From: a virus
Virus record (IMG/VR): IMGVR_UViG_3300029857_000010
Length of the DNA: 45,791 bases
Direction: 5' to 3' (one strand)
Shown: positions 1-45,791 of the stretch, one piece after another
Layout of the letters: the number at the start of each line of letters is the position of its first letter
How positions within the stretch are numbered: position 1 is the first letter of the stretch
Position numbers and translations under genes: made by a program
The notes under the pieces: generated by a model
Database searches by the model: none
Seen by the model: the letters and a program-made list of their open reading frames with translations, nothing else
Told to the model about the DNA's origin: nothing

Positions 1-1488
1 AGTCGAAGTGCTGGACAATGAGCTATCCACAGTAATATTAGTAATATCTGTTTTCTTAGCATAGGTATCAACAATGACATTACCTGCACCATCATGAAGT
101 GCTGCTGCTGCTGTTTCAGTTTTACCTAATTTACCATCTAAGGCTTCTTTGATAACCTTGTTCTGCACAGGGTTCAGACTGGAATCACTTAATTCAGCAT
201 CCACATCAATAGAAGTACCACCACCAGAACCCGGATTACCTCTTGGAATCGTAAAGTTCAAGATAGCGTTAGTAGAAGTACCACTATTGGTAACACTTGC
301 ATTAGTACCGGGTTCACCTGTATACACACTACCAATACGGATAGTAGCAGCATTACCAGCAATACCTTGTAAGCCTTGCTCACCTGTATCGCCTTTATCG
401 CCTTTTACACCTTGTATACCTTGTGCGCCAGGGTCACCTTTGTCACCTTTTGCGCCCTTAATGTTTACACTAGCAGGATTATCCAAGCCAGCCTTATTTG
501 TCCAACTCAACACACCAGAAGAAGATACACTAGGGGTGAATACATTGACATTCTCACTATATCGTTTAGCATTGTCCATGTAGGTTTTTGCATTGTCCTT
601 GTAAGTTCGTGCTTCGTTTGCACTACTTCTTGAAGCGTTTGCAAAGTTACTAGCAGTAGTAGCAGCAGACTGTGCCGCTTCCTTGCTGGCTTCTGCGTTG
701 TTTTCGCTAATTTTGGCATTGGCTTCGCTTGCCTTTGCGTTGGTTGCAGATGCCGTAGCGTCAGCCTTGGCGGTTAATGCCTCCTGCTTATAACCACTCG
801 TCAGCTCCGCATTTTCAGCAGCGCTTGCAGCAGATAAGCTCGCGTACTGTGCGCTGTTACCTGCTACGCCTGCTGATTCGAATGCACTATCTTCACTCTT
901 TGCCGCTGCAGCTGCACTTGCAGATGCAATCTGCGCTTGTGCTTGAGTCTGCGCATAAGTGCCTTGCACCAATGGCAAAACCTTTGCCGGGTCTTCCGAC
1001 AATTCAAGAGTTTTTCCGTCGTCGCTAATTCTAAAGCTCTTGCCGTTCTCCCACGGGATTACAGTATCAATATCAGAACTTTTGCTTACACCGATTTTCA
1101 AACTTCTGTCGGTAGTATCGGTAAGCTGTTGCGCAATCATCGTCAATTTGTCACCGATTGCCTCAACCTGGTTAAAAGGATATTGGTCTGGCAAATCCGT
1201 TTCCTGCGTTACCGGCACTTCCCTATAAATCGTCAGTTTCCAACCTGTCGGCAACGCCGGCGGCCGTTCACTCTCCGGCACTTCTGCGCCGACTGCGTAA
1301 CCTGGATAACGCACAACGCTTTTTTCAACGTCAACATAATAATCTTTAGTCAGCAGTTTTTCTTTGCCGTCTGCGTCTGTCAGCAAAACTTTAATGTCCG
1401 TTCGGTTTAAAATTTTAAACTGATACGCAAACTCTGTTGCATTTCCGTTGCCGCTATATGTGATTCTGTTCTCAACATGAGCAAGCAT
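1..1488 (-). CDS. tail fibre protein, N-terminal 496 codons; the gene continues across the window junction into 44991..45692
   Basis: Reverse frame is open from the ATG at complement(1486..1488), which has the SD AAAGGAGGGG 7 nt upstream, down to position 1 with no stop. It contains collagen-like Gly-X-Y triplets (GAKGDKGDPGAQGIQGVKGDKGDTGEQGLQGIAG, about nt 360-462) and Ala/Ser-rich repeats. Protein sequence is continuous with the ORF at the window end (…ITVDSSLSSTST…). Confidence 0.8.
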   Translation of the reverse strand, partial: MLAHVENRITYSGNGNATEFAYQFKILNRTDIKVLLTDADGKEKLLTKDYYVDVEKSVVRYPGYAVGAEVPESERPPALPTGWKLTIYREVPVTQETDLPDQYPFNQVEAIGDKLTMIAQQLTDTTDRSLKIGVSKSSDIDTVIPWENGKSFRISDDGKTLELSEDPAKVLPLVQGTYAQTQAQAQIASASAAAAAKSEDSAFESAGVAGNSAQYASLSAASAAENAELTSGYKQEALTAKADATASATNAKASEANAKISENNAEASKEAAQSAATTASNFANASRSSANEARTYKDNAKTYMDNAKRYSENVNVFTPSVSSSGVLSWTNKAGLDNPASVNIKGAKGDKGDPGAQGIQGVKGDKGDTGEQGLQGIAGNAATIRIGSVYTGEPGTNASVTNSGTSTNAILNFTIPRGNPGSGGGTSIDVDAELSDSSLNPVQNKVIKEALDGKLGKTETAAAALHDGAGNVIVDTYAKKTDITNITVDSSLSSTST

Positions 1489-1627
1489 AATAGTTCCCCT
1501 CCTTTTATTATTTTTGCCAAAAGAAAAGTGTAGATATATTTTTATATCTACACTTAATAAATTCACTTTAACTAATTATACATTCATTTTCAAAGGTTCG
1601 TATCTATGCTACTTTGTGAAATTTTTG

Positions 1628-4600
1628 TCAATCTTTTTTACGTTCGCTTTTTGGTCTGCGCTTGTAAATATCTTGCAGTTCAAAATCCATATCACCAGCA
1701 GCAATATCTATGCTGTTGAATATGATATTGAAGATGCCGGCAGGAACGCCAAGAAATGCACCGCCGACATATGCAGACTGCTCTATCAGTTCGCCAGTTC
1801 CTTCTTCGCCTCTGGCAACCTTGCCCAAACGGCGATAGACTGTCATGCCTTTATCAATCAGTCCTTGTGCCGCAGTCAGCCTGTAACCGTAGTTTTTCAT
1901 GCCTAGCAAGCATTGTATGCCGATATTTGCAAATTGGCCGTAAGGTCCACCCATAGACAACGGGTAGTTGATAAGTTCTTTTGACAATTTACGATAGCCG
2001 TCCTTATCTTTCTCAAAAGGAGCAGTCAAAGAAAGCTCTGCCATAGCCACGTTCAGCAAGCACACGCCGAGGAATTTGGCACCAGCAAAAGCAATCAGCC
2101 GTTCAGCCATTTCTTTTTTCTCACCGCTATTCCATAACCTTTTAACAATATGTGCTTCTCTGTCCCATTGGTTAAATTGTGTATTGAAAAATCCCTGGAA
2201 CATCGTAAACAATCTGAATAAGCCGCTATTTCGTTGCATACTTGATACATCATGAATACGACTACTGCCTAACGTGCGGCGAATAACAGTGTTCGCAAAG
2301 TCTAGTGCTTCCTGCTCTGTTTTGCCTTCGTTGATTTTCTTCATGTATGCTTCTGCAAATACCGGCTTTGCAGTCATCATATCAGTGTAGCCTAAAAGCA
2401 TTGCACCATATTTCAGCGTCCTTTTTTCAATCGGGTTAAGGTCAGAACGGTTCTGAATATCCCTTAACGTAATGTCTGGCACTCGCGAACGCTCACGCAT
2501 AAATGCGCTTTTGGCACAAATAGCGTCTACTTCTGCTCTGCCTTCACCTGTAAAACTGCGAAGTAAGGCTCTGAAAGCATCAGCATGAGTAAAGCCTTTT
2601 GTACTATTGCCGTAAAGAAATATGTTAGTAGTGTTCTGCATTATCGTTTTAAAATTAAACATAATAGCCGCATTTGTTGCAACATTACGCAAAGCGTCAG
2701 CAATCTTCGTAAACGTCGTTTCAGCCATGTATGCTGTCCTGCTACCATATGGGTTAGCGCAAGCCTGCAAAAACTCTCTCAAAAGTCTTACGTTTGTATC
2801 GCCTAAACGCTCAACCATGTTGCGGTAAATATCCTCATCGTTCAGTATCTTTCTGAAATCAAGCATTGTTTCGCGATAACAAATATCATGAATGTATTTT
2901 TTTACCGCCGTAACCTCACTGCCACGCGATAAGTCTACGGGATATTTGCCGCCGGTACGTGCTTTACTTGCGCTAGTATCCGTAGTCAAAGTCCGTTGCG
3001 GCGGTCTGCTGCCTTCTTCGGTACTGTCGATTCTGTCAAATTTTCCGGGCATACTGCCGGTGCGTGTATCACGTTCCAACGGGAAGTAACCACCTTCAAA
3101 TACCACGCTTTCACCGCTTGCAAGCTTCAGCACCAGCGGTGACGCTTCAATCTTCGGCGGCTCAAAGCCTTTTGTTCTGCGGTTGACTTCTGCCAGCATA
3201 GGCCAGAATTTACTTGCTGCATTGATACGCGCCTGGGCATAAGCAATATCTGCTTTAGTCAGATGCTTGCACAAAAACTCTATAAGGTTTTGTTTGGTTT
3301 GCAGCATTGCTTCTTCTTTGCCTATAAGCTCCGATTCTTCCACCCATATATCAGAATTCTTTACGCCTACCGGTTTTTGCGAACACAGCCTTGCGGCGTT
3401 ACTATCACTGCCAAGGTTGCACAGCATAGCAATCAAAGCATGCTTATCTGCGCTACCGCCAAGCTCTTCGTAGTAAATCCTTGTATCATGCGCAATGCCT
3501 GCTTTCTTGTCCGGCTCCCATTTCTGTAAAGCATCTATAAGCTCGTTCTGGTAACTTTCAAGCATCGTGCTTTCCATATCTGCACAATGGTTGATTTTGT
3601 TGTAAAACTCCCTAGTAAAATAACCTTCTTCCGTCCAATTATCCATCATCAAGAAAAAGTTATCAGCGTTACGCAGTGTAGCTATGATATTTTTAGGCCA
3701 GTCAATAATTCGCTTACGCAGGCTCTTTTTACTGTCGCTGCCAATCTCCGCCTCGTACTCTACCGGCAATTCTTGCAGGTGCGCTATCGTATCAGCCTTA
3801 ACCTGTTCAAAAGCTTCACCGGCGGCAATCTTATTCATCTTCGTATCTTGCTTTGCAATAGCACGAATGTTTTTCAGTGCGTCGATAACGTCCATGTAGT
3901 TTGCAAGGCTAAGCTGCGGCGCATTGGTCAAATCGTTATTCGGGTTCAAAACAAACTCCGGCATAGAAATAATTTCGTCGCCGTACTTTGCCTGCATCTC
4001 TGCAATGTACTCGCTAAGCGACTGCACCTCTCTACCGTTGGTGTTAAAGTCCTTGCGATGGTAGCCCATACGCTCCAGCAAAGCGCACATCTGGAAGAAG
4101 TGCTGCTCTGTTCCCCATACTTCTTTCTTGCTGTGCATCTGCTTTTTGACGTACTTTCTTGCGCTTTCAATCTGGTGTTTGGCCTTGACTGCTTCACGAT
4201 ACAAAGCATGGTTAATCATCTGCTGCTGCTTATACATAGCCGCTTCTTCCAAAAGGCCGGCTTTAGCAGCCTTATTTGCATTAGCCGCCGCTCTGCGTTC
4301 CGCCATAGCAAATCTTCTCGGCTTCATAACCTCGCCTGCGGGCAAAGTCTGAATATAGCGTTTAGCAAAATTATCTGCGTTCTGCTTACGCACTTTAGCA
4401 ATATTCTCACGCTCTTTTTGCTTAATATCCTTGTCGCTTATTTCATTAAGTGCTTCATCAATAAGCTGTTGTTCAAGTGCAACCACTTCGCCGCTTTCGT
4501 CATTGTAGAGTGCTTCCCTTGCCGCTTCTCTTGCCTGCTCACGCTCCTGCATGAAGTCGGGGAATCTGCGGTTTACGGCCTTGTCAATCTCTTGACGTAC

Positions 4601-7600
4601 CATAGCTCTTTCGCTAGGTGAAGTCAAAATATCCTGTGCCATAGCATCGCCGCTGTCATAGCCTAAGCTGTCGGCCACCCAGTCAAACAGTTCTCTCTGC
4701 TCGTTAGACAAGGCACGCTTTTTGCTCATCTCCACAAGGTCGACTTTATCCGGATTAGTTTCAAGCTCATGCTTCAAGGCTTTAAGCTCGTTAAGCTCCG
4801 TAAGTTGTTCACCCTCTACCAACGTTTCGGCAATCTCTTTCAAGCCTTCTTCGCTTTTGAGCTTTGCTCTGTCACCGCCGTTGCGAATGTAGTTTCTCGC
4901 CCAGTTATCCTGCACGTCGCTACCCTCATTCTCATTGACGGTATAACCTTCGACAATCTCTCTTGCCATTTCATAGCCGCTGGCATAGCCGTTTTCCTCT
5001 GCTATCTGGTCAAAGAGTTCTTTTTGCTCCTGCGATAATTGGTTGCGCTTACTTTCTTTTACCAAGTCGACACCTTCGGGGTCTGTTTCAAGTCTATGTT
5101 TCAAGGCTTGCAGTCTGTCCAGCTCATCTACAATATGCTTAAAGTCTGCCTTAATTTCAGCGTCGCCATAATCTAAACCGGTGCTACGCAAATCGTAGTA
5201 ATCCGCTATATCTTCGCCTCTTGCAATCTTTTCAGCAATTCTTCTGCGTCCTTTTTTACTGGTCAAGTCGCTTACGCTGCCGCCGTAGTCATGAACGTAT
5301 CTTGATACCCAGTTGACATTACGAATACTGTCACCTGCTTCATGGAATACAAGGCCTTCAATATCCGCTTGCTCTAAAGCTCGCTTAGTCCAATGACGTT
5401 TTCCGTCCTTGCCTATCTCACCAAAATCAACCAAGACTGCGCTTTGGTCCGGTATGCCTGCAAAGTCATTTGCATACTTGCCTTCTGTTCTGTTTGTTGC
5501 GGCGAAGTAGCCCCACTTGCCATTGATAAAAAACGCACGCTCACTCTTGACTGTATCTTGATATTCCGCAAGCTCACTTTCTATTCTGTTAGCAATCGGA
5601 TTTAAAATATCGTCAATAGCTCCGTTTGTATCTTTTAATAATTCGTTATAGTTTATACGTTCATTGCTATAAATATATTTTCTTGCAAGCCTACGCGGAT
5701 TAGCTTCTATTGTTTCCCATTCGTTGATTTTCTGCTTGAAGTTAGCATGAGCCATGCCGTGCTCATCAACAACAAATGTAGGATTGGTTACAGTTTTTTG
5801 TCGTGACTTGCTAAACATAGCAATCAGCATATCTTCGGCATTTGCAACACGCTCTTTAGAAAGTGTGCCGTATGTGTCGACTTCTGCTTGAAGATACTCA
5901 ACTATCGGATTGAGTATATCGTCAATGCTGGCGTTAGTATCGTTCAGCATATCATTATAGTTTGGCAGTACGCTTCCTAAAACGTGCCTGTACTTTCTTG
6001 CTATAATTGCAGGATTGGCAAGCTTTGTTTTGCGCCATGGAGTATCCGAATTATTAGCATGAGCCATGCCGTGCTCATCGTCTATAAAGTGCGAATCAAC
6101 AACCTTAACTTCCTTACCAAACTCATAACCTACCTGGTGTCTTGCACGATTGACAAGCTCCAATGATACTGCTTCTTCAATCTGCGGCCGTATTTCTTCG
6201 ATGAAAGCAGCCTTTTCAGCTCTGCGCTTTGCGCTGAAATCAGCCATTGCTCGTCTTGTCAGAATATCCACGGCCTTGTCTTTAGCCTTCAAGATTTTAT
6301 CCTGCAAGGCTTTTTTATTTTGGTCTGATAACTTGGATGTTATATTCTCTGGCAAGCCGCCGAACATGCCCTCCATGCGTGCCATAACTTCAATTTCTTC
6401 ACGGCACGCCAACATTCTGTCAAATACTTGCCGTACTTCCGGCGTTAATTCTGCCGCATTTTCGCTTCTTGCTATCTTGCTATAAATAGCTGATAACCAA
6501 TTAGCGAATCTCTGGAACACTCCGCGCAAGCCAACACTAGGCGCTTTGCCTTCCATGATGTAGGTTTCAAATGCTTCTGCCAGCTTTTCATGCCCGGCTC
6601 TCTTTGCTTCAACGTCACCGCTTGCCCATGTTTCAGCATCAATGCCTGCATACTCCATGAGTTTTTTTGCATCAGCATTTAGTCTTGTGTTGCTGGGGTC
6701 TGCCAATGCTTCGTTAATCATGGTTTCCACAAAGTAGTGTCCTGTTTCGTGGATAACTGTACTTGCATCTGCGCCCTTAAAAAGCGTGATAACATAAGTA
6801 CCATCATCCATTGGGGAAATCATGCCTTTATCTTTCAGTGTACCATTGACAATTTTTTGTTGCTTGTAATTATCTGCTTTTTGTGATACACTATTAGCAA
6901 AAGAGGACGTTTTGTTTGAGATACTGGGCTGAGCCTTGAATTGCTCGGAACCCGAGGGCTTGAACGCGTCCTCTATTTTTTTATACTCACTTTCGTTAAA
7001 AACATTATGATTATAATATGATAATGATTTATCATTATGTTCTCTTACTGTAACAACTACATAACGTTTTTCACCATTAACATTCAGTGCAGAATGAATA
7101 TAATAAAAATTCTCGTCTGAATGTTTTTCTTTTTGCGGCGCAGATTCTGTAACGAAATTACCATTCTCCATAATTTCACGTAAATAGCGCAATGCAAAAA
7201 GTTTTTCTTTTTTAGCGGAAGTGTGTTCCATTTTCTTTCTGCCACTTGTGCCAAATTTAATATTATTTTCTTGATACCCTTTATCTATTCTAATATCACC
7301 CAATACACCATTATGAACGCTCGTGCCTTGCAAGTTGTCCCTATACCATGCAAAAGCCTTTTTCTGCAAGCTCTTCAAATCTGAATAGTGTCCCATCTCA
7401 TTTCCGGTAATATTAGTAGTATAGAATTGCTCTTTTTTAAGCACTCCTCCCTTGCTAAACCAGCCATTCTTTTGTTTAGCTTTGCCGCCATCTTCAAAGC
7501 GCAGCTTATTCTTTTGCAGCCACGCAGCAGGATTTTCGGGGTCTGCAATAAGCGCGCGGCTCTCCAATACTAAACGCAAATTACCGGCATGAGATTTATT

Positions 7601-9064
7601 CATACCGGCTTTAGTAGCGCTGCCTACAATAGCGTCAAGTTCTGCATCAAGCTCCGTACTTGCTTGCCTGGTTAAGTTGTAGCCTTCTCGCAGTTCTTTG
7701 CGCGTCTTTGCACCACCGTCCGACAATTCGCCGTTACTGTCAAAATACATATTGTCTTTCGTAGCTTCAAACAATGCATTGTCCTTAGCCATTGCCGCCG
7801 TAAACTTGCCGCGGCTAATATCAATATCCTGCCCCAGCTCCGCCGCAGTTGCCACTTCTTCCGCTGTCACACCTAACTCGTCAAAAAGTTTATTGTTATT
7901 GCTAGTCTGCTTGTAGCCTTCCAAGTCCTGTGCAGATACTGTTACTGTATCGTCCTCAAAGTTAGGATTATTCGCTTCAATTTCAGCCGCCGCACGTTCC
8001 GGGTTAATGCCTGTTTCTTTGATTCGTTCAGCATCCGCTACTAACTTCGCCTTACGTTCTTCGTTAGCTTTTAATGCGACGTGCTCAACAACGCTGTCAA
8101 CTGCAACGCTTACGCCGCTAACACTACCGCCAAGAATAGCACCAATAAGGCCGCTATATCCTGCTTCCTTCAAGTTCTGCTGCCAGTTCTCGCCCCACTT
8201 CTCTGCAAGTTTGGCAGTGCTTGCGCCGGGGTTCTTTGCCCATAAGTCCGTAGCTTGCTCCGGGAATTCCTGCAATGCTTCGGTAACACCTTCTTCAAGG
8301 CCACGTTTGGTAACTTCCCATATCTTAGTTTTCAGTCCGCTACCGGCAGGCATCTTTTTAAGCAGTCTGCCAAGCGGCAGTTCTTCTAATACTGCCTGCG
8401 GGATTGCATTCATCAAGCCAGCCTCCGCTGCTCTGGTTGCGCTTACGCCCTCTTTGCGCAGTCGCAGGTATTGTTCGCCGCTGATGTTTGCACCATTGTA
8501 AAGCATACTGATAGCGTGTACAGTTTTTGCACCTGCACCGGCAGCACCTACACCTTTAGTCAGTGCAAGCTGTACTAAAAGCTGAATGCCGTTTTCAGCC
8601 AAATCATAACCAAGTTGCCCAGCCGCCGTATCAGCCTTAACTTCTTCGCGCTTCAAAATCTCATCGGTGACATAGCCTAAAGCCTTGCTGATGTTCTCTG
8701 ATTGGTCATACTCTTTAACAACATTCTTGTCACCCTTATGAGCTTCAATATTAGCGTCAACGGTCGCTTTAGCCGCACCGAATAAGCCACGCACCGAACC
8801 TTTAAGGCCGTTCATTACGGCAGTGCCTATGCCTGGTTTATCATCGTTGATAATGCTGCTAGTATCAATCGTCGGTGAGCTATTGCTCTGTACTGCCTGC
8901 GAAAACTTATTGTACTCATCGTCGCTCATTTTTTGCAGGTCATAATAGCCTAGAGTTTCAGCAGGTGACAAGCCGCTGTCAATATCAGCAATAAAGCCAT
9001 AATTAGCATATTCCTTTTTTGCTTTTAATCTGCGGTCGAATTCGTCTAAAGGTTCATTAGCCAT
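1628..9064 (-). CDS. giant 2478-aa virion/ejection protein (polyvalent-type) with an HExxH zincin-like metallopeptidase motif and internal tandem duplications; in the position of T7 gp16
   Basis: Single uninterrupted 7.4-kb ORF. HETGH motif at nt 6737-6751. Two pairs of internal repeats, about 5537-5773 vs 5849-6103 and 4616-4798 vs 4940-5122. Start codon abuts the stop of the upstream SLT gene. Confidence 0.75.
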   Translation of the reverse strand: MANEPLDEFDRRLKAKKEYANYGFIADIDSGLSPAETLGYYDLQKMSDDEYNKFSQAVQSNSSPTIDTSSIINDDKPGIGTAVMNGLKGSVRGLFGAAKATVDANIEAHKGDKNVVKEYDQSENISKALGYVTDEILKREEVKADTAAGQLGYDLAENGIQLLVQLALTKGVGAAGAGAKTVHAISMLYNGANISGEQYLRLRKEGVSATRAAEAGLMNAIPQAVLEELPLGRLLKKMPAGSGLKTKIWEVTKRGLEEGVTEALQEFPEQATDLWAKNPGASTAKLAEKWGENWQQNLKEAGYSGLIGAILGGSVSGVSVAVDSVVEHVALKANEERKAKLVADAERIKETGINPERAAAEIEANNPNFEDDTVTVSAQDLEGYKQTSNNNKLFDELGVTAEEVATAAELGQDIDISRGKFTAAMAKDNALFEATKDNMYFDSNGELSDGGAKTRKELREGYNLTRQASTELDAELDAIVGSATKAGMNKSHAGNLRLVLESRALIADPENPAAWLQKNKLRFEDGGKAKQKNGWFSKGGVLKKEQFYTTNITGNEMGHYSDLKSLQKKAFAWYRDNLQGTSVHNGVLGDIRIDKGYQENNIKFGTSGRKKMEHTSAKKEKLFALRYLREIMENGNFVTESAPQKEKHSDENFYYIHSALNVNGEKRYVVVTVREHNDKSLSYYNHNVFNESEYKKIEDAFKPSGSEQFKAQPSISNKTSSFANSVSQKADNYKQQKIVNGTLKDKGMISPMDDGTYVITLFKGADASTVIHETGHYFVETMINEALADPSNTRLNADAKKLMEYAGIDAETWASGDVEAKRAGHEKLAEAFETYIMEGKAPSVGLRGVFQRFANWLSAIYSKIARSENAAELTPEVRQVFDRMLACREEIEVMARMEGMFGGLPENITSKLSDQNKKALQDKILKAKDKAVDILTRRAMADFSAKRRAEKAAFIEEIRPQIEEAVSLELVNRARHQVGYEFGKEVKVVDSHFIDDEHGMAHANNSDTPWRKTKLANPAIIARKYRHVLGSVLPNYNDMLNDTNASIDDILNPIVEYLQAEVDTYGTLSKERVANAEDMLIAMFSKSRQKTVTNPTFVVDEHGMAHANFKQKINEWETIEANPRRLARKYIYSNERINYNELLKDTNGAIDDILNPIANRIESELAEYQDTVKSERAFFINGKWGYFAATNRTEGKYANDFAGIPDQSAVLVDFGEIGKDGKRHWTKRALEQADIEGLVFHEAGDSIRNVNWVSRYVHDYGGSVSDLTSKKGRRRIAEKIARGEDIADYYDLRSTGLDYGDAEIKADFKHIVDELDRLQALKHRLETDPEGVDLVKESKRNQLSQEQKELFDQIAEENGYASGYEMAREIVEGYTVNENEGSDVQDNWARNYIRNGGDRAKLKSEEGLKEIAETLVEGEQLTELNELKALKHELETNPDKVDLVEMSKKRALSNEQRELFDWVADSLGYDSGDAMAQDILTSPSERAMVRQEIDKAVNRRFPDFMQEREQAREAAREALYNDESGEVVALEQQLIDEALNEISDKDIKQKERENIAKVRKQNADNFAKRYIQTLPAGEVMKPRRFAMAERRAAANANKAAKAGLLEEAAMYKQQQMINHALYREAVKAKHQIESARKYVKKQMHSKKEVWGTEQHFFQMCALLERMGYHRKDFNTNGREVQSLSEYIAEMQAKYGDEIISMPEFVLNPNNDLTNAPQLSLANYMDVIDALKNIRAIAKQDTKMNKIAAGEAFEQVKADTIAHLQELPVEYEAEIGSDSKKSLRKRIIDWPKNIIATLRNADNFFLMMDNWTEEGYFTREFYNKINHCADMESTMLESYQNELIDALQKWEPDKKAGIAHDTRIYYEELGGSADKHALIAMLCNLGSDSNAARLCSQKPVGVKNSDIWVEESELIGKEEAMLQTKQNLIEFLCKHLTKADIAYAQARINAASKFWPMLAEVNRRTKGFEPPKIEASPLVLKLASGESVVFEGGYFPLERDTRTGSMPGKFDRIDSTEEGSRPPQRTLTTDTSASKARTGGKYPVDLSRGSEVTAVKKYIHDICYRETMLDFRKILNDEDIYRNMVERLGDTNVRLLREFLQACANPYGSRTAYMAETTFTKIADALRNVATNAAIMFNFKTIMQNTTNIFLYGNSTKGFTHADAFRALLRSFTGEGRAEVDAICAKSAFMRERSRVPDITLRDIQNRSDLNPIEKRTLKYGAMLLGYTDMMTAKPVFAEAYMKKINEGKTEQEALDFANTVIRRTLGSSRIHDVSSMQRNSGLFRLFTMFQGFFNTQFNQWDREAHIVKRLWNSGEKKEMAERLIAFAGAKFLGVCLLNVAMAELSLTAPFEKDKDGYRKLSKELINYPLSMGGPYGQFANIGIQCLLGMKNYGYRLTAAQGLIDKGMTVYRRLGKVARGEEGTGELIEQSAYVGGAFLGVPAGIFNIIFNSIDIAAGDMDFELQDIYKRRPKSERKKD

Positions 9065-11164
9065 TTAGTAATCTCCTTTCAGTAACTTTGCAAGATATGC
9101 GCCGTTTATTTTGCCCGATGTGCCATCCAGCCATTTAACATCGTACCAATCATCACCGGTTTTGTTTACGCTTGCGATACCACGTGCAATCAAATCTGCG
9201 TCACTTGCTTTTATATCTTCTGTACTGTCAAACCAGAATGAATGTTTTTCGGTAACATAGCTGCCGTAAACCTTAGTAGTTACGCAGTTTTGCAAGGCTT
9301 CCAACAACTCCGTTTCACCCGGATTCATGCCGTGATTTTTTACGCGATAAGCGCGTACCCATTGCCGCCCGTAGTTTTGGATTTTCTTCTTGTACAGTGC
9401 ATCAGCATTTTTACCTGCGACTTGTTGCACAAGGCCTTCCATATCAAAAGCAAATTCGCCTGTACCGCTATACCAATCTTTGTATATTTTTTCTAACTTC
9501 CCACGCTGCGCAGATGATGCACCTTTGTTAGCAGCGTATGCCAAGAATTGGTCAATGCTTGCAAACTTGCCTTCTTGCAGCATATCTTCCAGTACGCCTA
9601 TTGCATCATCATCAAGTTTTCCATTACTGCTTCCACCGCTACCGCCGCTTCCGCTTCTGCCTTGTGGTCCGTATATTGCCGTCACCGCATTACGATACGT
9701 TACGTACTTATCTGGGTCACTGCCTGCCTGGTTAGTAGCCCACGCCATAGCTTCACTGTAGCTTGTGCCGTTATTAAACATAGCAAATAGATTACTCTTT
9801 ATTCCTTCAAAAAGCTTGTTTTTCTTATAAGTTTCTATTCTGTCATGGTCTGCCTTGATAGTGCGGTACTGCTTCATAATGCGGTCTTGCTCATCCTGGC
9901 TCATGTTGTGGGTGCTATGCCCTGTACCCATTCTTGCCAATACGCTGTCTGCATATTCGTTAATGCTGGGTTCGTCGCCGTTGCCTTGCTTGCGATTCAT
10001 AGCTTCCGCGCTATATTTTAACGCGCCTTCGCCGCCGTACCATGCAATAGCCGCGCCACGTGCACCGTATTTATCATAGTATTGTTTTAACTTAAAACGT
10101 GCTACAATCTCTTGATTTTCCGGTGTCATTTCTGCACCTGCTGGCAAGCCTGCTTCTTGACTCCAGCTAGGCCAGTTATCCGGCATAATCTGATACTTGC
10201 CGCTTGCGCCTGTACGGCCATTCTTGGCGTTATAATTGCCGCCGCTTTCCTGCCCGCCTATTGCAGCAACAAGATTGTCAAATTCATTGCCACCCTCTGA
10301 AAATCCTTTCATGCCTTCAAGTTCTTTGCGCACTGCTTCTTCGTTGTCGCCATATTTAGCATACAAATCTTTAGCAGTATTTCTTTCAAAAGCGCTGCTT
10401 TCTTTATCGTATGCCACCTTCTCAAAAGCGGCGCGCTGATTAGCAGTCAGATAACTACCGTATTTATCCATGATGTTACGCATAGTGCCATAATCTTCGT
10501 TGGTGATACTTGCGCCGACGGCACTCGCTACCACCTGCCCGATGTTGGCTCTGCTCTTAGATTCGATAAACTCTGCGCCACGCTTGCCATATATAGCACT
10601 TGTCAGCAACTGTGTACGAATAATTTCATCTTGCAGCGCCTGCGGGTTGTTCCAGTTCTTCTGTACAAACTCGCAGGAGTTCTGAATATTATTGTCATAG
10701 CGCAAATCAGTGACTGCTTCTTTTTGCTTCTGCTCGTATTGGTCGACAGTCTGGAAGCCTTGCTGTGCGCTCTGATACATTAAATGGTCTAATGCAAGCT
10801 GGTTCTTTTGGCTGTGCAATTTGGTATTGCTTAATACATCCTGCCTTGCTTTATTTATCTGCTCTGTGTAGCTTGCGCCTGCACCGGCAGTGCCTTCTAA
10901 CTTTGTATTCATAAGGCCGCTTTCATCGTTGTACATGATGTTATAACGGCTCTTATTAAATATATCCATAGCATTAAGAATGGACTGTTTGTCCTCATCT
11001 TCCTGCTGTGCTTCTACTGCTACCGCCCATTTGTTGGCGGCGCCGGCAATAGCGGCAAGTCCTTTGCCGCCGCTGCCATAAGCGTTAAGGTCACTCGATA
11101 CCTTGACAGTCGCACCGCTGCCAGCACCTAAATTGACGCTGCCTTGATAACCTGCAATCTTCAT
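9065..11164 (-). CDS. internal virion protein with lytic transglycosylase (SLT) domain, 699 aa
   Basis: Motif GGQESGGNYNAKNGRTGASGKYQIMPDNW (E-S … GA.G..Q) is typical of the SLT catalytic region. Gly/Ser linker SGSGGSGGSS. Gene order matches T7 gp15/gp16. Confidence 0.7.
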   Translation of the reverse strand: MKIAGYQGSVNLGAGSGATVKVSSDLNAYGSGGKGLAAIAGAANKWAVAVEAQQEDEDKQSILNAMDIFNKSRYNIMYNDESGLMNTKLEGTAGAGASYTEQINKARQDVLSNTKLHSQKNQLALDHLMYQSAQQGFQTVDQYEQKQKEAVTDLRYDNNIQNSCEFVQKNWNNPQALQDEIIRTQLLTSAIYGKRGAEFIESKSRANIGQVVASAVGASITNEDYGTMRNIMDKYGSYLTANQRAAFEKVAYDKESSAFERNTAKDLYAKYGDNEEAVRKELEGMKGFSEGGNEFDNLVAAIGGQESGGNYNAKNGRTGASGKYQIMPDNWPSWSQEAGLPAGAEMTPENQEIVARFKLKQYYDKYGARGAAIAWYGGEGALKYSAEAMNRKQGNGDEPSINEYADSVLARMGTGHSTHNMSQDEQDRIMKQYRTIKADHDRIETYKKNKLFEGIKSNLFAMFNNGTSYSEAMAWATNQAGSDPDKYVTYRNAVTAIYGPQGRSGSGGSGGSSNGKLDDDAIGVLEDMLQEGKFASIDQFLAYAANKGASSAQRGKLEKIYKDWYSGTGEFAFDMEGLVQQVAGKNADALYKKKIQNYGRQWVRAYRVKNHGMNPGETELLEALQNCVTTKVYGSYVTEKHSFWFDSTEDIKASDADLIARGIASVNKTGDDWYDVKWLDGTSGKINGAYLAKLLKGDY

Positions 11165-11176
11165 ACTGTACCTCCC

Positions 11177-11839
11177 TTACCAGTTCCATTTAGTAAAGCC
11201 TGTATTATCCATGAACGGGTTATTCTTCTTTGCCTGGTTGTAAAGATTGAAGCCGTTCATATTGCTAGCAGGAAGATTGAAATCACTGTTAGCATCGTAC
11301 CAATCGTCACTGCTTACCGTAGTTGTTCCCTTGCTGCCGCCAATCATACCTTTAGAGTAAGCGTTCGCCGCCGCACCTACAAGCGTACTAAACATCTGCA
11401 TTTTGCCGTTGGCTTTAGCGTTCTTCGCCGCCGCATTATATGCGCTTGCCTGGTTGCGATAATTAACCTCGTTTACATAAGTGCTCCACGCATCATTACG
11501 CTGATTTTGCAACAGATTCATACTGTCTTTTTTGTAAGCGTCCTCGCTGCTTGAAAGAATATCAGCAACACTGCCGCTGTCGGTTAGGCCGCTGCTGCCG
11601 GCCGCCGCCAGTGCCTGCCCTCTTGCAAGCCTCATTCTATCGTTGAGTTGGCTTTGCTTCTGCGCATACGCTTCTGCCTGCTGCTCACGTTGGCGGCTCA
11701 TAATAGCCGCGTTCTGCTGTGCAGCCTGCGCCTGCGCTTTATATGCCTGCTCCTGCTGTTTGGCCTGCTGATGTTGTCCGCTTAACTGCATAACAGTTTG
11801 CAGACCCATTAAGATTCCAAGTGTACCCATTACGCTCAC
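11177..11839 (-). CDS. Q/A-rich internal virion protein (positional T7 gp14-like), 220 aa
   Basis: ORF with low-complexity Gln/Ala-rich coiled-coil-like N-terminus. Call is by position between the gp12-like and gp15/16-like genes. Confidence 0.45.
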   Translation of the reverse strand: MSVMGTLGILMGLQTVMQLSGQHQQAKQQEQAYKAQAQAAQQNAAIMSRQREQQAEAYAQKQSQLNDRMRLARGQALAAAGSSGLTDSGSVADILSSSEDAYKKDSMNLLQNQRNDAWSTYVNEVNYRNQASAYNAAAKNAKANGKMQMFSTLVGAAANAYSKGMIGGSKGTTTVSSDDWYDANSDFNLPASNMNGFNLYNQAKKNNPFMDNTGFTKWNW

Positions 11840-12333
11840 TCCCCTCTATATGGAATATAAAACTGATAAAACTTTTTGCCGTCCCAACCTGTTTTAGGCT
11901 CTACCAAAAATACCGCTCCCAAGTGTCTTAAATAGTTAATGCTAGTGCGGTTCTTCTCGTAGACGATATTATGCAGCAGTCCATGCTTGCGTACCCATTC
12001 ATTCAGCACTCTTTTCGCTTCCTTGAAAAGCAGGCTCTTTGTGTAACCATTGTAAAGTTCGTTCGTGCCTACCATCCAGATTCCGCGCCCTGGCGCGCCC
12101 CATTCCATAGTGCCCTTGCCGAATATCGCAAGCAGTTTTCCGTCCTCACCACGGTACACCCTTGTTTCTTCGTCAAGCTTGATACTGCCAATAAGCACAA
12201 ATACCGGGTCACTGCTTGCTTCCAAATCTTCCTTATCATGCGGCCGTATATCCTGCATAAGTTCTTCAATCAACGGCACAACATTTTCTTTTGACTTATT
12301 ATCAAGTATTTCAACTGTCCACTTCTTAGCCAC
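11836..12333 (-). CDS. hypothetical virion protein (positional gp13-like), 165 aa
   Basis: ORF overlapping its neighbours by 4-8 nt, indicating translational coupling. Confidence 0.4.
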   Translation of the reverse strand: MAKKWTVEILDNKSKENVVPLIEELMQDIRPHDKEDLEASSDPVFVLIGSIKLDEETRVYRGEDGKLLAIFGKGTMEWGAPGRGIWMVGTNELYNGYTKSLLFKEAKRVLNEWVRKHGLLHNIVYEKNRTSINYLRHLGAVFLVEPKTGWDGKKFYQFYIPYRGE

Positions 12334-15130
12334 CGAAAGACACCTCCCGCACTACCGCCAGCAAGTTAAAAGGATATGGCTCATCCGTAACGATAATCAC
12401 TCTGCCTTCGTTGTTAAAGCCGCCAATAGGCAAAGTCATATGCTTGTCGCCGGTAAATAATTTAATATCGCTCACTGCGTTCTGTTCGTCAAAGTTCATC
12501 AAGTCCATAGTATTTATATCCGGACCGACCATACCGCCAAGAGAATTACTTAAGCGCAGGATGCAATTACTAATCTGCTTTTTGCGTCCTTGCATAGTGC
12601 CGTCGCCCGTCCTAATTTCGACGTTTGGCAGTTCCACGATACTTCTATAGGGCAAGCCAATAAAAGCGTGTTGTACGGCTGCTGGGAGCGTCACAGTGCC
12701 GTCTTGACTTACTGTCAGTCCACTATACATTCTTCCGTCACCGATAACAGTAACTTTTTCGCCTGTCAGCTCTGCTGCATCAATCTCCGTTTCCCCACTG
12801 CTCTTTTCAGCAGTGCTATACTCAATAGCATTATCAAGCATAATATAATCATCGGGGTTATTGCTTTTTGCAGGATTCTTTGCCAGATACTCAATGTTGC
12901 GTACTGTCACGCCGTTTATCTCTCGCTTTACTACAAGATAAATAATATCTTCGTCGCCTTCCTGCACTGCCGCCACTGCTTCAATCTTGCCTTGCGTTTC
13001 TATCGTCGACCAAGCATATACTTTCTGTTCCATGATGTAGGATAAGCAAGCCATAGTCCCGTCACTTCTCACAAAATATATAGTGCTGTCGGGTTCCTGC
13101 TTATATGCACTGTCGACAATCTGTACATTCTCTATGATATGCTTTGCTAGCAATGTTAAGTCATTGCCGCCGTAGCTGTCTGTTTCATAACTATATGCCA
13201 TATCCCTTACAGTGCTTCCACGTCCTTGTACAAACACGATTCTGCCGCCAATCATCAACGGCTCAACAGTGCTGCATCCGCGTGTAGTCTGCATTTTGGG
13301 AACGGCTTTAGATGGGGTTACAGTATCGCTGCCGCTTACTGTCCATTCGTTGCCAGCGGTCAAGACAATTAAATCGGTGCTTGCTATCAAATGCAAAATC
13401 TTAAACTGCTTGCGGCTTACAAACGCAAGTGCTACTGCGCTATCATCGGTAACAGCGCCACTGGCTTTCTCTACACTGAAATTGCCGTAGTCACCGGTTC
13501 TGCTCATCCATACCATGTAAGGCTGCTTCTTCGTGCCGCCAAAACATAGTCTGTCCTGGAAAAAGCAAAGTGTTTGCGGGTAGCCGAATTCTTCACTCCA
13601 TGCGCCCCACAAGAAATTAGTAGTCATATCTGTTGAGCCTAGCTCTTTTTCAACATGAGCTTTTGCCGTGCTGTCGCTGGTGATTTCAGTAAGTTTTACA
13701 ACGCCTTCCGCATTGTAGGCCATTGCTGTTAAATCAACAGTGCAAGTACCACTACTGATAGTGCATACCGCTCTTAAAAACACCGGCTCTGTTACACTGC
13801 CGCTTTCAGACGGATTATAGTCGTCCTTAGAAGTATATTTCCTGTATTCCTTCCAACTTTCGCCATCGTCACTCTTTTCTATAGCAAAACTGCCGCTCCA
13901 GGTCCCGTGACTGATAACCTTCCAATTTTCGCCTACGCGCACTCTTTCCGTAGTACCGTTGCTGGTTGATACAGTCTTACTTGCAATCTCTTGTTTAAGT
14001 TTGATATACGCACCCGGCTTGCTGTTAGTAAAAATGTTTTTGTTGCTCGATAAGGTAATATCACCTTGAGTTCCCGAAGGTGTCAATTCTTTATTGCCGG
14101 TATATAAAATCTTTACCCAACCATTAGCGCCTGCTTTACCACTCACACCGCCCTTTCTTGTACCGCCTGCACCACCTGCCGCACCGCCACCTTCGCCGTA
14201 TGTTATGCCCTGCGTGCCAGCATTAGAATAATAACCATCCTTACCATACCTGCGACTGGCAGCACCACCTGCGCCGCCGCCTCTGCCTGTTAGTCCACAC
14301 GCCGTACTGTCTGCGCCTTTAGTGCCGCTAGTAGCTGTTGTATCTTCGTAGTTGCCTGCACTATAAGCATAAGCACCGCCGCTGCCACCGCCGCCGACTG
14401 TAATCGTGTAACTTGTTTCTTTAGATAGCGTTATAGTTTTTATAATGCGTTCACCACTGCCGCCGTCGCCACCTTTGGCGGCATAATTATAAACTTGGTG
14501 TTCTCCGTGCCTTTTCCATGTAACGGCACCACCACCGCCGCCGCCTGCACCGGCTATATCAATCTGATATTCGCCGGTAACAGTCGGCTGAAATTGATAA
14601 GTGCCAGGCACTGTATAACTTATGCCGCTATAATTTTCAAGTGAGGTTGATTCGTCGAAATACATATCCGTAATTTCAAAATCAGCAAAGCGCCAGTCAG
14701 TGTCTGAATATCTTGCAAGCTGTTTCACGGGATATTTGCCGCTTGCAATAAACATAGTGTCTGCGCTTTGTACAAATCTCAAATCTTGCAGCATATCTGC
14801 CGTGTATGGTGTCATAACTTCTATGTTTATATAAAGTCCGTTCTTATGCACTCTTATATATTTTTCGCCAATCTCCAAAAGATAGTCGGTATTGTCTGCG
14901 CCGTTGAACGGTACCAGGATGCACGCTTTGTCACTATACTTTGTTCGTGCCATATACTTCATGCCCGGTCTGCGATAAATAGGGCCGTGCGGCTTGATAA
15001 GGCAGTTATAGGCCTGCAGGACCGCAAACTGATACTTATCTAAATCGACGCGGTTTGCAACTTCGGCGCTGATTTCGCCGCCGGTAAACGCAGGCTGCAA
15101 TAAATAATAAGGTGTTAACCCACTAGCCAT
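12326..15130 (-). CDS. tail tubular protein B (T7 gp12-like) with a Gly-rich insertion, 934 aa
   Basis: The segment LCFFQDRLCFGG…MSRTGDYGNFS…DDSAVALAF…DLIVLTAGNEWTVSG aligns with the T7 gp12 segment FFFRNRLGFLSG…LSRTAKYFNFY…DDPIDVAVS…ELLIWSDEAQFVLTASG. A Gly-rich block (GAGGGGGGAV…GGGGSGG…GGGAGGAAS…GGGAAGGAGG) lies at about nt 14096-14548. Confidence 0.7.
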   Translation of the reverse strand: MASGLTPYYLLQPAFTGGEISAEVANRVDLDKYQFAVLQAYNCLIKPHGPIYRRPGMKYMARTKYSDKACILVPFNGADNTDYLLEIGEKYIRVHKNGLYINIEVMTPYTADMLQDLRFVQSADTMFIASGKYPVKQLARYSDTDWRFADFEITDMYFDESTSLENYSGISYTVPGTYQFQPTVTGEYQIDIAGAGGGGGGAVTWKRHGEHQVYNYAAKGGDGGSGERIIKTITLSKETSYTITVGGGGSGGAYAYSAGNYEDTTATSGTKGADSTACGLTGRGGGAGGAASRRYGKDGYYSNAGTQGITYGEGGGAAGGAGGTRKGGVSGKAGANGWVKILYTGNKELTPSGTQGDITLSSNKNIFTNSKPGAYIKLKQEIASKTVSTSNGTTERVRVGENWKVISHGTWSGSFAIEKSDDGESWKEYRKYTSKDDYNPSESGSVTEPVFLRAVCTISSGTCTVDLTAMAYNAEGVVKLTEITSDSTAKAHVEKELGSTDMTTNFLWGAWSEEFGYPQTLCFFQDRLCFGGTKKQPYMVWMSRTGDYGNFSVEKASGAVTDDSAVALAFVSRKQFKILHLIASTDLIVLTAGNEWTVSGSDTVTPSKAVPKMQTTRGCSTVEPLMIGGRIVFVQGRGSTVRDMAYSYETDSYGGNDLTLLAKHIIENVQIVDSAYKQEPDSTIYFVRSDGTMACLSYIMEQKVYAWSTIETQGKIEAVAAVQEGDEDIIYLVVKREINGVTVRNIEYLAKNPAKSNNPDDYIMLDNAIEYSTAEKSSGETEIDAAELTGEKVTVIGDGRMYSGLTVSQDGTVTLPAAVQHAFIGLPYRSIVELPNVEIRTGDGTMQGRKKQISNCILRLSNSLGGMVGPDINTMDLMNFDEQNAVSDIKLFTGDKHMTLPIGGFNNEGRVIIVTDEPYPFNLLAVVREVSFGG

Positions 15131-15132
15131 AA

Positions 15133-15738
15133 TTACGCCCTCCCGTCAAAGTATTTGCTCGGGTAGTCTGGCAACTCTTTCTTTTCGCTTGCCGTGGTAT
15201 ACTTCGCTTTCTGTAATGCCGCCATTGCAAGCTGATACTGTGTCTGCTGCAAGCCGCTGTTGCCGGACAGTTGTACGCAGATATTAAACGCCAGCATATG
15301 AGTAAACGCGCTCAAAAAATCACTTGAAAACATTTCCACATCGTCAACGTCATAGGTATATTCAAGCCACGCAGCAGGGATATTGCAGCCTATACCAAGC
15401 ACGTTGTCACTTGCCATATATAAGTCCCACTCTTCCTGCTGCTGTTCGCCTGCCCTTATCATTGCGCCGGTGTCAGCGTCAAATATCTTGCGCACAGCAA
15501 GGCACTTTTCGGGGTAGGCGTAAACGTGGGACCAGTACGGAGATTCGATACTAAGTTCTGTAAGCTTGCTCACGCGCTTTGCAAATCCCCAAGTGTAGCT
15601 CCTTAATAACTCTTTGCGGGTAGGCTCATAAAACAGTTTGCACTGTCTAGCCAACTCCGACTGCTCATCTATATTGCTTATACGGCCTTTGGCGATATGA
15701 GCCAGCGCCATATTACATACATCGGTAATGTTAAGCAT
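15133..15738 (-). CDS. tail tubular protein A (T7 gp11-like), 201 aa
   Basis: Size and N-terminal pattern (…MALAHIAKGRISNIDEQSELARQCKL…RSYTWGF) resemble T7 gp11. It sits immediately upstream of the gp12-like gene. Confidence 0.55.
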   Translation of the reverse strand: MLNITDVCNMALAHIAKGRISNIDEQSELARQCKLFYEPTRKELLRSYTWGFAKRVSKLTELSIESPYWSHVYAYPEKCLAVRKIFDADTGAMIRAGEQQQEEWDLYMASDNVLGIGCNIPAAWLEYTYDVDDVEMFSSDFLSAFTHMLAFNICVQLSGNSGLQQTQYQLAMAALQKAKYTTASEKKELPDYPSKYFDGRA

Positions 15739-15803
15739 TTTAACTATTCCTCCTTGATTATTAAAAAAGGGAAGAGCTTTCGCCCTCCCCTTAAAGTACT
15801 AAA

Positions 15804-16154
15804 TCAGCCCGGCCAGTTCGGAACAGTTTCAGTCAAGCCAGCAGTCAGTTTGCCGCCGCTTGCGCCGGTAACAGTCAGTCTGGAAAAAGCCTTCATGCCA
15901 TACGGCAGTTTTGCTGCAACCAAAATACCCTTTTTGCTGGCAGCAAGAGTATAAGTCGCCACAACAGTTTTAGTGCCGAAGCTTTCGCTGTCAGAAGTTT
16001 CCAGCGCCGCAGTGATAGTGCCGCTAGTAGCTAAGGCGGTCGGCGCAGTGATAACAAGAAATAACGGGTCGGCCGCATCACCGCCGCCAACGTTCGCAAT
16101 TACATTGCTGGTCAAGGAATTGTCCATGTACATATTTTGCTGGTCAAAAATCAT
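15804..16154 (-). CDS. small Thr/Ala/Gly-rich capsid-associated protein, a possible decoration protein, 116 aa
   Basis: ORF directly downstream of the major capsid gene. Beta-rich, low-complexity composition. Confidence 0.4.
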   Translation of the reverse strand: MIFDQQNMYMDNSLTSNVIANVGGGDAADPLFLVITAPTALATSGTITAALETSDSESFGTKTVVATYTLAASKKGILVAAKLPYGMKAFSRLTVTGASGGKLTAGLTETVPNWPG

Positions 16155-16173
16155 TGTTATTCACTCCTTCCGG

Positions 16174-17175
16174 TTACACGACTGCCGCTTCGGTTTCGCT
16201 CTGGCAGTCAAGTTTCTTAATCTGAATACCTGCAAGGTACAGTTTAGGCGGTGCGCCCATAAAATCTTGACGGGTAACATGAACATTGTTTTTGTTGTTC
16301 AGATAGCACTCCAGCCAAGAGTATACGCCGTCAGATACATACGCAACCGGCGCTTTCGGGTCTTGCAGACGGTTCTTTGCGAAGATGAATTTATTCATCA
16401 GTTCACGTTGCGCACTGTCAGTCAAAGAGTTAAGCTTTTGGACATCAATGTTGCACACGCGCACAATAGAACGAACATTTTGTACCGCCAAGCCACACTT
16501 CCAAGAGTACAAGGTCTGCAATGCACGGAACGGCTTGTTATTCTCATCGTATACGTCGCTTTCGCCCAAGTCCTCAGTCTTCAAGCCTGCCTGGGTGCCT
16601 TTAGGATATACACCCATTACGCGGCGGTCGCCCCAGTCTACGAAGTAGATAGAAGCATTAGTGTTAGTGCCAGGAGTACCCGCGGAAATCACCTGGTGGC
16701 CCGGAGTGCCTTTGCCGCCGTCGGTCAAAGTATTGTAGCGAACCGCAATACCATTGAAAGTGTCCGGGTCTTCATCCAAGTTGCCGTACAAGAATTGACG
16801 TGCGACGTATTGGCCCATGCCTTCTACGTGTGCATCGTCCTCTGCCATACGGAAAGCCTGCGGATTCGGTTTGCCGGAAAGCAATTCAACGTCCACGCAG
16901 GAACGGTCCTCCAAGTGCATACATACATCAATGCGCTGCTTTACAGTGCCTTTAGTCGGAGAAGTACCGCGGTTAATACGACGGATAGACGGAGAAGGCA
17001 GGCTGGCACGAATAGTAGTTTTAGTACCAATCGGCAAATCGCCTTCCATCCACCGAATATCTTCCATAATAGGATTGGATTCGTTAAGCACTTCCATAAC
17101 GCGGTCAATAGCGCCTTGCGGAGTTAAATACTTTCGTAAGTCACTCATAGTTTGGGAGTAACCAATAGTAGCCAT
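16174..17175 (-). CDS. major capsid protein (HK97-fold type), 333 aa
   Basis: Position after the scaffold gene and size are typical for an MCP. Preferred start is ATG (MATIGYSQ…) with GGAAGGA upstream. The ORF track's longer start at 17202 uses TTG. Confidence 0.65.
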   Translation of the reverse strand: MATIGYSQTMSDLRKYLTPQGAIDRVMEVLNESNPIMEDIRWMEGDLPIGTKTTIRASLPSPSIRRINRGTSPTKGTVKQRIDVCMHLEDRSCVDVELLSGKPNPQAFRMAEDDAHVEGMGQYVARQFLYGNLDEDPDTFNGIAVRYNTLTDGGKGTPGHQVISAGTPGTNTNASIYFVDWGDRRVMGVYPKGTQAGLKTEDLGESDVYDENNKPFRALQTLYSWKCGLAVQNVRSIVRVCNIDVQKLNSLTDSAQRELMNKFIFAKNRLQDPKAPVAYVSDGVYSWLECYLNNKNNVHVTRQDFMGAPPKLYLAGIQIKKLDCQSETEAAVV

Positions 17176-17217
17176 AGTTTCATCATCCTTCCTGTTTTTC
17201 AATTAAAAGTTAATAAA

Positions 17218-17895
17218 TTATTTGTACCTGCTCCAGTCGGTTTTCGGGTACATGTTTGCTGCAATGCCTTGCGCAGCGTTTAAGCCTTGTGCGCCGTTTT
17301 GTGCAGCCAAGCCGGGGTCCTCGCCAAGCAGTTCACCAAGTTTTGCAAATGCTCTCACGATAGCTATTTGATTGCCTGCGCCAGTAACCTCTAACGCTTC
17401 ACGCACGTTCAAGCCCGGATACATCGCCTCCAATTTACGGCAGGCAGTATCACAAAGGCCCTGTACTTTGCCCAAGTCTGCGCCCAACGCCGTCTTAGCC
17501 TCATCGCCCCATTTAGCGATTTCCTGCGCACGGAGCTGTTCCACGCCTTGCACTACACGGCTTGCATACTCTGTGCCGTACTTCGCAAGTGCTCTTGCCT
17601 GGTCGTTGCTAAGGTTCATGCCCTTAATGACATCTACAAAGCGTCCTTGCTCATCAGCACTAAGCTCATAGCCTTCTGGCATCTCTACTCCTGCAAAGTC
17701 ATAATTCACTGTGCCGGGCTGCTGTGTGCCTTGCCCATTACTTCTATTCCCTGCAATAGTGCCGGAAGCACTTGTATTATTAGTTGCATTAGTAGTAGTC
17801 GGTTCTGTCTGCTGCTGTTGTGCCGCGGTATTGGGTTCAGCCTGTTGCTGTGCGCCTTCGCCGTTTACAACTGCATTTTCGCCGTTCTCGCCCAT
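17218..17895 (-). CDS. scaffolding protein, 225 aa
   Basis: Acidic, Q/A/T-rich low-complexity N-terminus and helical C-terminus. Lies between the portal and capsid genes. Confidence 0.55.
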   Translation of the reverse strand: MGENGENAVVNGEGAQQQAEPNTAAQQQQTEPTTTNATNNTSASGTIAGNRSNGQGTQQPGTVNYDFAGVEMPEGYELSADEQGRFVDVIKGMNLSNDQARALAKYGTEYASRVVQGVEQLRAQEIAKWGDEAKTALGADLGKVQGLCDTACRKLEAMYPGLNVREALEVTGAGNQIAIVRAFAKLGELLGEDPGLAAQNGAQGLNAAQGIAANMYPKTDWSRYK

Positions 17896-18284
17896 TAGTT
17901 ATTCCCCTTGTTGTTATCCACATATTCCACTGCCAGCTCTTGCAGCTTTAGTTGGAATTCTGCATACTCCATTTCAGCCTGCTGCTTTAGCTCTATGCCT
18001 TGCAGTCCAAGTGCTAAAATGCTTTTAATAATGCCTAAGCCTACGTCGCGGCGGCCTTCGTTATAGAAAGTCTTGCTGTTGCCGGTAAAGCACATAGAGT
18101 TTACTTTGGTCACATCAAGCATACGCATCAAGAACCAGCGTCCGCTTTCACTCCCCAGCAGGTCAAGTAGGGCCTCTTTGTCCCTTCTTGCCTGCTCTCT
18201 TACCATGTACTCTGTCAGCAGTGCTTGCCTTCTATCCTCGCCGGTATTGGATTTATATTTAAACTGCTCGCTCATTATTCCCAA
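17895..18284 (-). CDS. hypothetical protein, 129 aa
   Basis: ORF between the portal and scaffold genes, overlapping the portal stop. Confidence 0.4.
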   Translation of the reverse strand: MGIMSEQFKYKSNTGEDRRQALLTEYMVREQARRDKEALLDLLGSESGRWFLMRMLDVTKVNSMCFTGNSKTFYNEGRRDVGLGIIKSILALGLQGIELKQQAEMEYAEFQLKLQELAVEYVDNNKGNN

Positions 18285-20047
18285 CCTCCCGGCACGCCTA
18301 GCCAGCTTGTAATAGCTGGGTTGGAATCATTCGCCGCCGCAGTAAGATTTTTGGCCGCCTCTGCCGCAGGAGCCGCAGCCTGCGCCATTGCCAAGCCTTC
18401 CTGCATTTCCTGCTGCCGTTGCATTTCCTGCTGCTCTTGTTTGAGCATTTCTTGTACTTCTTCATCACTACGCAATGCCACTGCAGGCACGCCAAGCATT
18501 TCAAAGTATTTTGTAATAGCACCCAACGGGTTAATCTTCTTTGTAACTTCTGGCCATACTTGCGCCATTTGTCCGGTCTGTGCTATCGCCTGTTCGATAT
18601 TCACAAGTCCGCTCATCTTCTGCGCCTGCGCCAGCGGTGAAATATAGTCCACTTCCACATCTTCCTCGCTCAAAAGGTCTTGCAGTTCTTCCGGTACCGG
18701 AGGGAAACCGCCACTTCTGTCGATGATGTTATATACACGTTGAAGAATCAGTGTTAAGAATTCATCCTGCAATCGCTCAACCACGGGGCCTAGCTGTTGC
18801 AGTTTTTCCTGCGTTCTCTCCATAACCTCCCTAGCAGTCATGCGGCTATTATCAAGGTTATCTAACATCAAGAACAAATCAGCACTGTATGCTCTCTTTA
18901 TAGCATCCTCAACGCGAATAATTTCTTCCTGCGCGTCCTTCAAGTCAAGGTCAACCGCGAACAAAGGCTTAACCATATCTTGCGTCTGGTCATCTACGGC
19001 TGTTAGACCGCCAGGCATCAAGTTAATACCGCCGTTATTCATAAGGCTTGGGCTGCCTTGCATCGGCGGCTTTATCTTTAACTCTATTGCTGTGAGATAA
19101 TCTTTTTTCAGCAGTTGCAGCATTTTACTGTCGCCTTCTGCAAACCACGCAGGACCTCTTGCGTATGCTTCATTGCCGCTGACAAGATAACGCGCTACCG
19201 GTACTGCTTCTTCTTCAAAGCCGCCAACATACAAGTATTCGTCGCTCTCTGATTTTTCCAACCAGTACACGCTTCTATACGGCATGTTCAGTCTGTCCAT
19301 GTAGCCAGGCAGTTTATCGCTGTTAGGCTCTACCATCCAGCAGACTTTATACTTCTTAGTAAGATTGGTCTGATTGTCTAACAGTCCTTTCAGATTGTCG
19401 GGCAAAGCGTCTACGCCGAAGCAGTCTGCTAGCTGCTGCAAAGTCATATCGTACTTTCTTGCAAAAGTAGTTACCTTGCCGAAGCCGTCTGCTTCAAGTG
19501 CATAAGTACCGATTGTCATTGTCTGGAACCGCACGCCGTTTTCTGCGTCGTAGAATATAGCCATCGGGCACTGCCCAAAAGGCAACTCCAGATATACAGT
19601 ATGGATGCTATTATAGAAGTTGCTCTTTGCAAGCACACTTGATACAATCTCTTGTCTTGTGTCAAGCACCTTCATAGCCTCAACATTCGTGTTCAGCTCC
19701 GGTCTTCTATATGCAAATCTGAACCACTGACGGCTCGGCGGTGTAAGTCCGCTCATAACGCCAGCGGCAAATACCTGCGCCGCTCTCCACGCTACGCCAT
19801 GCACAATCTTCAAGTCACGTCTGCGCGCGGGATTGGTCTTGTCTGCCGTGTTGTCAAACTCTCCGACAAACGGAAGCTGATAATCTCTTATCTCTTTCCA
19901 TCTGTCCTCCCAATCTCGCCTGTCCTCGTACATGCTTTTGAGCTTACGCACCAAACGCTGGCGGTCCGGCAAGTTCTTTTTCAGCGGCACCCCGTCACTA
20001 GGAAGTGTTCCCTGTGGCTTGCTCGCCGCTATCGTTTGAAAGTTCAT
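18275..20047 (-). CDS. portal / head-to-tail connector protein (T7 gp8-like), 590 aa
   Basis: The segment RMTAREVMERTQEKLQQLGPVVERLQDEFLTLILQRVYNI resembles T7 gp8 RVTAEEIRYVASELEDTLGGVYSILSQELQLPLVRVLLKQL. The Q/A-rich C-terminal tail is also gp8-like. Lies immediately downstream of the terminase gene. Confidence 0.7.
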   Translation of the reverse strand: MNFQTIAASKPQGTLPSDGVPLKKNLPDRQRLVRKLKSMYEDRRDWEDRWKEIRDYQLPFVGEFDNTADKTNPARRRDLKIVHGVAWRAAQVFAAGVMSGLTPPSRQWFRFAYRRPELNTNVEAMKVLDTRQEIVSSVLAKSNFYNSIHTVYLELPFGQCPMAIFYDAENGVRFQTMTIGTYALEADGFGKVTTFARKYDMTLQQLADCFGVDALPDNLKGLLDNQTNLTKKYKVCWMVEPNSDKLPGYMDRLNMPYRSVYWLEKSESDEYLYVGGFEEEAVPVARYLVSGNEAYARGPAWFAEGDSKMLQLLKKDYLTAIELKIKPPMQGSPSLMNNGGINLMPGGLTAVDDQTQDMVKPLFAVDLDLKDAQEEIIRVEDAIKRAYSADLFLMLDNLDNSRMTAREVMERTQEKLQQLGPVVERLQDEFLTLILQRVYNIIDRSGGFPPVPEELQDLLSEEDVEVDYISPLAQAQKMSGLVNIEQAIAQTGQMAQVWPEVTKKINPLGAITKYFEMLGVPAVALRSDEEVQEMLKQEQQEMQRQQEMQEGLAMAQAAAPAAEAAKNLTAAANDSNPAITSWLGVPGGWE

Positions 20048-20060
20048 AAGCTGTTACCTC

Positions 20061-20261
20061 TTAGCCTAAAGTATTACGGCCGCCTTCGCCGCCACTAGCA
20101 ATAGTGCTTGTCTGCGTAGATGCAAAGCCTTTACGTTTCTTCTTGTTACTATCGCTGCCGGTCGCAACTTCGCTGCTTGTCGCAACGGTAGTCGGTGCCG
20201 GGTCCACCTTTTCAATAGTCGGTGTGTTACCGCCGCCGAATAATTTTGCAATACCACCCAT
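20061..20261 (-). CDS. small hypothetical protein, 66 aa
   Basis: ORF with SD GGAGGCGG, lying between TerL and the portal gene. Confidence 0.45.
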   Translation of the reverse strand: MGGIAKLFGGGNTPTIEKVDPAPTTVATSSEVATGSDSNKKKRKGFASTQTSTIASGGEGGRNTLG

Positions 20262-20262
20262 T

Positions 20263-21618
20263 TTATACCGCCTCCATAATCGAATACTCCGTGTTGCACA
20301 TTAGCTTTTTAGGCTTTCTATCATCAAGCCCTAACTGTCTTAACGGAACGTTCCTTGCAAATGTTAATACTAGGCCGTCTGCAAGGTCTGGTGAACGTCC
20401 TAGCTTTTCTTTTATCTCTTCTTTAGGCGTTAACATTAAACGCCCATTCTTAGAATACTTATAGTGAATGACTGCAAGTTCTTCTCTTAATCCCGGTTCC
20501 TCCGGCAAAGCACCGCCAGCCTCTATCCACTCTTTTAGCTTGAAGTACATCTCCGCTCTGATATTCTCGTATCGCTTATTCTCAATCGCTGCGCCTTGAA
20601 ACGGTATCTCTCTTAGCGCCGTGTACCCCATCTGCCTCAATCTGTCGACTACGCCAGCACCCATGTTGCCAACGTCTATAAAGGTCATATCTGCCTTATT
20701 TTCATCCATTGCCAAAGCAATATAATCTGCCGTCTGCATCGTATTCAACTTCTTATATACTCTCGGCCGTGAATATACCATTAGCCCCTTACGCTGCCAT
20801 ATACATGTTCTGTCATCGCCGAAGCGTGCTATATCTGCACCCTGGATAAGCGGCATATCATAGGGAATGTCCTTTTCCGTCAACTCTCTATTGAAAGCCC
20901 TGTCTAATTCTTCCAGACTGAAAAGCTCGTTGATTGCCGATACGCTAAAGTCACACAAATACTCTTGTCTGAATTCTACCTCCGGCATATCCTCTTTCAG
21001 TTCTTCTATGCTCTTTGCGTCTATAATGCCGCTATCGTACACGTTCGACAAATACGCAAAGTAACGCTTATTCGTCTTGGCCTTCTTGTACATCTCATAG
21101 AAGTTGTTCTGCCCCTTAGGTGTACCGATGAAATAGCAATAACCTTTTCTGTCGCCATTCTCTATCGCAGGTCTGATAATCTGCGTCCACATCTCCGGCT
21201 TCATATCCGAATACTCGTCAAGGATTACGCCGTCCCAATATGTACCGCGCAATGCGTCGGGATTATTCGCACCAACGATATATATTCTCGCTCCCTGCGC
21301 TCCAGGTACTTTACTGGGGAATTCAACATACTTTTTAGTTTCATTCACCTTGATGCCCTCTATGACGCTTGTGTAATACTTCAATGGGCCCCACGCGATA
21401 ATTTCCATCTGTGCGCTGAACGGACCTACTAAAGCATACTGCGGACTGATTAAGTCGCTCTGCAAAGCATCCCTTATAAGGTGATTCACCATTCCGATGG
21501 TCTTACCAAAGCGGCGGTGTGCTACGATTACTGCAAAGCGGTGTCTGCTTAATTCCTTATGCAGTACCTTCGCCCATGCAGGTCGTGGAGTATATGGTAT
21601 TTGTATTATGTTTTCCAT
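20263..21618 (-). CDS. terL: terminase large subunit, 451 aa
   Basis: ATPase motifs (…AHRRFGKT…, …GVILDEYSDM…) and a C-terminal nuclease-like region (FIDVGNMGAGVVDRL). True start is ATG at complement(21616..21618) with SD AGGGGG. The 64-aa N-terminal extension in the ORF track reads through noncoding sequence. Confidence 0.75.
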   Translation of the reverse strand: MENIIQIPYTPRPAWAKVLHKELSRHRFAVIVAHRRFGKTIGMVNHLIRDALQSDLISPQYALVGPFSAQMEIIAWGPLKYYTSVIEGIKVNETKKYVEFPSKVPGAQGARIYIVGANNPDALRGTYWDGVILDEYSDMKPEMWTQIIRPAIENGDRKGYCYFIGTPKGQNNFYEMYKKAKTNKRYFAYLSNVYDSGIIDAKSIEELKEDMPEVEFRQEYLCDFSVSAINELFSLEELDRAFNRELTEKDIPYDMPLIQGADIARFGDDRTCIWQRKGLMVYSRPRVYKKLNTMQTADYIALAMDENKADMTFIDVGNMGAGVVDRLRQMGYTALREIPFQGAAIENKRYENIRAEMYFKLKEWIEAGGALPEEPGLREELAVIHYKYSKNGRLMLTPKEEIKEKLGRSPDLADGLVLTFARNVPLRQLGLDDRKPKKLMCNTEYSIMEAV

Positions 21619-21996
21619 GTTTACCCCCTTGAAAAAATCGTTTTGGTAATTTTTGGTATTTACCTCCCCCGGCGGCTGCGAAATTTTTGGGCCCCACCCC
21701 CACTCAATGTCAGCGGGAAAGGCAAGAACCAAAATCAATTTTTGCGAAAACCCAGGGAAATCACCAACACCAGCGCTGCCAAACAACCAATCAGAACCCA
21801 CGCCAAACAAAAATAAAAACGTGGTAGGCCTGCCGCATGAGCCACGCAGGAACGGCCGCCAACATCTGCCAGGCGAACGCCTGCCGCTAACATCATCAGC
21901 CAGGCCGTCAACATCTGGAACCGCCAGCTAATCAGCAGCAGCAGGATAATATTTTACGTCCGATAATAAGGATTATGTTAAAAGTTCTATCTATGT

Positions 21997-22350
21997 TTAT
22001 GTTTTGGTAGCATCTTCTGAACAATCGTTTACAACTATCGCATCATCTGCCGCGCCCCAATGATACACGGCCGGCCCCTTGTTGGCGTGCGTCTGCTTGT
22101 CAAACGCGCCTATACTGTCAGCATACATCTTAGACGCTGCTAATCTATCCTTGTTGCTGGCCTTGTTATCAGTCATTATCTTGAGCCAGTAGGCTTGCAG
22201 GTCCTGCACAGCCAGGACGGCTACAGCCGCGCCCTGCTGTTTGAGCAGCGCCGCACAATCCTCTAACGTCTGCGGCGTTGTTGCTATTGCCGGTGGTCTG
22301 CCTCTTGTCGGTGTATTTGTATTAGCTAATAAACTTTTAATCTTAAACAT
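21997..22350 (-). CDS. putative terminase small subunit, 117 aa
   Basis: Small ORF immediately upstream of TerL on the same strand. The N-terminal TRGRPP motif suggests DNA binding. The weak SD makes the start uncertain (the track's longer start is at 22437). Confidence 0.4.
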   Translation of the reverse strand: MFKIKSLLANTNTPTRGRPPAIATTPQTLEDCAALLKQQGAAVAVLAVQDLQAYWLKIMTDNKASNKDRLAASKMYADSIGAFDKQTHANKGPAVYHWGAADDAIVVNDCSEDATKT

Positions 22351-22637
22351 TTCCGTCACATTCTCGTTACAATCTCTGTAACTGTATATACAATTAATAT
22401 TATTAATAATGACAATCAGTAAACAATACATTAACAATACATATTGAAAAGATAATCATTATTTACCAGAAAAAGACAATAAAAAAATGATTAACAGAAT
22501 CCATCTGTCAATCATCAATTAAATTATATTTATTATCTTGCTATAAATTATATACCCTAAAAAATGCTATTAAGTCAATGACACATTATTATTTTTTTGT
22601 GAACTGTCTTAACATATTATAAATGTTGCTGAATAAA

Positions 22638-22680
22638 GAAGAACGGCCGCCGCTGAACATCTGCCAGCGTGCGGCCGTTG
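22638..22680 (-). terminator. stem-loop downstream of the HTH gene, a putative terminator
   Basis: Inverted repeat AACGGCCGC…GCGGCCGTT followed by T-rich sequence on the minus strand. Confidence 0.4.
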
Positions 22681-22699
22681 CTACTCTTATAATGTTGTT

Positions 22700-22960
22700 T
22701 TAACCCTCTGCATCATCTGCGGGGCTGCCGTCATCTGCTGGCGGCGCGGGGAACGTCAGAACGGCGCGCCCGGCATCATCTACAAACGCCAGGCGAACGC
22801 CGCAGGCCTGCGCTATCCTGGTTAAATCCTGCGCGGTAAAGCTGCCGCGGTTATATTTGTTGCTCAATGCCTGCGGCGTGCTAAGGCCTAGCGCCTGCGC
22901 CAAATCCGCGCGGCTCAATCCTGCGAGCTGCACGGCCGCCTTGATAATTGGTGTAATCAT
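22700..22960 (-). CDS. XRE-family HTH DNA-binding protein, 86 aa, a candidate regulator of the divergent promoter region
   Basis: HTH signature GLSRADLAQALGLSTPQALSNKYNRG. Strong SD AAAGGAGG upstream. Confidence 0.65.
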   Translation of the reverse strand: MITPIIKAAVQLAGLSRADLAQALGLSTPQALSNKYNRGSFTAQDLTRIAQACGVRLAFVDDAGRAVLTFPAPPADDGSPADDAEG

Positions 22961-22989
22961 GTTTTTAGCCTCCTTTTTTGCTTATCTAC

Positions 22990-23018
22990 ATTATATAACC
23001 ATAGCCGCAAAAAATCAA
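22990..23018 (-). promoter_or_regulatory. sigma-A-type promoter for the HTH gene (TTGATT-17-TATAAT on the minus strand)
   Basis: -10 at complement(22990..22995), -35 at complement(23013..23018), 17-nt spacer. Confidence 0.5.
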
Positions 23019-23051
23019 ATCAAAAAAGTTAAAAAATAATCAAAAAAGGTA

Positions 23052-23080
23052 TTGACAAGCTAATCAAAGGCGTTTATAAT
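23052..23080 (+). promoter_or_regulatory. perfect-consensus sigma-A promoter (TTGACA-17-TATAAT) driving the plus-strand accessory operon
   Basis: TTGACA at 23052-23057, TATAAT at 23075-23080, exact 17-nt spacer. Repeated (T)AATCAAA elements at about 23013, 23037, 23061 and 23103. Confidence 0.7.
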
Positions 23081-23142
23081 ATACTCAACAAAGCAAATAA
23101 ACTAATCAAAACCGAAATTGCTACATTTAGGAGGAACTAAAA

Positions 23143-23364
23143 ATGGCTACACAAAAAGAACAAACACAAGACGCTAAAATGATTCAGTTGGCGCTTTACC
23201 GTGAATACGGCTTCCAGCCGTGCTTGAAGGACATCGAAATTCTGGAAAGCGTCGAAAACCCGGACTTCCCCTGGCATCTTGAAAGGGCCTACGTTGAAAT
23301 CAAAGGCCACTTTTACACCATCTATCAAAACGAATTTGGCGGGTTGACCGTACAAAAATATTAA
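23143..23364 (+). CDS. hypothetical protein, 73 aa
   Basis: First ORF of the operon, SD TAGGAGGA. Confidence 0.55.
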   Translation: MATQKEQTQDAKMIQLALYREYGFQPCLKDIEILESVENPDFPWHLERAYVEIKGHFYTIYQNEFGGLTVQKY

Positions 23365-23452
23365 AGCTGACGGCGGCCCCGTTGGGGGCCGTAAAGCTGC
23401 CAGGCAGAAGGTCCGAAGCCCTAGCCAACAGCCGAAAGGAGAGAATAAGAAA

Positions 23453-24397
23453 ATGACTTTTGAAAAGTATAATGCGAACCCCGAAAATAAGAATATCGGT
23501 GATTGCTCAATTAGAGCTATCTGCACGGCAACCCCGTTAACCTACCAGCAGGCTAAAAAGCTGCTGGAAACAAAGGTATTTGAAAGCGGCGCTGCATGGA
23601 ACACCGTGAAGAACATCACCGCCGCCCTGGCTGACCTGGGAATTGAAGTTAAAGCCGCCAGCCGCGAAACAGTCAACAGCTTTACAAAGCATTGCGATAC
23701 CGGCGCCAGCTACGTTGTTTTTGTAGCAAAGCACGCCGTAGCCGTTGTTAATGGCGTTATCTATGATACATGGGACAGCAGCCGCCGTTTTGTAAAGCTG
23801 GTTGCCAAAGTCAGCCGTGAAAAATTTGACGAATTGAAAGCCAAATACAACCCGGAACCTAAAAAGGAGGAAAAGAAAATGGACTGGAAAAAGATTTTTG
23901 CCGCTTGCGAAACAATCGAGGAACTGAAAAAGGCGTTTAAAAAAGCCTGCATGACTTGCCACCCCGACAAGGGAGGCACGGCCGCCGAATTTAAGGCAAT
24001 GAGCGCAGCGCACGACAAGCGCGCCGCCGAACTTGCCGAAAGTGAAAGCCGCCAGGAGTGGCAGCGCAACAAGAAAGCGGACGGCACTTATAAAACAGCC
24101 GCCGAAATCCTGGCCGAACAGGCGGAATTTGCCGAAATCCTGGCCGTGCTGATGGGCTTGAAGGGCCTTGAAATTGAAATCTGCGGCAGCTGGTTATGGA
24201 TAGGCGGCGAAACGAAAGAGAACAAAGACGCCTTGAAAGGCGCCGGCTGCCGTTGGGCCAGCAAGAAAAAATTATGGTATTGGCATGCTGGCGAATGGGT
24301 GAAGAAGGTCCGCCGCGCGTTGACCATGGACGAAATCCGCGACCTGCACGGCAGCGAGTTGTTGAAATACCGCCCGGAAACGCCCTTGTTACAATAG
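23453..24397 (+). CDS. J-domain (DnaJ-like, HPD motif) protein with an N-terminal putative Cys/His peptidase-like domain, 314 aa
   Basis: J-domain signature IEELKKAFKKACMTCHPDKGGTAAEFKAMSAAHDKRA, with the HPD codons at 23960-23968. N-terminus has …NIGDCSIRAI… and …KHAVAVVNGVIYDTWD…. An in-frame internal SD AAAGGAGG plus ATG lies at 23862-23881. Confidence 0.65.
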   Translation: MTFEKYNANPENKNIGDCSIRAICTATPLTYQQAKKLLETKVFESGAAWNTVKNITAALADLGIEVKAASRETVNSFTKHCDTGASYVVFVAKHAVAVVNGVIYDTWDSSRRFVKLVAKVSREKFDELKAKYNPEPKKEEKKMDWKKIFAACETIEELKKAFKKACMTCHPDKGGTAAEFKAMSAAHDKRAAELAESESRQEWQRNKKADGTYKTAAEILAEQAEFAEILAVLMGLKGLEIEICGSWLWIGGETKENKDALKGAGCRWASKKKLWYWHAGEWVKKVRRALTMDEIRDLHGSELLKYRPETPLLQ

Positions 24398-24478
24398 CCG
24401 AAACGCCGCCCCGTGCGGCGTATACCGGGGACCGGCCGCCCCGGTACTGATGAGGCAGGCCAAAGGAAGGAGATAAGA

Positions 24479-24709
24479 ATGAAAATAGCTATTATAAGCA
24501 AATTGACACCCGAGCATCCGGCGTGGAAGCACGGGAAGCGCTTAGACGTAAAAATCTTTACGCAGCTTTACCCCGGCGGCCCGCAATATTATTGCGGAAA
24601 CGGCAAATATTGTGAAGATATGGAAGCGGTAAAAGCTTTTATCGCAGAAGAAGCGCCGGACAAAATCAGCGACGAAAGGACAATAGGAGGCTTGAAAAAT
24701 GAAGCGTGA
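24479..24709 (+). CDS. hypothetical protein, 76 aa
   Basis: ORF with SD AAGGAAGGAG. The track's longer start at 24413 has no SD. Confidence 0.5.
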   Translation: MKIAIISKLTPEHPAWKHGKRLDVKIFTQLYPGGPQYYCGNGKYCEDMEAVKAFIAEEAPDKISDERTIGGLKNEA

Positions 24710-24878
24710 AGAAGCGTTAAAATTGTTGCTGAAGATTGAAGAATTCCGGCAGCAACCGGCAATGCATAAGGCGGAACATGATTTTACGTGTCGCATTATC
24801 GCCGCTATGGTTGCGGAAGCAGGCGGCTTTAAAAGCCGGAACGAATGGACCGCAGAAATCAAGGAGGCTTTAAAGTGA
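24699..24878 (+). CDS. small hypothetical protein, 59 aa
   Basis: ATG with SD AGGAGG 8 nt upstream. Overlaps the upstream gene by 11 nt. Below the ORF-track size cutoff. Confidence 0.4.
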   Translation: MKREEALKLLLKIEEFRQQPAMHKAEHDFTCRIIAAMVAEAGGFKSRNEWTAEIKEALK

Positions 24879-25030
24879 AGCGAAAAGAGCGCAAACATCA
24901 ATATTTAAAGCTTGCCAAATCTTTACGCAGTTTGTCACACGCTAAAGGCGGCGTTAAAAAATTAACATACGCCCAGCAGTGCGCGTATTGGGACAGCGTG
25001 AGCTTGCTATATTTGTTCAATCTTTTGTAA
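24875..25030 (+). CDS. small basic hypothetical protein, 51 aa, GTG start
   Basis: GTG preceded by AAGGAGG (24861-24867). Overlaps the previous stop. Confidence 0.3.
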   Translation: MKRKERKHQYLKLAKSLRSLSHAKGGVKKLTYAQQCAYWDSVSLLYLFNLL

Positions 25031-25110
25031 AGGACCCACTACACCGGCAGGAATGCCGCTGCCGGTGTAGAATATTAAAGGCAGAAGCGATTTTTTAGGA
25101 GGAATTAACC

Positions 25111-25620
25111 ATGTTGAAAGAAGTTAAAAACAACGTTTATAACGCCCTTTTTGTAGCCGCCGATGAAGAAGGCCAGCGCTACGCCGCTTTTGAATCCGAC
25201 TGGAACGGCGAATATTGGGAAGCGACCGCCTGCACGGAAAGCGGCGAGCTTATCAAAGGCGAAACCACTAAGCTTTACCCCGTTCACGTTTACCACGCTG
25301 GAACCGACGAATACGAAGAAGTGGGCTACGATGAAGAAGCGCCCCGCGTTCTGCTGCCTGGCTGGCGCGACTACCAGAAGTGCGGCTATAACGAAAGCTA
25401 TTCCCTGGCCCCCGTCGCTTACAGTGAAGCGAGTGACCGCGTTTACATGATGCTGCCGGAAGGCGCTAGCGTTTACGCTGATGACGCAGGCTGCCCGGTG
25501 ATTGATTTTGACGGCTTTAAACAAGCCGACGTAATTAACCAATATGACGGCAGCAGCTGCCGCCCGTATATCATCGGCAATGACCGCCGCCGCGCATATC
25601 TGGAAGTTGTCGAACTATAA
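25111..25620 (+). CDS. acidic hypothetical protein, 169 aa
   Basis: SD TAGGAGGA. Strongly acidic composition. CRPYI motif shared with the 26068 gene. Confidence 0.55.
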   Translation: MLKEVKNNVYNALFVAADEEGQRYAAFESDWNGEYWEATACTESGELIKGETTKLYPVHVYHAGTDEYEEVGYDEEAPRVLLPGWRDYQKCGYNESYSLAPVAYSEASDRVYMMLPEGASVYADDAGCPVIDFDGFKQADVINQYDGSSCRPYIIGNDRRRAYLEVVEL

Positions 25621-25674
25621 CCCCGAATCACCCGCCCGGCGCAAGCCGGGCTATTATCGAAAGGAAGCGAAAAC

Positions 25675-26055
25675 ATGAAAAATTTTGTCGGCTTGAAAGC
25701 CGAAATCAAAAAGCAGAAAGCTATCCGCGCCCGGCTTGACAATGAGCGCGGCCGCCAAACTGTTAATTGGAAAGCCGCAACTTTTCGCCTGGCGTTGCTG
25801 AACCATTGGAAGCGTCAAGGCGTAGGGCTGCCGGACAACTACAGACAGCTTTGGAACCCGCCCACTAATTGGACCGCGCGCACGTTGAAAGAACGCACGC
25901 CGCTGCACGTTTGGGAAGTTGACGCATTGCGCGCGGGATTGGTTGCAGAAGCGTGCAAAAAATTTAAAAACGCAACGTCCCCGCTTATTCGTTGGATGAT
26001 AAGAGATGAGCTGGCGGCAAAAGTTACCGAATTGTACCGCCGCCCGGTATTTTAA
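25675..26055 (+). CDS. basic Trp-rich hypothetical protein, 126 aa
   Basis: ORF with SD AAAGGAAG. Confidence 0.5.
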   Translation: MKNFVGLKAEIKKQKAIRARLDNERGRQTVNWKAATFRLALLNHWKRQGVGLPDNYRQLWNPPTNWTARTLKERTPLHVWEVDALRAGLVAEACKKFKNATSPLIRWMIRDELAAKVTELYRRPVF

Positions 26056-26067
26056 GGAGGAAGAATA

Positions 26068-26436
26068 ATGGAAACTAAAACCTTTTACGCACTGAAAAGA
26101 AATGCTATCTGGCTGCCGCGCCGCAACCACGGCAAGGACTACAAAACCTACACCCCGTTAATCAGCCTGGAAGCGCAGGATGATTGTGAGCCCGTCGAGC
26201 TACAGCGCAGCGAAAGCCTGGAAGAACTCAAAACTGTTTTGAACAGCGACGCTTGCCGCCCCTACATCGACAACAAGAGCGGCAGCGATACTCTCTATGT
26301 AGAATACTACGTAGAGGAAGCGGAATACACCCGTGACGATGAAAGCGAGGACTGGGAGTTTTCCGCCGGTTCGATGTACTATGAGCGTGAAGCGGATAAC
26401 ACGCCGATGAGCGACAGGAAGAAGGCTAGTTTATGA
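26068..26436 (+). CDS. acidic hypothetical protein, 122 aa
   Basis: SD TAAGGAGGAAG. Acidic composition. CRPYI motif. Confidence 0.55.
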   Translation: METKTFYALKRNAIWLPRRNHGKDYKTYTPLISLEAQDDCEPVELQRSESLEELKTVLNSDACRPYIDNKSGSDTLYVEYYVEEAEYTRDDESEDWEFSAGSMYYEREADNTPMSDRKKASL

Positions 26437-26654
26437 AAGAGAAAAAAATGTGTAAATTAAAAATCGTGGGACTGGCGGAAAGAGAACGCCGCTTGTTTAA
26501 AATGTACCTTTATGAAATCGGGTACACGCTAGAAGATGTTGGGACTATTGAGGCCGTGCGGGAAGTGGAAGTTAAAAAGCTCAAAAAGTTTGTTGAACTT
26601 CTGAACGGCAACATCGAAATTTTAGACACATGGGAAGTTGCCAACTATTTCTAA
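26433..26654 (+). CDS. hypothetical protein, 73 aa
   Basis: ATGA start/stop overlap with the upstream gene. Last gene before the terminator. Confidence 0.5.
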   Translation: MKEKKMCKLKIVGLAERERRLFKMYLYEIGYTLEDVGTIEAVREVEVKKLKKFVELLNGNIEILDTWEVANYF

Positions 26655-26660
26655 AACACA

Positions 26661-26691
26661 AGCCCCAGGGCAAACGCCCTGGGGCTTTTCT
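26661..26691 (+). terminator. rho-independent terminator of the plus-strand operon
   Basis: Perfect 10-bp stem AGCCCCAGGG/CCCTGGGGCT, 6-nt loop, then a TTTTCT run. Confidence 0.75.
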
Positions 26692-26722
26692 ATATCCTGC
26701 AAACGTGAGCAGGCTATATATT

Positions 26723-26751
26723 TTTGAAGTCGAAATGTTTTACAGGTATAA
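26723..26751 (+). promoter_or_regulatory. orphan sigma-A-type promoter (TTGAAG-17-TATAAT)
   Basis: -35 at 26723-26728, -10 at 26746-26751, 17-nt spacer. No ORF with an SD downstream before the terminator. Confidence 0.5.
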
Positions 26752-26757
26752 TCACTA

Positions 26758-26850
26758 GGGCTGCCATGATTGGAATGCGTGGCGGCCCTTTTCCGTGCGT
26801 GCAGCGCATACTTTAGGGAAGCAAAAAGCCCGGCAGCGCCGGGCTTTTCT
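26758..26850 (+). ncRNA. candidate small noncoding RNA of about 90 nt (promoter to intrinsic terminator, no ORF)
   Basis: Bounded by the promoter at 26723-26751 and the terminator hairpin at 26826-26846. Only a 16-codon ORF lacking an SD. Confidence 0.35.
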
Positions 26851-26962
26851 TTTGGTGCGATTTTGTAAAGAAAATCAACAATATTTCAATCCGTGCCAGC
26901 TTTACGCCTTTAGAGCTGAACCGACAAGCACAATACTCAAAAGGCGCTTGCGCTTATCGACA
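26822..26962 (-). ncRNA. candidate small noncoding RNA of about 140 nt on the minus strand
   Basis: Minus-strand promoter TTGCTA-17-TATAAT (complement 26968..26996) reads into the bidirectional terminator. No ATG-initiated ORF. Confidence 0.3.
26826..26850. terminator. bidirectional rho-independent terminator
   Basis: 9-bp stem AAGCCCGGC/GCCGGGCTT with a 3-nt loop, flanked by an A-run upstream and a T-run downstream. Confidence 0.7.
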
Positions 26963-26967
26963 AGGCT

Positions 26968-26996
26968 ATTATACCACGGTACCAAACCAATAGCAA
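26968..26996 (-). promoter_or_regulatory. orphan sigma-A-type promoter on the minus strand
   Basis: -10 TATAAT at complement(26968..26973), -35 TTGCTA at complement(26991..26996). Confidence 0.4.
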
Positions 26997-27040
26997 GCGT
27001 TTTCTTAACGCGTGGAAGCGACAGCACCGCGCGCCTGCCT

Positions 27041-27541
27041 TTACTTTTCTTGCTTCTGTTCTGCCCTGGCCTTTTGGAAGCTGTTGGCGTTTATGTCAAT
27101 CCGTAATAGTCCTTCTTGAATCGCCAGCATGAGTAGGCCGTCAATGAATGAGCGGCGTCGAAGCGCGTACACCTGCGGGCTAATCTCATCCATAACGGAG
27201 ATTTTGCAGACCGTCCAATGGTATACATACCGGTGCTGAATCGCCTTATAAGACTTGTCACCAAACCGCTGCCGAAACAGAAGAAGCGAACGCTCCATAA
27301 CATCCAGCCATTTTTCCGGCTGGTAAACCAAAAACGCCTGCCCAAGATAAATACACCGGACCGCAGCAAGCGGCGTAACAGCTTGAATCGCAAGGCGTGC
27401 CGTAGAATCGCCGCCGGTCCTCATATCAAATTCCAAGCGTTCCGCCCTCTGCTGCATCCTGGCGGAAACAACCGCTTTACCAATCGCATTTTTGGCAAAG
27501 AACAAACTCTCTGCGTGGTCTGCTGCTTCTGCGTAATCCAT
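27041..27541 (-). CDS. hypothetical protein, 166 aa
   Basis: ORF 5 nt downstream of the SSB stop. Last gene of the early minus-strand block. Confidence 0.45.
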   Translation of the reverse strand: MDYAEAADHAESLFFAKNAIGKAVVSARMQQRAERLEFDMRTGGDSTARLAIQAVTPLAAVRCIYLGQAFLVYQPEKWLDVMERSLLLFRQRFGDKSYKAIQHRYVYHWTVCKISVMDEISPQVYALRRRSFIDGLLMLAIQEGLLRIDINANSFQKARAEQKQEK

Positions 27542-27546
27542 TTTCT

Positions 27547-27933
27547 TTACCAGTCCACATCATCGAGCGGGTCTTTCCGTTCCTCTTTCGGAGGATACGG
27601 CGCTGTGTTTTCCGCAATCCGGACACATTCCAAATGCTCCATCAGCAAGTAGCTTGCTTTAGAATTTTTGCCGTTCCTATCCACGTATAAATCAGTCTGA
27701 AAGCGGCCGCCCACAATAACTTGCGAGCCTTTTGTAACAAAATTGCTGATATATTTAATCAGTCCAGGCACAAAGCAGCGGCAAGAAATGTAATCGTAAA
27801 CGCGCTTATTATCTTTATCCCGATATTGGCGCGCACACTGTATTTCCAAAGTGCACACCTCTTTGCCGTTCTTCATAACTTTTGCATCCGGTTCAAATTT
27901 CACCCAGCCAAGTATCAAACAATTATTCAACAT
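27547..27933 (-). CDS. ssb: single-stranded DNA-binding protein
   Basis: OB-fold SSB N-terminal pattern (…LILGWVKFEPD…) and an acidic C-terminal tail DPLDDVDW. Confidence 0.7.
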   Translation of the reverse strand: MLNNCLILGWVKFEPDAKVMKNGKEVCTLEIQCARQYRDKDNKRVYDYISCRCFVPGLIKYISNFVTKGSQVIVGGRFQTDLYVDRNGKNSKASYLLMEHLECVRIAENTAPYPPKEERKDPLDDVDW

Positions 27934-28348
27934 TATAAATTTTCACCTCAACTTTTGGCGTATCACTATATTTTTTAGAAACTGTAAGTTTAACAATCTG
28001 TTTATCATCCTTATAGACAATGCCAGATATAGAATCAAGAATAATTTTTGCGACGTTGTCAACATCGGGTTTTTTAATCGGCAGCTGCAAGCCGTTTAAA
28101 GCCTGCTCCTTGAATTTTTTCGACTTGCTGGCAGGAATACCCACGTCAGCTATTATCTCTACTCGCAACGGCAATTCCGTGAGCGTCAGCCCTATATTTT
28201 GCATCGCTTCACTAGCTAACAGTTTGACGTAGGCTTTATAGTTACGGCTTTTCTCCGGGTCGTATGCTTTTGCAAATCCGCCATGAGTAGAAAAGCGAGG
28301 CCGTCCCTGCGCCGTCGGTTCGCCTGGAATCGTAAATGTTAATTTCAT
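27923..28348 (-). CDS. rusA: RusA-family Holliday junction resolvase
   Basis: Motifs GEPTAQGRPRF and KKPDVDNVAKIILDSISGIVYKDDKQIV are characteristic of RusA. Confidence 0.7.
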   Translation of the reverse strand: MKLTFTIPGEPTAQGRPRFSTHGGFAKAYDPEKSRNYKAYVKLLASEAMQNIGLTLTELPLRVEIIADVGIPASKSKKFKEQALNGLQLPIKKPDVDNVAKIILDSISGIVYKDDKQIVKLTVSKKYSDTPKVEVKIYNVE

Positions 28349-28740
28349 TTTTCTACCTCCTTCACAGCTTTACTTGCTTTTAAAATTTTCTCAATTAGCT
28401 TATCCACGGCCTTGTCCGCAAGTTCGCCGGTAGCTTCAATGTTTGCTGGTGTTATACGCCCTGCCACATACATCGCAATCATTTCATCTTTAGTTGGAAC
28501 AGCCATTGCAAGCACATCAACAATTAAGGCCACGCAGGTTAGTTTCTTCGTGAAATTTAAAAATGCTTTACCAAAGCCATTGTAGTCACTGCCGCAATCA
28601 GCGCGGCTTGAAACAATCCCTGTTATGCTTATGCCAGCACCCATGGTTAGTAAAACCCCTGCTACAATGCAGAAGTGATGTATCATGTCCATTCTTCCTG
28701 CCCAGTAAATCAACCACGGCGAAACAATCGGTTCGTTCAT
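28345..28740 (-). CDS. hypothetical membrane protein, 131 aa
   Basis: ORF with predicted TM segments. Confidence 0.45.
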   Translation of the reverse strand: MNEPIVSPWLIYWAGRMDMIHHFCIVAGVLLTMGAGISITGIVSSRADCGSDYNGFGKAFLNFTKKLTCVALIVDVLAMAVPTKDEMIAMYVAGRITPANIEATGELADKAVDKLIEKILKASKAVKEVEK

Positions 28741-29088
28741 TTACTTACACCCCTCAATCTTTCTGCCGCACCAACAGCAGTGTGACTGTCCAAAATTCTC
28801 GAACGTACCGCCGCACTTTTTGCAGCGATAAATCGGTAACACCCCTTCATAGCGTCCTGTATACGTCGCTACCGTTGTACGGTCAAGCTCATGCTTTAAA
28901 GCTGTTAACGTAACCTTTTGTTTTTTCATACCAGCGATAATAAGTTTTATAGCCTTAGGCTTAAAGCAGCCAAGTTGAAGACTGTACTTAGCCATTGAGA
29001 TTTCTCTTTTGACATCTAAAATTTGTTCGCGCAACATCTTTTCACGTTGCGGCAGGCTATCCCACCATTGTTTACGTTCTGGAGTCAT
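28741..29088 (-). CDS. hypothetical protein with a C-terminal zinc ribbon (CxxC…CxxC), 115 aa
   Basis: ORF ending CKKCGG…CCWCG. Confidence 0.45.
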   Translation of the reverse strand: MTPERKQWWDSLPQREKMLREQILDVKREISMAKYSLQLGCFKPKAIKLIIAGMKKQKVTLTALKHELDRTTVATYTGRYEGVLPIYRCKKCGGTFENFGQSHCCWCGRKIEGCK

Positions 29089-29219
29089 TACTCTTCCTCC
29101 TTTTCAATTTCTGCACGAATAACAGCCATAGCCTTATGCAGATAATTAACATCGCCGCTAAGCCGCCATTCTTCCAGCTCTGCATTAACAGCCTTAATCA
29201 GTTTTTCTTGATGTTCCAT
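29088..29219 (-). CDS. small hypothetical protein, 43 aa
   Basis: ATG with excellent SD AAAGGAGG. TAATG stop/start overlap with the downstream gene. Confidence 0.45.
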   Translation of the reverse strand: MEHQEKLIKAVNAELEEWRLSGDVNYLHKAMAVIRAEIEKEEE

Positions 29220-29234
29220 GTTCTTCAACCTCCT

Positions 29235-29690
29235 TTAGTTCTTCTTTCTCTCCCTCGCTCCGCACTTCTGCGGCGTATTCTCACACCGCTTGCAAGGTCT
29301 GTCGCACTCACAACAGCAGATGTGCAGCAGAGTGCTTATCGTGCAGTCCGGTGTAACAGCCCTGCAATAGTATTTAGGCTTTAAGCGTGCTTCTAGTGCG
29401 CTAGCAGTTTCATCCTGCTGCGTAATGGTTTCCGGCGGTTTCGGTGCACCCGTCAGCCCCTTTACCTTTGCTTTACATCTCAGCAGGCCACAAGATTTTT
29501 CCTTGCCTTTCTTAAACTCCCAGATGGTCACTTTTTTTGTTTTGCCACAATCGCAACGCACCAAGAAGTAAGCTGAACCCCTATCCTGGTAGCCTAAATA
29601 CTTCTCAACAGTCAGCGTGCCAAATTTCACGCCAACCCATGCCGTCCAATTATTCACGCCAGCACCTCCAAAGTAAGCGTATCGCCACAT
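29235..29690 (-). CDS. cysteine-rich hypothetical protein, 151 aa
   Basis: ORF with multiple CxxC-type clusters. Confidence 0.45.
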   Translation of the reverse strand: MWRYAYFGGAGVNNWTAWVGVKFGTLTVEKYLGYQDRGSAYFLVRCDCGKTKKVTIWEFKKGKEKSCGLLRCKAKVKGLTGAPKPPETITQQDETASALEARLKPKYYCRAVTPDCTISTLLHICCCECDRPCKRCENTPQKCGARERKKN

Positions 29691-30274
29691 TTCAGCAGCT
29701 TACTTTTACAAGGCTCATTATGCTTGCGGCTGTACGTAAAGTCGTTCATGTAGCATTGCAGGATACGGAATTGATTGTCAATAGCGTTATCATTCAAGCC
29801 AATCTGCCGGCCGTACTCAAACACTGCTTTATCCTGCGGCATATACGGCATAATGAGCCGGTGTTCCGTCAACTTTGCCGCCGTCCATTTCAGCAGCATA
29901 CTGTTCAGCCTATCAGCAAGCGGCTTGCCGTCGCTCAGCTTCTCCATGTTGCAGCGGTTTATATTCTCCTGCACATGAGCTTCTTCTGCCTGCTTCAAAG
30001 CAGCCTGCATCAGCGCCGGGCTGATTATATTCACGTTAAGGCCGTTCGCACCGGTCAAGGTAAGCGCTATCTGCTCTGCCTTCTCCCACCGGTCAAGGCC
30101 TATATTTTGCTGATTAAAAATTCCTGCCCAAAGGTTTACCGTTTCGGACAAGATTCTTTTCGCTTCTTCCAGGCGGTCAAAGCCGGGCCGTATATCCTGC
30201 GGCATCCGCTTGCCTGCCTGTTGCAGTTTAACAATCGTTTGGGCTATTCTCTGCTGTTGCAGCATCGCCCTCAC
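29654..30274 (-). CDS. hypothetical protein downstream of the replisome organizer, a possible replication accessory or loader-like protein, 206 aa
   Basis: ORF placed immediately after the replisome organizer. No Walker motif seen. Confidence 0.4.
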   Translation of the reverse strand: MRAMLQQQRIAQTIVKLQQAGKRMPQDIRPGFDRLEEAKRILSETVNLWAGIFNQQNIGLDRWEKAEQIALTLTGANGLNVNIISPALMQAALKQAEEAHVQENINRCNMEKLSDGKPLADRLNSMLLKWTAAKLTEHRLIMPYMPQDKAVFEYGRQIGLNDNAIDNQFRILQCYMNDFTYSRKHNEPCKSKLLKCGDTLTLEVLA

Positions 30275-31067
30275 CTCCTACATCTCCGTAAAGTTCGTTT
30301 ACCAGGTCCATGCCAGAATATCCGGCACCTGCATTCTGCTTCTTGCTGTTGCCGCTGGCATAGTTTCTTGCTACGGTCTGCACATACGCAAAGTTTCTTG
30401 CGCCGTGCTCAACCGCCGCTAATATTCCCTGTTCAACGGCAGCCTCACCAACCTCACCTAACAAGGCCTGCAGTTTTTCTCCGACGATTGGAGTAAGCGG
30501 CATCATGTTTTTCTCCCATAAGGCAAAAATTTCAGTATGCGTTTTTTCATCGTCATTTCTTTTAGGATGATGATAATCATCCTTTTCTTTATCTCTATAC
30601 TCTATACTCTTATCTCTAATCTCTGTCGGACATTTTGTCCCTTTTTCTGGGGACATTTTGTCCCCAGTTTTCGGGACATTTTGTCCCTTTTTATTTTGAC
30701 GTTGCGTCTTTTTCTTCGTCGCTGATTCTGACGCACTACCGCTGCCGGTCATATTAGCAACCTCCGGCAAGTAGTTTTCGCCTTTATCGTTCTTCTCAAT
30801 AAGGCCAATTTGTTCAAACAAAGCAAGCGCACTTTCGACAACTTCAATATCAAATTGCGTCTGTTTAGCGATTGATTCAGCCGTATGCTGAATGGTCATT
30901 TTGCCGACCTGCCGAACAAGCGCGCCGTCAGTTTTCAGCGACTTTAAGCACAGTTTAAGGTATAAGAGTACGTATTTTTCGCCGTTTTCCTGGTCCTCTA
31001 ACCACTCAACAACATCACTTTCAAAGAAGTTTTCGTTGAGTTTTAACCAATAATACCTGCCAGCCAT
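30228..31067 (-). CDS. phage replisome organizer with a DnaD-like C-terminal domain, 279 aa
   Basis: N-terminus MAGRYYWLKLNENFF…LLYLKL is the replisome-organizer signature. C-terminus IFALWEKNMMPLTP…FAYVQTVARNY is the DnaD-domain signature. Iterons are embedded in the linker. Confidence 0.7.
   Translation of the reverse strand: MAGRYYWLKLNENFFESDVVEWLEDQENGEKYVLLYLKLCLKSLKTDGALVRQVGKMTIQHTAESIAKQTQFDIEVVESALALFEQIGLIEKNDKGENYLPEVANMTGSGSASESATKKKTQRQNKKGQNVPKTGDKMSPEKGTKCPTEIRDKSIEYRDKEKDDYHHPKRNDDEKTHTEIFALWEKNMMPLTPIVGEKLQALLGEVGEAAVEQGILAAVEHGARNFAYVQTVARNYASGNSKKQNAGAGYSGMDLVNELYGDVGGEGDAATAENSPNDC
30628..30687. repeat. three iterons GGGACATTTTGTCCC (half-sites GGGACA/TGTCCC) at 22-23 bp spacing inside the replisome-organizer gene, followed by AT-rich tract 30688-30725; a candidate origin of replication
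   Basis: Copies at 30628-30641, 30649-30665 and 30673-30687. Adjacent T-rich stretch ctttttattttgacgttgcgtctttttcttc. Confidence 0.6.
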
Positions 31068-31070
31068 GTT

Positions 31071-31379
31071 TTACTCCTCGAAGTATGTCGGCACTTCGTA
31101 CACCATTTTATTGTTCTTGCGGTATACCTTGATTCTTCCGTCCTTCTTGCAGAACTTCAAAAATCTGTACCAACGTTTCGGGTTACTTCTTCTATAAGAG
31201 TAAATAGAAATAAGATGAAGCCCAGCCGCTCTCTTGATAAGCTCAAAGAATAAGTCGAAAGCATCTGGCTTTGCTTCTTCTAAATCGTCCGCAAATTTGT
31301 TGCTGAAGCCAAAGTGTCCCTCACCGACAAGAACTATTGCTTTACTTTTTTCGCACGGTGTCGCTTTTACATTCAACAT
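31071..31379 (-). CDS. hypothetical protein, 102 aa
   Basis: ORF whose start codon overlaps a partial iteron. Basic C-terminus. Confidence 0.45.
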   Translation of the reverse strand: MLNVKATPCEKSKAIVLVGEGHFGFSNKFADDLEEAKPDAFDLFFELIKRAAGLHLISIYSYRRSNPKRWYRFLKFCKKDGRIKVYRKNNKMVYEVPTYFEE

Positions 31380-31468
31380 TTTGTCCCGCTCCTTTCAAAT
31401 TTTTCGGGGACATTTTGTCCCAAAGTTAGGGGACATTTTGTCCCCGCTTTTCGGGACATTTTGTCCCC
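31375..31468. repeat. second cluster of the same GGGACATTTTGTCCC motif: three full copies at 23-bp spacing plus one partial, in the intergenic/promoter region
   Basis: Copies at 31406-31421, 31429-31445 and 31453-31468; partial copy at 31375-31387. Confidence 0.6.
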
Positions 31469-31479
31469 AATGTTTTTTG

Positions 31480-32322
31480 TTATTTCATACTTGCTTCAAT
31501 TTCTTCTGCCGTGAAGATTTCGCCGGTTACAGTATCAACCTTGCCACCCTCTGTAAGCTCCTGCGCTTGCTCTGTAGCGTTCTCTGCGTCAACGTCGATG
31601 TATTCAGCCTCACCGGTTTCTTCGTTGAGCACAGCGGCTTTTCCGTCGCTCTCTAATGCTTCTTGCATCTCGATTGACATAGGCGCATAAGTTTTCATGA
31701 TAGACAGCAACACAGTTTTGCAGGCCATAGCGTCAAAATCAGACTGCCACGGGCCACTGTTGAAAGCCTTGCTAAAGCGTTTAGCGTGGCTGATAACTTC
31801 TTCTTTAGTCCAGTATGCGGTCTTGCTAAAGCCGTTAATGGTTTCAAATCTTGCGAAGTAGCCTACGATGTTTTCGGAAGTTTTTTCGCCCGGCGTGTAT
31901 GCCTCGGTGAATCTGTTCCAATCTCTGATTTCGCCTTCGTACACCGGCGTCATAATGATATGTTTCATCTTGCCCGTGCGCATTGCAAGCTCAATCACGC
32001 CCTTGTAACCAATCTGGAATTGAGCGCTGCCTTTATACGGAACAATCCATGCTTTACCCAAAGACGGGTTAATAGGCAGGTCCAGGCTTGCAGCAGTCGC
32101 AGCCGCCGCCAGAATAGTTTTCGGGTTCGCCGTGGCCAGCAATTTATTATTGTTAGTCAGTGTCAGCAAAGAGGAAAGAAAGCCTGCGCTTTTCTTGCCT
32201 AACATCTTCTCAAAACGTTGTTGTACGCTTTGAGAACCAATCATCACACCTAATGCAGAAGGTGCTTTGCTAGCGGCCGCAGGTGCTGCCGCTCTTTTTG
32301 TAATACCTTTTACTGTTGCCAT
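31480..32322 (-). CDS. recT: RecT-family single-strand annealing protein
   Basis: Segment GPWQSDFDAMACKTVLLSIMKTYAPMSIEMQEALESD matches the conserved RecT region GPW…MAKKTAIRRLFKYLP.SIE.Q. Confidence 0.75.
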   Translation of the reverse strand: MATVKGITKRAAAPAAASKAPSALGVMIGSQSVQQRFEKMLGKKSAGFLSSLLTLTNNNKLLATANPKTILAAAATAASLDLPINPSLGKAWIVPYKGSAQFQIGYKGVIELAMRTGKMKHIIMTPVYEGEIRDWNRFTEAYTPGEKTSENIVGYFARFETINGFSKTAYWTKEEVISHAKRFSKAFNSGPWQSDFDAMACKTVLLSIMKTYAPMSIEMQEALESDGKAAVLNEETGEAEYIDVDAENATEQAQELTEGGKVDTVTGEIFTAEEIEASMK

Positions 32323-32810
32323 TATTCTTTATCTCCTTTAAACGCTTTTTCAATTCTTTGAAACTTATCTTCTAATGCCCGTACTCTTTCTTGCAGAGAG
32401 TTTATATACTCCATTACATCGGGAGCACTGCCAGAAGAATAATATGCTCTATTTTGCCCGCTGTCCGTCACCACCAGCAAATCCGGGAGCGGCTGCAAAT
32501 CAAATTTTTTCTTTGAGTTCGTAAACTTTTCCAAGTAACTCTGCTGGAGTGCTGTTGTGTCAGGGTTATAAGAAAGTAATCTTTTATCAATGCCTAACGC
32601 TTCAGCAACCGCGTTGCGATTAACCTTTCTGATTGATTTTATGACGCCGCTTTCCCAAAAGCCTATCGTTGCTGCCGCTACACCAACTGCCTTAGCGAGG
32701 TCTGATTGTGTCATGTCTGTGCATTTGCGGGCACGCTTAATGATTTCTCTTACAAGCGCCCACTTTTCCTCTTCCTTCATTCTTCTTTTAATCTCCTTAA
32801 TTTCAAACAA
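32322..32810 (-). CDS. XRE-family HTH protein, 162 aa
   Basis: HTH MTQSDLAKAVGVAAATIGFWESG. Confidence 0.55.
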   Translation of the reverse strand: MFEIKEIKRRMKEEEKWALVREIIKRARKCTDMTQSDLAKAVGVAAATIGFWESGVIKSIRKVNRNAVAEALGIDKRLLSYNPDTTALQQSYLEKFTNSKKKFDLQPLPDLLVVTDSGQNRAYYSSGSAPDVMEYINSLQERVRALEDKFQRIEKAFKGDKE

Positions 32811-33034
32811 TCCTTTTCGCTGTCATACAGAATTTCTTCCAGCGACAAGTCTAATGCTTGTGCCAATTTTACACGTGTACGCAATGCAATATTTTTAACT
32901 ACGCCGCATTCGTATGCGCTAATGGTCGGCTTTTCCACGCCAACCATTAGCGCAACTTCACCTTGCAGCAGGCTTAATTCCTTCCGCTTATGGAACAAGG
33001 TTACGCCTAATCTCTCCTGCTCTGTAAGGCTCAT
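32777..33034 (-). CDS. XRE-family HTH protein, 85 aa
   Basis: HTH LSLLQGEVALMVGVEKPTISAYECG. Confidence 0.55.
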   Translation of the reverse strand: MSLTEQERLGVTLFHKRKELSLLQGEVALMVGVEKPTISAYECGVVKNIALRTRVKLAQALDLSLEEILYDSEKDCLKLRRLKEE

Positions 33035-33975
33035 TTTAACGTGAACCTCATACTAGGCTTGCCAACCTTGGCATACTTTTCGTACACGTCCGGCAGGTCT
33101 TTTTTCAGTGCCTTTTTGTCCAGCGTTACTCTTCCGGCAATCTGTATATAGGTAATTTTTCTATCCATAAACACGCCGCTTTCGCTGCCGTTCAGCATGA
33201 GCTTCAAGGCGTTTTGTGCCTGCGCTAACTGTTCTTCCAGTACCTTTTTCGTTGCCGTCAGTCCGTCAATACACTTAATGTATTGCTCTGCTGCGCTAGG
33301 CAGCGCGATACTGTCAACCGCTAACTTATCCTTATTCATTTTGTCAATGGTTGCGGCAGTGCTTTCGCTGCCGTCAACCTCCGGCGGGATATTGCTCTGG
33401 AGGTTATTCCAGAATATAATCGCTTGCGCTCTCATATCCGAAATAAACTCATCGTTGCGCGGAATTTCTTTCCATACAAAATGATTGCCGCCGATTAAGC
33501 AGGCAATATACCACTTCTCGCAACCGGTAATCATCATGTACCATTGACACTGGCAATAGTAGCTGTCTGGCAGCTCGTCACCGTCCCAATCTTTCGACTT
33601 AAAGCCGTTCGCGGTCTTACATTCAAGGCCTGCGCTTTCACCCACCACTAATCTGTCGACGTTCGCAAGCATGAAATCATAGCTTTCATCTTGCAACGTG
33701 CCGCACTTGCGTACCTTTTTACCGGTCAGCTCACAGAATCTGTCAGCTACAACCTGCTCAAGCACCGTACCCCAATATACAAATTCGTTGTTAGAGAGGT
33801 CTTCCGGTTCAACATCGCCATGCTTTTCAGCGTAGAGTGCGTAAGCGCTCTTCCAGGGATTTAGTCCCATGATGCAGGCAATATCACTGCCGCCGATACC
33901 ACTATTGCGGACGCGTTCCCACGCCACGCGGTCAGCGGCTTGCTCAACTGTCATAATCAGTTTACCCTTCATCAA
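33031..33975 (-). CDS. YqaJ-type (lambda Exo-like) recombination exonuclease
   Basis: N-terminal motif GIGGSDIACIMGLNPWKSAYALY is typical of the YqaJ domain. Lies upstream of recT. Confidence 0.7.
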   Translation of the reverse strand: MMKGKLIMTVEQAADRVAWERVRNSGIGGSDIACIMGLNPWKSAYALYAEKHGDVEPEDLSNNEFVYWGTVLEQVVADRFCELTGKKVRKCGTLQDESYDFMLANVDRLVVGESAGLECKTANGFKSKDWDGDELPDSYYCQCQWYMMITGCEKWYIACLIGGNHFVWKEIPRNDEFISDMRAQAIIFWNNLQSNIPPEVDGSESTAATIDKMNKDKLAVDSIALPSAAEQYIKCIDGLTATKKVLEEQLAQAQNALKLMLNGSESGVFMDRKITYIQIAGRVTLDKKALKKDLPDVYEKYAKVGKPSMRFTLK

Positions 33976-34352
33976 GCCTCATCCTCCATTTCTTCTAACA
34001 TGTGCTTTGTAGAGAGTGCTGCATAACGAGCAGCGTCTTTATCGCATAATGTCATTGCGACGCGATAAATCACATCTTTACTGAGTTGCGGCGCATCGTA
34101 TTTTTTCTCAGCAATTTCCGCAAGCGCCAGCAAATGGCTCATAGTAGCAGCTACGAGAATTTCAAAATCTTCGGGGTTCTTTTTGATGATAGTCACACTC
34201 ATACCGACGAGCACTTTTATAAACTTCTCGCTGATTTTCTCAAAAGTGCCTCTGACACCTACAATGCTTTTGCTATCGTCAGCGGCAAGCACTACGCCAC
34301 CCTTGCAGAGAAAATTTTCAACCGCCCATTGGAAAATTTCTTTGTTGTTCAT
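33972..34352 (-). CDS. hypothetical protein, 126 aa
   Basis: ORF overlapping the exo start. Confidence 0.45.
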   Translation of the reverse strand: MNNKEIFQWAVENFLCKGGVVLAADDSKSIVGVRGTFEKISEKFIKVLVGMSVTIIKKNPEDFEILVAATMSHLLALAEIAEKKYDAPQLSKDVIYRVAMTLCDKDAARYAALSTKHMLEEMEDEA

Positions 34353-34381
34353 AAAATCAATCTCCTTTCAAAAAAATAAAA

Positions 34382-34711
34382 TTAAATTTCTTTATATAAC
34401 GGAATAACAATTTGTTGTCCCGCTTGTAACTCTTTACCTATGAGATTGTTATGCTTGCGAATATCAAACATCAGCTCGCGACAATCTCTGTACTTGTCCT
34501 GCTCTTTCATGTGAGCATTTGCAATATCCCACACTGTCTCCCCTTCGCTTACATAGTAAGCAACCAGGGTTCTGCTATAACTAGGGAACAAAAAACCATG
34601 TGCTCTAACGGCCAGCTTTGCGGCGCTGCCACCAGTCAGAAAGACAAGACCGGCAAGAAGCATAGCAGTGATGACAAACGCTTTCACTAAGCCTTTAGTA
34701 GTCTTACTCAT
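34382..34711 (-). CDS. membrane-anchored LysM-domain protein, about 109 aa from the SD-supported start
   Basis: LysM signature YYVSEGETVWDIANAHM…LIGKELQAGQQIVIPL follows an N-terminal TM segment. SD AAAGGATGG precedes the MSK start. Confidence 0.55.
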   Translation of the reverse strand: MSKTTKGLVKAFVITAMLLAGLVFLTGGSAAKLAVRAHGFLFPSYSRTLVAYYVSEGETVWDIANAHMKEQDKYRDCRELMFDIRKHNNLIGKELQAGQQIVIPLYKEI

Positions 34712-34863
34712 TTGCCCCATCCTTTCATAACAATCTTGCGCCAGCACTCGCCGCCGCTGCACACGGTAACAAGCAGGCCGCTTTCCTTATCTACTACTTT
34801 AGAGAAGTTCATGTGCGACAAGTCTTTACCGCACACAGCGCATTTTCTCTTTTTCCTAGTCAT
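34708..34863 (-). CDS. small zinc-ribbon protein, 51 aa
   Basis: SD GGAGGT 5 nt upstream. CxxC…CxxxxC pattern. ATGA overlaps on both sides, indicating translational coupling. Confidence 0.45.
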   Translation of the reverse strand: MTRKKRKCAVCGKDLSHMNFSKVVDKESGLLVTVCSGGECWRKIVMKGWGK

Positions 34864-35078
34864 TCGTACCTCCAAACTTCTGCCTCTAAGTCAAGAGGCG
34901 TAATCCCCATGTACTCAGCAAACTTTGCGGGGCTGATATGATAAGCCCAACTCTTTTTACTGCTGGCGTGAATTGCCACGCCGAACGGTAACGCGCCACT
35001 ACGCAGGCCCATACGCACAAACATTTCGCTTTTCTGCATAAGCCGCGCGGCTGTTTTAATAGGAACGTTTCCAAGCAT
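34860..35078 (-). CDS. excisionase-family / Xis-like HTH DNA-binding protein, 72 aa
   Basis: Pattern IKTAARLMQKSEMFVRMGLRSGALPFGV matches the Xis/AlpA-type HTH. SD AAAGGAGG. Confidence 0.5.
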   Translation of the reverse strand: MLGNVPIKTAARLMQKSEMFVRMGLRSGALPFGVAIHASSKKSWAYHISPAKFAEYMGITPLDLEAEVWRYE

Positions 35079-35079
35079 C

Positions 35080-35205
35080 TTACTGCCTCCTTTGCTTTAG
35101 AAAACGCATTGCCGTTTCGTAGCGTTTTTCAGCTCTTTCAATAGCTTCTGCGCGTTCTTTCTTTTTAGCTTTTTCTTCCAGCGTGTCACACCGGATTGCG
35201 CCCAT
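35080..35205 (-). CDS. small hypothetical protein, 41 aa
   Basis: Short ORF coupled to the downstream gene. Confidence 0.3.
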   Translation of the reverse strand: MGAIRCDTLEEKAKKKERAEAIERAEKRYETAMRFLKQRRQ

Positions 35206-35296
35206 GATTCTTTTCAAATCTTTGTCGGTACTACTATTCAAAGCACACCTCCTGCCCGCGCCGACGCTAGGCGCGGGGCTTGTTTCTATTTCAGCC

Positions 35297-35461
35297 CTAC
35301 TGGCCGACTACCTGTTGCTGCTGTTCACACAGTCTTACGGCAGCTTGCAAGCCCTGCATATATGCGGCCGCAACCATAAGGCCGTCCGCTTTAAGTTTGG
35401 ACATGTCAACCGCCGTGCGCTTTACGCGCTTTTCAGTGAATACTTCTTGCTTTACTTCCAT
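35297..35461 (-). CDS. small hypothetical protein, 54 aa
   Basis: ORF with SD-like GAAAGGGG. Confidence 0.3.
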   Translation of the reverse strand: MEVKQEVFTEKRVKRTAVDMSKLKADGLMVAAAYMQGLQAAVRLCEQQQQVVGQ

Positions 35462-35523
35462 TATTCTCGCCCCTTTCCATCTCTCCCGTGCTATAATAGG
35501 TATTACAGAACGGAGGTGATATT

Positions 35524-35700
35524 ATGTTTATTGAAATGCCTAAAAAATGTCCAATTACCGGAGGTATGGCTACCGGTATTAAAATTGATTGTCCAGGCTG
35601 CGCTTTTTATATTGACCAGGAAAAGCAGTGCCGGATAATCTCTACAGATAACAACATCAAGCTTCTGCTTGCTCTTCTTCAAAAACAACAGCAACGTTAG
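35524..35700 (+). CDS. small Cys-rich (zinc-ribbon-like) protein on the opposite strand, 58 aa
   Basis: Strong SD GGAGGTG 7 nt upstream. Extended -10 TGCTATAAT at 35489-35497. 3' end is convergent with and overlaps the 35657..35851 gene. Confidence 0.4.
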   Translation: MFIEMPKKCPITGGMATGIKIDCPGCAFYIDQEKQCRIISTDNNIKLLLALLQKQQQR

Positions 35701-35851
35701 AATTACATTCGATTACGTAGCTACAGAAGTCAAGCATCTGCTTTGCTGCTACCTGATTCTGACCGTTGAGCAAACCAAGAATTTGTTTAGCAGTCTTTTT
35801 TTCTTCTGCTGTCAGCTTTTGGCTTTCGCTCAGCTCATTAAAGCTATACAT
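35657..35851 (-). CDS. first early-operon protein, 64 aa, hypothetical
   Basis: SD GGAGGG. First gene downstream of the early promoter. Confidence 0.5.
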   Translation of the reverse strand: MYSFNELSESQKLTAEEKKTAKQILGLLNGQNQVAAKQMLDFCSYVIECNSNVAVVFEEEQAEA

Positions 35852-35918
35852 CCTCTTTCCCTCCTTCCGATGTTTTTGAAAATCGTTTTTTTCTTTTTAA
35901 AAAACATCCTGTGTTATT

Positions 35919-35947
35919 ATTCTACATCCTAGCGCTGTGTTTGTCAA
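35919..35947 (-). promoter_or_regulatory. early (lytic) promoter TTGACA-17-TAGAAT on the minus strand
   Basis: -35 at complement(35942..35947), -10 at complement(35919..35924). Inverted repeat 35869-35909 in the leader. Confidence 0.5.
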
Positions 35948-35980
35948 TCTATTTTTTGTTTTTTAAAAACATTATTTTTC

Positions 35981-36009
35981 TTGATTTTCCTACCTATATG
36001 TAGTAAAAT
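35981..36009 (+). promoter_or_regulatory. repressor-gene promoter TTGATT-17-TAAAAT
   Basis: -35 at 35981-35986, -10 at 36004-36009. The palindrome TGTTTTTTAAAAACA (35957-35971) lies between the divergent promoters. Confidence 0.45.
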
Positions 36010-36054
36010 AATCGTGCAATGTTTGGTGGAAACACTAGAAAGGAGTGAGCAACA

Positions 36055-36420
36055 ATGAAAGAGCGTTTAAAGCTATTGCGCAAAGCTTTAAAACTAAATC
36101 AACAGGAGTTTGCGGATAAAATTCAGGTCAATCGTTCTACCGTTGCTGGTTATGAACGCGGCTCAACGAATTTATCAGAGCGAACAATCACAGACATCTG
36201 CCGTGTATTTTACGTTAATGAAGATTGGCTACGTACTGGCGAAGGTGAAATGTTCCGTGCCAGGAATACAACCAACGAAGAATTAGCACTGCAAGTTGGC
36301 AAACTGCTAAAGACAGATGATGAGTTTACCAAGAATCTATTTTTGGAATATCTCAAACTGCCGCCCGAAATGAAAACTTTATTTGAAGATTTCGTTCACA
36401 ATCTGGCGAAAAGCAAATAA
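36055..36420 (+). CDS. CI-like XRE-family repressor, 121 aa
   Basis: HTH NQQEFADKIQVNRSTVAGYERG. Transcribed divergently from the early operon and adjacent to the integrase. Confidence 0.65.
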   Translation: MKERLKLLRKALKLNQQEFADKIQVNRSTVAGYERGSTNLSERTITDICRVFYVNEDWLRTGEGEMFRARNTTNEELALQVGKLLKTDDEFTKNLFLEYLKLPPEMKTLFEDFVHNLAKSK

Positions 36421-36430
36421 CCGGCAAATA

Positions 36431-36470
36431 AAAAAATCCCCCGTACCATCCGCGGTACGGGGGATTTTGC
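36431..36470. terminator. bidirectional rho-independent terminator
   Basis: 12-bp stem ATCCCCCGTACC/GGTACGGGGGAT flanked by an A-run and a T-run. Confidence 0.7.
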
Positions 36471-36783
36471 TATACCTTTTAAATTAGTGCAGCAAATAAA
36501 AAATCAATCTTCGTCTACAAGTCCAAGGATAAAGCTGTATATGACAGCCAGCGTTTCTTCATCTTTCACTTCCTGCAATATACCGATTATCCTACTCAAT
36601 AAAACCTGCATTATGCCCTCCATTCAAATTAAAGCAGGCCTACAACACTAAGAACCTATTTATATTCTACCACTAAACTCGCTCATTATAAAGAGTTTTA
36701 GGAAAAGTAATTATTTGAATTGCAGTTTACATTTAAATGTGCTATTATTAAATCAAATAAAGACAGAAAGTGAGGTGGTTAAC

Positions 36784-36879
36784 ATGGTTGACAGTGACAC
36801 TATAAGCCTACAGATTAAGAACCTCTATCAAACAATTTTCGCTGTGCCATTGGCGCAAGGCGTGACATGGGCAGTCTAA
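36784..36879 (+). CDS. 31-aa small peptide ORF with its own SD
   Basis: SD GTGAGGTGG 5 nt before the ATG. Followed directly by a terminator. Confidence 0.3.
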   Translation: MVDSDTISLQIKNLYQTIFAVPLAQGVTWAV

Positions 36880-36900
36880 AAAGCTGCCCATTATTTTTTT
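36869..36900 (+). terminator. rho-independent terminator
   Basis: Stem GGGCAG…CTGCCC followed by attattttttttatt. Confidence 0.6.
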
Positions 36901-36924
36901 TATTACAAAGGAGAGTGCTTGTAA

Positions 36925-37511
36925 TGAGATTTAATCCAATAGAGTTTTTCTATGAGTTGCTTAACGGAAATCCTTATCTTATTGGTGTGCTAATCTTTAC
37001 CGTGTGTATATCTCTTATTCCTAATTCGTTATGCGAAACTATATTAGAACTGCCCCAAAAAATAAAAAAGATGTTTGCAAAGAAGCCTGTTGATGCACCA
37101 ATTCAACAGGTCAACCAAAATTACGACTTCGTTCCGTCTGACGATAATTATTTTACTTTCAAAGGCAGAATAGGAAGAAAAGTTTTTATTAAAAGAACCG
37201 CTTTTGCATATTTAGGAATTATTCTGGTAGCGTTATTCTTTGCATGGTTGACAGATTCAACAAGTAAAATAGAAAAAAATCCTCTATATATCGCATTAAT
37301 ACTTGCCTTTATGGTTCCGTTTACCCTCTTCTTATACGCCAATATGAACAGACGCTTTCATGATATTGGCAAAAGCTCAAACTGGACATTGGCAATGTTC
37401 CTTGCAAGTAATACTGTTGCGCCGATTTATTTTCTTGCACTGCTTTATTTATTTTGCAAAAAAGGTAATCCCGACGCAAACGAATATGGCCCAAATCCAT
37501 TGCAGCAATAA
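36925..37511 (+). CDS. DUF805-family inner-membrane protein (moron between repressor and integrase), 195 aa
   Basis: DUF805 signatures GRIGRKVFIKRTAF…, NRRFHDIGKSSNWTL and GNPDANEYGPNP. SD AAAGGAGAG. The track's longer start at 36867 lacks an SD. Confidence 0.65.
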
Positions 37512-37532
37512 GCAACGATATTTTCAAACAAA

Positions 37533-37582
37533 AACAACAATAGCCCACGCCGTACACGTGAGCTATTGTTGCTGTTGTTTTT
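37533..37582 (+). terminator. rho-independent terminator after the DUF805 gene
   Basis: About 12-bp stem AACAACAATAGC/GCTATTGTTGCT followed by GTTTTTG. Confidence 0.6.
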
Positions 37583-37933
37583 GCCGAACCGTAAACACAA
37601 TTTTGAAAGGAGGTTGTTTAGCATAAAGAATCTGAACACATGAAAACCTAGAAAAAAGGAGAGCTAAGGAAAATCAAGATTGCATCTTCATTTCAACACC
37701 CCGAAAAAATGAAGGTACTATAGTGCTTGTATCAGTGTTCGCGGAAACTGCGCCGTCTACTGCGCCTACACCGGACCGCACAGCCGCCCCGAACACCTAC
37801 TTATATTATATCATGATAATATGTTTAATTTGTGAATAATAACTTCATATAAACGCTTGAAAGAATTAATACACAGTTTATCCACAACTGTTGCAAAAAA
37901 TGCAACAACTGAAAAAGGAAGGAGCAACTAAAC

Positions 37934-38953
37934 ATGAAATTACCTAACGGCTATGGCTCTGTTACGAAGCTGACCGGGAACCGGCGGCGGCCGTATATGG
38001 TCCGCATTACAACGGGCTTTACCGATGAAGGTCGCCAGCTTATGAAAATACTAGGCTACTATGCAAAGCGCACGGAAGCCCTTAATGCCCTGGCTGAATA
38101 CAATCAATCACCCTATGATGTTGAAAGCGTAGGCTTGACGTTTGCCCAGGTACACGAGAGATGGGAAGCCGCAACCTACGTTGACGGCAAAGAGCAATCT
38201 AACCAATATAAGGCAGCATATAAGCGCTGCGCGCCACTATGGGATATACCGTTCAAAGATATTAAGACTGCGCAATTTCAGCAAGTCATAAATGACTGCG
38301 ACAAAGGCTACGCTACCAAGAAGGCAATCCGAATCGTATGTAATCTGATGGCCAAATATGCGCTTGCTAATGATATTATAGTAAAAAATTATGTTGAGCT
38401 TACTAGCCTACCGCCCCAGGTTGAAAGCAGAATACACAATCCGCTTACTAAAAAGGAGCTTGCTATATTATGGGAAAACAGCAAGGATATAAAAGTGCAA
38501 GCCGTGCTTATCCTCTGTTATACCGGCATGCGCCCCACCGAGCTAGTGAAGGTTGAGAAGGCGAACGTCGACTTTGAAAATAAATTCTTCGTTGGCGGCA
38601 TGAAAACTGCGGCAGGCCGCGGCAGAAGAATTCCTATTGCTGATAAAATATTCGACTTCTTCAAGGATGCTTGTGAACGCAGCACCGGCGAATATATCTT
38701 TTCTGATGAACGGGGCAAGAATATATCCTATGACGCATACCGCAGCAGATATTGGGAACCGGTAATGAATATGTTTAAGATGGACCACTTGCCCGGTGAC
38801 GGCCGCCACACTTGCGCAAGCCTGCTTGATGATAAAGACGTAAATGTAAAAATCAAGAAGCTAATTCTGGGGCACGCCAGCTCCGATGTAACGGAAAGGG
38901 TTTACACTCATAAGACGTTGGAACAACTATTAGAGGCTATAAATTTAATATAG
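37934..38953 (+). CDS. int: tyrosine recombinase / integrase with AP2-like arm-binding N-terminus
   Basis: N-terminus MKLPNGYGSVTKLTGNRRRPYMVRIT is the AP2-like arm-binding domain signature. Catalytic region has TGMRPTEL and LGHASSDVTERVYTH (H-x-x-R…Y). Confidence 0.8.
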   Translation: MKLPNGYGSVTKLTGNRRRPYMVRITTGFTDEGRQLMKILGYYAKRTEALNALAEYNQSPYDVESVGLTFAQVHERWEAATYVDGKEQSNQYKAAYKRCAPLWDIPFKDIKTAQFQQVINDCDKGYATKKAIRIVCNLMAKYALANDIIVKNYVELTSLPPQVESRIHNPLTKKELAILWENSKDIKVQAVLILCYTGMRPTELVKVEKANVDFENKFFVGGMKTAAGRGRRIPIADKIFDFFKDACERSTGEYIFSDERGKNISYDAYRSRYWEPVMNMFKMDHLPGDGRHTCASLLDDKDVNVKIKKLILGHASSDVTERVYTHKTLEQLLEAINLI

Positions 38954-39200
38954 TTTGTTACATACGTGTTACATATGTGTTACATACCTGTTACATACGT
39001 AGCTTATTTTCTATGAGCTGTGGACACTTTTTGAAAATAACGGAAGCAAAGAAAAAGCCAGCAACCTGCATGGTTACGGGCTTTTCTTGCGATTTGTGAT
39101 TGATTGAGATAGCCTTCTCTATTAACGTTTGGTAAATTGAGCACCCTTATTTTAAGCCATTCTTTACGCTATTTGTTACATACCTGTCACATACGATATG
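38954..39200. other. putative attP region with 11-bp arm-type direct repeats (TGTTACATAC-like)
   Basis: Four tandem 11-bp copies at 38954-38997 and two more at 39174-39195, flanking about 175 bp of noncoding sequence. They lie immediately 3' of int. Confidence 0.55.
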
Positions 39201-39237
39201 TACTTTATATGTGCTCATATCGCTTTAAGGTTTACAG

Positions 39238-39687
39238 TTAGGCTTCCATCTGCGCCAGCCAAGCGTCAAGAACTTTTCCTTCTGATGCGTCCGGGTCGTT
39301 TATATACGCTTTTGCCATACGCACGTAGTTGTTAGTGTCGCTTCCAAGAATTTCAGCAAAATCACTATGCAGCATATTCATAACATAGTACCAATCAGCT
39401 TTACAACGTATTCCCTGTTGGTCTGCAAATTGGCTAGTCTGTTCAAACGTCCAATGTTCGCCACACGTACCGTCAATGTTCTTCATTTTGGAAACTGCCT
39501 TTTTTGCAAGCTCTTCGTCAAAATGCGGGCCGTATGCTACACAATGCAGTTTATATGCAGTATCCCAAAATAACCGAGGGCAACGGCCGCGCACTTCTTC
39601 TAACGCTTCACAAACTATTTCTTCCATCTCTTCTATCTTTACTGGGTCAGCGCTTACCTTCTCCCAATATTTCTTTAGTTTATGCAT
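39238..39687 (-). CDS. hypothetical protein, 149 aa, last gene before attP
   Basis: ORF at the terminal moron position. Confidence 0.45.
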   Translation of the reverse strand: MHKLKKYWEKVSADPVKIEEMEEIVCEALEEVRGRCPRLFWDTAYKLHCVAYGPHFDEELAKKAVSKMKNIDGTCGEHWTFEQTSQFADQQGIRCKADWYYVMNMLHSDFAEILGSDTNNYVRMAKAYINDPDASEGKVLDAWLAQMEA

Positions 39688-39699
39688 AACGTCGCCCCC

Positions 39700-40122
39700 T
39701 TACGCCATTTTTACAACGCTCAAAGATACATTGCTGATAGTGCCTGCTGCCGTAGCCTGCACCTGCAACGCTGCATTATTATCAATCACACAGCAACTAG
39801 GCAATACTCTAAGCAGTGTAGCAAAGGAGATATTATAAGTATCACCTGTAGCACCGGTTACTGTTGCTTCTGCTCCCGGTACTGCTACACCATTACGAAG
39901 AAGATTTAAACCTATATCGCCTGCCGCAGTCGGGGTAATATCAGCGTTCAAAGTCACAAGGTAAAGTCCCTGGATAAGGTTAACGCTTGTACTTCCTGCC
40001 GTATGCTTAATAGATACACCAGTCAAAAGATTGTTAGTAGGGAAACCGACAAAGCCGTTCGCTGTTACAGTCTGCGCCGCCGTTGCTACCGTTGTTAATG
40101 CGGATTTCTGATTGCAAATCAT
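39700..40122 (-). CDS. BclA C-terminal-domain / ExsF-BxpB-like (C1q/TNF-fold) protein, 140 aa
   Basis: Segment GLYLVTLNADITPTAAGDIGLNLLRNGVAVPGAEAT…SLSVVKMA resembles BclA-C GFYKITVIANTATASVLGGLTIQVNGVPVPGTGSS…SIIIEKVA. Confidence 0.5.
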   Translation of the reverse strand: MICNQKSALTTVATAAQTVTANGFVGFPTNNLLTGVSIKHTAGSTSVNLIQGLYLVTLNADITPTAAGDIGLNLLRNGVAVPGAEATVTGATGDTYNISFATLLRVLPSCCVIDNNAALQVQATAAGTISNVSLSVVKMA

Positions 40123-40203
40123 TTGTTTTCACCTCTTTATTAAAGCAATAGGGACGGCTTGCACCGTCCCTTGCAGTGCAGTTAATGCACATAACTTATT
40201 ATT

Positions 40204-40917
40204 TTAGCCTGCGTTATAAGCACAGCCACAAGCACCGGCTACGTTAGCAGCAATGCTTTGATACGGGCTATTCGTAATATAAGCCGGTTGCGGATAAGGT
40301 CTTAATGTACCGATAAGATTTGCACTCTGCGCCTGTTGAGATAATTGGAAGTTTGCAGTCTGCAAGTCGCGGTCACGGTCTGCCAGCTTGTCGCGCAAGT
40401 CTTGGATTTGGTTGGCAATCAGAACTGCTCTGGTCTTTTCACCGTCCTCTTTTACTGCGGTGACAATATCGCAGGTATTACGCGCGTTCTCATAGCGCAC
40501 TGCGTCAATATTTCTGTTAGTTTCGCAGCAGCATTGCTGTTGAGCAAAACGATTTTCGGAAAGCTGACTGCCTAACTGATAGCCGGTCTGCATAATGTCA
40601 CGTTGTACACCATTAAAACCATTCAGCATAGTGCTGTTCTGAGCGTAGAAGCCGTCACACAAACCATTTTGAACGCCACGAATACCTTCTTTAATATCCT
40701 GCATAGAAAATTGGTCTGCGATTTGGTCACGTGTCATACTGCCATTAGCAAAGATTTCTGCGCCCATATTGCCGCGGTTATTCCAATTACCGCCCCAGCC
40801 GCCCATAAGAGCGAAAAGAACGATAATCCACATAAACCACATACCGCCGCCCCAGCAGTCGCCGTAGTTGTTGTTTCTGTTCATGTCCATTACCGGAACA
40901 ATGTTTGCACCTTCCAT
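40204..40917 (-). CDS. membrane/coiled-coil protein with a YjcZ-like N-terminal motif, 237 aa
   Basis: N-terminus GDCWGGGMWFMWIIVLFALMGGWGG resembles the YjcZ-family sporulation protein motif GGGFALIVVLFILLIIVG. Remainder is helical/coiled-coil. Confidence 0.4.
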   Translation of the reverse strand: MEGANIVPVMDMNRNNNYGDCWGGGMWFMWIIVLFALMGGWGGNWNNRGNMGAEIFANGSMTRDQIADQFSMQDIKEGIRGVQNGLCDGFYAQNSTMLNGFNGVQRDIMQTGYQLGSQLSENRFAQQQCCCETNRNIDAVRYENARNTCDIVTAVKEDGEKTRAVLIANQIQDLRDKLADRDRDLQTANFQLSQQAQSANLIGTLRPYPQPAYITNSPYQSIAANVAGACGCAYNAG

Positions 40918-40964
40918 GATAAAATTTCACCTCCAGGAATTATATGTAAAGCTCATTGCGCGCA

Positions 40965-41189
40965 TTAGAGCTTTAAACCGAATTGACTTAAAAACTGAGT
41001 AAACTGTTCGTCACTCATGCCGCGTTGCCTTGCAAGGTTACGTACAGTTTCTTTTAACTGCACTTCGTTCTTGCCTTGCCCCATTTGCATCGCGCGGCTC
41101 ATCATAGGATTCTGCTGTGCTAATTGTGTAAGCATCATCATAGGATTACCGCTGTTCTGTAACATTGCCATTATCTGCATCGGGTTCAT
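40965..41189 (-). CDS. Met/Gln-rich small protein, 74 aa
   Basis: SD GGAGGG within the 3' end of the upstream gene. Low-complexity M/Q/P-rich N-terminus. Confidence 0.4.
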   Translation of the reverse strand: MNPMQIMAMLQNSGNPMMMLTQLAQQNPMMSRAMQMGQGKNEVQLKETVRNLARQRGMSDEQFTQFLSQFGLKL

Positions 41190-41577
41190 GGTTCATCCCT
41201 CCAATCTGCTTTTCCAATCTGTCCACACGTTCTACTAATCTATCTACAATGTTTTGTTCAGCATACGCAGGCTGCTTCTGCGAATTGTTGATTTGGTATA
41301 CTCTGAAAATCGGCAAGCCGTCCAAGCCTATAAGCTTTTCATAAATCTTGCCTTCGGCAGGGCAAGGGAAGAAAGTGCTCGTTCCGTCCAAGTCAATTTG
41401 AGCTGCCTTTGCTTCATCCATGCTGGTAACAATTCTGCCTTTCAATGCCATAGGCATAGGCTGCTGCATAGTTGGCTGGTACATCTGCTGCTGTTGTTGC
41501 TGCAAATAATTCAGCCGTTGCTGCATCTGCGGTGTTGCGCCCATATAAGGGTTATATTGTCCGTACATACTTATCAC
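41146..41577 (-). CDS. Gln-rich protein, 143 aa
   Basis: ORF with a poly-Q stretch (LQQQQQQMYQP). Confidence 0.4.
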   Translation of the reverse strand: MISMYGQYNPYMGATPQMQQRLNYLQQQQQQMYQPTMQQPMPMALKGRIVTSMDEAKAAQIDLDGTSTFFPCPAEGKIYEKLIGLDGLPIFRVYQINNSQKQPAYAEQNIVDRLVERVDRLEKQIGGMNHEPDADNGNVTEQR

Positions 41578-41666
41578 CTCACTTATAGTTTAGCTGTTTT
41601 TTAGCAAACCAATCCCTACAAATTCCCCATAAAAAAAGAACCGCCATAAAAGGCGGCTCGTTGCAT

Positions 41667-41906
41667 TTAAAGGAATGATAATACATTTGTTATTTGTTTA
41701 TACGCAGTATTCAATTCCTTATCCACTGTTTTGACAGATACATTCAATTGCATAGCTATCTGATAGTTAGTCAAGCCTTTTACAAATTTCAGCTCGCAAA
41801 TTTCTACCTGCCGTGGTGTTATCTTTGCTTCTTCCAATACCGCGCTGAAAGAACGCCGCGTTGATGTTTGTAGCCAGTCACGCGTGTTCTTCAGCAGTGT
41901 GTCCAT
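41667..41906 (-). CDS. sigma-70 region-4-like HTH protein, 79 aa, a candidate late-gene or moron regulator
   Basis: ITPRQVEICELKFVKGLTNYQIAMQLNVSVKTVDKELNTAYKQI matches the sigma region-4 / LuxR-type HTH pattern. Confidence 0.5.
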   Translation of the reverse strand: MDTLLKNTRDWLQTSTRRSFSAVLEEAKITPRQVEICELKFVKGLTNYQIAMQLNVSVKTVDKELNTAYKQITNVLSFL

Positions 41907-41913
41907 TTTATTG

Positions 41914-42102
41914 TCACCTACCTAAATAAATAAAAGCTATAGCTGTTGCCGCCCATCCAAACAAAGCGGCACAGATTATCTTTCTTTGGAAAGCAATAGT
42001 TTCTACATAACCTTTTAATAACATTGTAATAATGCCTGCTGGTATTTGTTCCTTTTCATCCATCGTAACACCATCCAATAATTTTATTTTGCAGCTGCGC
42101 AA
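41914..42102 (-). CDS. small membrane protein, 62 aa or shorter
   Basis: C-terminal TM segment ICAALFGWAATAIAFIYLG. Confidence 0.35.
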   Translation of the reverse strand: MRSCKIKLLDGVTMDEKEQIPAGIITMLLKGYVETIAFQRKIICAALFGWAATAIAFIYLGR

Positions 42103-42551
42103 AGCAAGAAGAATAACGCAGTACCTGCATAAATATTCCGCTGATACTTAATTCTGTTCGTTCTCTTCCGGTCGTATTCCATTTGCTCTATCAACGTCTC
42201 GTATAATTCCTCGCTGCGCTTCAACGATTCCTTTGCATTCACTAATGAGCGCTTGGAGTTCGTCAGCGCTTCTTGCGTTAGAGTGAGCTGCTTCTTCGCT
42301 TCGCTTAATTGCGTCAACAGAACTGCTGACGTGTTCTTCTGCTGTTTCAATTTCTCGTCTGCCAGATTCAATTTCGCTTCCAGCAGATTCGTTTGATTTT
42401 TGAATTGATTCCATTGTTCGATTGACATTGTTATCTGCTTGGGTGCCGCTTCCGCCGTGCCAACGCCAGTACACGTCATTACAGATAAGCAGAAGGCCAG
42501 CAACAATAAGACTAATCTTAACGGCTCTATCAATCTTGCGTCTTGTTTCAT
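42084..42551 (-). CDS. coiled-coil protein with N-terminal signal/TM and C-terminal TM, 155 aa, a possible lysis accessory
   Basis: SD GAGGT. Chosen over the overlapping alternative frame 42148..42615. Confidence 0.4.
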   Translation of the reverse strand: MKQDARLIEPLRLVLLLLAFCLSVMTCTGVGTAEAAPKQITMSIEQWNQFKNQTNLLEAKLNLADEKLKQQKNTSAVLLTQLSEAKKQLTLTQEALTNSKRSLVNAKESLKRSEELYETLIEQMEYDRKRTNRIKYQRNIYAGTALFFLLCAAAK

Positions 42552-42849
42552 CTTTCATTATTACCTCATGTAAATATCTATATTTGTAAAATATAATAAA
42601 TCGTGTCAGAAGCACAAACTTCGCCTACAAGCGGCTTTAGCTCGCCGCAGGATAAATCATAAGCGGTGCTAATTTCAAAGCACTCATAGGCGAAGTATTT
42701 TTGTGCAATTTGCGCCTTCTTGTAGTTAGATATTCAGATTAGAGAGCAAAGTAATGATGCAACGCACCGAGAGTAAAGCCTAAAACAAGGCCTACTAAAA
42801 ATTTCTTGTCAGCAACAAAAGCTTTTAATTCTTCCATGATTTCACCTCC

Positions 42850-43470
42850 TTATCTTCCATTACCAGCAAAGCCATACGCAGGTACGCCATACGGTGTTGT
42901 TAAGTCAATGCCAGCAACATACTGATACGTAGCTTCCGCTCTATTGGCGTAACCTGCTCTATACATCTCACCAACATCGGCAGCAATCCAATAGTAATTC
43001 TTAAACAGCTTGTAAAGTGCCTCCAGACTACGCAGGTTGACGCGCTCAAAACGATTCTCCAGGAAACGCTTTACAACATAAGTGCTAGTCGGACACCACA
43101 TGCCAGCATAAATAAGGCAGCGTGTATCATCCAACGTCGGCACCTGTTGAAGCACCTCGACATATTGCAGGCAGTCACGTGACAACTGTTCTAACTGCGC
43201 CTGCTGTCCTGCGTCGCTTCTTAACAACTCTTTAAGCATCGGCAGTTCGCCGCTTGCCTTAATATCAATATAGGTTCTGCCAATAAATTCTTCACCGCCG
43301 GGAATAGCTCTCAAAAGCTCATCGGCTCTGTTGCCCTCCCATTGCGACACACCGATTGAAGGATAATTATAAGCCGTAGACTTTGCTACGCTGTCATAAC
43401 CGCCTTCAATGCCTGTTGCGATAATGCCTTTTGCGATTTCTCTCGCAAGGTTTTTGTTCCAATCACTCAT
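42850..43470 (-). CDS. putative endolysin / peptidoglycan hydrolase (GH108-like lysozyme motif EGGY…), 206 aa
   Basis: Immediately downstream of the holin-like gene. N-terminal IEGGYDSVAKS…IGVSQW resembles the GH108 EGG…GIT motif. Start ATG (MSDW) has SD GAGGAG; the track start at 43485 is GTG. Confidence 0.4.
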   Translation of the reverse strand: MSDWNKNLAREIAKGIIATGIEGGYDSVAKSTAYNYPSIGVSQWEGNRADELLRAIPGGEEFIGRTYIDIKASGELPMLKELLRSDAGQQAQLEQLSRDCLQYVEVLQQVPTLDDTRCLIYAGMWCPTSTYVVKRFLENRFERVNLRSLEALYKLFKNYYWIAADVGEMYRAGYANRAEATYQYVAGIDLTTPYGVPAYGFAGNGR

Positions 43471-43738
43471 CGTTCCGCTCCTCACTTTTCACTTTAAACA
43501 TTCTTGTTTCAATAGCCTTGTTGCCTAACTGTACAAGCAGCAGCGTAACCATACCAAGTGTACAACTCTCGTAGCCGCTCCAGGTTTTGGCAAAAAAAGC
43601 AAGCCATAATGTAACTAATACCCAAACGGCAAAGCCTATAACAGCGCAGATTCTGCCTACGCTGTAAGCGTTATCGTTCTTTTTCAACATGTTAATCAAT
43701 TTACGCATGACACTTACACTCCTTGCATTTTTCATCAT
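43463..43738 (-). CDS. holin-like protein with two hydrophobic segments, 91 aa
   Basis: Hydrophobic stretches ICAVIGFAVWVLVTLWLAFFA and TLGMVTLLLVQLG, charged C-terminus. Position upstream of the lysin candidate. Confidence 0.5.
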   Translation of the reverse strand: MMKNARSVSVMRKLINMLKKNDNAYSVGRICAVIGFAVWVLVTLWLAFFAKTWSGYESCTLGMVTLLLVQLGNKAIETRMFKVKSEERNDE

Positions 43739-44057
43739 GTCCTTTTAAATCATAGTTAGGCAGTTCATTTAATTGCTCCATTAAACTATCAATGACGCCA
43801 TTATCTCCAAGCGCCTCGTAACTCCGGTAGCAGGCGTCGATGCTTTCTTTTGCGTAGATTGGTATCCAGCCTTTATCCTGGACATAGTGATTATAAGCCT
43901 GGATGATTCTATCGCGGAGCAACGCTTGCAAGCCTGCCTTTAGTGCGTCATTTTCTTTTTTCTTTGTATGATATAACGCAAAGATATAAGAGATAACAGC
44001 ACCAGCAATAATATTTATTACAGTTTGTACAGTTGATTCAATCATAAAACACCTCAT
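43701..44057 (-). CDS. membrane protein with a single N-terminal TM (holin-like or lysis regulator), 118 aa
   Basis: TM segment VINIIAGAVISYIFALY, cysteine-rich C-terminus (CKECKCHA). Confidence 0.4.
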   Translation of the reverse strand: MRCFMIESTVQTVINIIAGAVISYIFALYHTKKKENDALKAGLQALLRDRIIQAYNHYVQDKGWIPIYAKESIDACYRSYEALGDNGVIDSLMEQLNELPNYDLKGHDEKCKECKCHA

Positions 44058-44081
44058 TCCTATTTATTTTGTTGCTGATAT

Positions 44082-44582
44082 TTAAACTTCTAATACAACA
44101 TTTTCAACTTCTGCTTTAGTTATAGCAGTTTCTACTTTCTCCTTAGCTTTTCTATAAGCTGTGTGGAGCTTGTCGCTTCTCAACGCCACCTGTGCAATAA
44201 TGCCACGCAGGTCAGATGCAGTTACTTTTACATCTTTATTATCTGCGGTAGTCCATATGAGGGTGACGGAAGCACCTAAGACTTCAAGGGCAACAATAGC
44301 TGCACTAATTCTATCCCTAGCTTTGTCATCATAATCAAAAGAGTAACCTTGGTATATGATAGGCTCAACCTCAGCTTTATCACGCTGATATTTAAGCTCC
44401 GTAATCTTGCGTTGCTTAATCACTTCCAAAGGTTCTTCCTCATGCGTAACAGTAACATCTAATTCTGCCAAGGCTTCCTCAGAGATAGAGAGAGGTATAA
44501 AGATACCTTCCTGCCCTAAGGCTTCTGACAAAGGGTAGATGTGAGTATATGTTTTGTCTTTGTACGTATATTTTGTTTGCAT
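44082..44582 (-). CDS. DUF4376-like tail-fibre-associated protein, 166 aa from the SD-supported start
   Basis: SD AAAGGAGG precedes the ATG (MQTKYTYK…). Lies downstream of the tail-fibre gene. Confidence 0.4.
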   Translation of the reverse strand: MQTKYTYKDKTYTHIYPLSEALGQEGIFIPLSISEEALAELDVTVTHEEEPLEVIKQRKITELKYQRDKAEVEPIIYQGYSFDYDDKARDRISAAIVALEVLGASVTLIWTTADNKDVKVTASDLRGIIAQVALRSDKLHTAYRKAKEKVETAITKAEVENVVLEV

Positions 44583-44598
44583 TTTGTTCCTCCTTTGC

Positions 44599-44991
44599 TT
44601 AATAATCTTCAACTGTGGGTGTCATCGCATTTATTGCTTTACCCCACGAGAAAGTAACGCCAGATGTATACAGACAGTTAAAATGCAATGTATAGGTTTT
44701 ATTTGGTGTTACACCTACAATGGAATCAATATTTTCATGGTCTACGTTGACACCACCATCATCAGCATCTGAGTAGCCTTCACCCCATTTATTATTGCTT
44801 GTTGTATTTTTAATAACAGCATAATAGGTAGCTGATGGCTCATTCTCAGCAAAATCAACCTCTGCAAACACTTTGATTCTTTTAATACCTAGCGGAACAG
44901 TAAAAGTTATTGTTTTATCATTTACTTCATCATAATTCCAATGCTTGTTACCATCCTTAATATTTACTTCACCAAAGAACAACCTTCTCAT
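44599..44991 (-). CDS. hypothetical tail-associated protein, 130 aa
   Basis: ORF directly after the tail-fibre stop, beta-rich. Confidence 0.4.
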   Translation of the reverse strand: MRRLFFGEVNIKDGNKHWNYDEVNDKTITFTVPLGIKRIKVFAEVDFAENEPSATYYAVIKNTTSNNKWGEGYSDADDGGVNVDHENIDSIVGVTPNKTYTLHFNCLYTSGVTFSWGKAINAMTPTVEDY

Positions 44992-45791
44992 TATGCACCA
45001 CTTCCTAACTTATGAGCCTGTACAATGCTTACAATACCATTAGGGTTCTTTATCATCCAGACAGTCAGAAGCGTACCAGAGCCGGAAATAGCAATATCGC
45101 TTGCGCTACCTATATATGTCATAGTACCTGCACCACTGATAGTCAGAGCATGGTCAGCATCAGCAGTAAAGTATGCAGAGAATACAATGGATTCATACGT
45201 ACCAAGCAACATAGCAAAATTAGAGAGATTAAGAGTAAAATCACCATTTGTTGTATACCACATTGTATCAGTTACCGGTGTATCAGTAGTGCCTTCTACA
45301 TAATAGCCGGTATGGCAGGCACGGAAGGTCTTTGTGTTATAAAACTCCTGCACTGCCGTCCATGTATTTTCAGAGGATGTACTTACACCACCAGTAGCCG
45401 TAATAGTTACATTGCCACTCGCATCGGGTGCTGTGCCATTGACAGATTTAACCACACCACTAATATCAGTTTTCTTAGCGTAAGTGGATGTGATTACATT
45501 GCCATCACCATCATGGGTTGCTGCCCTAGCCGTGCCACTATAATTCACAGCGTTGATTGAACCAACAAATTGTGTACCTTCACGCCACCTTATATTAGTA
45601 GCTCCACCCGATAAAGCAAAACCAGAGAGAACATCTGCGATATTCATTTTGTCAGCTAAGGCACTGTATATAACCTTGTTCTGTACAGGGTTAGTCGAAG
45701 TGCTGGACAATGAGCTATCCACAGTAATATTAGTAATATCTGTTTTCTTAGCATAGGTATCAACAATGACATTACCTGCACCATCATGAAG
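44991..45791 (-). CDS. tail fibre protein, C-terminal portion; continuous with 1..1488 across the circular junction (45693-45791 duplicates 1-99)
   Basis: Reverse frame is open from 45791 down to the stop at 44991. Protein reads …VDSSLSSTSTNPVQNKV…, identical to the end of the 1..1488 segment. Confidence 0.8.
   Translation of the reverse strand, partial: LHDGAGNVIVDTYAKKTDITNITVDSSLSSTSTNPVQNKVIYSALADKMNIADVLSGFALSGGATNIRWREGTQFVGSINAVNYSGTARAATHDGDGNVITSTYAKKTDISGVVKSVNGTAPDASGNVTITATGGVSTSSENTWTAVQEFYNTKTFRACHTGYYVEGTTDTPVTDTMWYTTNGDFTLNLSNFAMLLGTYESIVFSAYFTADADHALTISGAGTMTYIGSASDIAISGSGTLLTVWMIKNPNGIVSIVQAHKLGSGA
45693..45791. repeat. exact 99-bp duplicate of positions 1-99: circular-closure overlap
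   Basis: Identical sequence at both window ends. Lies inside the tail-fibre ORF. Confidence 0.9.

Follow-up and report, generated by a model that had tools for sequence, protein, structure and literature searches.

Organisation of the locus

The DNA analysed here (the window, 45,791 bases of a viral genome) begins and ends with the same 99 bp, positions 1-99 being an exact copy of 45693-45791. This overlap shows the assembly to be circular or terminally redundant, with a length of ~45,692 bp; the sequence represents an excised or replicating phage genome, not a prophage. A gap of 284 bp separates the convergent 3' ends of an integrase gene (int) on the plus strand and a DUF7841 gene on the minus strand, the latter of which appears to close the late operon of a phage with terminase, portal and capsid genes. 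Comparison of positions 37800-40200 with 50,697 phage records by BLASTN returned no match. The features of this region are as follows.

36055-36420, plus strand: HTH_3 repressor-like gene, upstream of int
36867-37511, plus strand: DUF805 membrane protein gene, between the repressor-like gene and int
37934-38953, plus strand: tyrosine integrase gene (int), 339 amino acids (PF00589, phrog_1)
37934-38131, plus strand: Int residues 1-66, putative arm-binding N-terminal domain (N-domain)
38956-39195: whole probable attP, ~240 bp, made of P arm, terminator, core and P' arm
38956-38999, plus strand: P-arm array of proposed arm-type Int sites: four 11-bp direct repeats TGTTACATAC(N), placed end to end
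39053-39085, both strands: G+C-rich hairpin with T-runs on both sides (predicted bidirectional terminator), from inverted repeat, RNA fold and terminator scan
39090-39107: TGCGATTTGTGATTGATTG, a conserved element in the stretch from hairpin to core
39121-39132: common core ATTAACGTTTGG, identical in attP, attB, attL and attR
39174-39195, plus strand: P'-arm array, two contiguous 11-bp direct repeats in the orientation of the P arm
39238-39687, minus strand: last gene of the late operon, DUF7841

The slot held by the DUF805 gene is occupied by other small genes in the related prophages L003, L005, L009, L036 and L120, and we therefore regard it as a variable 'moron' position. Further away, a 23-bp unit with the palindrome GGGACATTTTGTCCC forms two clusters of three copies each, at 30628-30692 and 31401-31471. 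One of them lies inside or beside a replication-organiser gene (a Phage_rep_org_N homologue, 30228-31067, minus strand) and the other between a 102-aa ORF and a RecT-like gene; both clusters are candidates for origin iterons or for sites bound by a dimeric regulator. The structural region includes a 2,478-aa ORF (1628-9064, minus strand) adjoining ORFs of 699 and 934 aa. A Gly_rich_2 domain was detected in a relative of the 934-aa ORF and the portal is of the PF12236 type; the 2,478-aa ORF probably encodes a tail or injection protein of a podovirus-like virion.

The integrase and its N-terminal domain

The assignment of Int as a tyrosine integrase was supported by a match to PF00589 over residues 173-328 (E 5.4e-14, 52.8 bits against a cut-off of 27.1) and by a match to the phrog_1 integrase family (E 9e-46). 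Residues R200, K224, R291, H314 and Y324 are invariant across 38 aligned full-length homologues, and the N-domain is conserved in all 38. Residues ~67-165 were assigned to a core-binding domain and residues ~166-339 to the catalytic domain. The AlphaFold model of the protein has a mean pLDDT of 88.8. Within it, residues 1-60 are predicted to form three strands (8-12, 21-29 and 35-43) followed by a helix (46-58), with pLDDT values of ~85-93. Three strands and a helix make up the topology of the arm-binding domains of the lambda and Tn916 integrases. When searched with Foldseek, the full-length model matched full-length lambda Int (1z1b, 1z1g and 5j0n; E ~1e-10, 345-365 aligned columns), while its core-binding and catalytic domains matched Tn1549 Int (6en2 and 6en0; E ~5e-11) and also Xer recombinases.

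The sequence-only reading had described the N-terminal domain as an AP2-like arm-binding domain. The predicted three-strand and helix fold agrees with that description, as do matches to PF14657 (Arm-DNA-bind_4) in 10 of the 38 homologues, which span residues ~21-59 and all fall below the gathering cut-off of 22.3 bits (best E 1.4e-4; P0032, for example, scores 19.0 bits over residues 24-59). The family assignment itself fared less well. The Int of the window gave no match to a Pfam arm domain even at E<=10, and matches of phmmer to PDB sequences were restricted to the catalytic and core-binding parts. A model of the isolated N-domain (pLDDT 81.8) gave no Foldseek match in the PDB at E<=0.001, with no lambda, Tn916 or AP2 domains listed, and a sequence profile of the N-domain found nothing meaningful among PDB sequences. 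Because the search with the isolated domain was null, the label draws on topology and on the sub-threshold Pfam matches; 'AP2-like' is a reasonable description of the fold that the model resembles, rather than a statement of family membership.

Two arrays of 11-bp repeats flank the intergenic region

Six copies of TGTTACATAC(N) are present on the same strand, four at 38956-38999 and two at 39174-39195, and none was found elsewhere in the 45.8 kb. The individual units are given below.

38956-38966: P-arm unit 1, TGTTACATACG
38967-38977: P-arm unit 2, TGTTACATATG
38978-38988: P-arm unit 3, TGTTACATACC
38989-38999: P-arm unit 4, TGTTACATACG
39174-39184: P'-arm unit 1, TGTTACATACC
39185-39195: P'-arm unit 2, TGTCACATACG

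Tandem Repeats Finder reported a period of 11 for both arrays, with 4.1 copies in the P arm and 1.9 in the P' arm. The clusters of four and two 11-bp repeats proposed beforehand were thus recovered, the register of the first being shifted by 2 nt (from 38954-38997 to 38956-38999). The P array begins 3 nt past the integrase stop codon (TAG, 38951-38953), following a TT dinucleotide, and so lies directly 3' of int as had been proposed. The interval between the two clusters, which had been put at about 175 bp, measures 174 bp (39000-39173). The P array ends 121 bp before the core and the P' array starts 41 bp after it; four units lie 122-176 bp to the left of the core and two 42-63 bp to its right. 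The arm motif differs from the core and flanks the crossover site on both sides within a few hundred base pairs.

One reading of the repeats is chance low-complexity sequence that happens to lie near attP. When one mismatch to the 10-mer was allowed, eight matches were found in the 45,791 bases, six of them the array copies; in 100 shuffles of the sequence the count averaged 2.84 and never rose above 7. With a weight matrix built from the six copies, the copies themselves scored 17-20 bits; across both strands of the 45.8 kb, the best of all other sites scored 10.7 bits. The shuffles and the weight-matrix scan exclude an origin of the repeats by chance. The same scan of both strands of the whole window found no inverted copy of the 11-bp repeat.

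Integration junctions and the host site

An exact look-up placed Int in 223 blocks of public assemblies, and ten long metagenome contigs carry, ~170 bp downstream of int, rpsI (S9), rplM (L13), truA and ECF-transporter genes. The contigs match the window exactly or almost exactly through ..CCTTCTCTATTAACGTTTGG (39132), that is, through ..TATTAACGTTTGG, and past 39132 they diverge into AGAACTGGCTAGC.., the reverse complement of the 3' end of rpsI (..QFSKR, stop). The P-arm array is retained at this int-side junction. The far end of the prophage was reached by a look-up of the DUF7841 protein, and reads host ..GACAGTAAACCAAAA, then ATTAACGTTTGG, then phage TAAATTGAGCACC.. (in short form, host ..GTAAACCAAAA, ATTAACGTTTGG, phage TAAATTGAGC..). 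Homology to the window resumes there at 39121 and runs through both P' repeats into the DUF7841 gene. Since the junctions L001 and L011 lie on the same 82.7-kb contig, the two kinds of junction belong to one prophage.

The att sites compared were attP of the window, prophage junctions L001-L018 and empty attB sites L019-L035. Only ATTAACGTTTGG is shared by attP and both junctions. The empty attB, CCAAAAATTAACGTTTGGAGAACTGG, was reconstructed from the junctions and searched for in one genome per species; it was found in 17 reference genomes, 14 of them labelled Phascolarctobacterium (P. succinatutens YIT 12067 included) and 3 otherwise labelled. In YIT 12067, the only empty site that was read, the core occupies L035 4528-4539 and rpsI, on the minus strand, 4529-4921. 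The two therefore overlap by the final 11 nt of rpsI, stop codon included, with one base of the core left over; the core is the reverse complement of that stretch (..AAA CGT TAA) and one further nucleotide. Together, the junctions and the empty site establish that attP, attB, attL and attR all exist in public data. A tRNA/tmRNA scan found no such gene in the window, and the attB is accordingly not a tRNA gene.

These results bear directly on the earlier prediction that the crossover core would lie between the repeat clusters. Both junctions and the empty site place the identity at 39121-39132, inside that interval, and none of the recovered junctions maps elsewhere, the outcome that had been named as contrary to the attP assignment. 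The host sequence had been expected to share 15-40 bp with part of 39000-39170: an identity was indeed found in this interval, with a length of only 12 bp.

The core is flanked in the window by CTCTATT (39117-39123) and AATTGAG (39135-39141), which form an imperfect inverted repeat centred on CGTTTGG (39126-39132). The arrangement is CTCTATT(AA)-CGTTTGG-(TA)AATTGAG, with 5/7 or 6/7 matching positions depending on the register. At the same positions the related phage L036 has the perfect arrangement AAATTAA-CGTTTGG-TTAATTT. Because the inverted repeats centre on it, and do so perfectly in L036, we propose CGTTTGG as the 7-bp overlap between two core-type sites.

Two further observations were made on cores of this family. 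Contig L121, which carries integrase P0012, shows core variants back to back at ~2300-2374, TATTAACGTTTGG and then TTAACGCTTGCTAAATTG, and ends there; either two elements inserted in tandem at rpsI or a duplication of the core could explain this. Stretches of the rpsI 3' end longer than the 11 nt of the window are present in L120 (TTAACGTTTGGAGAACTGAGC, ~2680-2720) and L056 (TTAACGTTTCGAGAACTGG, ~2675-2700), and the length of attP/attB identity therefore varies within the family.

A predicted terminator and a conserved element within the P arm

Elements that insert at the 3' ends of genes generally reconstitute the gene. Between the P array and the core, the G+C-rich hairpin at 39053-39085 gave a predicted RNA fold of -22.0 kcal/mol (z -5.0) on the minus strand and -19.6 kcal/mol (z -2.5) on the plus strand. 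On the minus strand, which is the sense of rpsI, it was also matched by the terminator scan and is followed by UUUUUCUUU. The terminator hairpin of the host rpsI gene (L035; -22.5 kcal/mol, z -5.4) sits at the far end of the prophage after integration. In the integrated state rpsI would read into phage DNA that supplies its last codons, its stop codon and a terminator ~45 nt downstream. We infer that the hairpin at 39053-39085 replaces the displaced rpsI terminator and that its plus strand can terminate int.

The conserved element at 39090-39107 contains an 11-mer, TGCGATTTGTG, that is common to phage attP and to the host DNA just downstream of rpsI (L035 4487-4510). It is trailed by GATTG-like repeats and is found exactly or with one difference in L036, L119, L120 and L121. 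It may be left over from captured host DNA, or a host factor may bind there.

The attP layout is conserved in related phages

The same attP layout, with phage-specific repeats that match between the arms, was found in 11 related phages with an intact attP. In relatives whose Int is 39-72% identical to that of the window, 2-4 tandem 11-bp units directly follow the int stop codon and 2 units lie ~180-240 nt downstream. L036 (72%), L037 (57%) and L038 (52%) each have 3-4 contiguous 11-bp units after the stop and then a terminator hairpin, the units being TGTTACTTAT in L036, TGTTACATGTA/GGTTACATTCC in L037 and TGTCTATTAC in L038. L037 and L038 come from integrated copies at rpsI, L038 from one in the Anaerosinus massiliensis chromosome. 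The relatives with an intact attP from the viral collection (39-49% identity) each have a motif of their own, which recurs as a two-unit P' array.

Matching between arms was scored by the best 20-mer; a matrix based on the most-repeated P-arm 8-mer was uninformative, as it picked up a shared 5' half (TTGTTAC) or A/T-rich words. The best 20-nt match of a P arm to the P' arm of its own phage averaged 17.8/20, compared with 14.7/20 between different phages. Its own P' arm was the top match in 8 of the 11 phages, and the exceptions have near-identical motifs. Both the core and a P' unit were located in six phages (the window, L036, L119, L120, L040 and L046), and in every one of them exactly 41 bp separate the core end from the first P' unit, with spacers of differing sequence. 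The P array and the core are separated by either 122/123 or 144/145 bp, values that lie two 11-bp units apart.

This conservation bears on whether the repeats are unrelated to recombination and serve instead as iterons or as operators for int or the late operon. Tandem 11-bp repeats do resemble iterons, and a role in transcription or termination is conceivable for an array that abuts the 3' end of int, where the terminator scan reported a weak terminator-like stem beginning at 38998. The replication module, however, lies 8 kb away (30.2-31.5 kb) and has repeat clusters of its own at 30.6 and 31.4 kb. Moreover, the two-cluster layout, the fixed 41-bp spacing and the P/P' matching are kept at 39-72% Int identity; a geometry conserved around the core is expected of intasome sites, not of operators or iterons. 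We therefore rejected iterons and operators, and with chance excluded as well, a function outside recombination strikes us as extremely improbable.

Natural chimeras of the integrase link the arm repeats to one of its domains. The relevant comparisons, with domain identities and arm motifs, are listed below.

Window and P0005: N-domain (1-66) 97%, catalytic domain (166-339) 70%; both arms GTTACATAC
P0005 and P0012: N-domain 61%, catalytic domain 95%; ACATAC versus ACTTAC
Window and P0006: N-domain 50%, catalytic domain 83%; ACATAC versus ACTTAT
P0007/P0012-type arm motif: GTTACTTAT

Judged from these sequences, the arm repeats follow the N-domain of Int and not its catalytic domain, in a set of related phages that are not phylogenetically independent and in which a linked accessory gene could in principle co-vary. 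In another reading, attP and the core are as mapped here but the 11-bp repeats bind an accessory protein, either an excisionase (recombination directionality factor, RDF) or an architectural factor of the phage or the host. Tandem direct repeats are typical of RDF binding sites, for instance the Xis sites of lambda, and the lack of a recognisable Pfam arm-binding domain in the Int of the window, together with the non-significant fold search for the isolated domain, would fit with this reading. Among the nine small ORFs of the early/lysogeny region (33972-37626), no excisionase-like Pfam or PHROG match was found. Known Xis sites are, however, usually confined to one arm, whereas here the identical motif is present on both. 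The motif also tracks the N-domain in chimeras whose catalytic domains have been swapped, and the strand-strand-strand-helix topology of that domain and the sub-threshold PF14657 matches of its relatives likewise point to Int itself. We consider binding by an accessory protein unlikely; most likely, the 11-bp repeats bind the N-terminal domain of Int. The arrangement of P and P' arms that had been read from the repeats is supported by the retained layout, the 41-bp spacing and the behaviour of the chimeras.

Proposed mechanism of integration

Taken together, it is very probable that 38956-39195 is the attP of a ~45.7-kb circular temperate phage of Phascolarctobacterium, that Int recombines ATTAACGTTTGG with the 3' end of rpsI, and that the repeats are arm-type Int sites. 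The core-binding and catalytic domains of Int would hold the core while the N-domain (residues ~1-60) binds the arm repeats, whose contiguous 11-bp units would align consecutive N-domains along the same face of the DNA. With the P arm (121 bp) and the P' arm (41 bp) bent, presumably by a bending protein, arm-bound Int could reach the core. By bridging arms and core, Int would fold attP into an intasome, as in lambda, which could then capture the bare attB at the end of rpsI. Strand exchange would most likely take place within the 7-bp overlap CGTTTGG, the exact cleavage positions being predicted from the inverted repeats, and two pairs of strand exchanges would yield attR (P arm, core, rpsI) and attL (host, core, P' arm). 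An excisionase is likewise expected to be involved. Integration would rebuild the last codons and the stop codon of rpsI from phage DNA, with the hairpin at 39053-39085 as the new terminator.

A wider proposal, which we put forward only tentatively and hold to be rather doubtful, is that Negativicutes phages compete for rpsI with an Int made of two exchangeable modules, one comprising the N-domain and the arm arrays and the other the catalytic and core-binding domains and the core, and that shuffling of these gives rise to orthogonal types. If this were true, such shuffling would create Int/attP 'incompatibility types', and prophages sharing one attB would be unable to excise or integrate each other.

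The phage is common and widespread in sequence collections, and its host is the gut bacterium Phascolarctobacterium, a member of the Negativicutes. The Int cluster holds about 2,100 member sequences, and those contigs that bear their origin in their names come from human-gut metagenomes. The analysis defines a complete integration module consisting of Int, an attP of ~240 bp, a 12-bp core and an attB at rpsI, which could become a single-copy integration vector. Related integrases that have distinct arm motifs and share one target form a natural panel of possibly orthogonal variants. They also offer a clean comparative case of arm-site specificity tracking the integrase N-domain; the mechanism is not new and follows a conventional lambda-type design.

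Comparison with known systems

In the literature searched, a limited collection, neither this phage nor an rpsI-targeting integrase from Negativicutes was found described, and the words attP, attachment site and integration site do not appear in a preprint on prophages of Negativicutes. Two reports (PMC4701971, PMC7487436) describe the 3' end of rpsI as a hotspot for the insertion of ICEs, IMEs, prophages and PICI-like elements in streptococci; GBSInt5 is one example of their tyrosine integrases. The streptococcal elements use the same end of the same gene as the present family, which resides in Negativicutes (Phascolarctobacterium and Anaerosinus), and the hotspot is thereby extended from streptococci to this group.

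The closest resemblance is to lambda. Both systems have a three-domain integrase, and the full-length model of Int matches the lambda structures 1z1b, 1z1g and 5j0n; sequence similarity to the lambda N-domain was not detected by phmmer or by searching PDB sequences with the N-domain profile. As in lambda, an attP of ~240 bp has a short core between its arms and an arm motif unrelated to the core, P' sites are contiguous and spaced by about one helical turn, the attP/attB identity is short and the overlap is likely to be 7 bp. The arm-type sites of lambda are P1, P2 and P'1-P'3, with P2 inverted relative to the others, whereas here six direct repeats form two contiguous arrays (4 + 2). Unlike in lambda, a protein-coding gene is targeted here, at its 3' end, a predicted phage terminator lies inside the P arm, and no Xis gene was recognised among the nine small ORFs.

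In the attP sites of mycobacteriophage L5 and of the P2/186 type, arm sites occur as adjacent pairs of direct repeats, spaced 10-11 bp apart, on both sides of the core. Our phage shares these adjacent direct repeats but differs from those phages in integrase lineage, in host and in target, which for them is a tRNA gene or an intergenic site. In Tn916, 11-bp direct repeats present in both arms of the transposon are bound by a three-strand domain at the N terminus of its integrase, and the core-binding and catalytic domains of the phage Int resemble those of Tn1549 Int (6en2 and 6en0). Tn916 and Tn1549 have low target specificity and tolerate heterologous overlaps, whereas the phage described here uses one specific site with an identical core. 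The architecture is thus that of a classical heterobivalent tyrosine integrase, as known from lambda, HK022, L5, P2 and Tn916. What is particular to this system is that all arm units are direct and contiguous (4 + 2), that the P arm carries a terminator predicted to serve the target gene, and that the target is the 3' end of rpsI.

What the first reader, a model, noticed from the sequence alone, without database searches (positions are those of the whole stretch)
39238..41577. Terminal moron-like cluster of homologues of spore-surface and sporulation proteins next to attP
Between the lysis genes and attP lie a standalone BclA-C/ExsF-BxpB-like C1q/TNF-fold protein (39700-40122), a 237-aa protein whose N-terminus resembles the YjcZ sporulation-protein motif (GGGMWFMWIIVLFALMGG), two Met/Gln-rich low-complexity proteins reminiscent of spore-coat proteins, and a 149-aa unknown. 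Together with the collagen-like tail fibre, this suggests a phage that carries, or mimics, exosporium and sporulation-associated proteins of a spore-forming host. This may be lysogenic conversion of spore surface or germination properties, or reuse of these proteins as virion or adsorption components.
Basis: inference. Interest (0 to 1): 0.6.

Follow-up and report, generated by a model that had tools for sequence, protein, structure and literature searches.

The report
Swappable phage accessory cassette, not spore genes
The five genes next to attP are a widespread, uncharacterised, swappable phage accessory cassette (a membrane-anchored coiled-coil protein paired with a BclA/C1q-fold protein plus helpers) in a prophage of the non-spore-forming gut bacterium Phascolarctobacterium succinatutens, so the proposed link to spores does not hold.

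Summary
All five ORFs are real and conserved. They are the last genes before attR of a prophage of Phascolarctobacterium succinatutens, a Gram-negative non-spore-former. The 140-aa protein does have a BclA/C1q/TNF jelly-roll fold (AF2 pLDDT 92; BclA TM 0.77; profile hit to the F-BclA head, 6e-6). It belongs to a large family of stand-alone ~140-aa proteins. The 237-aa protein is not YjcZ. The two Met/Gln-rich proteins match no spore-coat family. The 149-aa protein is DUF7841.

Together they form a module with a fixed gene order, A(140)-B(74)-C(237)-D(140), plus DUF7841. It occurs in hundreds of gut phage contigs, in Clostridium perfringens phages, in Butyrivibrio phage Ceridwen and, as C plus a β-rich neighbour, in a crAss-like phage. 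It usually follows the tail-fibre and lysis genes.

Near-identical relatives of this phage carry a non-homologous but architecturally similar cassette in place of A-D, or carry deletions of it. The module is therefore dispensable and exchangeable. C homologues that lack the C-terminal Cys motif also lack a D gene, which suggests that C and D pair.

The function is unknown. My best guess, at low confidence, is a membrane-anchored phage conflict system (superinfection exclusion or abortive infection) with D as the specificity element.

The parts
41667..41906 (-). H: 79-aa sigma-70 region-4 / LuxR(GerE)-type HTH protein immediately upstream of the cassette
   Evidence: Pfam GerE 2.6e-6, Sigma70_r4_2 4.7e-6, Phage_antitermQ 9e-4. 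TIGR02937 2.7e-9. It precedes A in 12 non-redundant lineages. It lies outside the swapped segment: 75% identical in relatives that carry the alternative cassette.
41638..41659 (-). Terminator-like hairpin (8-bp stem, 6 GC) followed by T7, between H and A
   Evidence: sequence read. No convincing sigma-70 promoter lies between it and A.
41146..41568 (-). A: 140-aa soluble protein. It has a Q/M/P/Y-rich N-terminus, a small conserved domain (KGRxVTSxDEAKAAQIDLDG...IYxK...G...Y) and a C-terminal coiled-coil helix.
   Evidence: phrog_21718 4.5e-11; 25 of 31 diverse homologues hit the same PHROG and no Pfam family. Alignment A3. Start codon. No PDB sequence relative apart from generic coiled coils.
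40965..41189 (-). B: 74-aa Met/Gln-rich helical protein with NPM(Q/M) repeats and a conserved C-terminus (...RNLAxQxGM...QFLSQFGLKL). Its start overlaps the 3' end of A by 44 nt.
   Evidence: No Pfam, PHROG or NCBIfam family. Conserved family, alignment A8. The A/B overlap of 4-47 nt is conserved in other loci. No meaningful PDB hit.
40204..40917 (-). C: 237-aa single-pass membrane protein. It has an acidic N-tail (IVPVMDMN motif), a Gly/Trp-flanked hydrophobic helix, a helical region with an invariant CCC, a ~90-residue continuous helix, a Pro-rich RPxPxPAY motif and a C-terminal CxC tail.
   Evidence: phrog_16490 2e-25. 6222 homologous 90%-identity clusters, none named and none with a Pfam domain. 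Alignment A2. AF2 monomer has low confidence (pLDDT 47) but shows one long helix at 116-205. Hydropathy and charge survey. No YjcZ hit.
40150..40171 (-). GC-rich hairpin (9-bp stem) between C and D
   Evidence: It has a weak T tract and its role is unknown.
39700..40122 (-). D: 140-aa stand-alone BclA_C/C1q/TNF-type jelly-roll protein with a Cys at position 3 and a conserved PSCC loop. It has no collagen repeats, no signal peptide and no exosporium leader.
   Evidence: PF18573 7e-5, 23 bits, below the gathering score of 38. phrog_20016 2.5e-8. The family profile hits F-BclA CTD 9h38 at 5.8e-6 and BclA at 0.012 (identity of 9h38 from PMC12357932). AF2 pLDDT 91.9. Foldseek: BclA 3twi TM 0.77, F-BclA, ExsFA, C1q, TNF and phage fibre knobs. 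1661 representative clusters.
39238..39687 (-). G: 149-aa DUF7841 protein, Cys/His-containing and predicted helical. It is the last gene of the integrated prophage.
   Evidence: PF25223 1.7e-26, 93 bits against a cut-off of 25. It lies either after D or before H/A in other loci. No PDB relative. No paper mentions DUF7841.
38954..39237 (.). attP region. The phage/host crossover is at about 39121 (core ...ACCAAACGTTAAT). Arm-type repeats GTATGTAACA lie on both sides.
   Evidence: Sequence read. Junction mapped against integrated copies L131 and L137. Host flank identified as P. succinatutens.
37934..38953 (+). Tyrosine-type integrase (context; convergent with the cassette)
   Evidence: ORF. Used to retrieve 32 close relatives.

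Best explanation
The block is one copy of a self-contained, horizontally exchangeable phage accessory cassette. It is not a set of spore-protein homologues.

Shown:
- The gene order A-B-C-D, with DUF7841 (G) nearby, recurs in many unrelated phages.
- In close relatives of this phage the A-D segment is replaced by a non-homologous cassette with a similar architecture, or is partly deleted.
- In the integrated prophage it is the last block before attR.
- The host is P. succinatutens, which does not form spores.

Inferred architecture:
- C is an oligomeric single-pass membrane protein with a ~13-nm coiled-coil stalk. Its C-terminal Cys motif holds D, a trimeric C1q/BclA-type β-sandwich that is exchangeable for other β-sandwich proteins.
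- A and B are co-translated soluble partners or chaperones of C.
- None of A, B, D or G has an export signal, and the N-tail of C is acidic. The whole assembly therefore probably sits on the cytoplasmic face of the membrane.

Inferred function (weakest step): a phage-encoded conflict system, meaning superinfection exclusion or an abortive-infection-like defence against other phages. D would be the recognition element and the Gly-flanked transmembrane helix of C the membrane-acting element.
For: Module conservation:
- An HMM survey of 97 loci shows the same order and strand, (G)(H)A-B-C-D(G/E/F).
- The module is in C. perfringens phages and Dulem viruses, and in the cultured Butyrivibrio phage Ceridwen. 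A crAss-like phage carries only C plus a β-rich neighbour.
- C has 6222 homologous clusters. More than 466 IMG/VR stretches encode a relative.

Exchangeable and dispensable:
- The comparison set is relatives whose integrase is 86-99% identical.
- Six carry A'/B'/C'/D1' between conserved H (75% identity) and G (69% identity).
- C' again has an N-terminal transmembrane helix, a coiled coil and a Cys tail. hhalign probability against A, B and C is below 2%.
- L109 lacks G, D, C and most of B. Integrated prophage L134 lacks B and C.

C-D pairing:
- All 29 non-redundant C homologues with a Cys-containing tail have a D-type gene downstream. All 4 without such a tail lack one.
- D co-swaps with A-C.
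- The D slot holds unrelated β-proteins, D1 versus D2/D3.

Other points:
- A/B translational overlap is conserved.
- Topology hints: the C N-tail has 80 D/E against 27 K/R across 32 homologues, and the C' flank after the helix is VRGDRDR.
- The cassette lies 117 nt from attR, after a terminator-like hairpin.
- Host identification.
Against: - There is no functional evidence of any kind. PADLOC has no match for A, B, C, D or G, so this is not a known defence system.
- The module also occurs in phages isolated as lytic (Ceridwen) and, as C plus a β-rich neighbour, in a crAss-like phage. There a lysogen-protecting role is less obvious.
- It most often follows tail-fibre and lysis genes, which would also fit a late lytic-cycle role.
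- No sigma-70-like promoter was found in front of A, so expression in lysogens is unproven.
- The C monomer model has low confidence. C's topology, its oligomeric state and the C-D contact are all inferences.
- The Cys-tail/D correlation rests on about two to three independent lineages that lack D.
Confidence: 0.38

Rival explanations
1. Late lytic-cycle accessory of lysis or release. C would be a membrane-disrupting or membrane-bridging protein (spanin- or holin-accessory-like) that works with the upstream holin and endolysin genes. A, B, D and G would be its regulators.
For: In 29 diverse loci the genes just upstream are lysis enzymes or holins (Amidase_2/3, GH25, M15_3, C39_2, r1t holin) and tail-fibre genes. 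In Ceridwen the module directly follows the endolysin. C has an N-terminal transmembrane helix, a long coiled coil and a Pro-rich, Cys-containing end, which superficially resembles an i-spanin.
Against: Otherwise intact relatives, including an integrated prophage, lack C. The cassette is replaced by non-homologous genes in near-identical backbones. It occurs in phages of both monoderm hosts (C. perfringens, Butyrivibrio) and diderm hosts. There is no lipoprotein partner. The window already has a separate candidate with a signal peptide, a coiled coil and a C-terminal transmembrane helix at 42084-42551. A terminator-like hairpin separates the cassette from the upstream genes.
Confidence: 0.15
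2. Virion or adsorption component. C and D would form an accessory fibre (a coiled-coil shaft with an exchangeable C1q-like knob) that decorates the particle. A and B would be assembly chaperones.
For: Foldseek also matches phage fibre and knob domains: cyanophage A4, A-1(L) CBD, PRD1 P5 and the phi812 knob. phrog_30509 'collagen like minor tail' matches over its C-terminal part at 8e-3. Tail-fibre and baseplate genes are frequent upstream neighbours. Exchangeable heads are typical of receptor-binding proteins.
Against: C carries a strongly hydrophobic transmembrane-type helix. The module is found in ~38-kb C. perfringens phages, in 100-120-kb contigs and (C only) in a crAss-like phage, so no common docking partner is evident. 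In C. perfringens phages it sits among early genes (antirepressor, Gam/Erf). In the window it lies after the lysis region and a terminator. Deletion variants exist.
Confidence: 0.12
3. Lysogenic conversion of the cell surface. C would anchor D on the outside of the lysogen as an adhesin or a receptor mask, analogous to BclA on a stalk or to type II membrane TNF ligands.
For: BclA, C1q and TNF heads are extracellular recognition domains carried on stalks (established knowledge of those families). The position at the prophage end is typical of conversion genes. The C-D coupling holds.
Against: D, A, B and G have no signal peptide or lipobox. The N-tail of C is acidic and the flank after the helix is neutral or basic, which favours N-out/C-in. 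Cys-rich motifs are numerous in proteins of strict anaerobes.
Confidence: 0.1
4. One reading: homologues or mimics of exosporium and sporulation proteins that alter the spore surface or germination of a spore-forming host.
For: D's closest solved structures are BclA, F-BclA and ExsFA from Bacillus spores. Some phages that carry the module infect spore-formers such as C. perfringens.
Against: The host of this phage is P. succinatutens, a non-spore-former. The module is also in a Butyrivibrio phage, and a crAss-like phage carries C. There are no YjcZ, spore-coat or exosporium-leader hits. D is a free-standing domain from a large phage-associated family.
Confidence: 0.03

Closest known systems
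BclA C-terminal domain / F-BclA CTD / ExsFA(BxpB) (Pfam PF18573; C1q/TNF superfamily), Bacillus exosporium and endospore-appendage proteins
   Same: Protein D has the same trimer-type jelly-roll fold. Foldseek: BclA TM 0.77 at 21% identity, F-BclA TM 0.76, ExsFA TM 0.69. The family profile aligns end to end with the F-BclA head at E 5.8e-6.
   Different: D is free-standing. It has no collagen-like stalk and no exosporium leader. It scores below the Pfam gathering cut-off (23 against 38 bits). It is encoded by phages, is always paired with the membrane protein C, and here sits in a host that makes no spores.
Type II membrane TNF-family ligands and C1q (stalk plus trimeric head)
   Same: The overall logic is a membrane- or stalk-borne trimeric C1q/TNF head. 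The termini of D would face the end of the C stalk.
   Different: Here the stalk and the head are separate polypeptides. The link is only inferred, from the co-occurrence of the Cys tail of C with a D gene. The orientation is probably cytoplasmic rather than extracellular. No homology beyond the fold is claimed.
Prophage-encoded exclusion and abortive-infection systems that use a membrane protein (lambda RexAB; lactococcal Sie2009; S. thermophilus Ltp). From my own knowledge.
   Same: An accessory, dispensable, prophage-borne membrane protein with a soluble partner. Strong allelic turnover between related phages.
   Different: There is no sequence or profile similarity (PADLOC negative). Classical Sie genes sit in the lysogeny module, not after the lysis genes. 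The function here is untested.
Zorya ZorA (a membrane-anchored protein with a long cytoplasmic coiled-coil tail that signals to soluble effectors). From my own knowledge.
   Same: The concept of a membrane anchor carrying a long intracellular coiled coil that couples events at the envelope to cytoplasmic partners.
   Different: C has one transmembrane helix, no MotA-like domain, no ZorB-D partners and no homology.
Two-component spanins (Rz/Rz1)
   Same: An N-terminal transmembrane helix, a helical coiled-coil domain, Cys residues and a Pro-rich segment.
   Different: There is no outer-membrane lipoprotein partner. The module is present in phages of monoderm hosts, is dispensable in close relatives, and lies outside the lysis cassette.

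Membership tests
BclA_C (PF18573) / C1q-TNF superfamily (protein D, 39700-40122) | Sequence match to PF18573 at or above the gathering score | tested here: not met
   23.1 bits against a cut-off of 38, E 7e-5, although it covers 8-127 of 128 profile positions. About a third of the 94 close homologues carry a precomputed PF18573 hit.
BclA_C (PF18573) / C1q-TNF superfamily (protein D, 39700-40122) | Ten-strand jelly-roll fold superposable on BclA, C1q and TNF heads | tested here: met
   AF2 pLDDT 91.9, all-β. Foldseek: 3twi E 6e-11 TM 0.77; 9h38 TM 0.76; 7r5i TM 0.69; C1q and TNF TM 0.7-0.8. Profile against PDB: 9h38 at 5.8e-6.
BclA_C (PF18573) / C1q-TNF superfamily (protein D, 39700-40122) | Homotrimer | not testable with these tools
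   Only monomer prediction was available.
BclA-type exosporium glycoprotein | N-terminal exosporium leader plus a collagen-like GXY region in front of the head | tested here: not met
   No NCBIfam hit of any kind for D, including the exosporium-leader model. No GXY run in D; the only real GXY array in the window is in the tail fibre at 349-456.
YjcZ family sporulation protein (TIGR01732) (protein C, 40204-40917) | Match to the TIGR01732 profile; a small (tens of residues) Gly-rich hydrophobic peptide | tested here: not met
   No NCBIfam hit at E<=1. C is 237 aa and belongs to phrog_16490, with a large conserved C-terminal helical region.
Spore-coat protein families (proteins A and B) | Profile similarity to any coat family (GerQ, Cot families and so on) | tested here: not met
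   Protein A (41146-41577) has 0 Pfam and 0 NCBIfam families. Protein B has only sub-threshold unrelated hits. None of 31 diverse A homologues hits a coat family.
DUF7841 (PF25223) (protein G, 39238-39687) | Match above the gathering score | tested here: met
   93.1 bits against 25.2, E 1.7e-26. The same domain was called independently in L004 and L131.
Moron / prophage accessory cassette | Presence or absence, or replacement, among otherwise closely related phages | tested here: met
   Replacement by a non-homologous cassette in 6 relatives, plus deletions in L109 and L134.
Moron / prophage accessory cassette | Own promoter and terminator; deviant base composition | tested here: inconclusive
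   Terminator-like hairpins lie before A and after G. There is no clear sigma-70 promoter. GC is 0.43-0.45, no different from the rest of the genome.
Known anti-phage defence systems (PADLOC-DB v2) | Profile match of any component | tested here: not met
   0 families for A, B, C, D and G.
Two-component spanin | An i-spanin with a cognate outer-membrane lipoprotein gene, inside the lysis cassette, and required in diderm hosts only | tested here: not met
   No lipobox gene is embedded or adjacent. Homologues occur in phages of monoderm hosts. The module is dispensable.

The most novel reading that the evidence does not exclude
A-B-C-D(+DUF7841) is a previously undescribed, very widespread family of phage-borne conflict systems in gut Firmicutes and Bacteroidota phages. 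In it a membrane-anchored coiled-coil protein carries an exchangeable C1q/TNF-fold (or other β-sandwich) sensor on the cytoplasmic side, and it triggers membrane damage or blocks entry when a rival phage infects. This would be the first assigned function for a bacterial-virus C1q/TNF-like stand-alone domain, and an example of whole-cassette allelic replacement at a fixed prophage hotspot.
Probability: 0.25. Interest if true: 0.75.

Novelty: new variant of a known kind. Interest (0 to 1): 0.5.

Why it matters
If the module is a conflict or exclusion system, it would add a large family to the phage-borne defence repertoire of human-gut bacteria: thousands of homologues in gut viromes, all currently labelled 'hypothetical'. 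It would also give the phage-encoded BclA/C1q-like stand-alone proteins a role. Even without a function, the result corrects a tempting mis-annotation ('spore-surface mimicry'). It fixes the host of this phage group as P. succinatutens and maps its attachment site. It also defines a tractable unit, with cultured handles in Butyrivibrio phage Ceridwen and the C. perfringens phages, and with natural deletion and replacement alleles for experiments.

Tried and rejected
- YjcZ and spore-coat membership: no profile hits.
- A known defence system: PADLOC negative.
- Fold assignment for C: the AF2 monomer model had pLDDT 47, so no fold search was run on it. Profile against PDB gave only apolipophorin-like noise.
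- PDB profile searches: A gave generic coiled coils, B a de novo designed protein and SurA noise, and G designed helical repeats. None was informative.
- B as an STI1/Met-rich chaperone: this was only my impression from the NPM repeats and no tool supported it.
- D2/D3 (the proteins in the D slot of other phages) as divergent C1q folds: hhalign probability 0.3% and no PDB hit. They are left as 'unrelated β-rich'.
- G related to the ferritin-like F protein of other module variants: hhalign probability 0.2%.
- F is ferritin-like (4e-5). The alignment columns I checked by eye at the ExxH position are not conserved, and F is absent from this window.
- The A'/B'/C' cassette as diverged homologues of A/B/C: hhalign probability below 2%.
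- Host inference from MAG labels: the Oscillospiraceae, Ruminococcus, Segatella and Duodenibacillus contigs are short or phage-only. They were rejected in favour of the exact host-flank matches.
- Literature: nothing on DUF7841. I did not open the Ceridwen paper.
- Verification of the upstream 'endolysin' failed.
Full report
**What is there.** The window is a circular assembly with an exact 99-nt terminal overlap, giving a 45,692-bp genome. It is a temperate phage with almost all genes on the - strand. The finding covers five consecutive - strand genes. I call them:
- A: 41146-41568. The listed GTG at 41577 is less likely than the ATG at 41568, which has a GAGGTGA ribosome-binding site. An independent gene caller chose the same start.
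- B: 40965-41189.
- C: 40204-40917.
- D: 39700-40122.
- G: 39238-39687.

Upstream lies H (41667-41906), a 79-aa sigma-70-region-4 / LuxR-type HTH protein. H is followed by a terminator-like hairpin plus T7 at 41659-41638. Downstream lie attP and a convergent integrase at 37934-38953. attP carries repeated GTATGTAACA arm-type motifs.

**Host and position.** Contigs that encode the identical G protein include integrated copies (L131-L137, L140). There G is followed by bacterial genes: GGT, AcpS, YjeF, a GerMN-domain protein, TsaE/B/D, RimI, a PdtaS-like kinase and GroES. Several of these proteins are exact matches to Phascolarctobacterium succinatutens proteins, for example GroES of strain CAG:287 and GGT WP_304161422. 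Identity between phage and integrated copies ends at about window 39121, which is 117 nt after the G stop codon. The cluster is therefore the last block before attR of a P. succinatutens prophage. The genus is Gram-negative and non-spore-forming (PMC7494834). That removes the premise of a spore-forming host.

**Checking each similarity claim.**
- *D.* It scores weakly but over its full length against Pfam BclA_C (7e-5, 23 bits, below the gathering score of 38).
  - A profile of 32 homologues hits the crystal structure 9h38 at 5.8e-6 and BclA at 0.012. The PDB sequence file labels 9h38 'FliK', but it is the C1q-like head of the F-ENA tip fibrillum F-BclA (PMC12357932).
  - The AlphaFold model is confident (pLDDT 91.9).
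  - It superposes on BclA (TM 0.77), F-BclA, ExsFA, C1q and TNF ligands, and also on phage fibre knobs. The fold claim is correct.
  - D has no collagen repeats, no exosporium leader and no signal peptide.
  - An exhaustive profile search finds 1661 representative clusters, 572 of them at E<=1e-10. The best 150 are almost all free-standing proteins of 130-160 aa.
- *C.* It has the quoted Gly-flanked hydrophobic motif, but it gives no YjcZ/TIGR01732 hit. It belongs to phrog_16490. That family has 6222 clusters at 90% identity, none named and none with a Pfam domain.
- *A and B.* They are indeed rich in Met and Gln. They match no spore-coat family. A is phrog_21718.
- *G.* It is Pfam DUF7841 (1.7e-26). 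No paper mentions that name.

**A conserved module.**
- A, B and C lie in the same order in C. perfringens phages XP41-N3 and 17DYC and in Dulem virus 39.
- I built HMMs for each component and scanned 79 IMG/VR loci recovered with a C profile, plus the other loci already fetched. Well over 466 IMG/VR stretches encode a relative of C.
- The order (G)(H)-A-B-C-D-(G/E/F) on one strand is the rule.
- The slot after C holds either a D1 protein (BclA_C-like, as here) or an unrelated small β-rich protein with a Cys-rich N-terminus (D2/D3). hhalign probability of D2 against D1 is 0.3%.
- Other variants add a small transmembrane-plus-coil protein (E) and a degenerate ferritin-like protein (F).
- The module is present in the cultured Butyrivibrio phage Ceridwen, directly after its endolysin.
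- The crAss-like phage cr116_1 carries only C plus a β-rich protein in the D slot.
- It also occurs in 100-120-kb viral contigs.
- Across 29 non-redundant loci, the upstream neighbours are mostly tail-fibre and baseplate proteins, cell-wall hydrolases and holins, and sigma-r4-like regulators.

**Anatomy and inferred couplings.**
- C has, in order: an acidic N-tail with a conserved VPVMD motif; one strongly hydrophobic helix flanked by Gly/Trp-rich segments; a helical region with an invariant CCC; a continuous helix of about 90 residues; an RPxPxPAY motif; and a C-terminal CxC/Gly tail.
- The monomer model has low confidence (pLDDT 47), as expected for an extended oligomeric coiled coil. I did not use it for fold search.
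- Among 33 non-redundant C homologues, all 29 with Cys in the tail are followed by a D-type gene. The 4 whose tail has lost the CxC motif (L013, L068, L071, L082) have no D-type gene. I read this as evidence that the tail of C and D work together physically.
- The B start overlaps the A end by 4-47 nt in every lineage examined, which suggests coupled translation.
- A, B, D and G have no export signals.
- The N-tail of C is net acidic (80 D/E against 27 K/R over 32 homologues), and the flank after the helix is neutral. I therefore lean towards N-out/C-in, with the whole assembly on the cytoplasmic face. This is an inference only.

**The cassette is exchangeable and dispensable.** I fetched 32 relatives through the integrase (86-99% identity). 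Three states appear:
- The same G-D-C-B-A-H arrangement as in the window.
- Six contigs in which the segment from inside G to the end of H (window ~39630-41667) is replaced.
  - The replacement encodes A' (126 aa), B' (123 aa), C' (181 aa), a 77-aa transmembrane protein and D1' (152 aa, 37% identical to D).
  - C' again has an N-terminal transmembrane helix, a coiled coil and a Cys-containing tail.
  - G and H stay 69% and 75% identical.
  - A', B' and C' are not detectably homologous to A, B and C (hhalign probability below 2%).
- L109, which has a clean deletion of window 39129-41039 (G, D, C and most of B).

In addition, the integrated prophage L134 lacks B and C, and the small contig L013 has A-B-C directly abutting attP and integrase, with no D or G. 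The block is thus a dispensable accessory cassette that turns over as a unit at a fixed hotspot.

**Interpretation.** These facts argue against an essential virion or lysis component and against anything specific to spores. They fit a host- or competitor-directed accessory system.

My best-supported model has two parts. The architectural part is a membrane-anchored coiled-coil stalk (C) carrying an exchangeable β-sandwich head (D, here C1q/BclA-type), with two co-translated partners (A, B) and DUF7841. The functional part is a phage conflict system, either superinfection exclusion or abortive infection, with D as the specificity element and the Gly-flanked helix of C acting on the membrane.

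My rough confidence is:
- about 0.85 that this is an exchangeable accessory cassette unrelated to spores;
- about 0.6 for C-D pairing;
- about 0.3 for the conflict function.

PADLOC has no match, no promoter is evident, and the module also occurs in phages isolated as lytic, so the function remains open.

Rivals are a lysis or release accessory, an accessory virion fibre, and surface conversion of the lysogen. Each is weighed in the rival section.

**Comparison with known systems.** D is a structural member of the C1q/TNF/BclA_C superfamily, but it is not a BclA-type exosporium protein. C resembles i-spanins and the cytoplasmic coiled-coil tail of Zorya ZorA only in general design (my own knowledge). 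No membership is claimed. To my knowledge, and within the libraries searched, the module as such has not been described. Its families appear only as 'unknown function' PHROGs and one DUF.

Noticed in passing
window 1-99 and 45693-45791: There is an exact 99-nt terminal overlap. The window is a circular assembly of 45,692 bp. The apparent 33-aa duplication in the tail fibre when the ends are joined naively is an artefact of this overlap.
   Followed up: yes
window ~1600-1 continuing at 45791-44991 (- strand): A collagen-like tail fibre of ~760 aa wraps the junction. It has an Ala-rich coiled coil, 12 GXY triplets (349-456) and its own C-terminal β-rich domain. A DUF4376 protein follows (44082-44612 region, by comparison with L131).
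   Followed up: partly
window 42084-42551 (- strand): A 155-aa protein (136 aa in an independent gene call) has an N-terminal signal-like hydrophobic segment ending in ...VMTC, a long coiled coil and a C-terminal transmembrane helix. The architecture is like a unimolecular spanin, which fits the diderm host. A 59%-identical homologue lies in the P. succinatutens CAG:287 prophage.
   Followed up: partly
window 42850-43485 (- strand): The 211-aa protein in the position of the endolysin, just downstream of two small transmembrane proteins at 43463-43738 and 43701-44057, has no Pfam, PHROG, NCBIfam, PDB-sequence or phage-database match. It may be a novel cell-wall hydrolase, or it may not be a lysin at all.
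   Followed up: partly
window 38955-38998 and 39170-39200; crossover ~39121: attP carries at least six copies of (G)TATGTAAC/GA arm-type repeats on both sides of the core (...ACCAAACGTTAAT). attB lies upstream of a 392-aa gene and the GGT gene of P. succinatutens. One host variant (L137) lacks those two genes.
   Followed up: partly
window 1628-9064 (- strand): A 2478-aa protein carries an LPD3 domain (a 'polyvalent protein' type) at the end of the tail module. The unrelated Phascolarctobacterium prophage L004 has a 3603-aa counterpart with SLT, PBECR1, helicase, methyltransferase and LPD38 domains.
   Followed up: no
window 23000-27000: There is a strand-switch island with + strand ORFs. GC and AT skew are inverted and GC rises to 0.52, inside the otherwise - strand genome.
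   Followed up: no
L105 7774-9709 (- strand) and L107, L110, L117, L129, L130: An alternative cassette sits at the same hotspot: a 126-aa Q-rich protein, a 123-aa protein, a 181-aa protein with a transmembrane helix, a coiled coil and a Cys tail, a 77-aa transmembrane protein, and a 152-aa BclA_C-like protein. It is analogous in architecture to A-D but not detectably homologous.
   Followed up: partly
L001 7667-8194, L006 6401-7180, L008 6380-7378, L093 8385-8993: Some module variants end with a ferritin-like four-helix protein (profile against archaeal and bacterial ferritins 4e-5). By my reading of the alignment, its ferroxidase motif is not conserved. They also carry a ~70-aa protein with an N-terminal hydrophobic segment and a coiled coil (BhlA-like architecture).
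   Followed up: partly
L007 4375-4722 (crAss-like phage cr116_1): A 115-aa protein directly upstream of the C homologue contains an HExxH motif (IAHECLHV) and may be a small metalloprotease. The C homologue there is annotated 'spike protein/glycoprotein', probably only because of its coiled coil.
   Followed up: no
PDB entry 9h38 in the sequence library: The chain is labelled 'Flagellar hook-length control protein FliK'. According to the publication it is the F-BclA C-terminal domain. The label could mislead automated annotation.
   Followed up: yes
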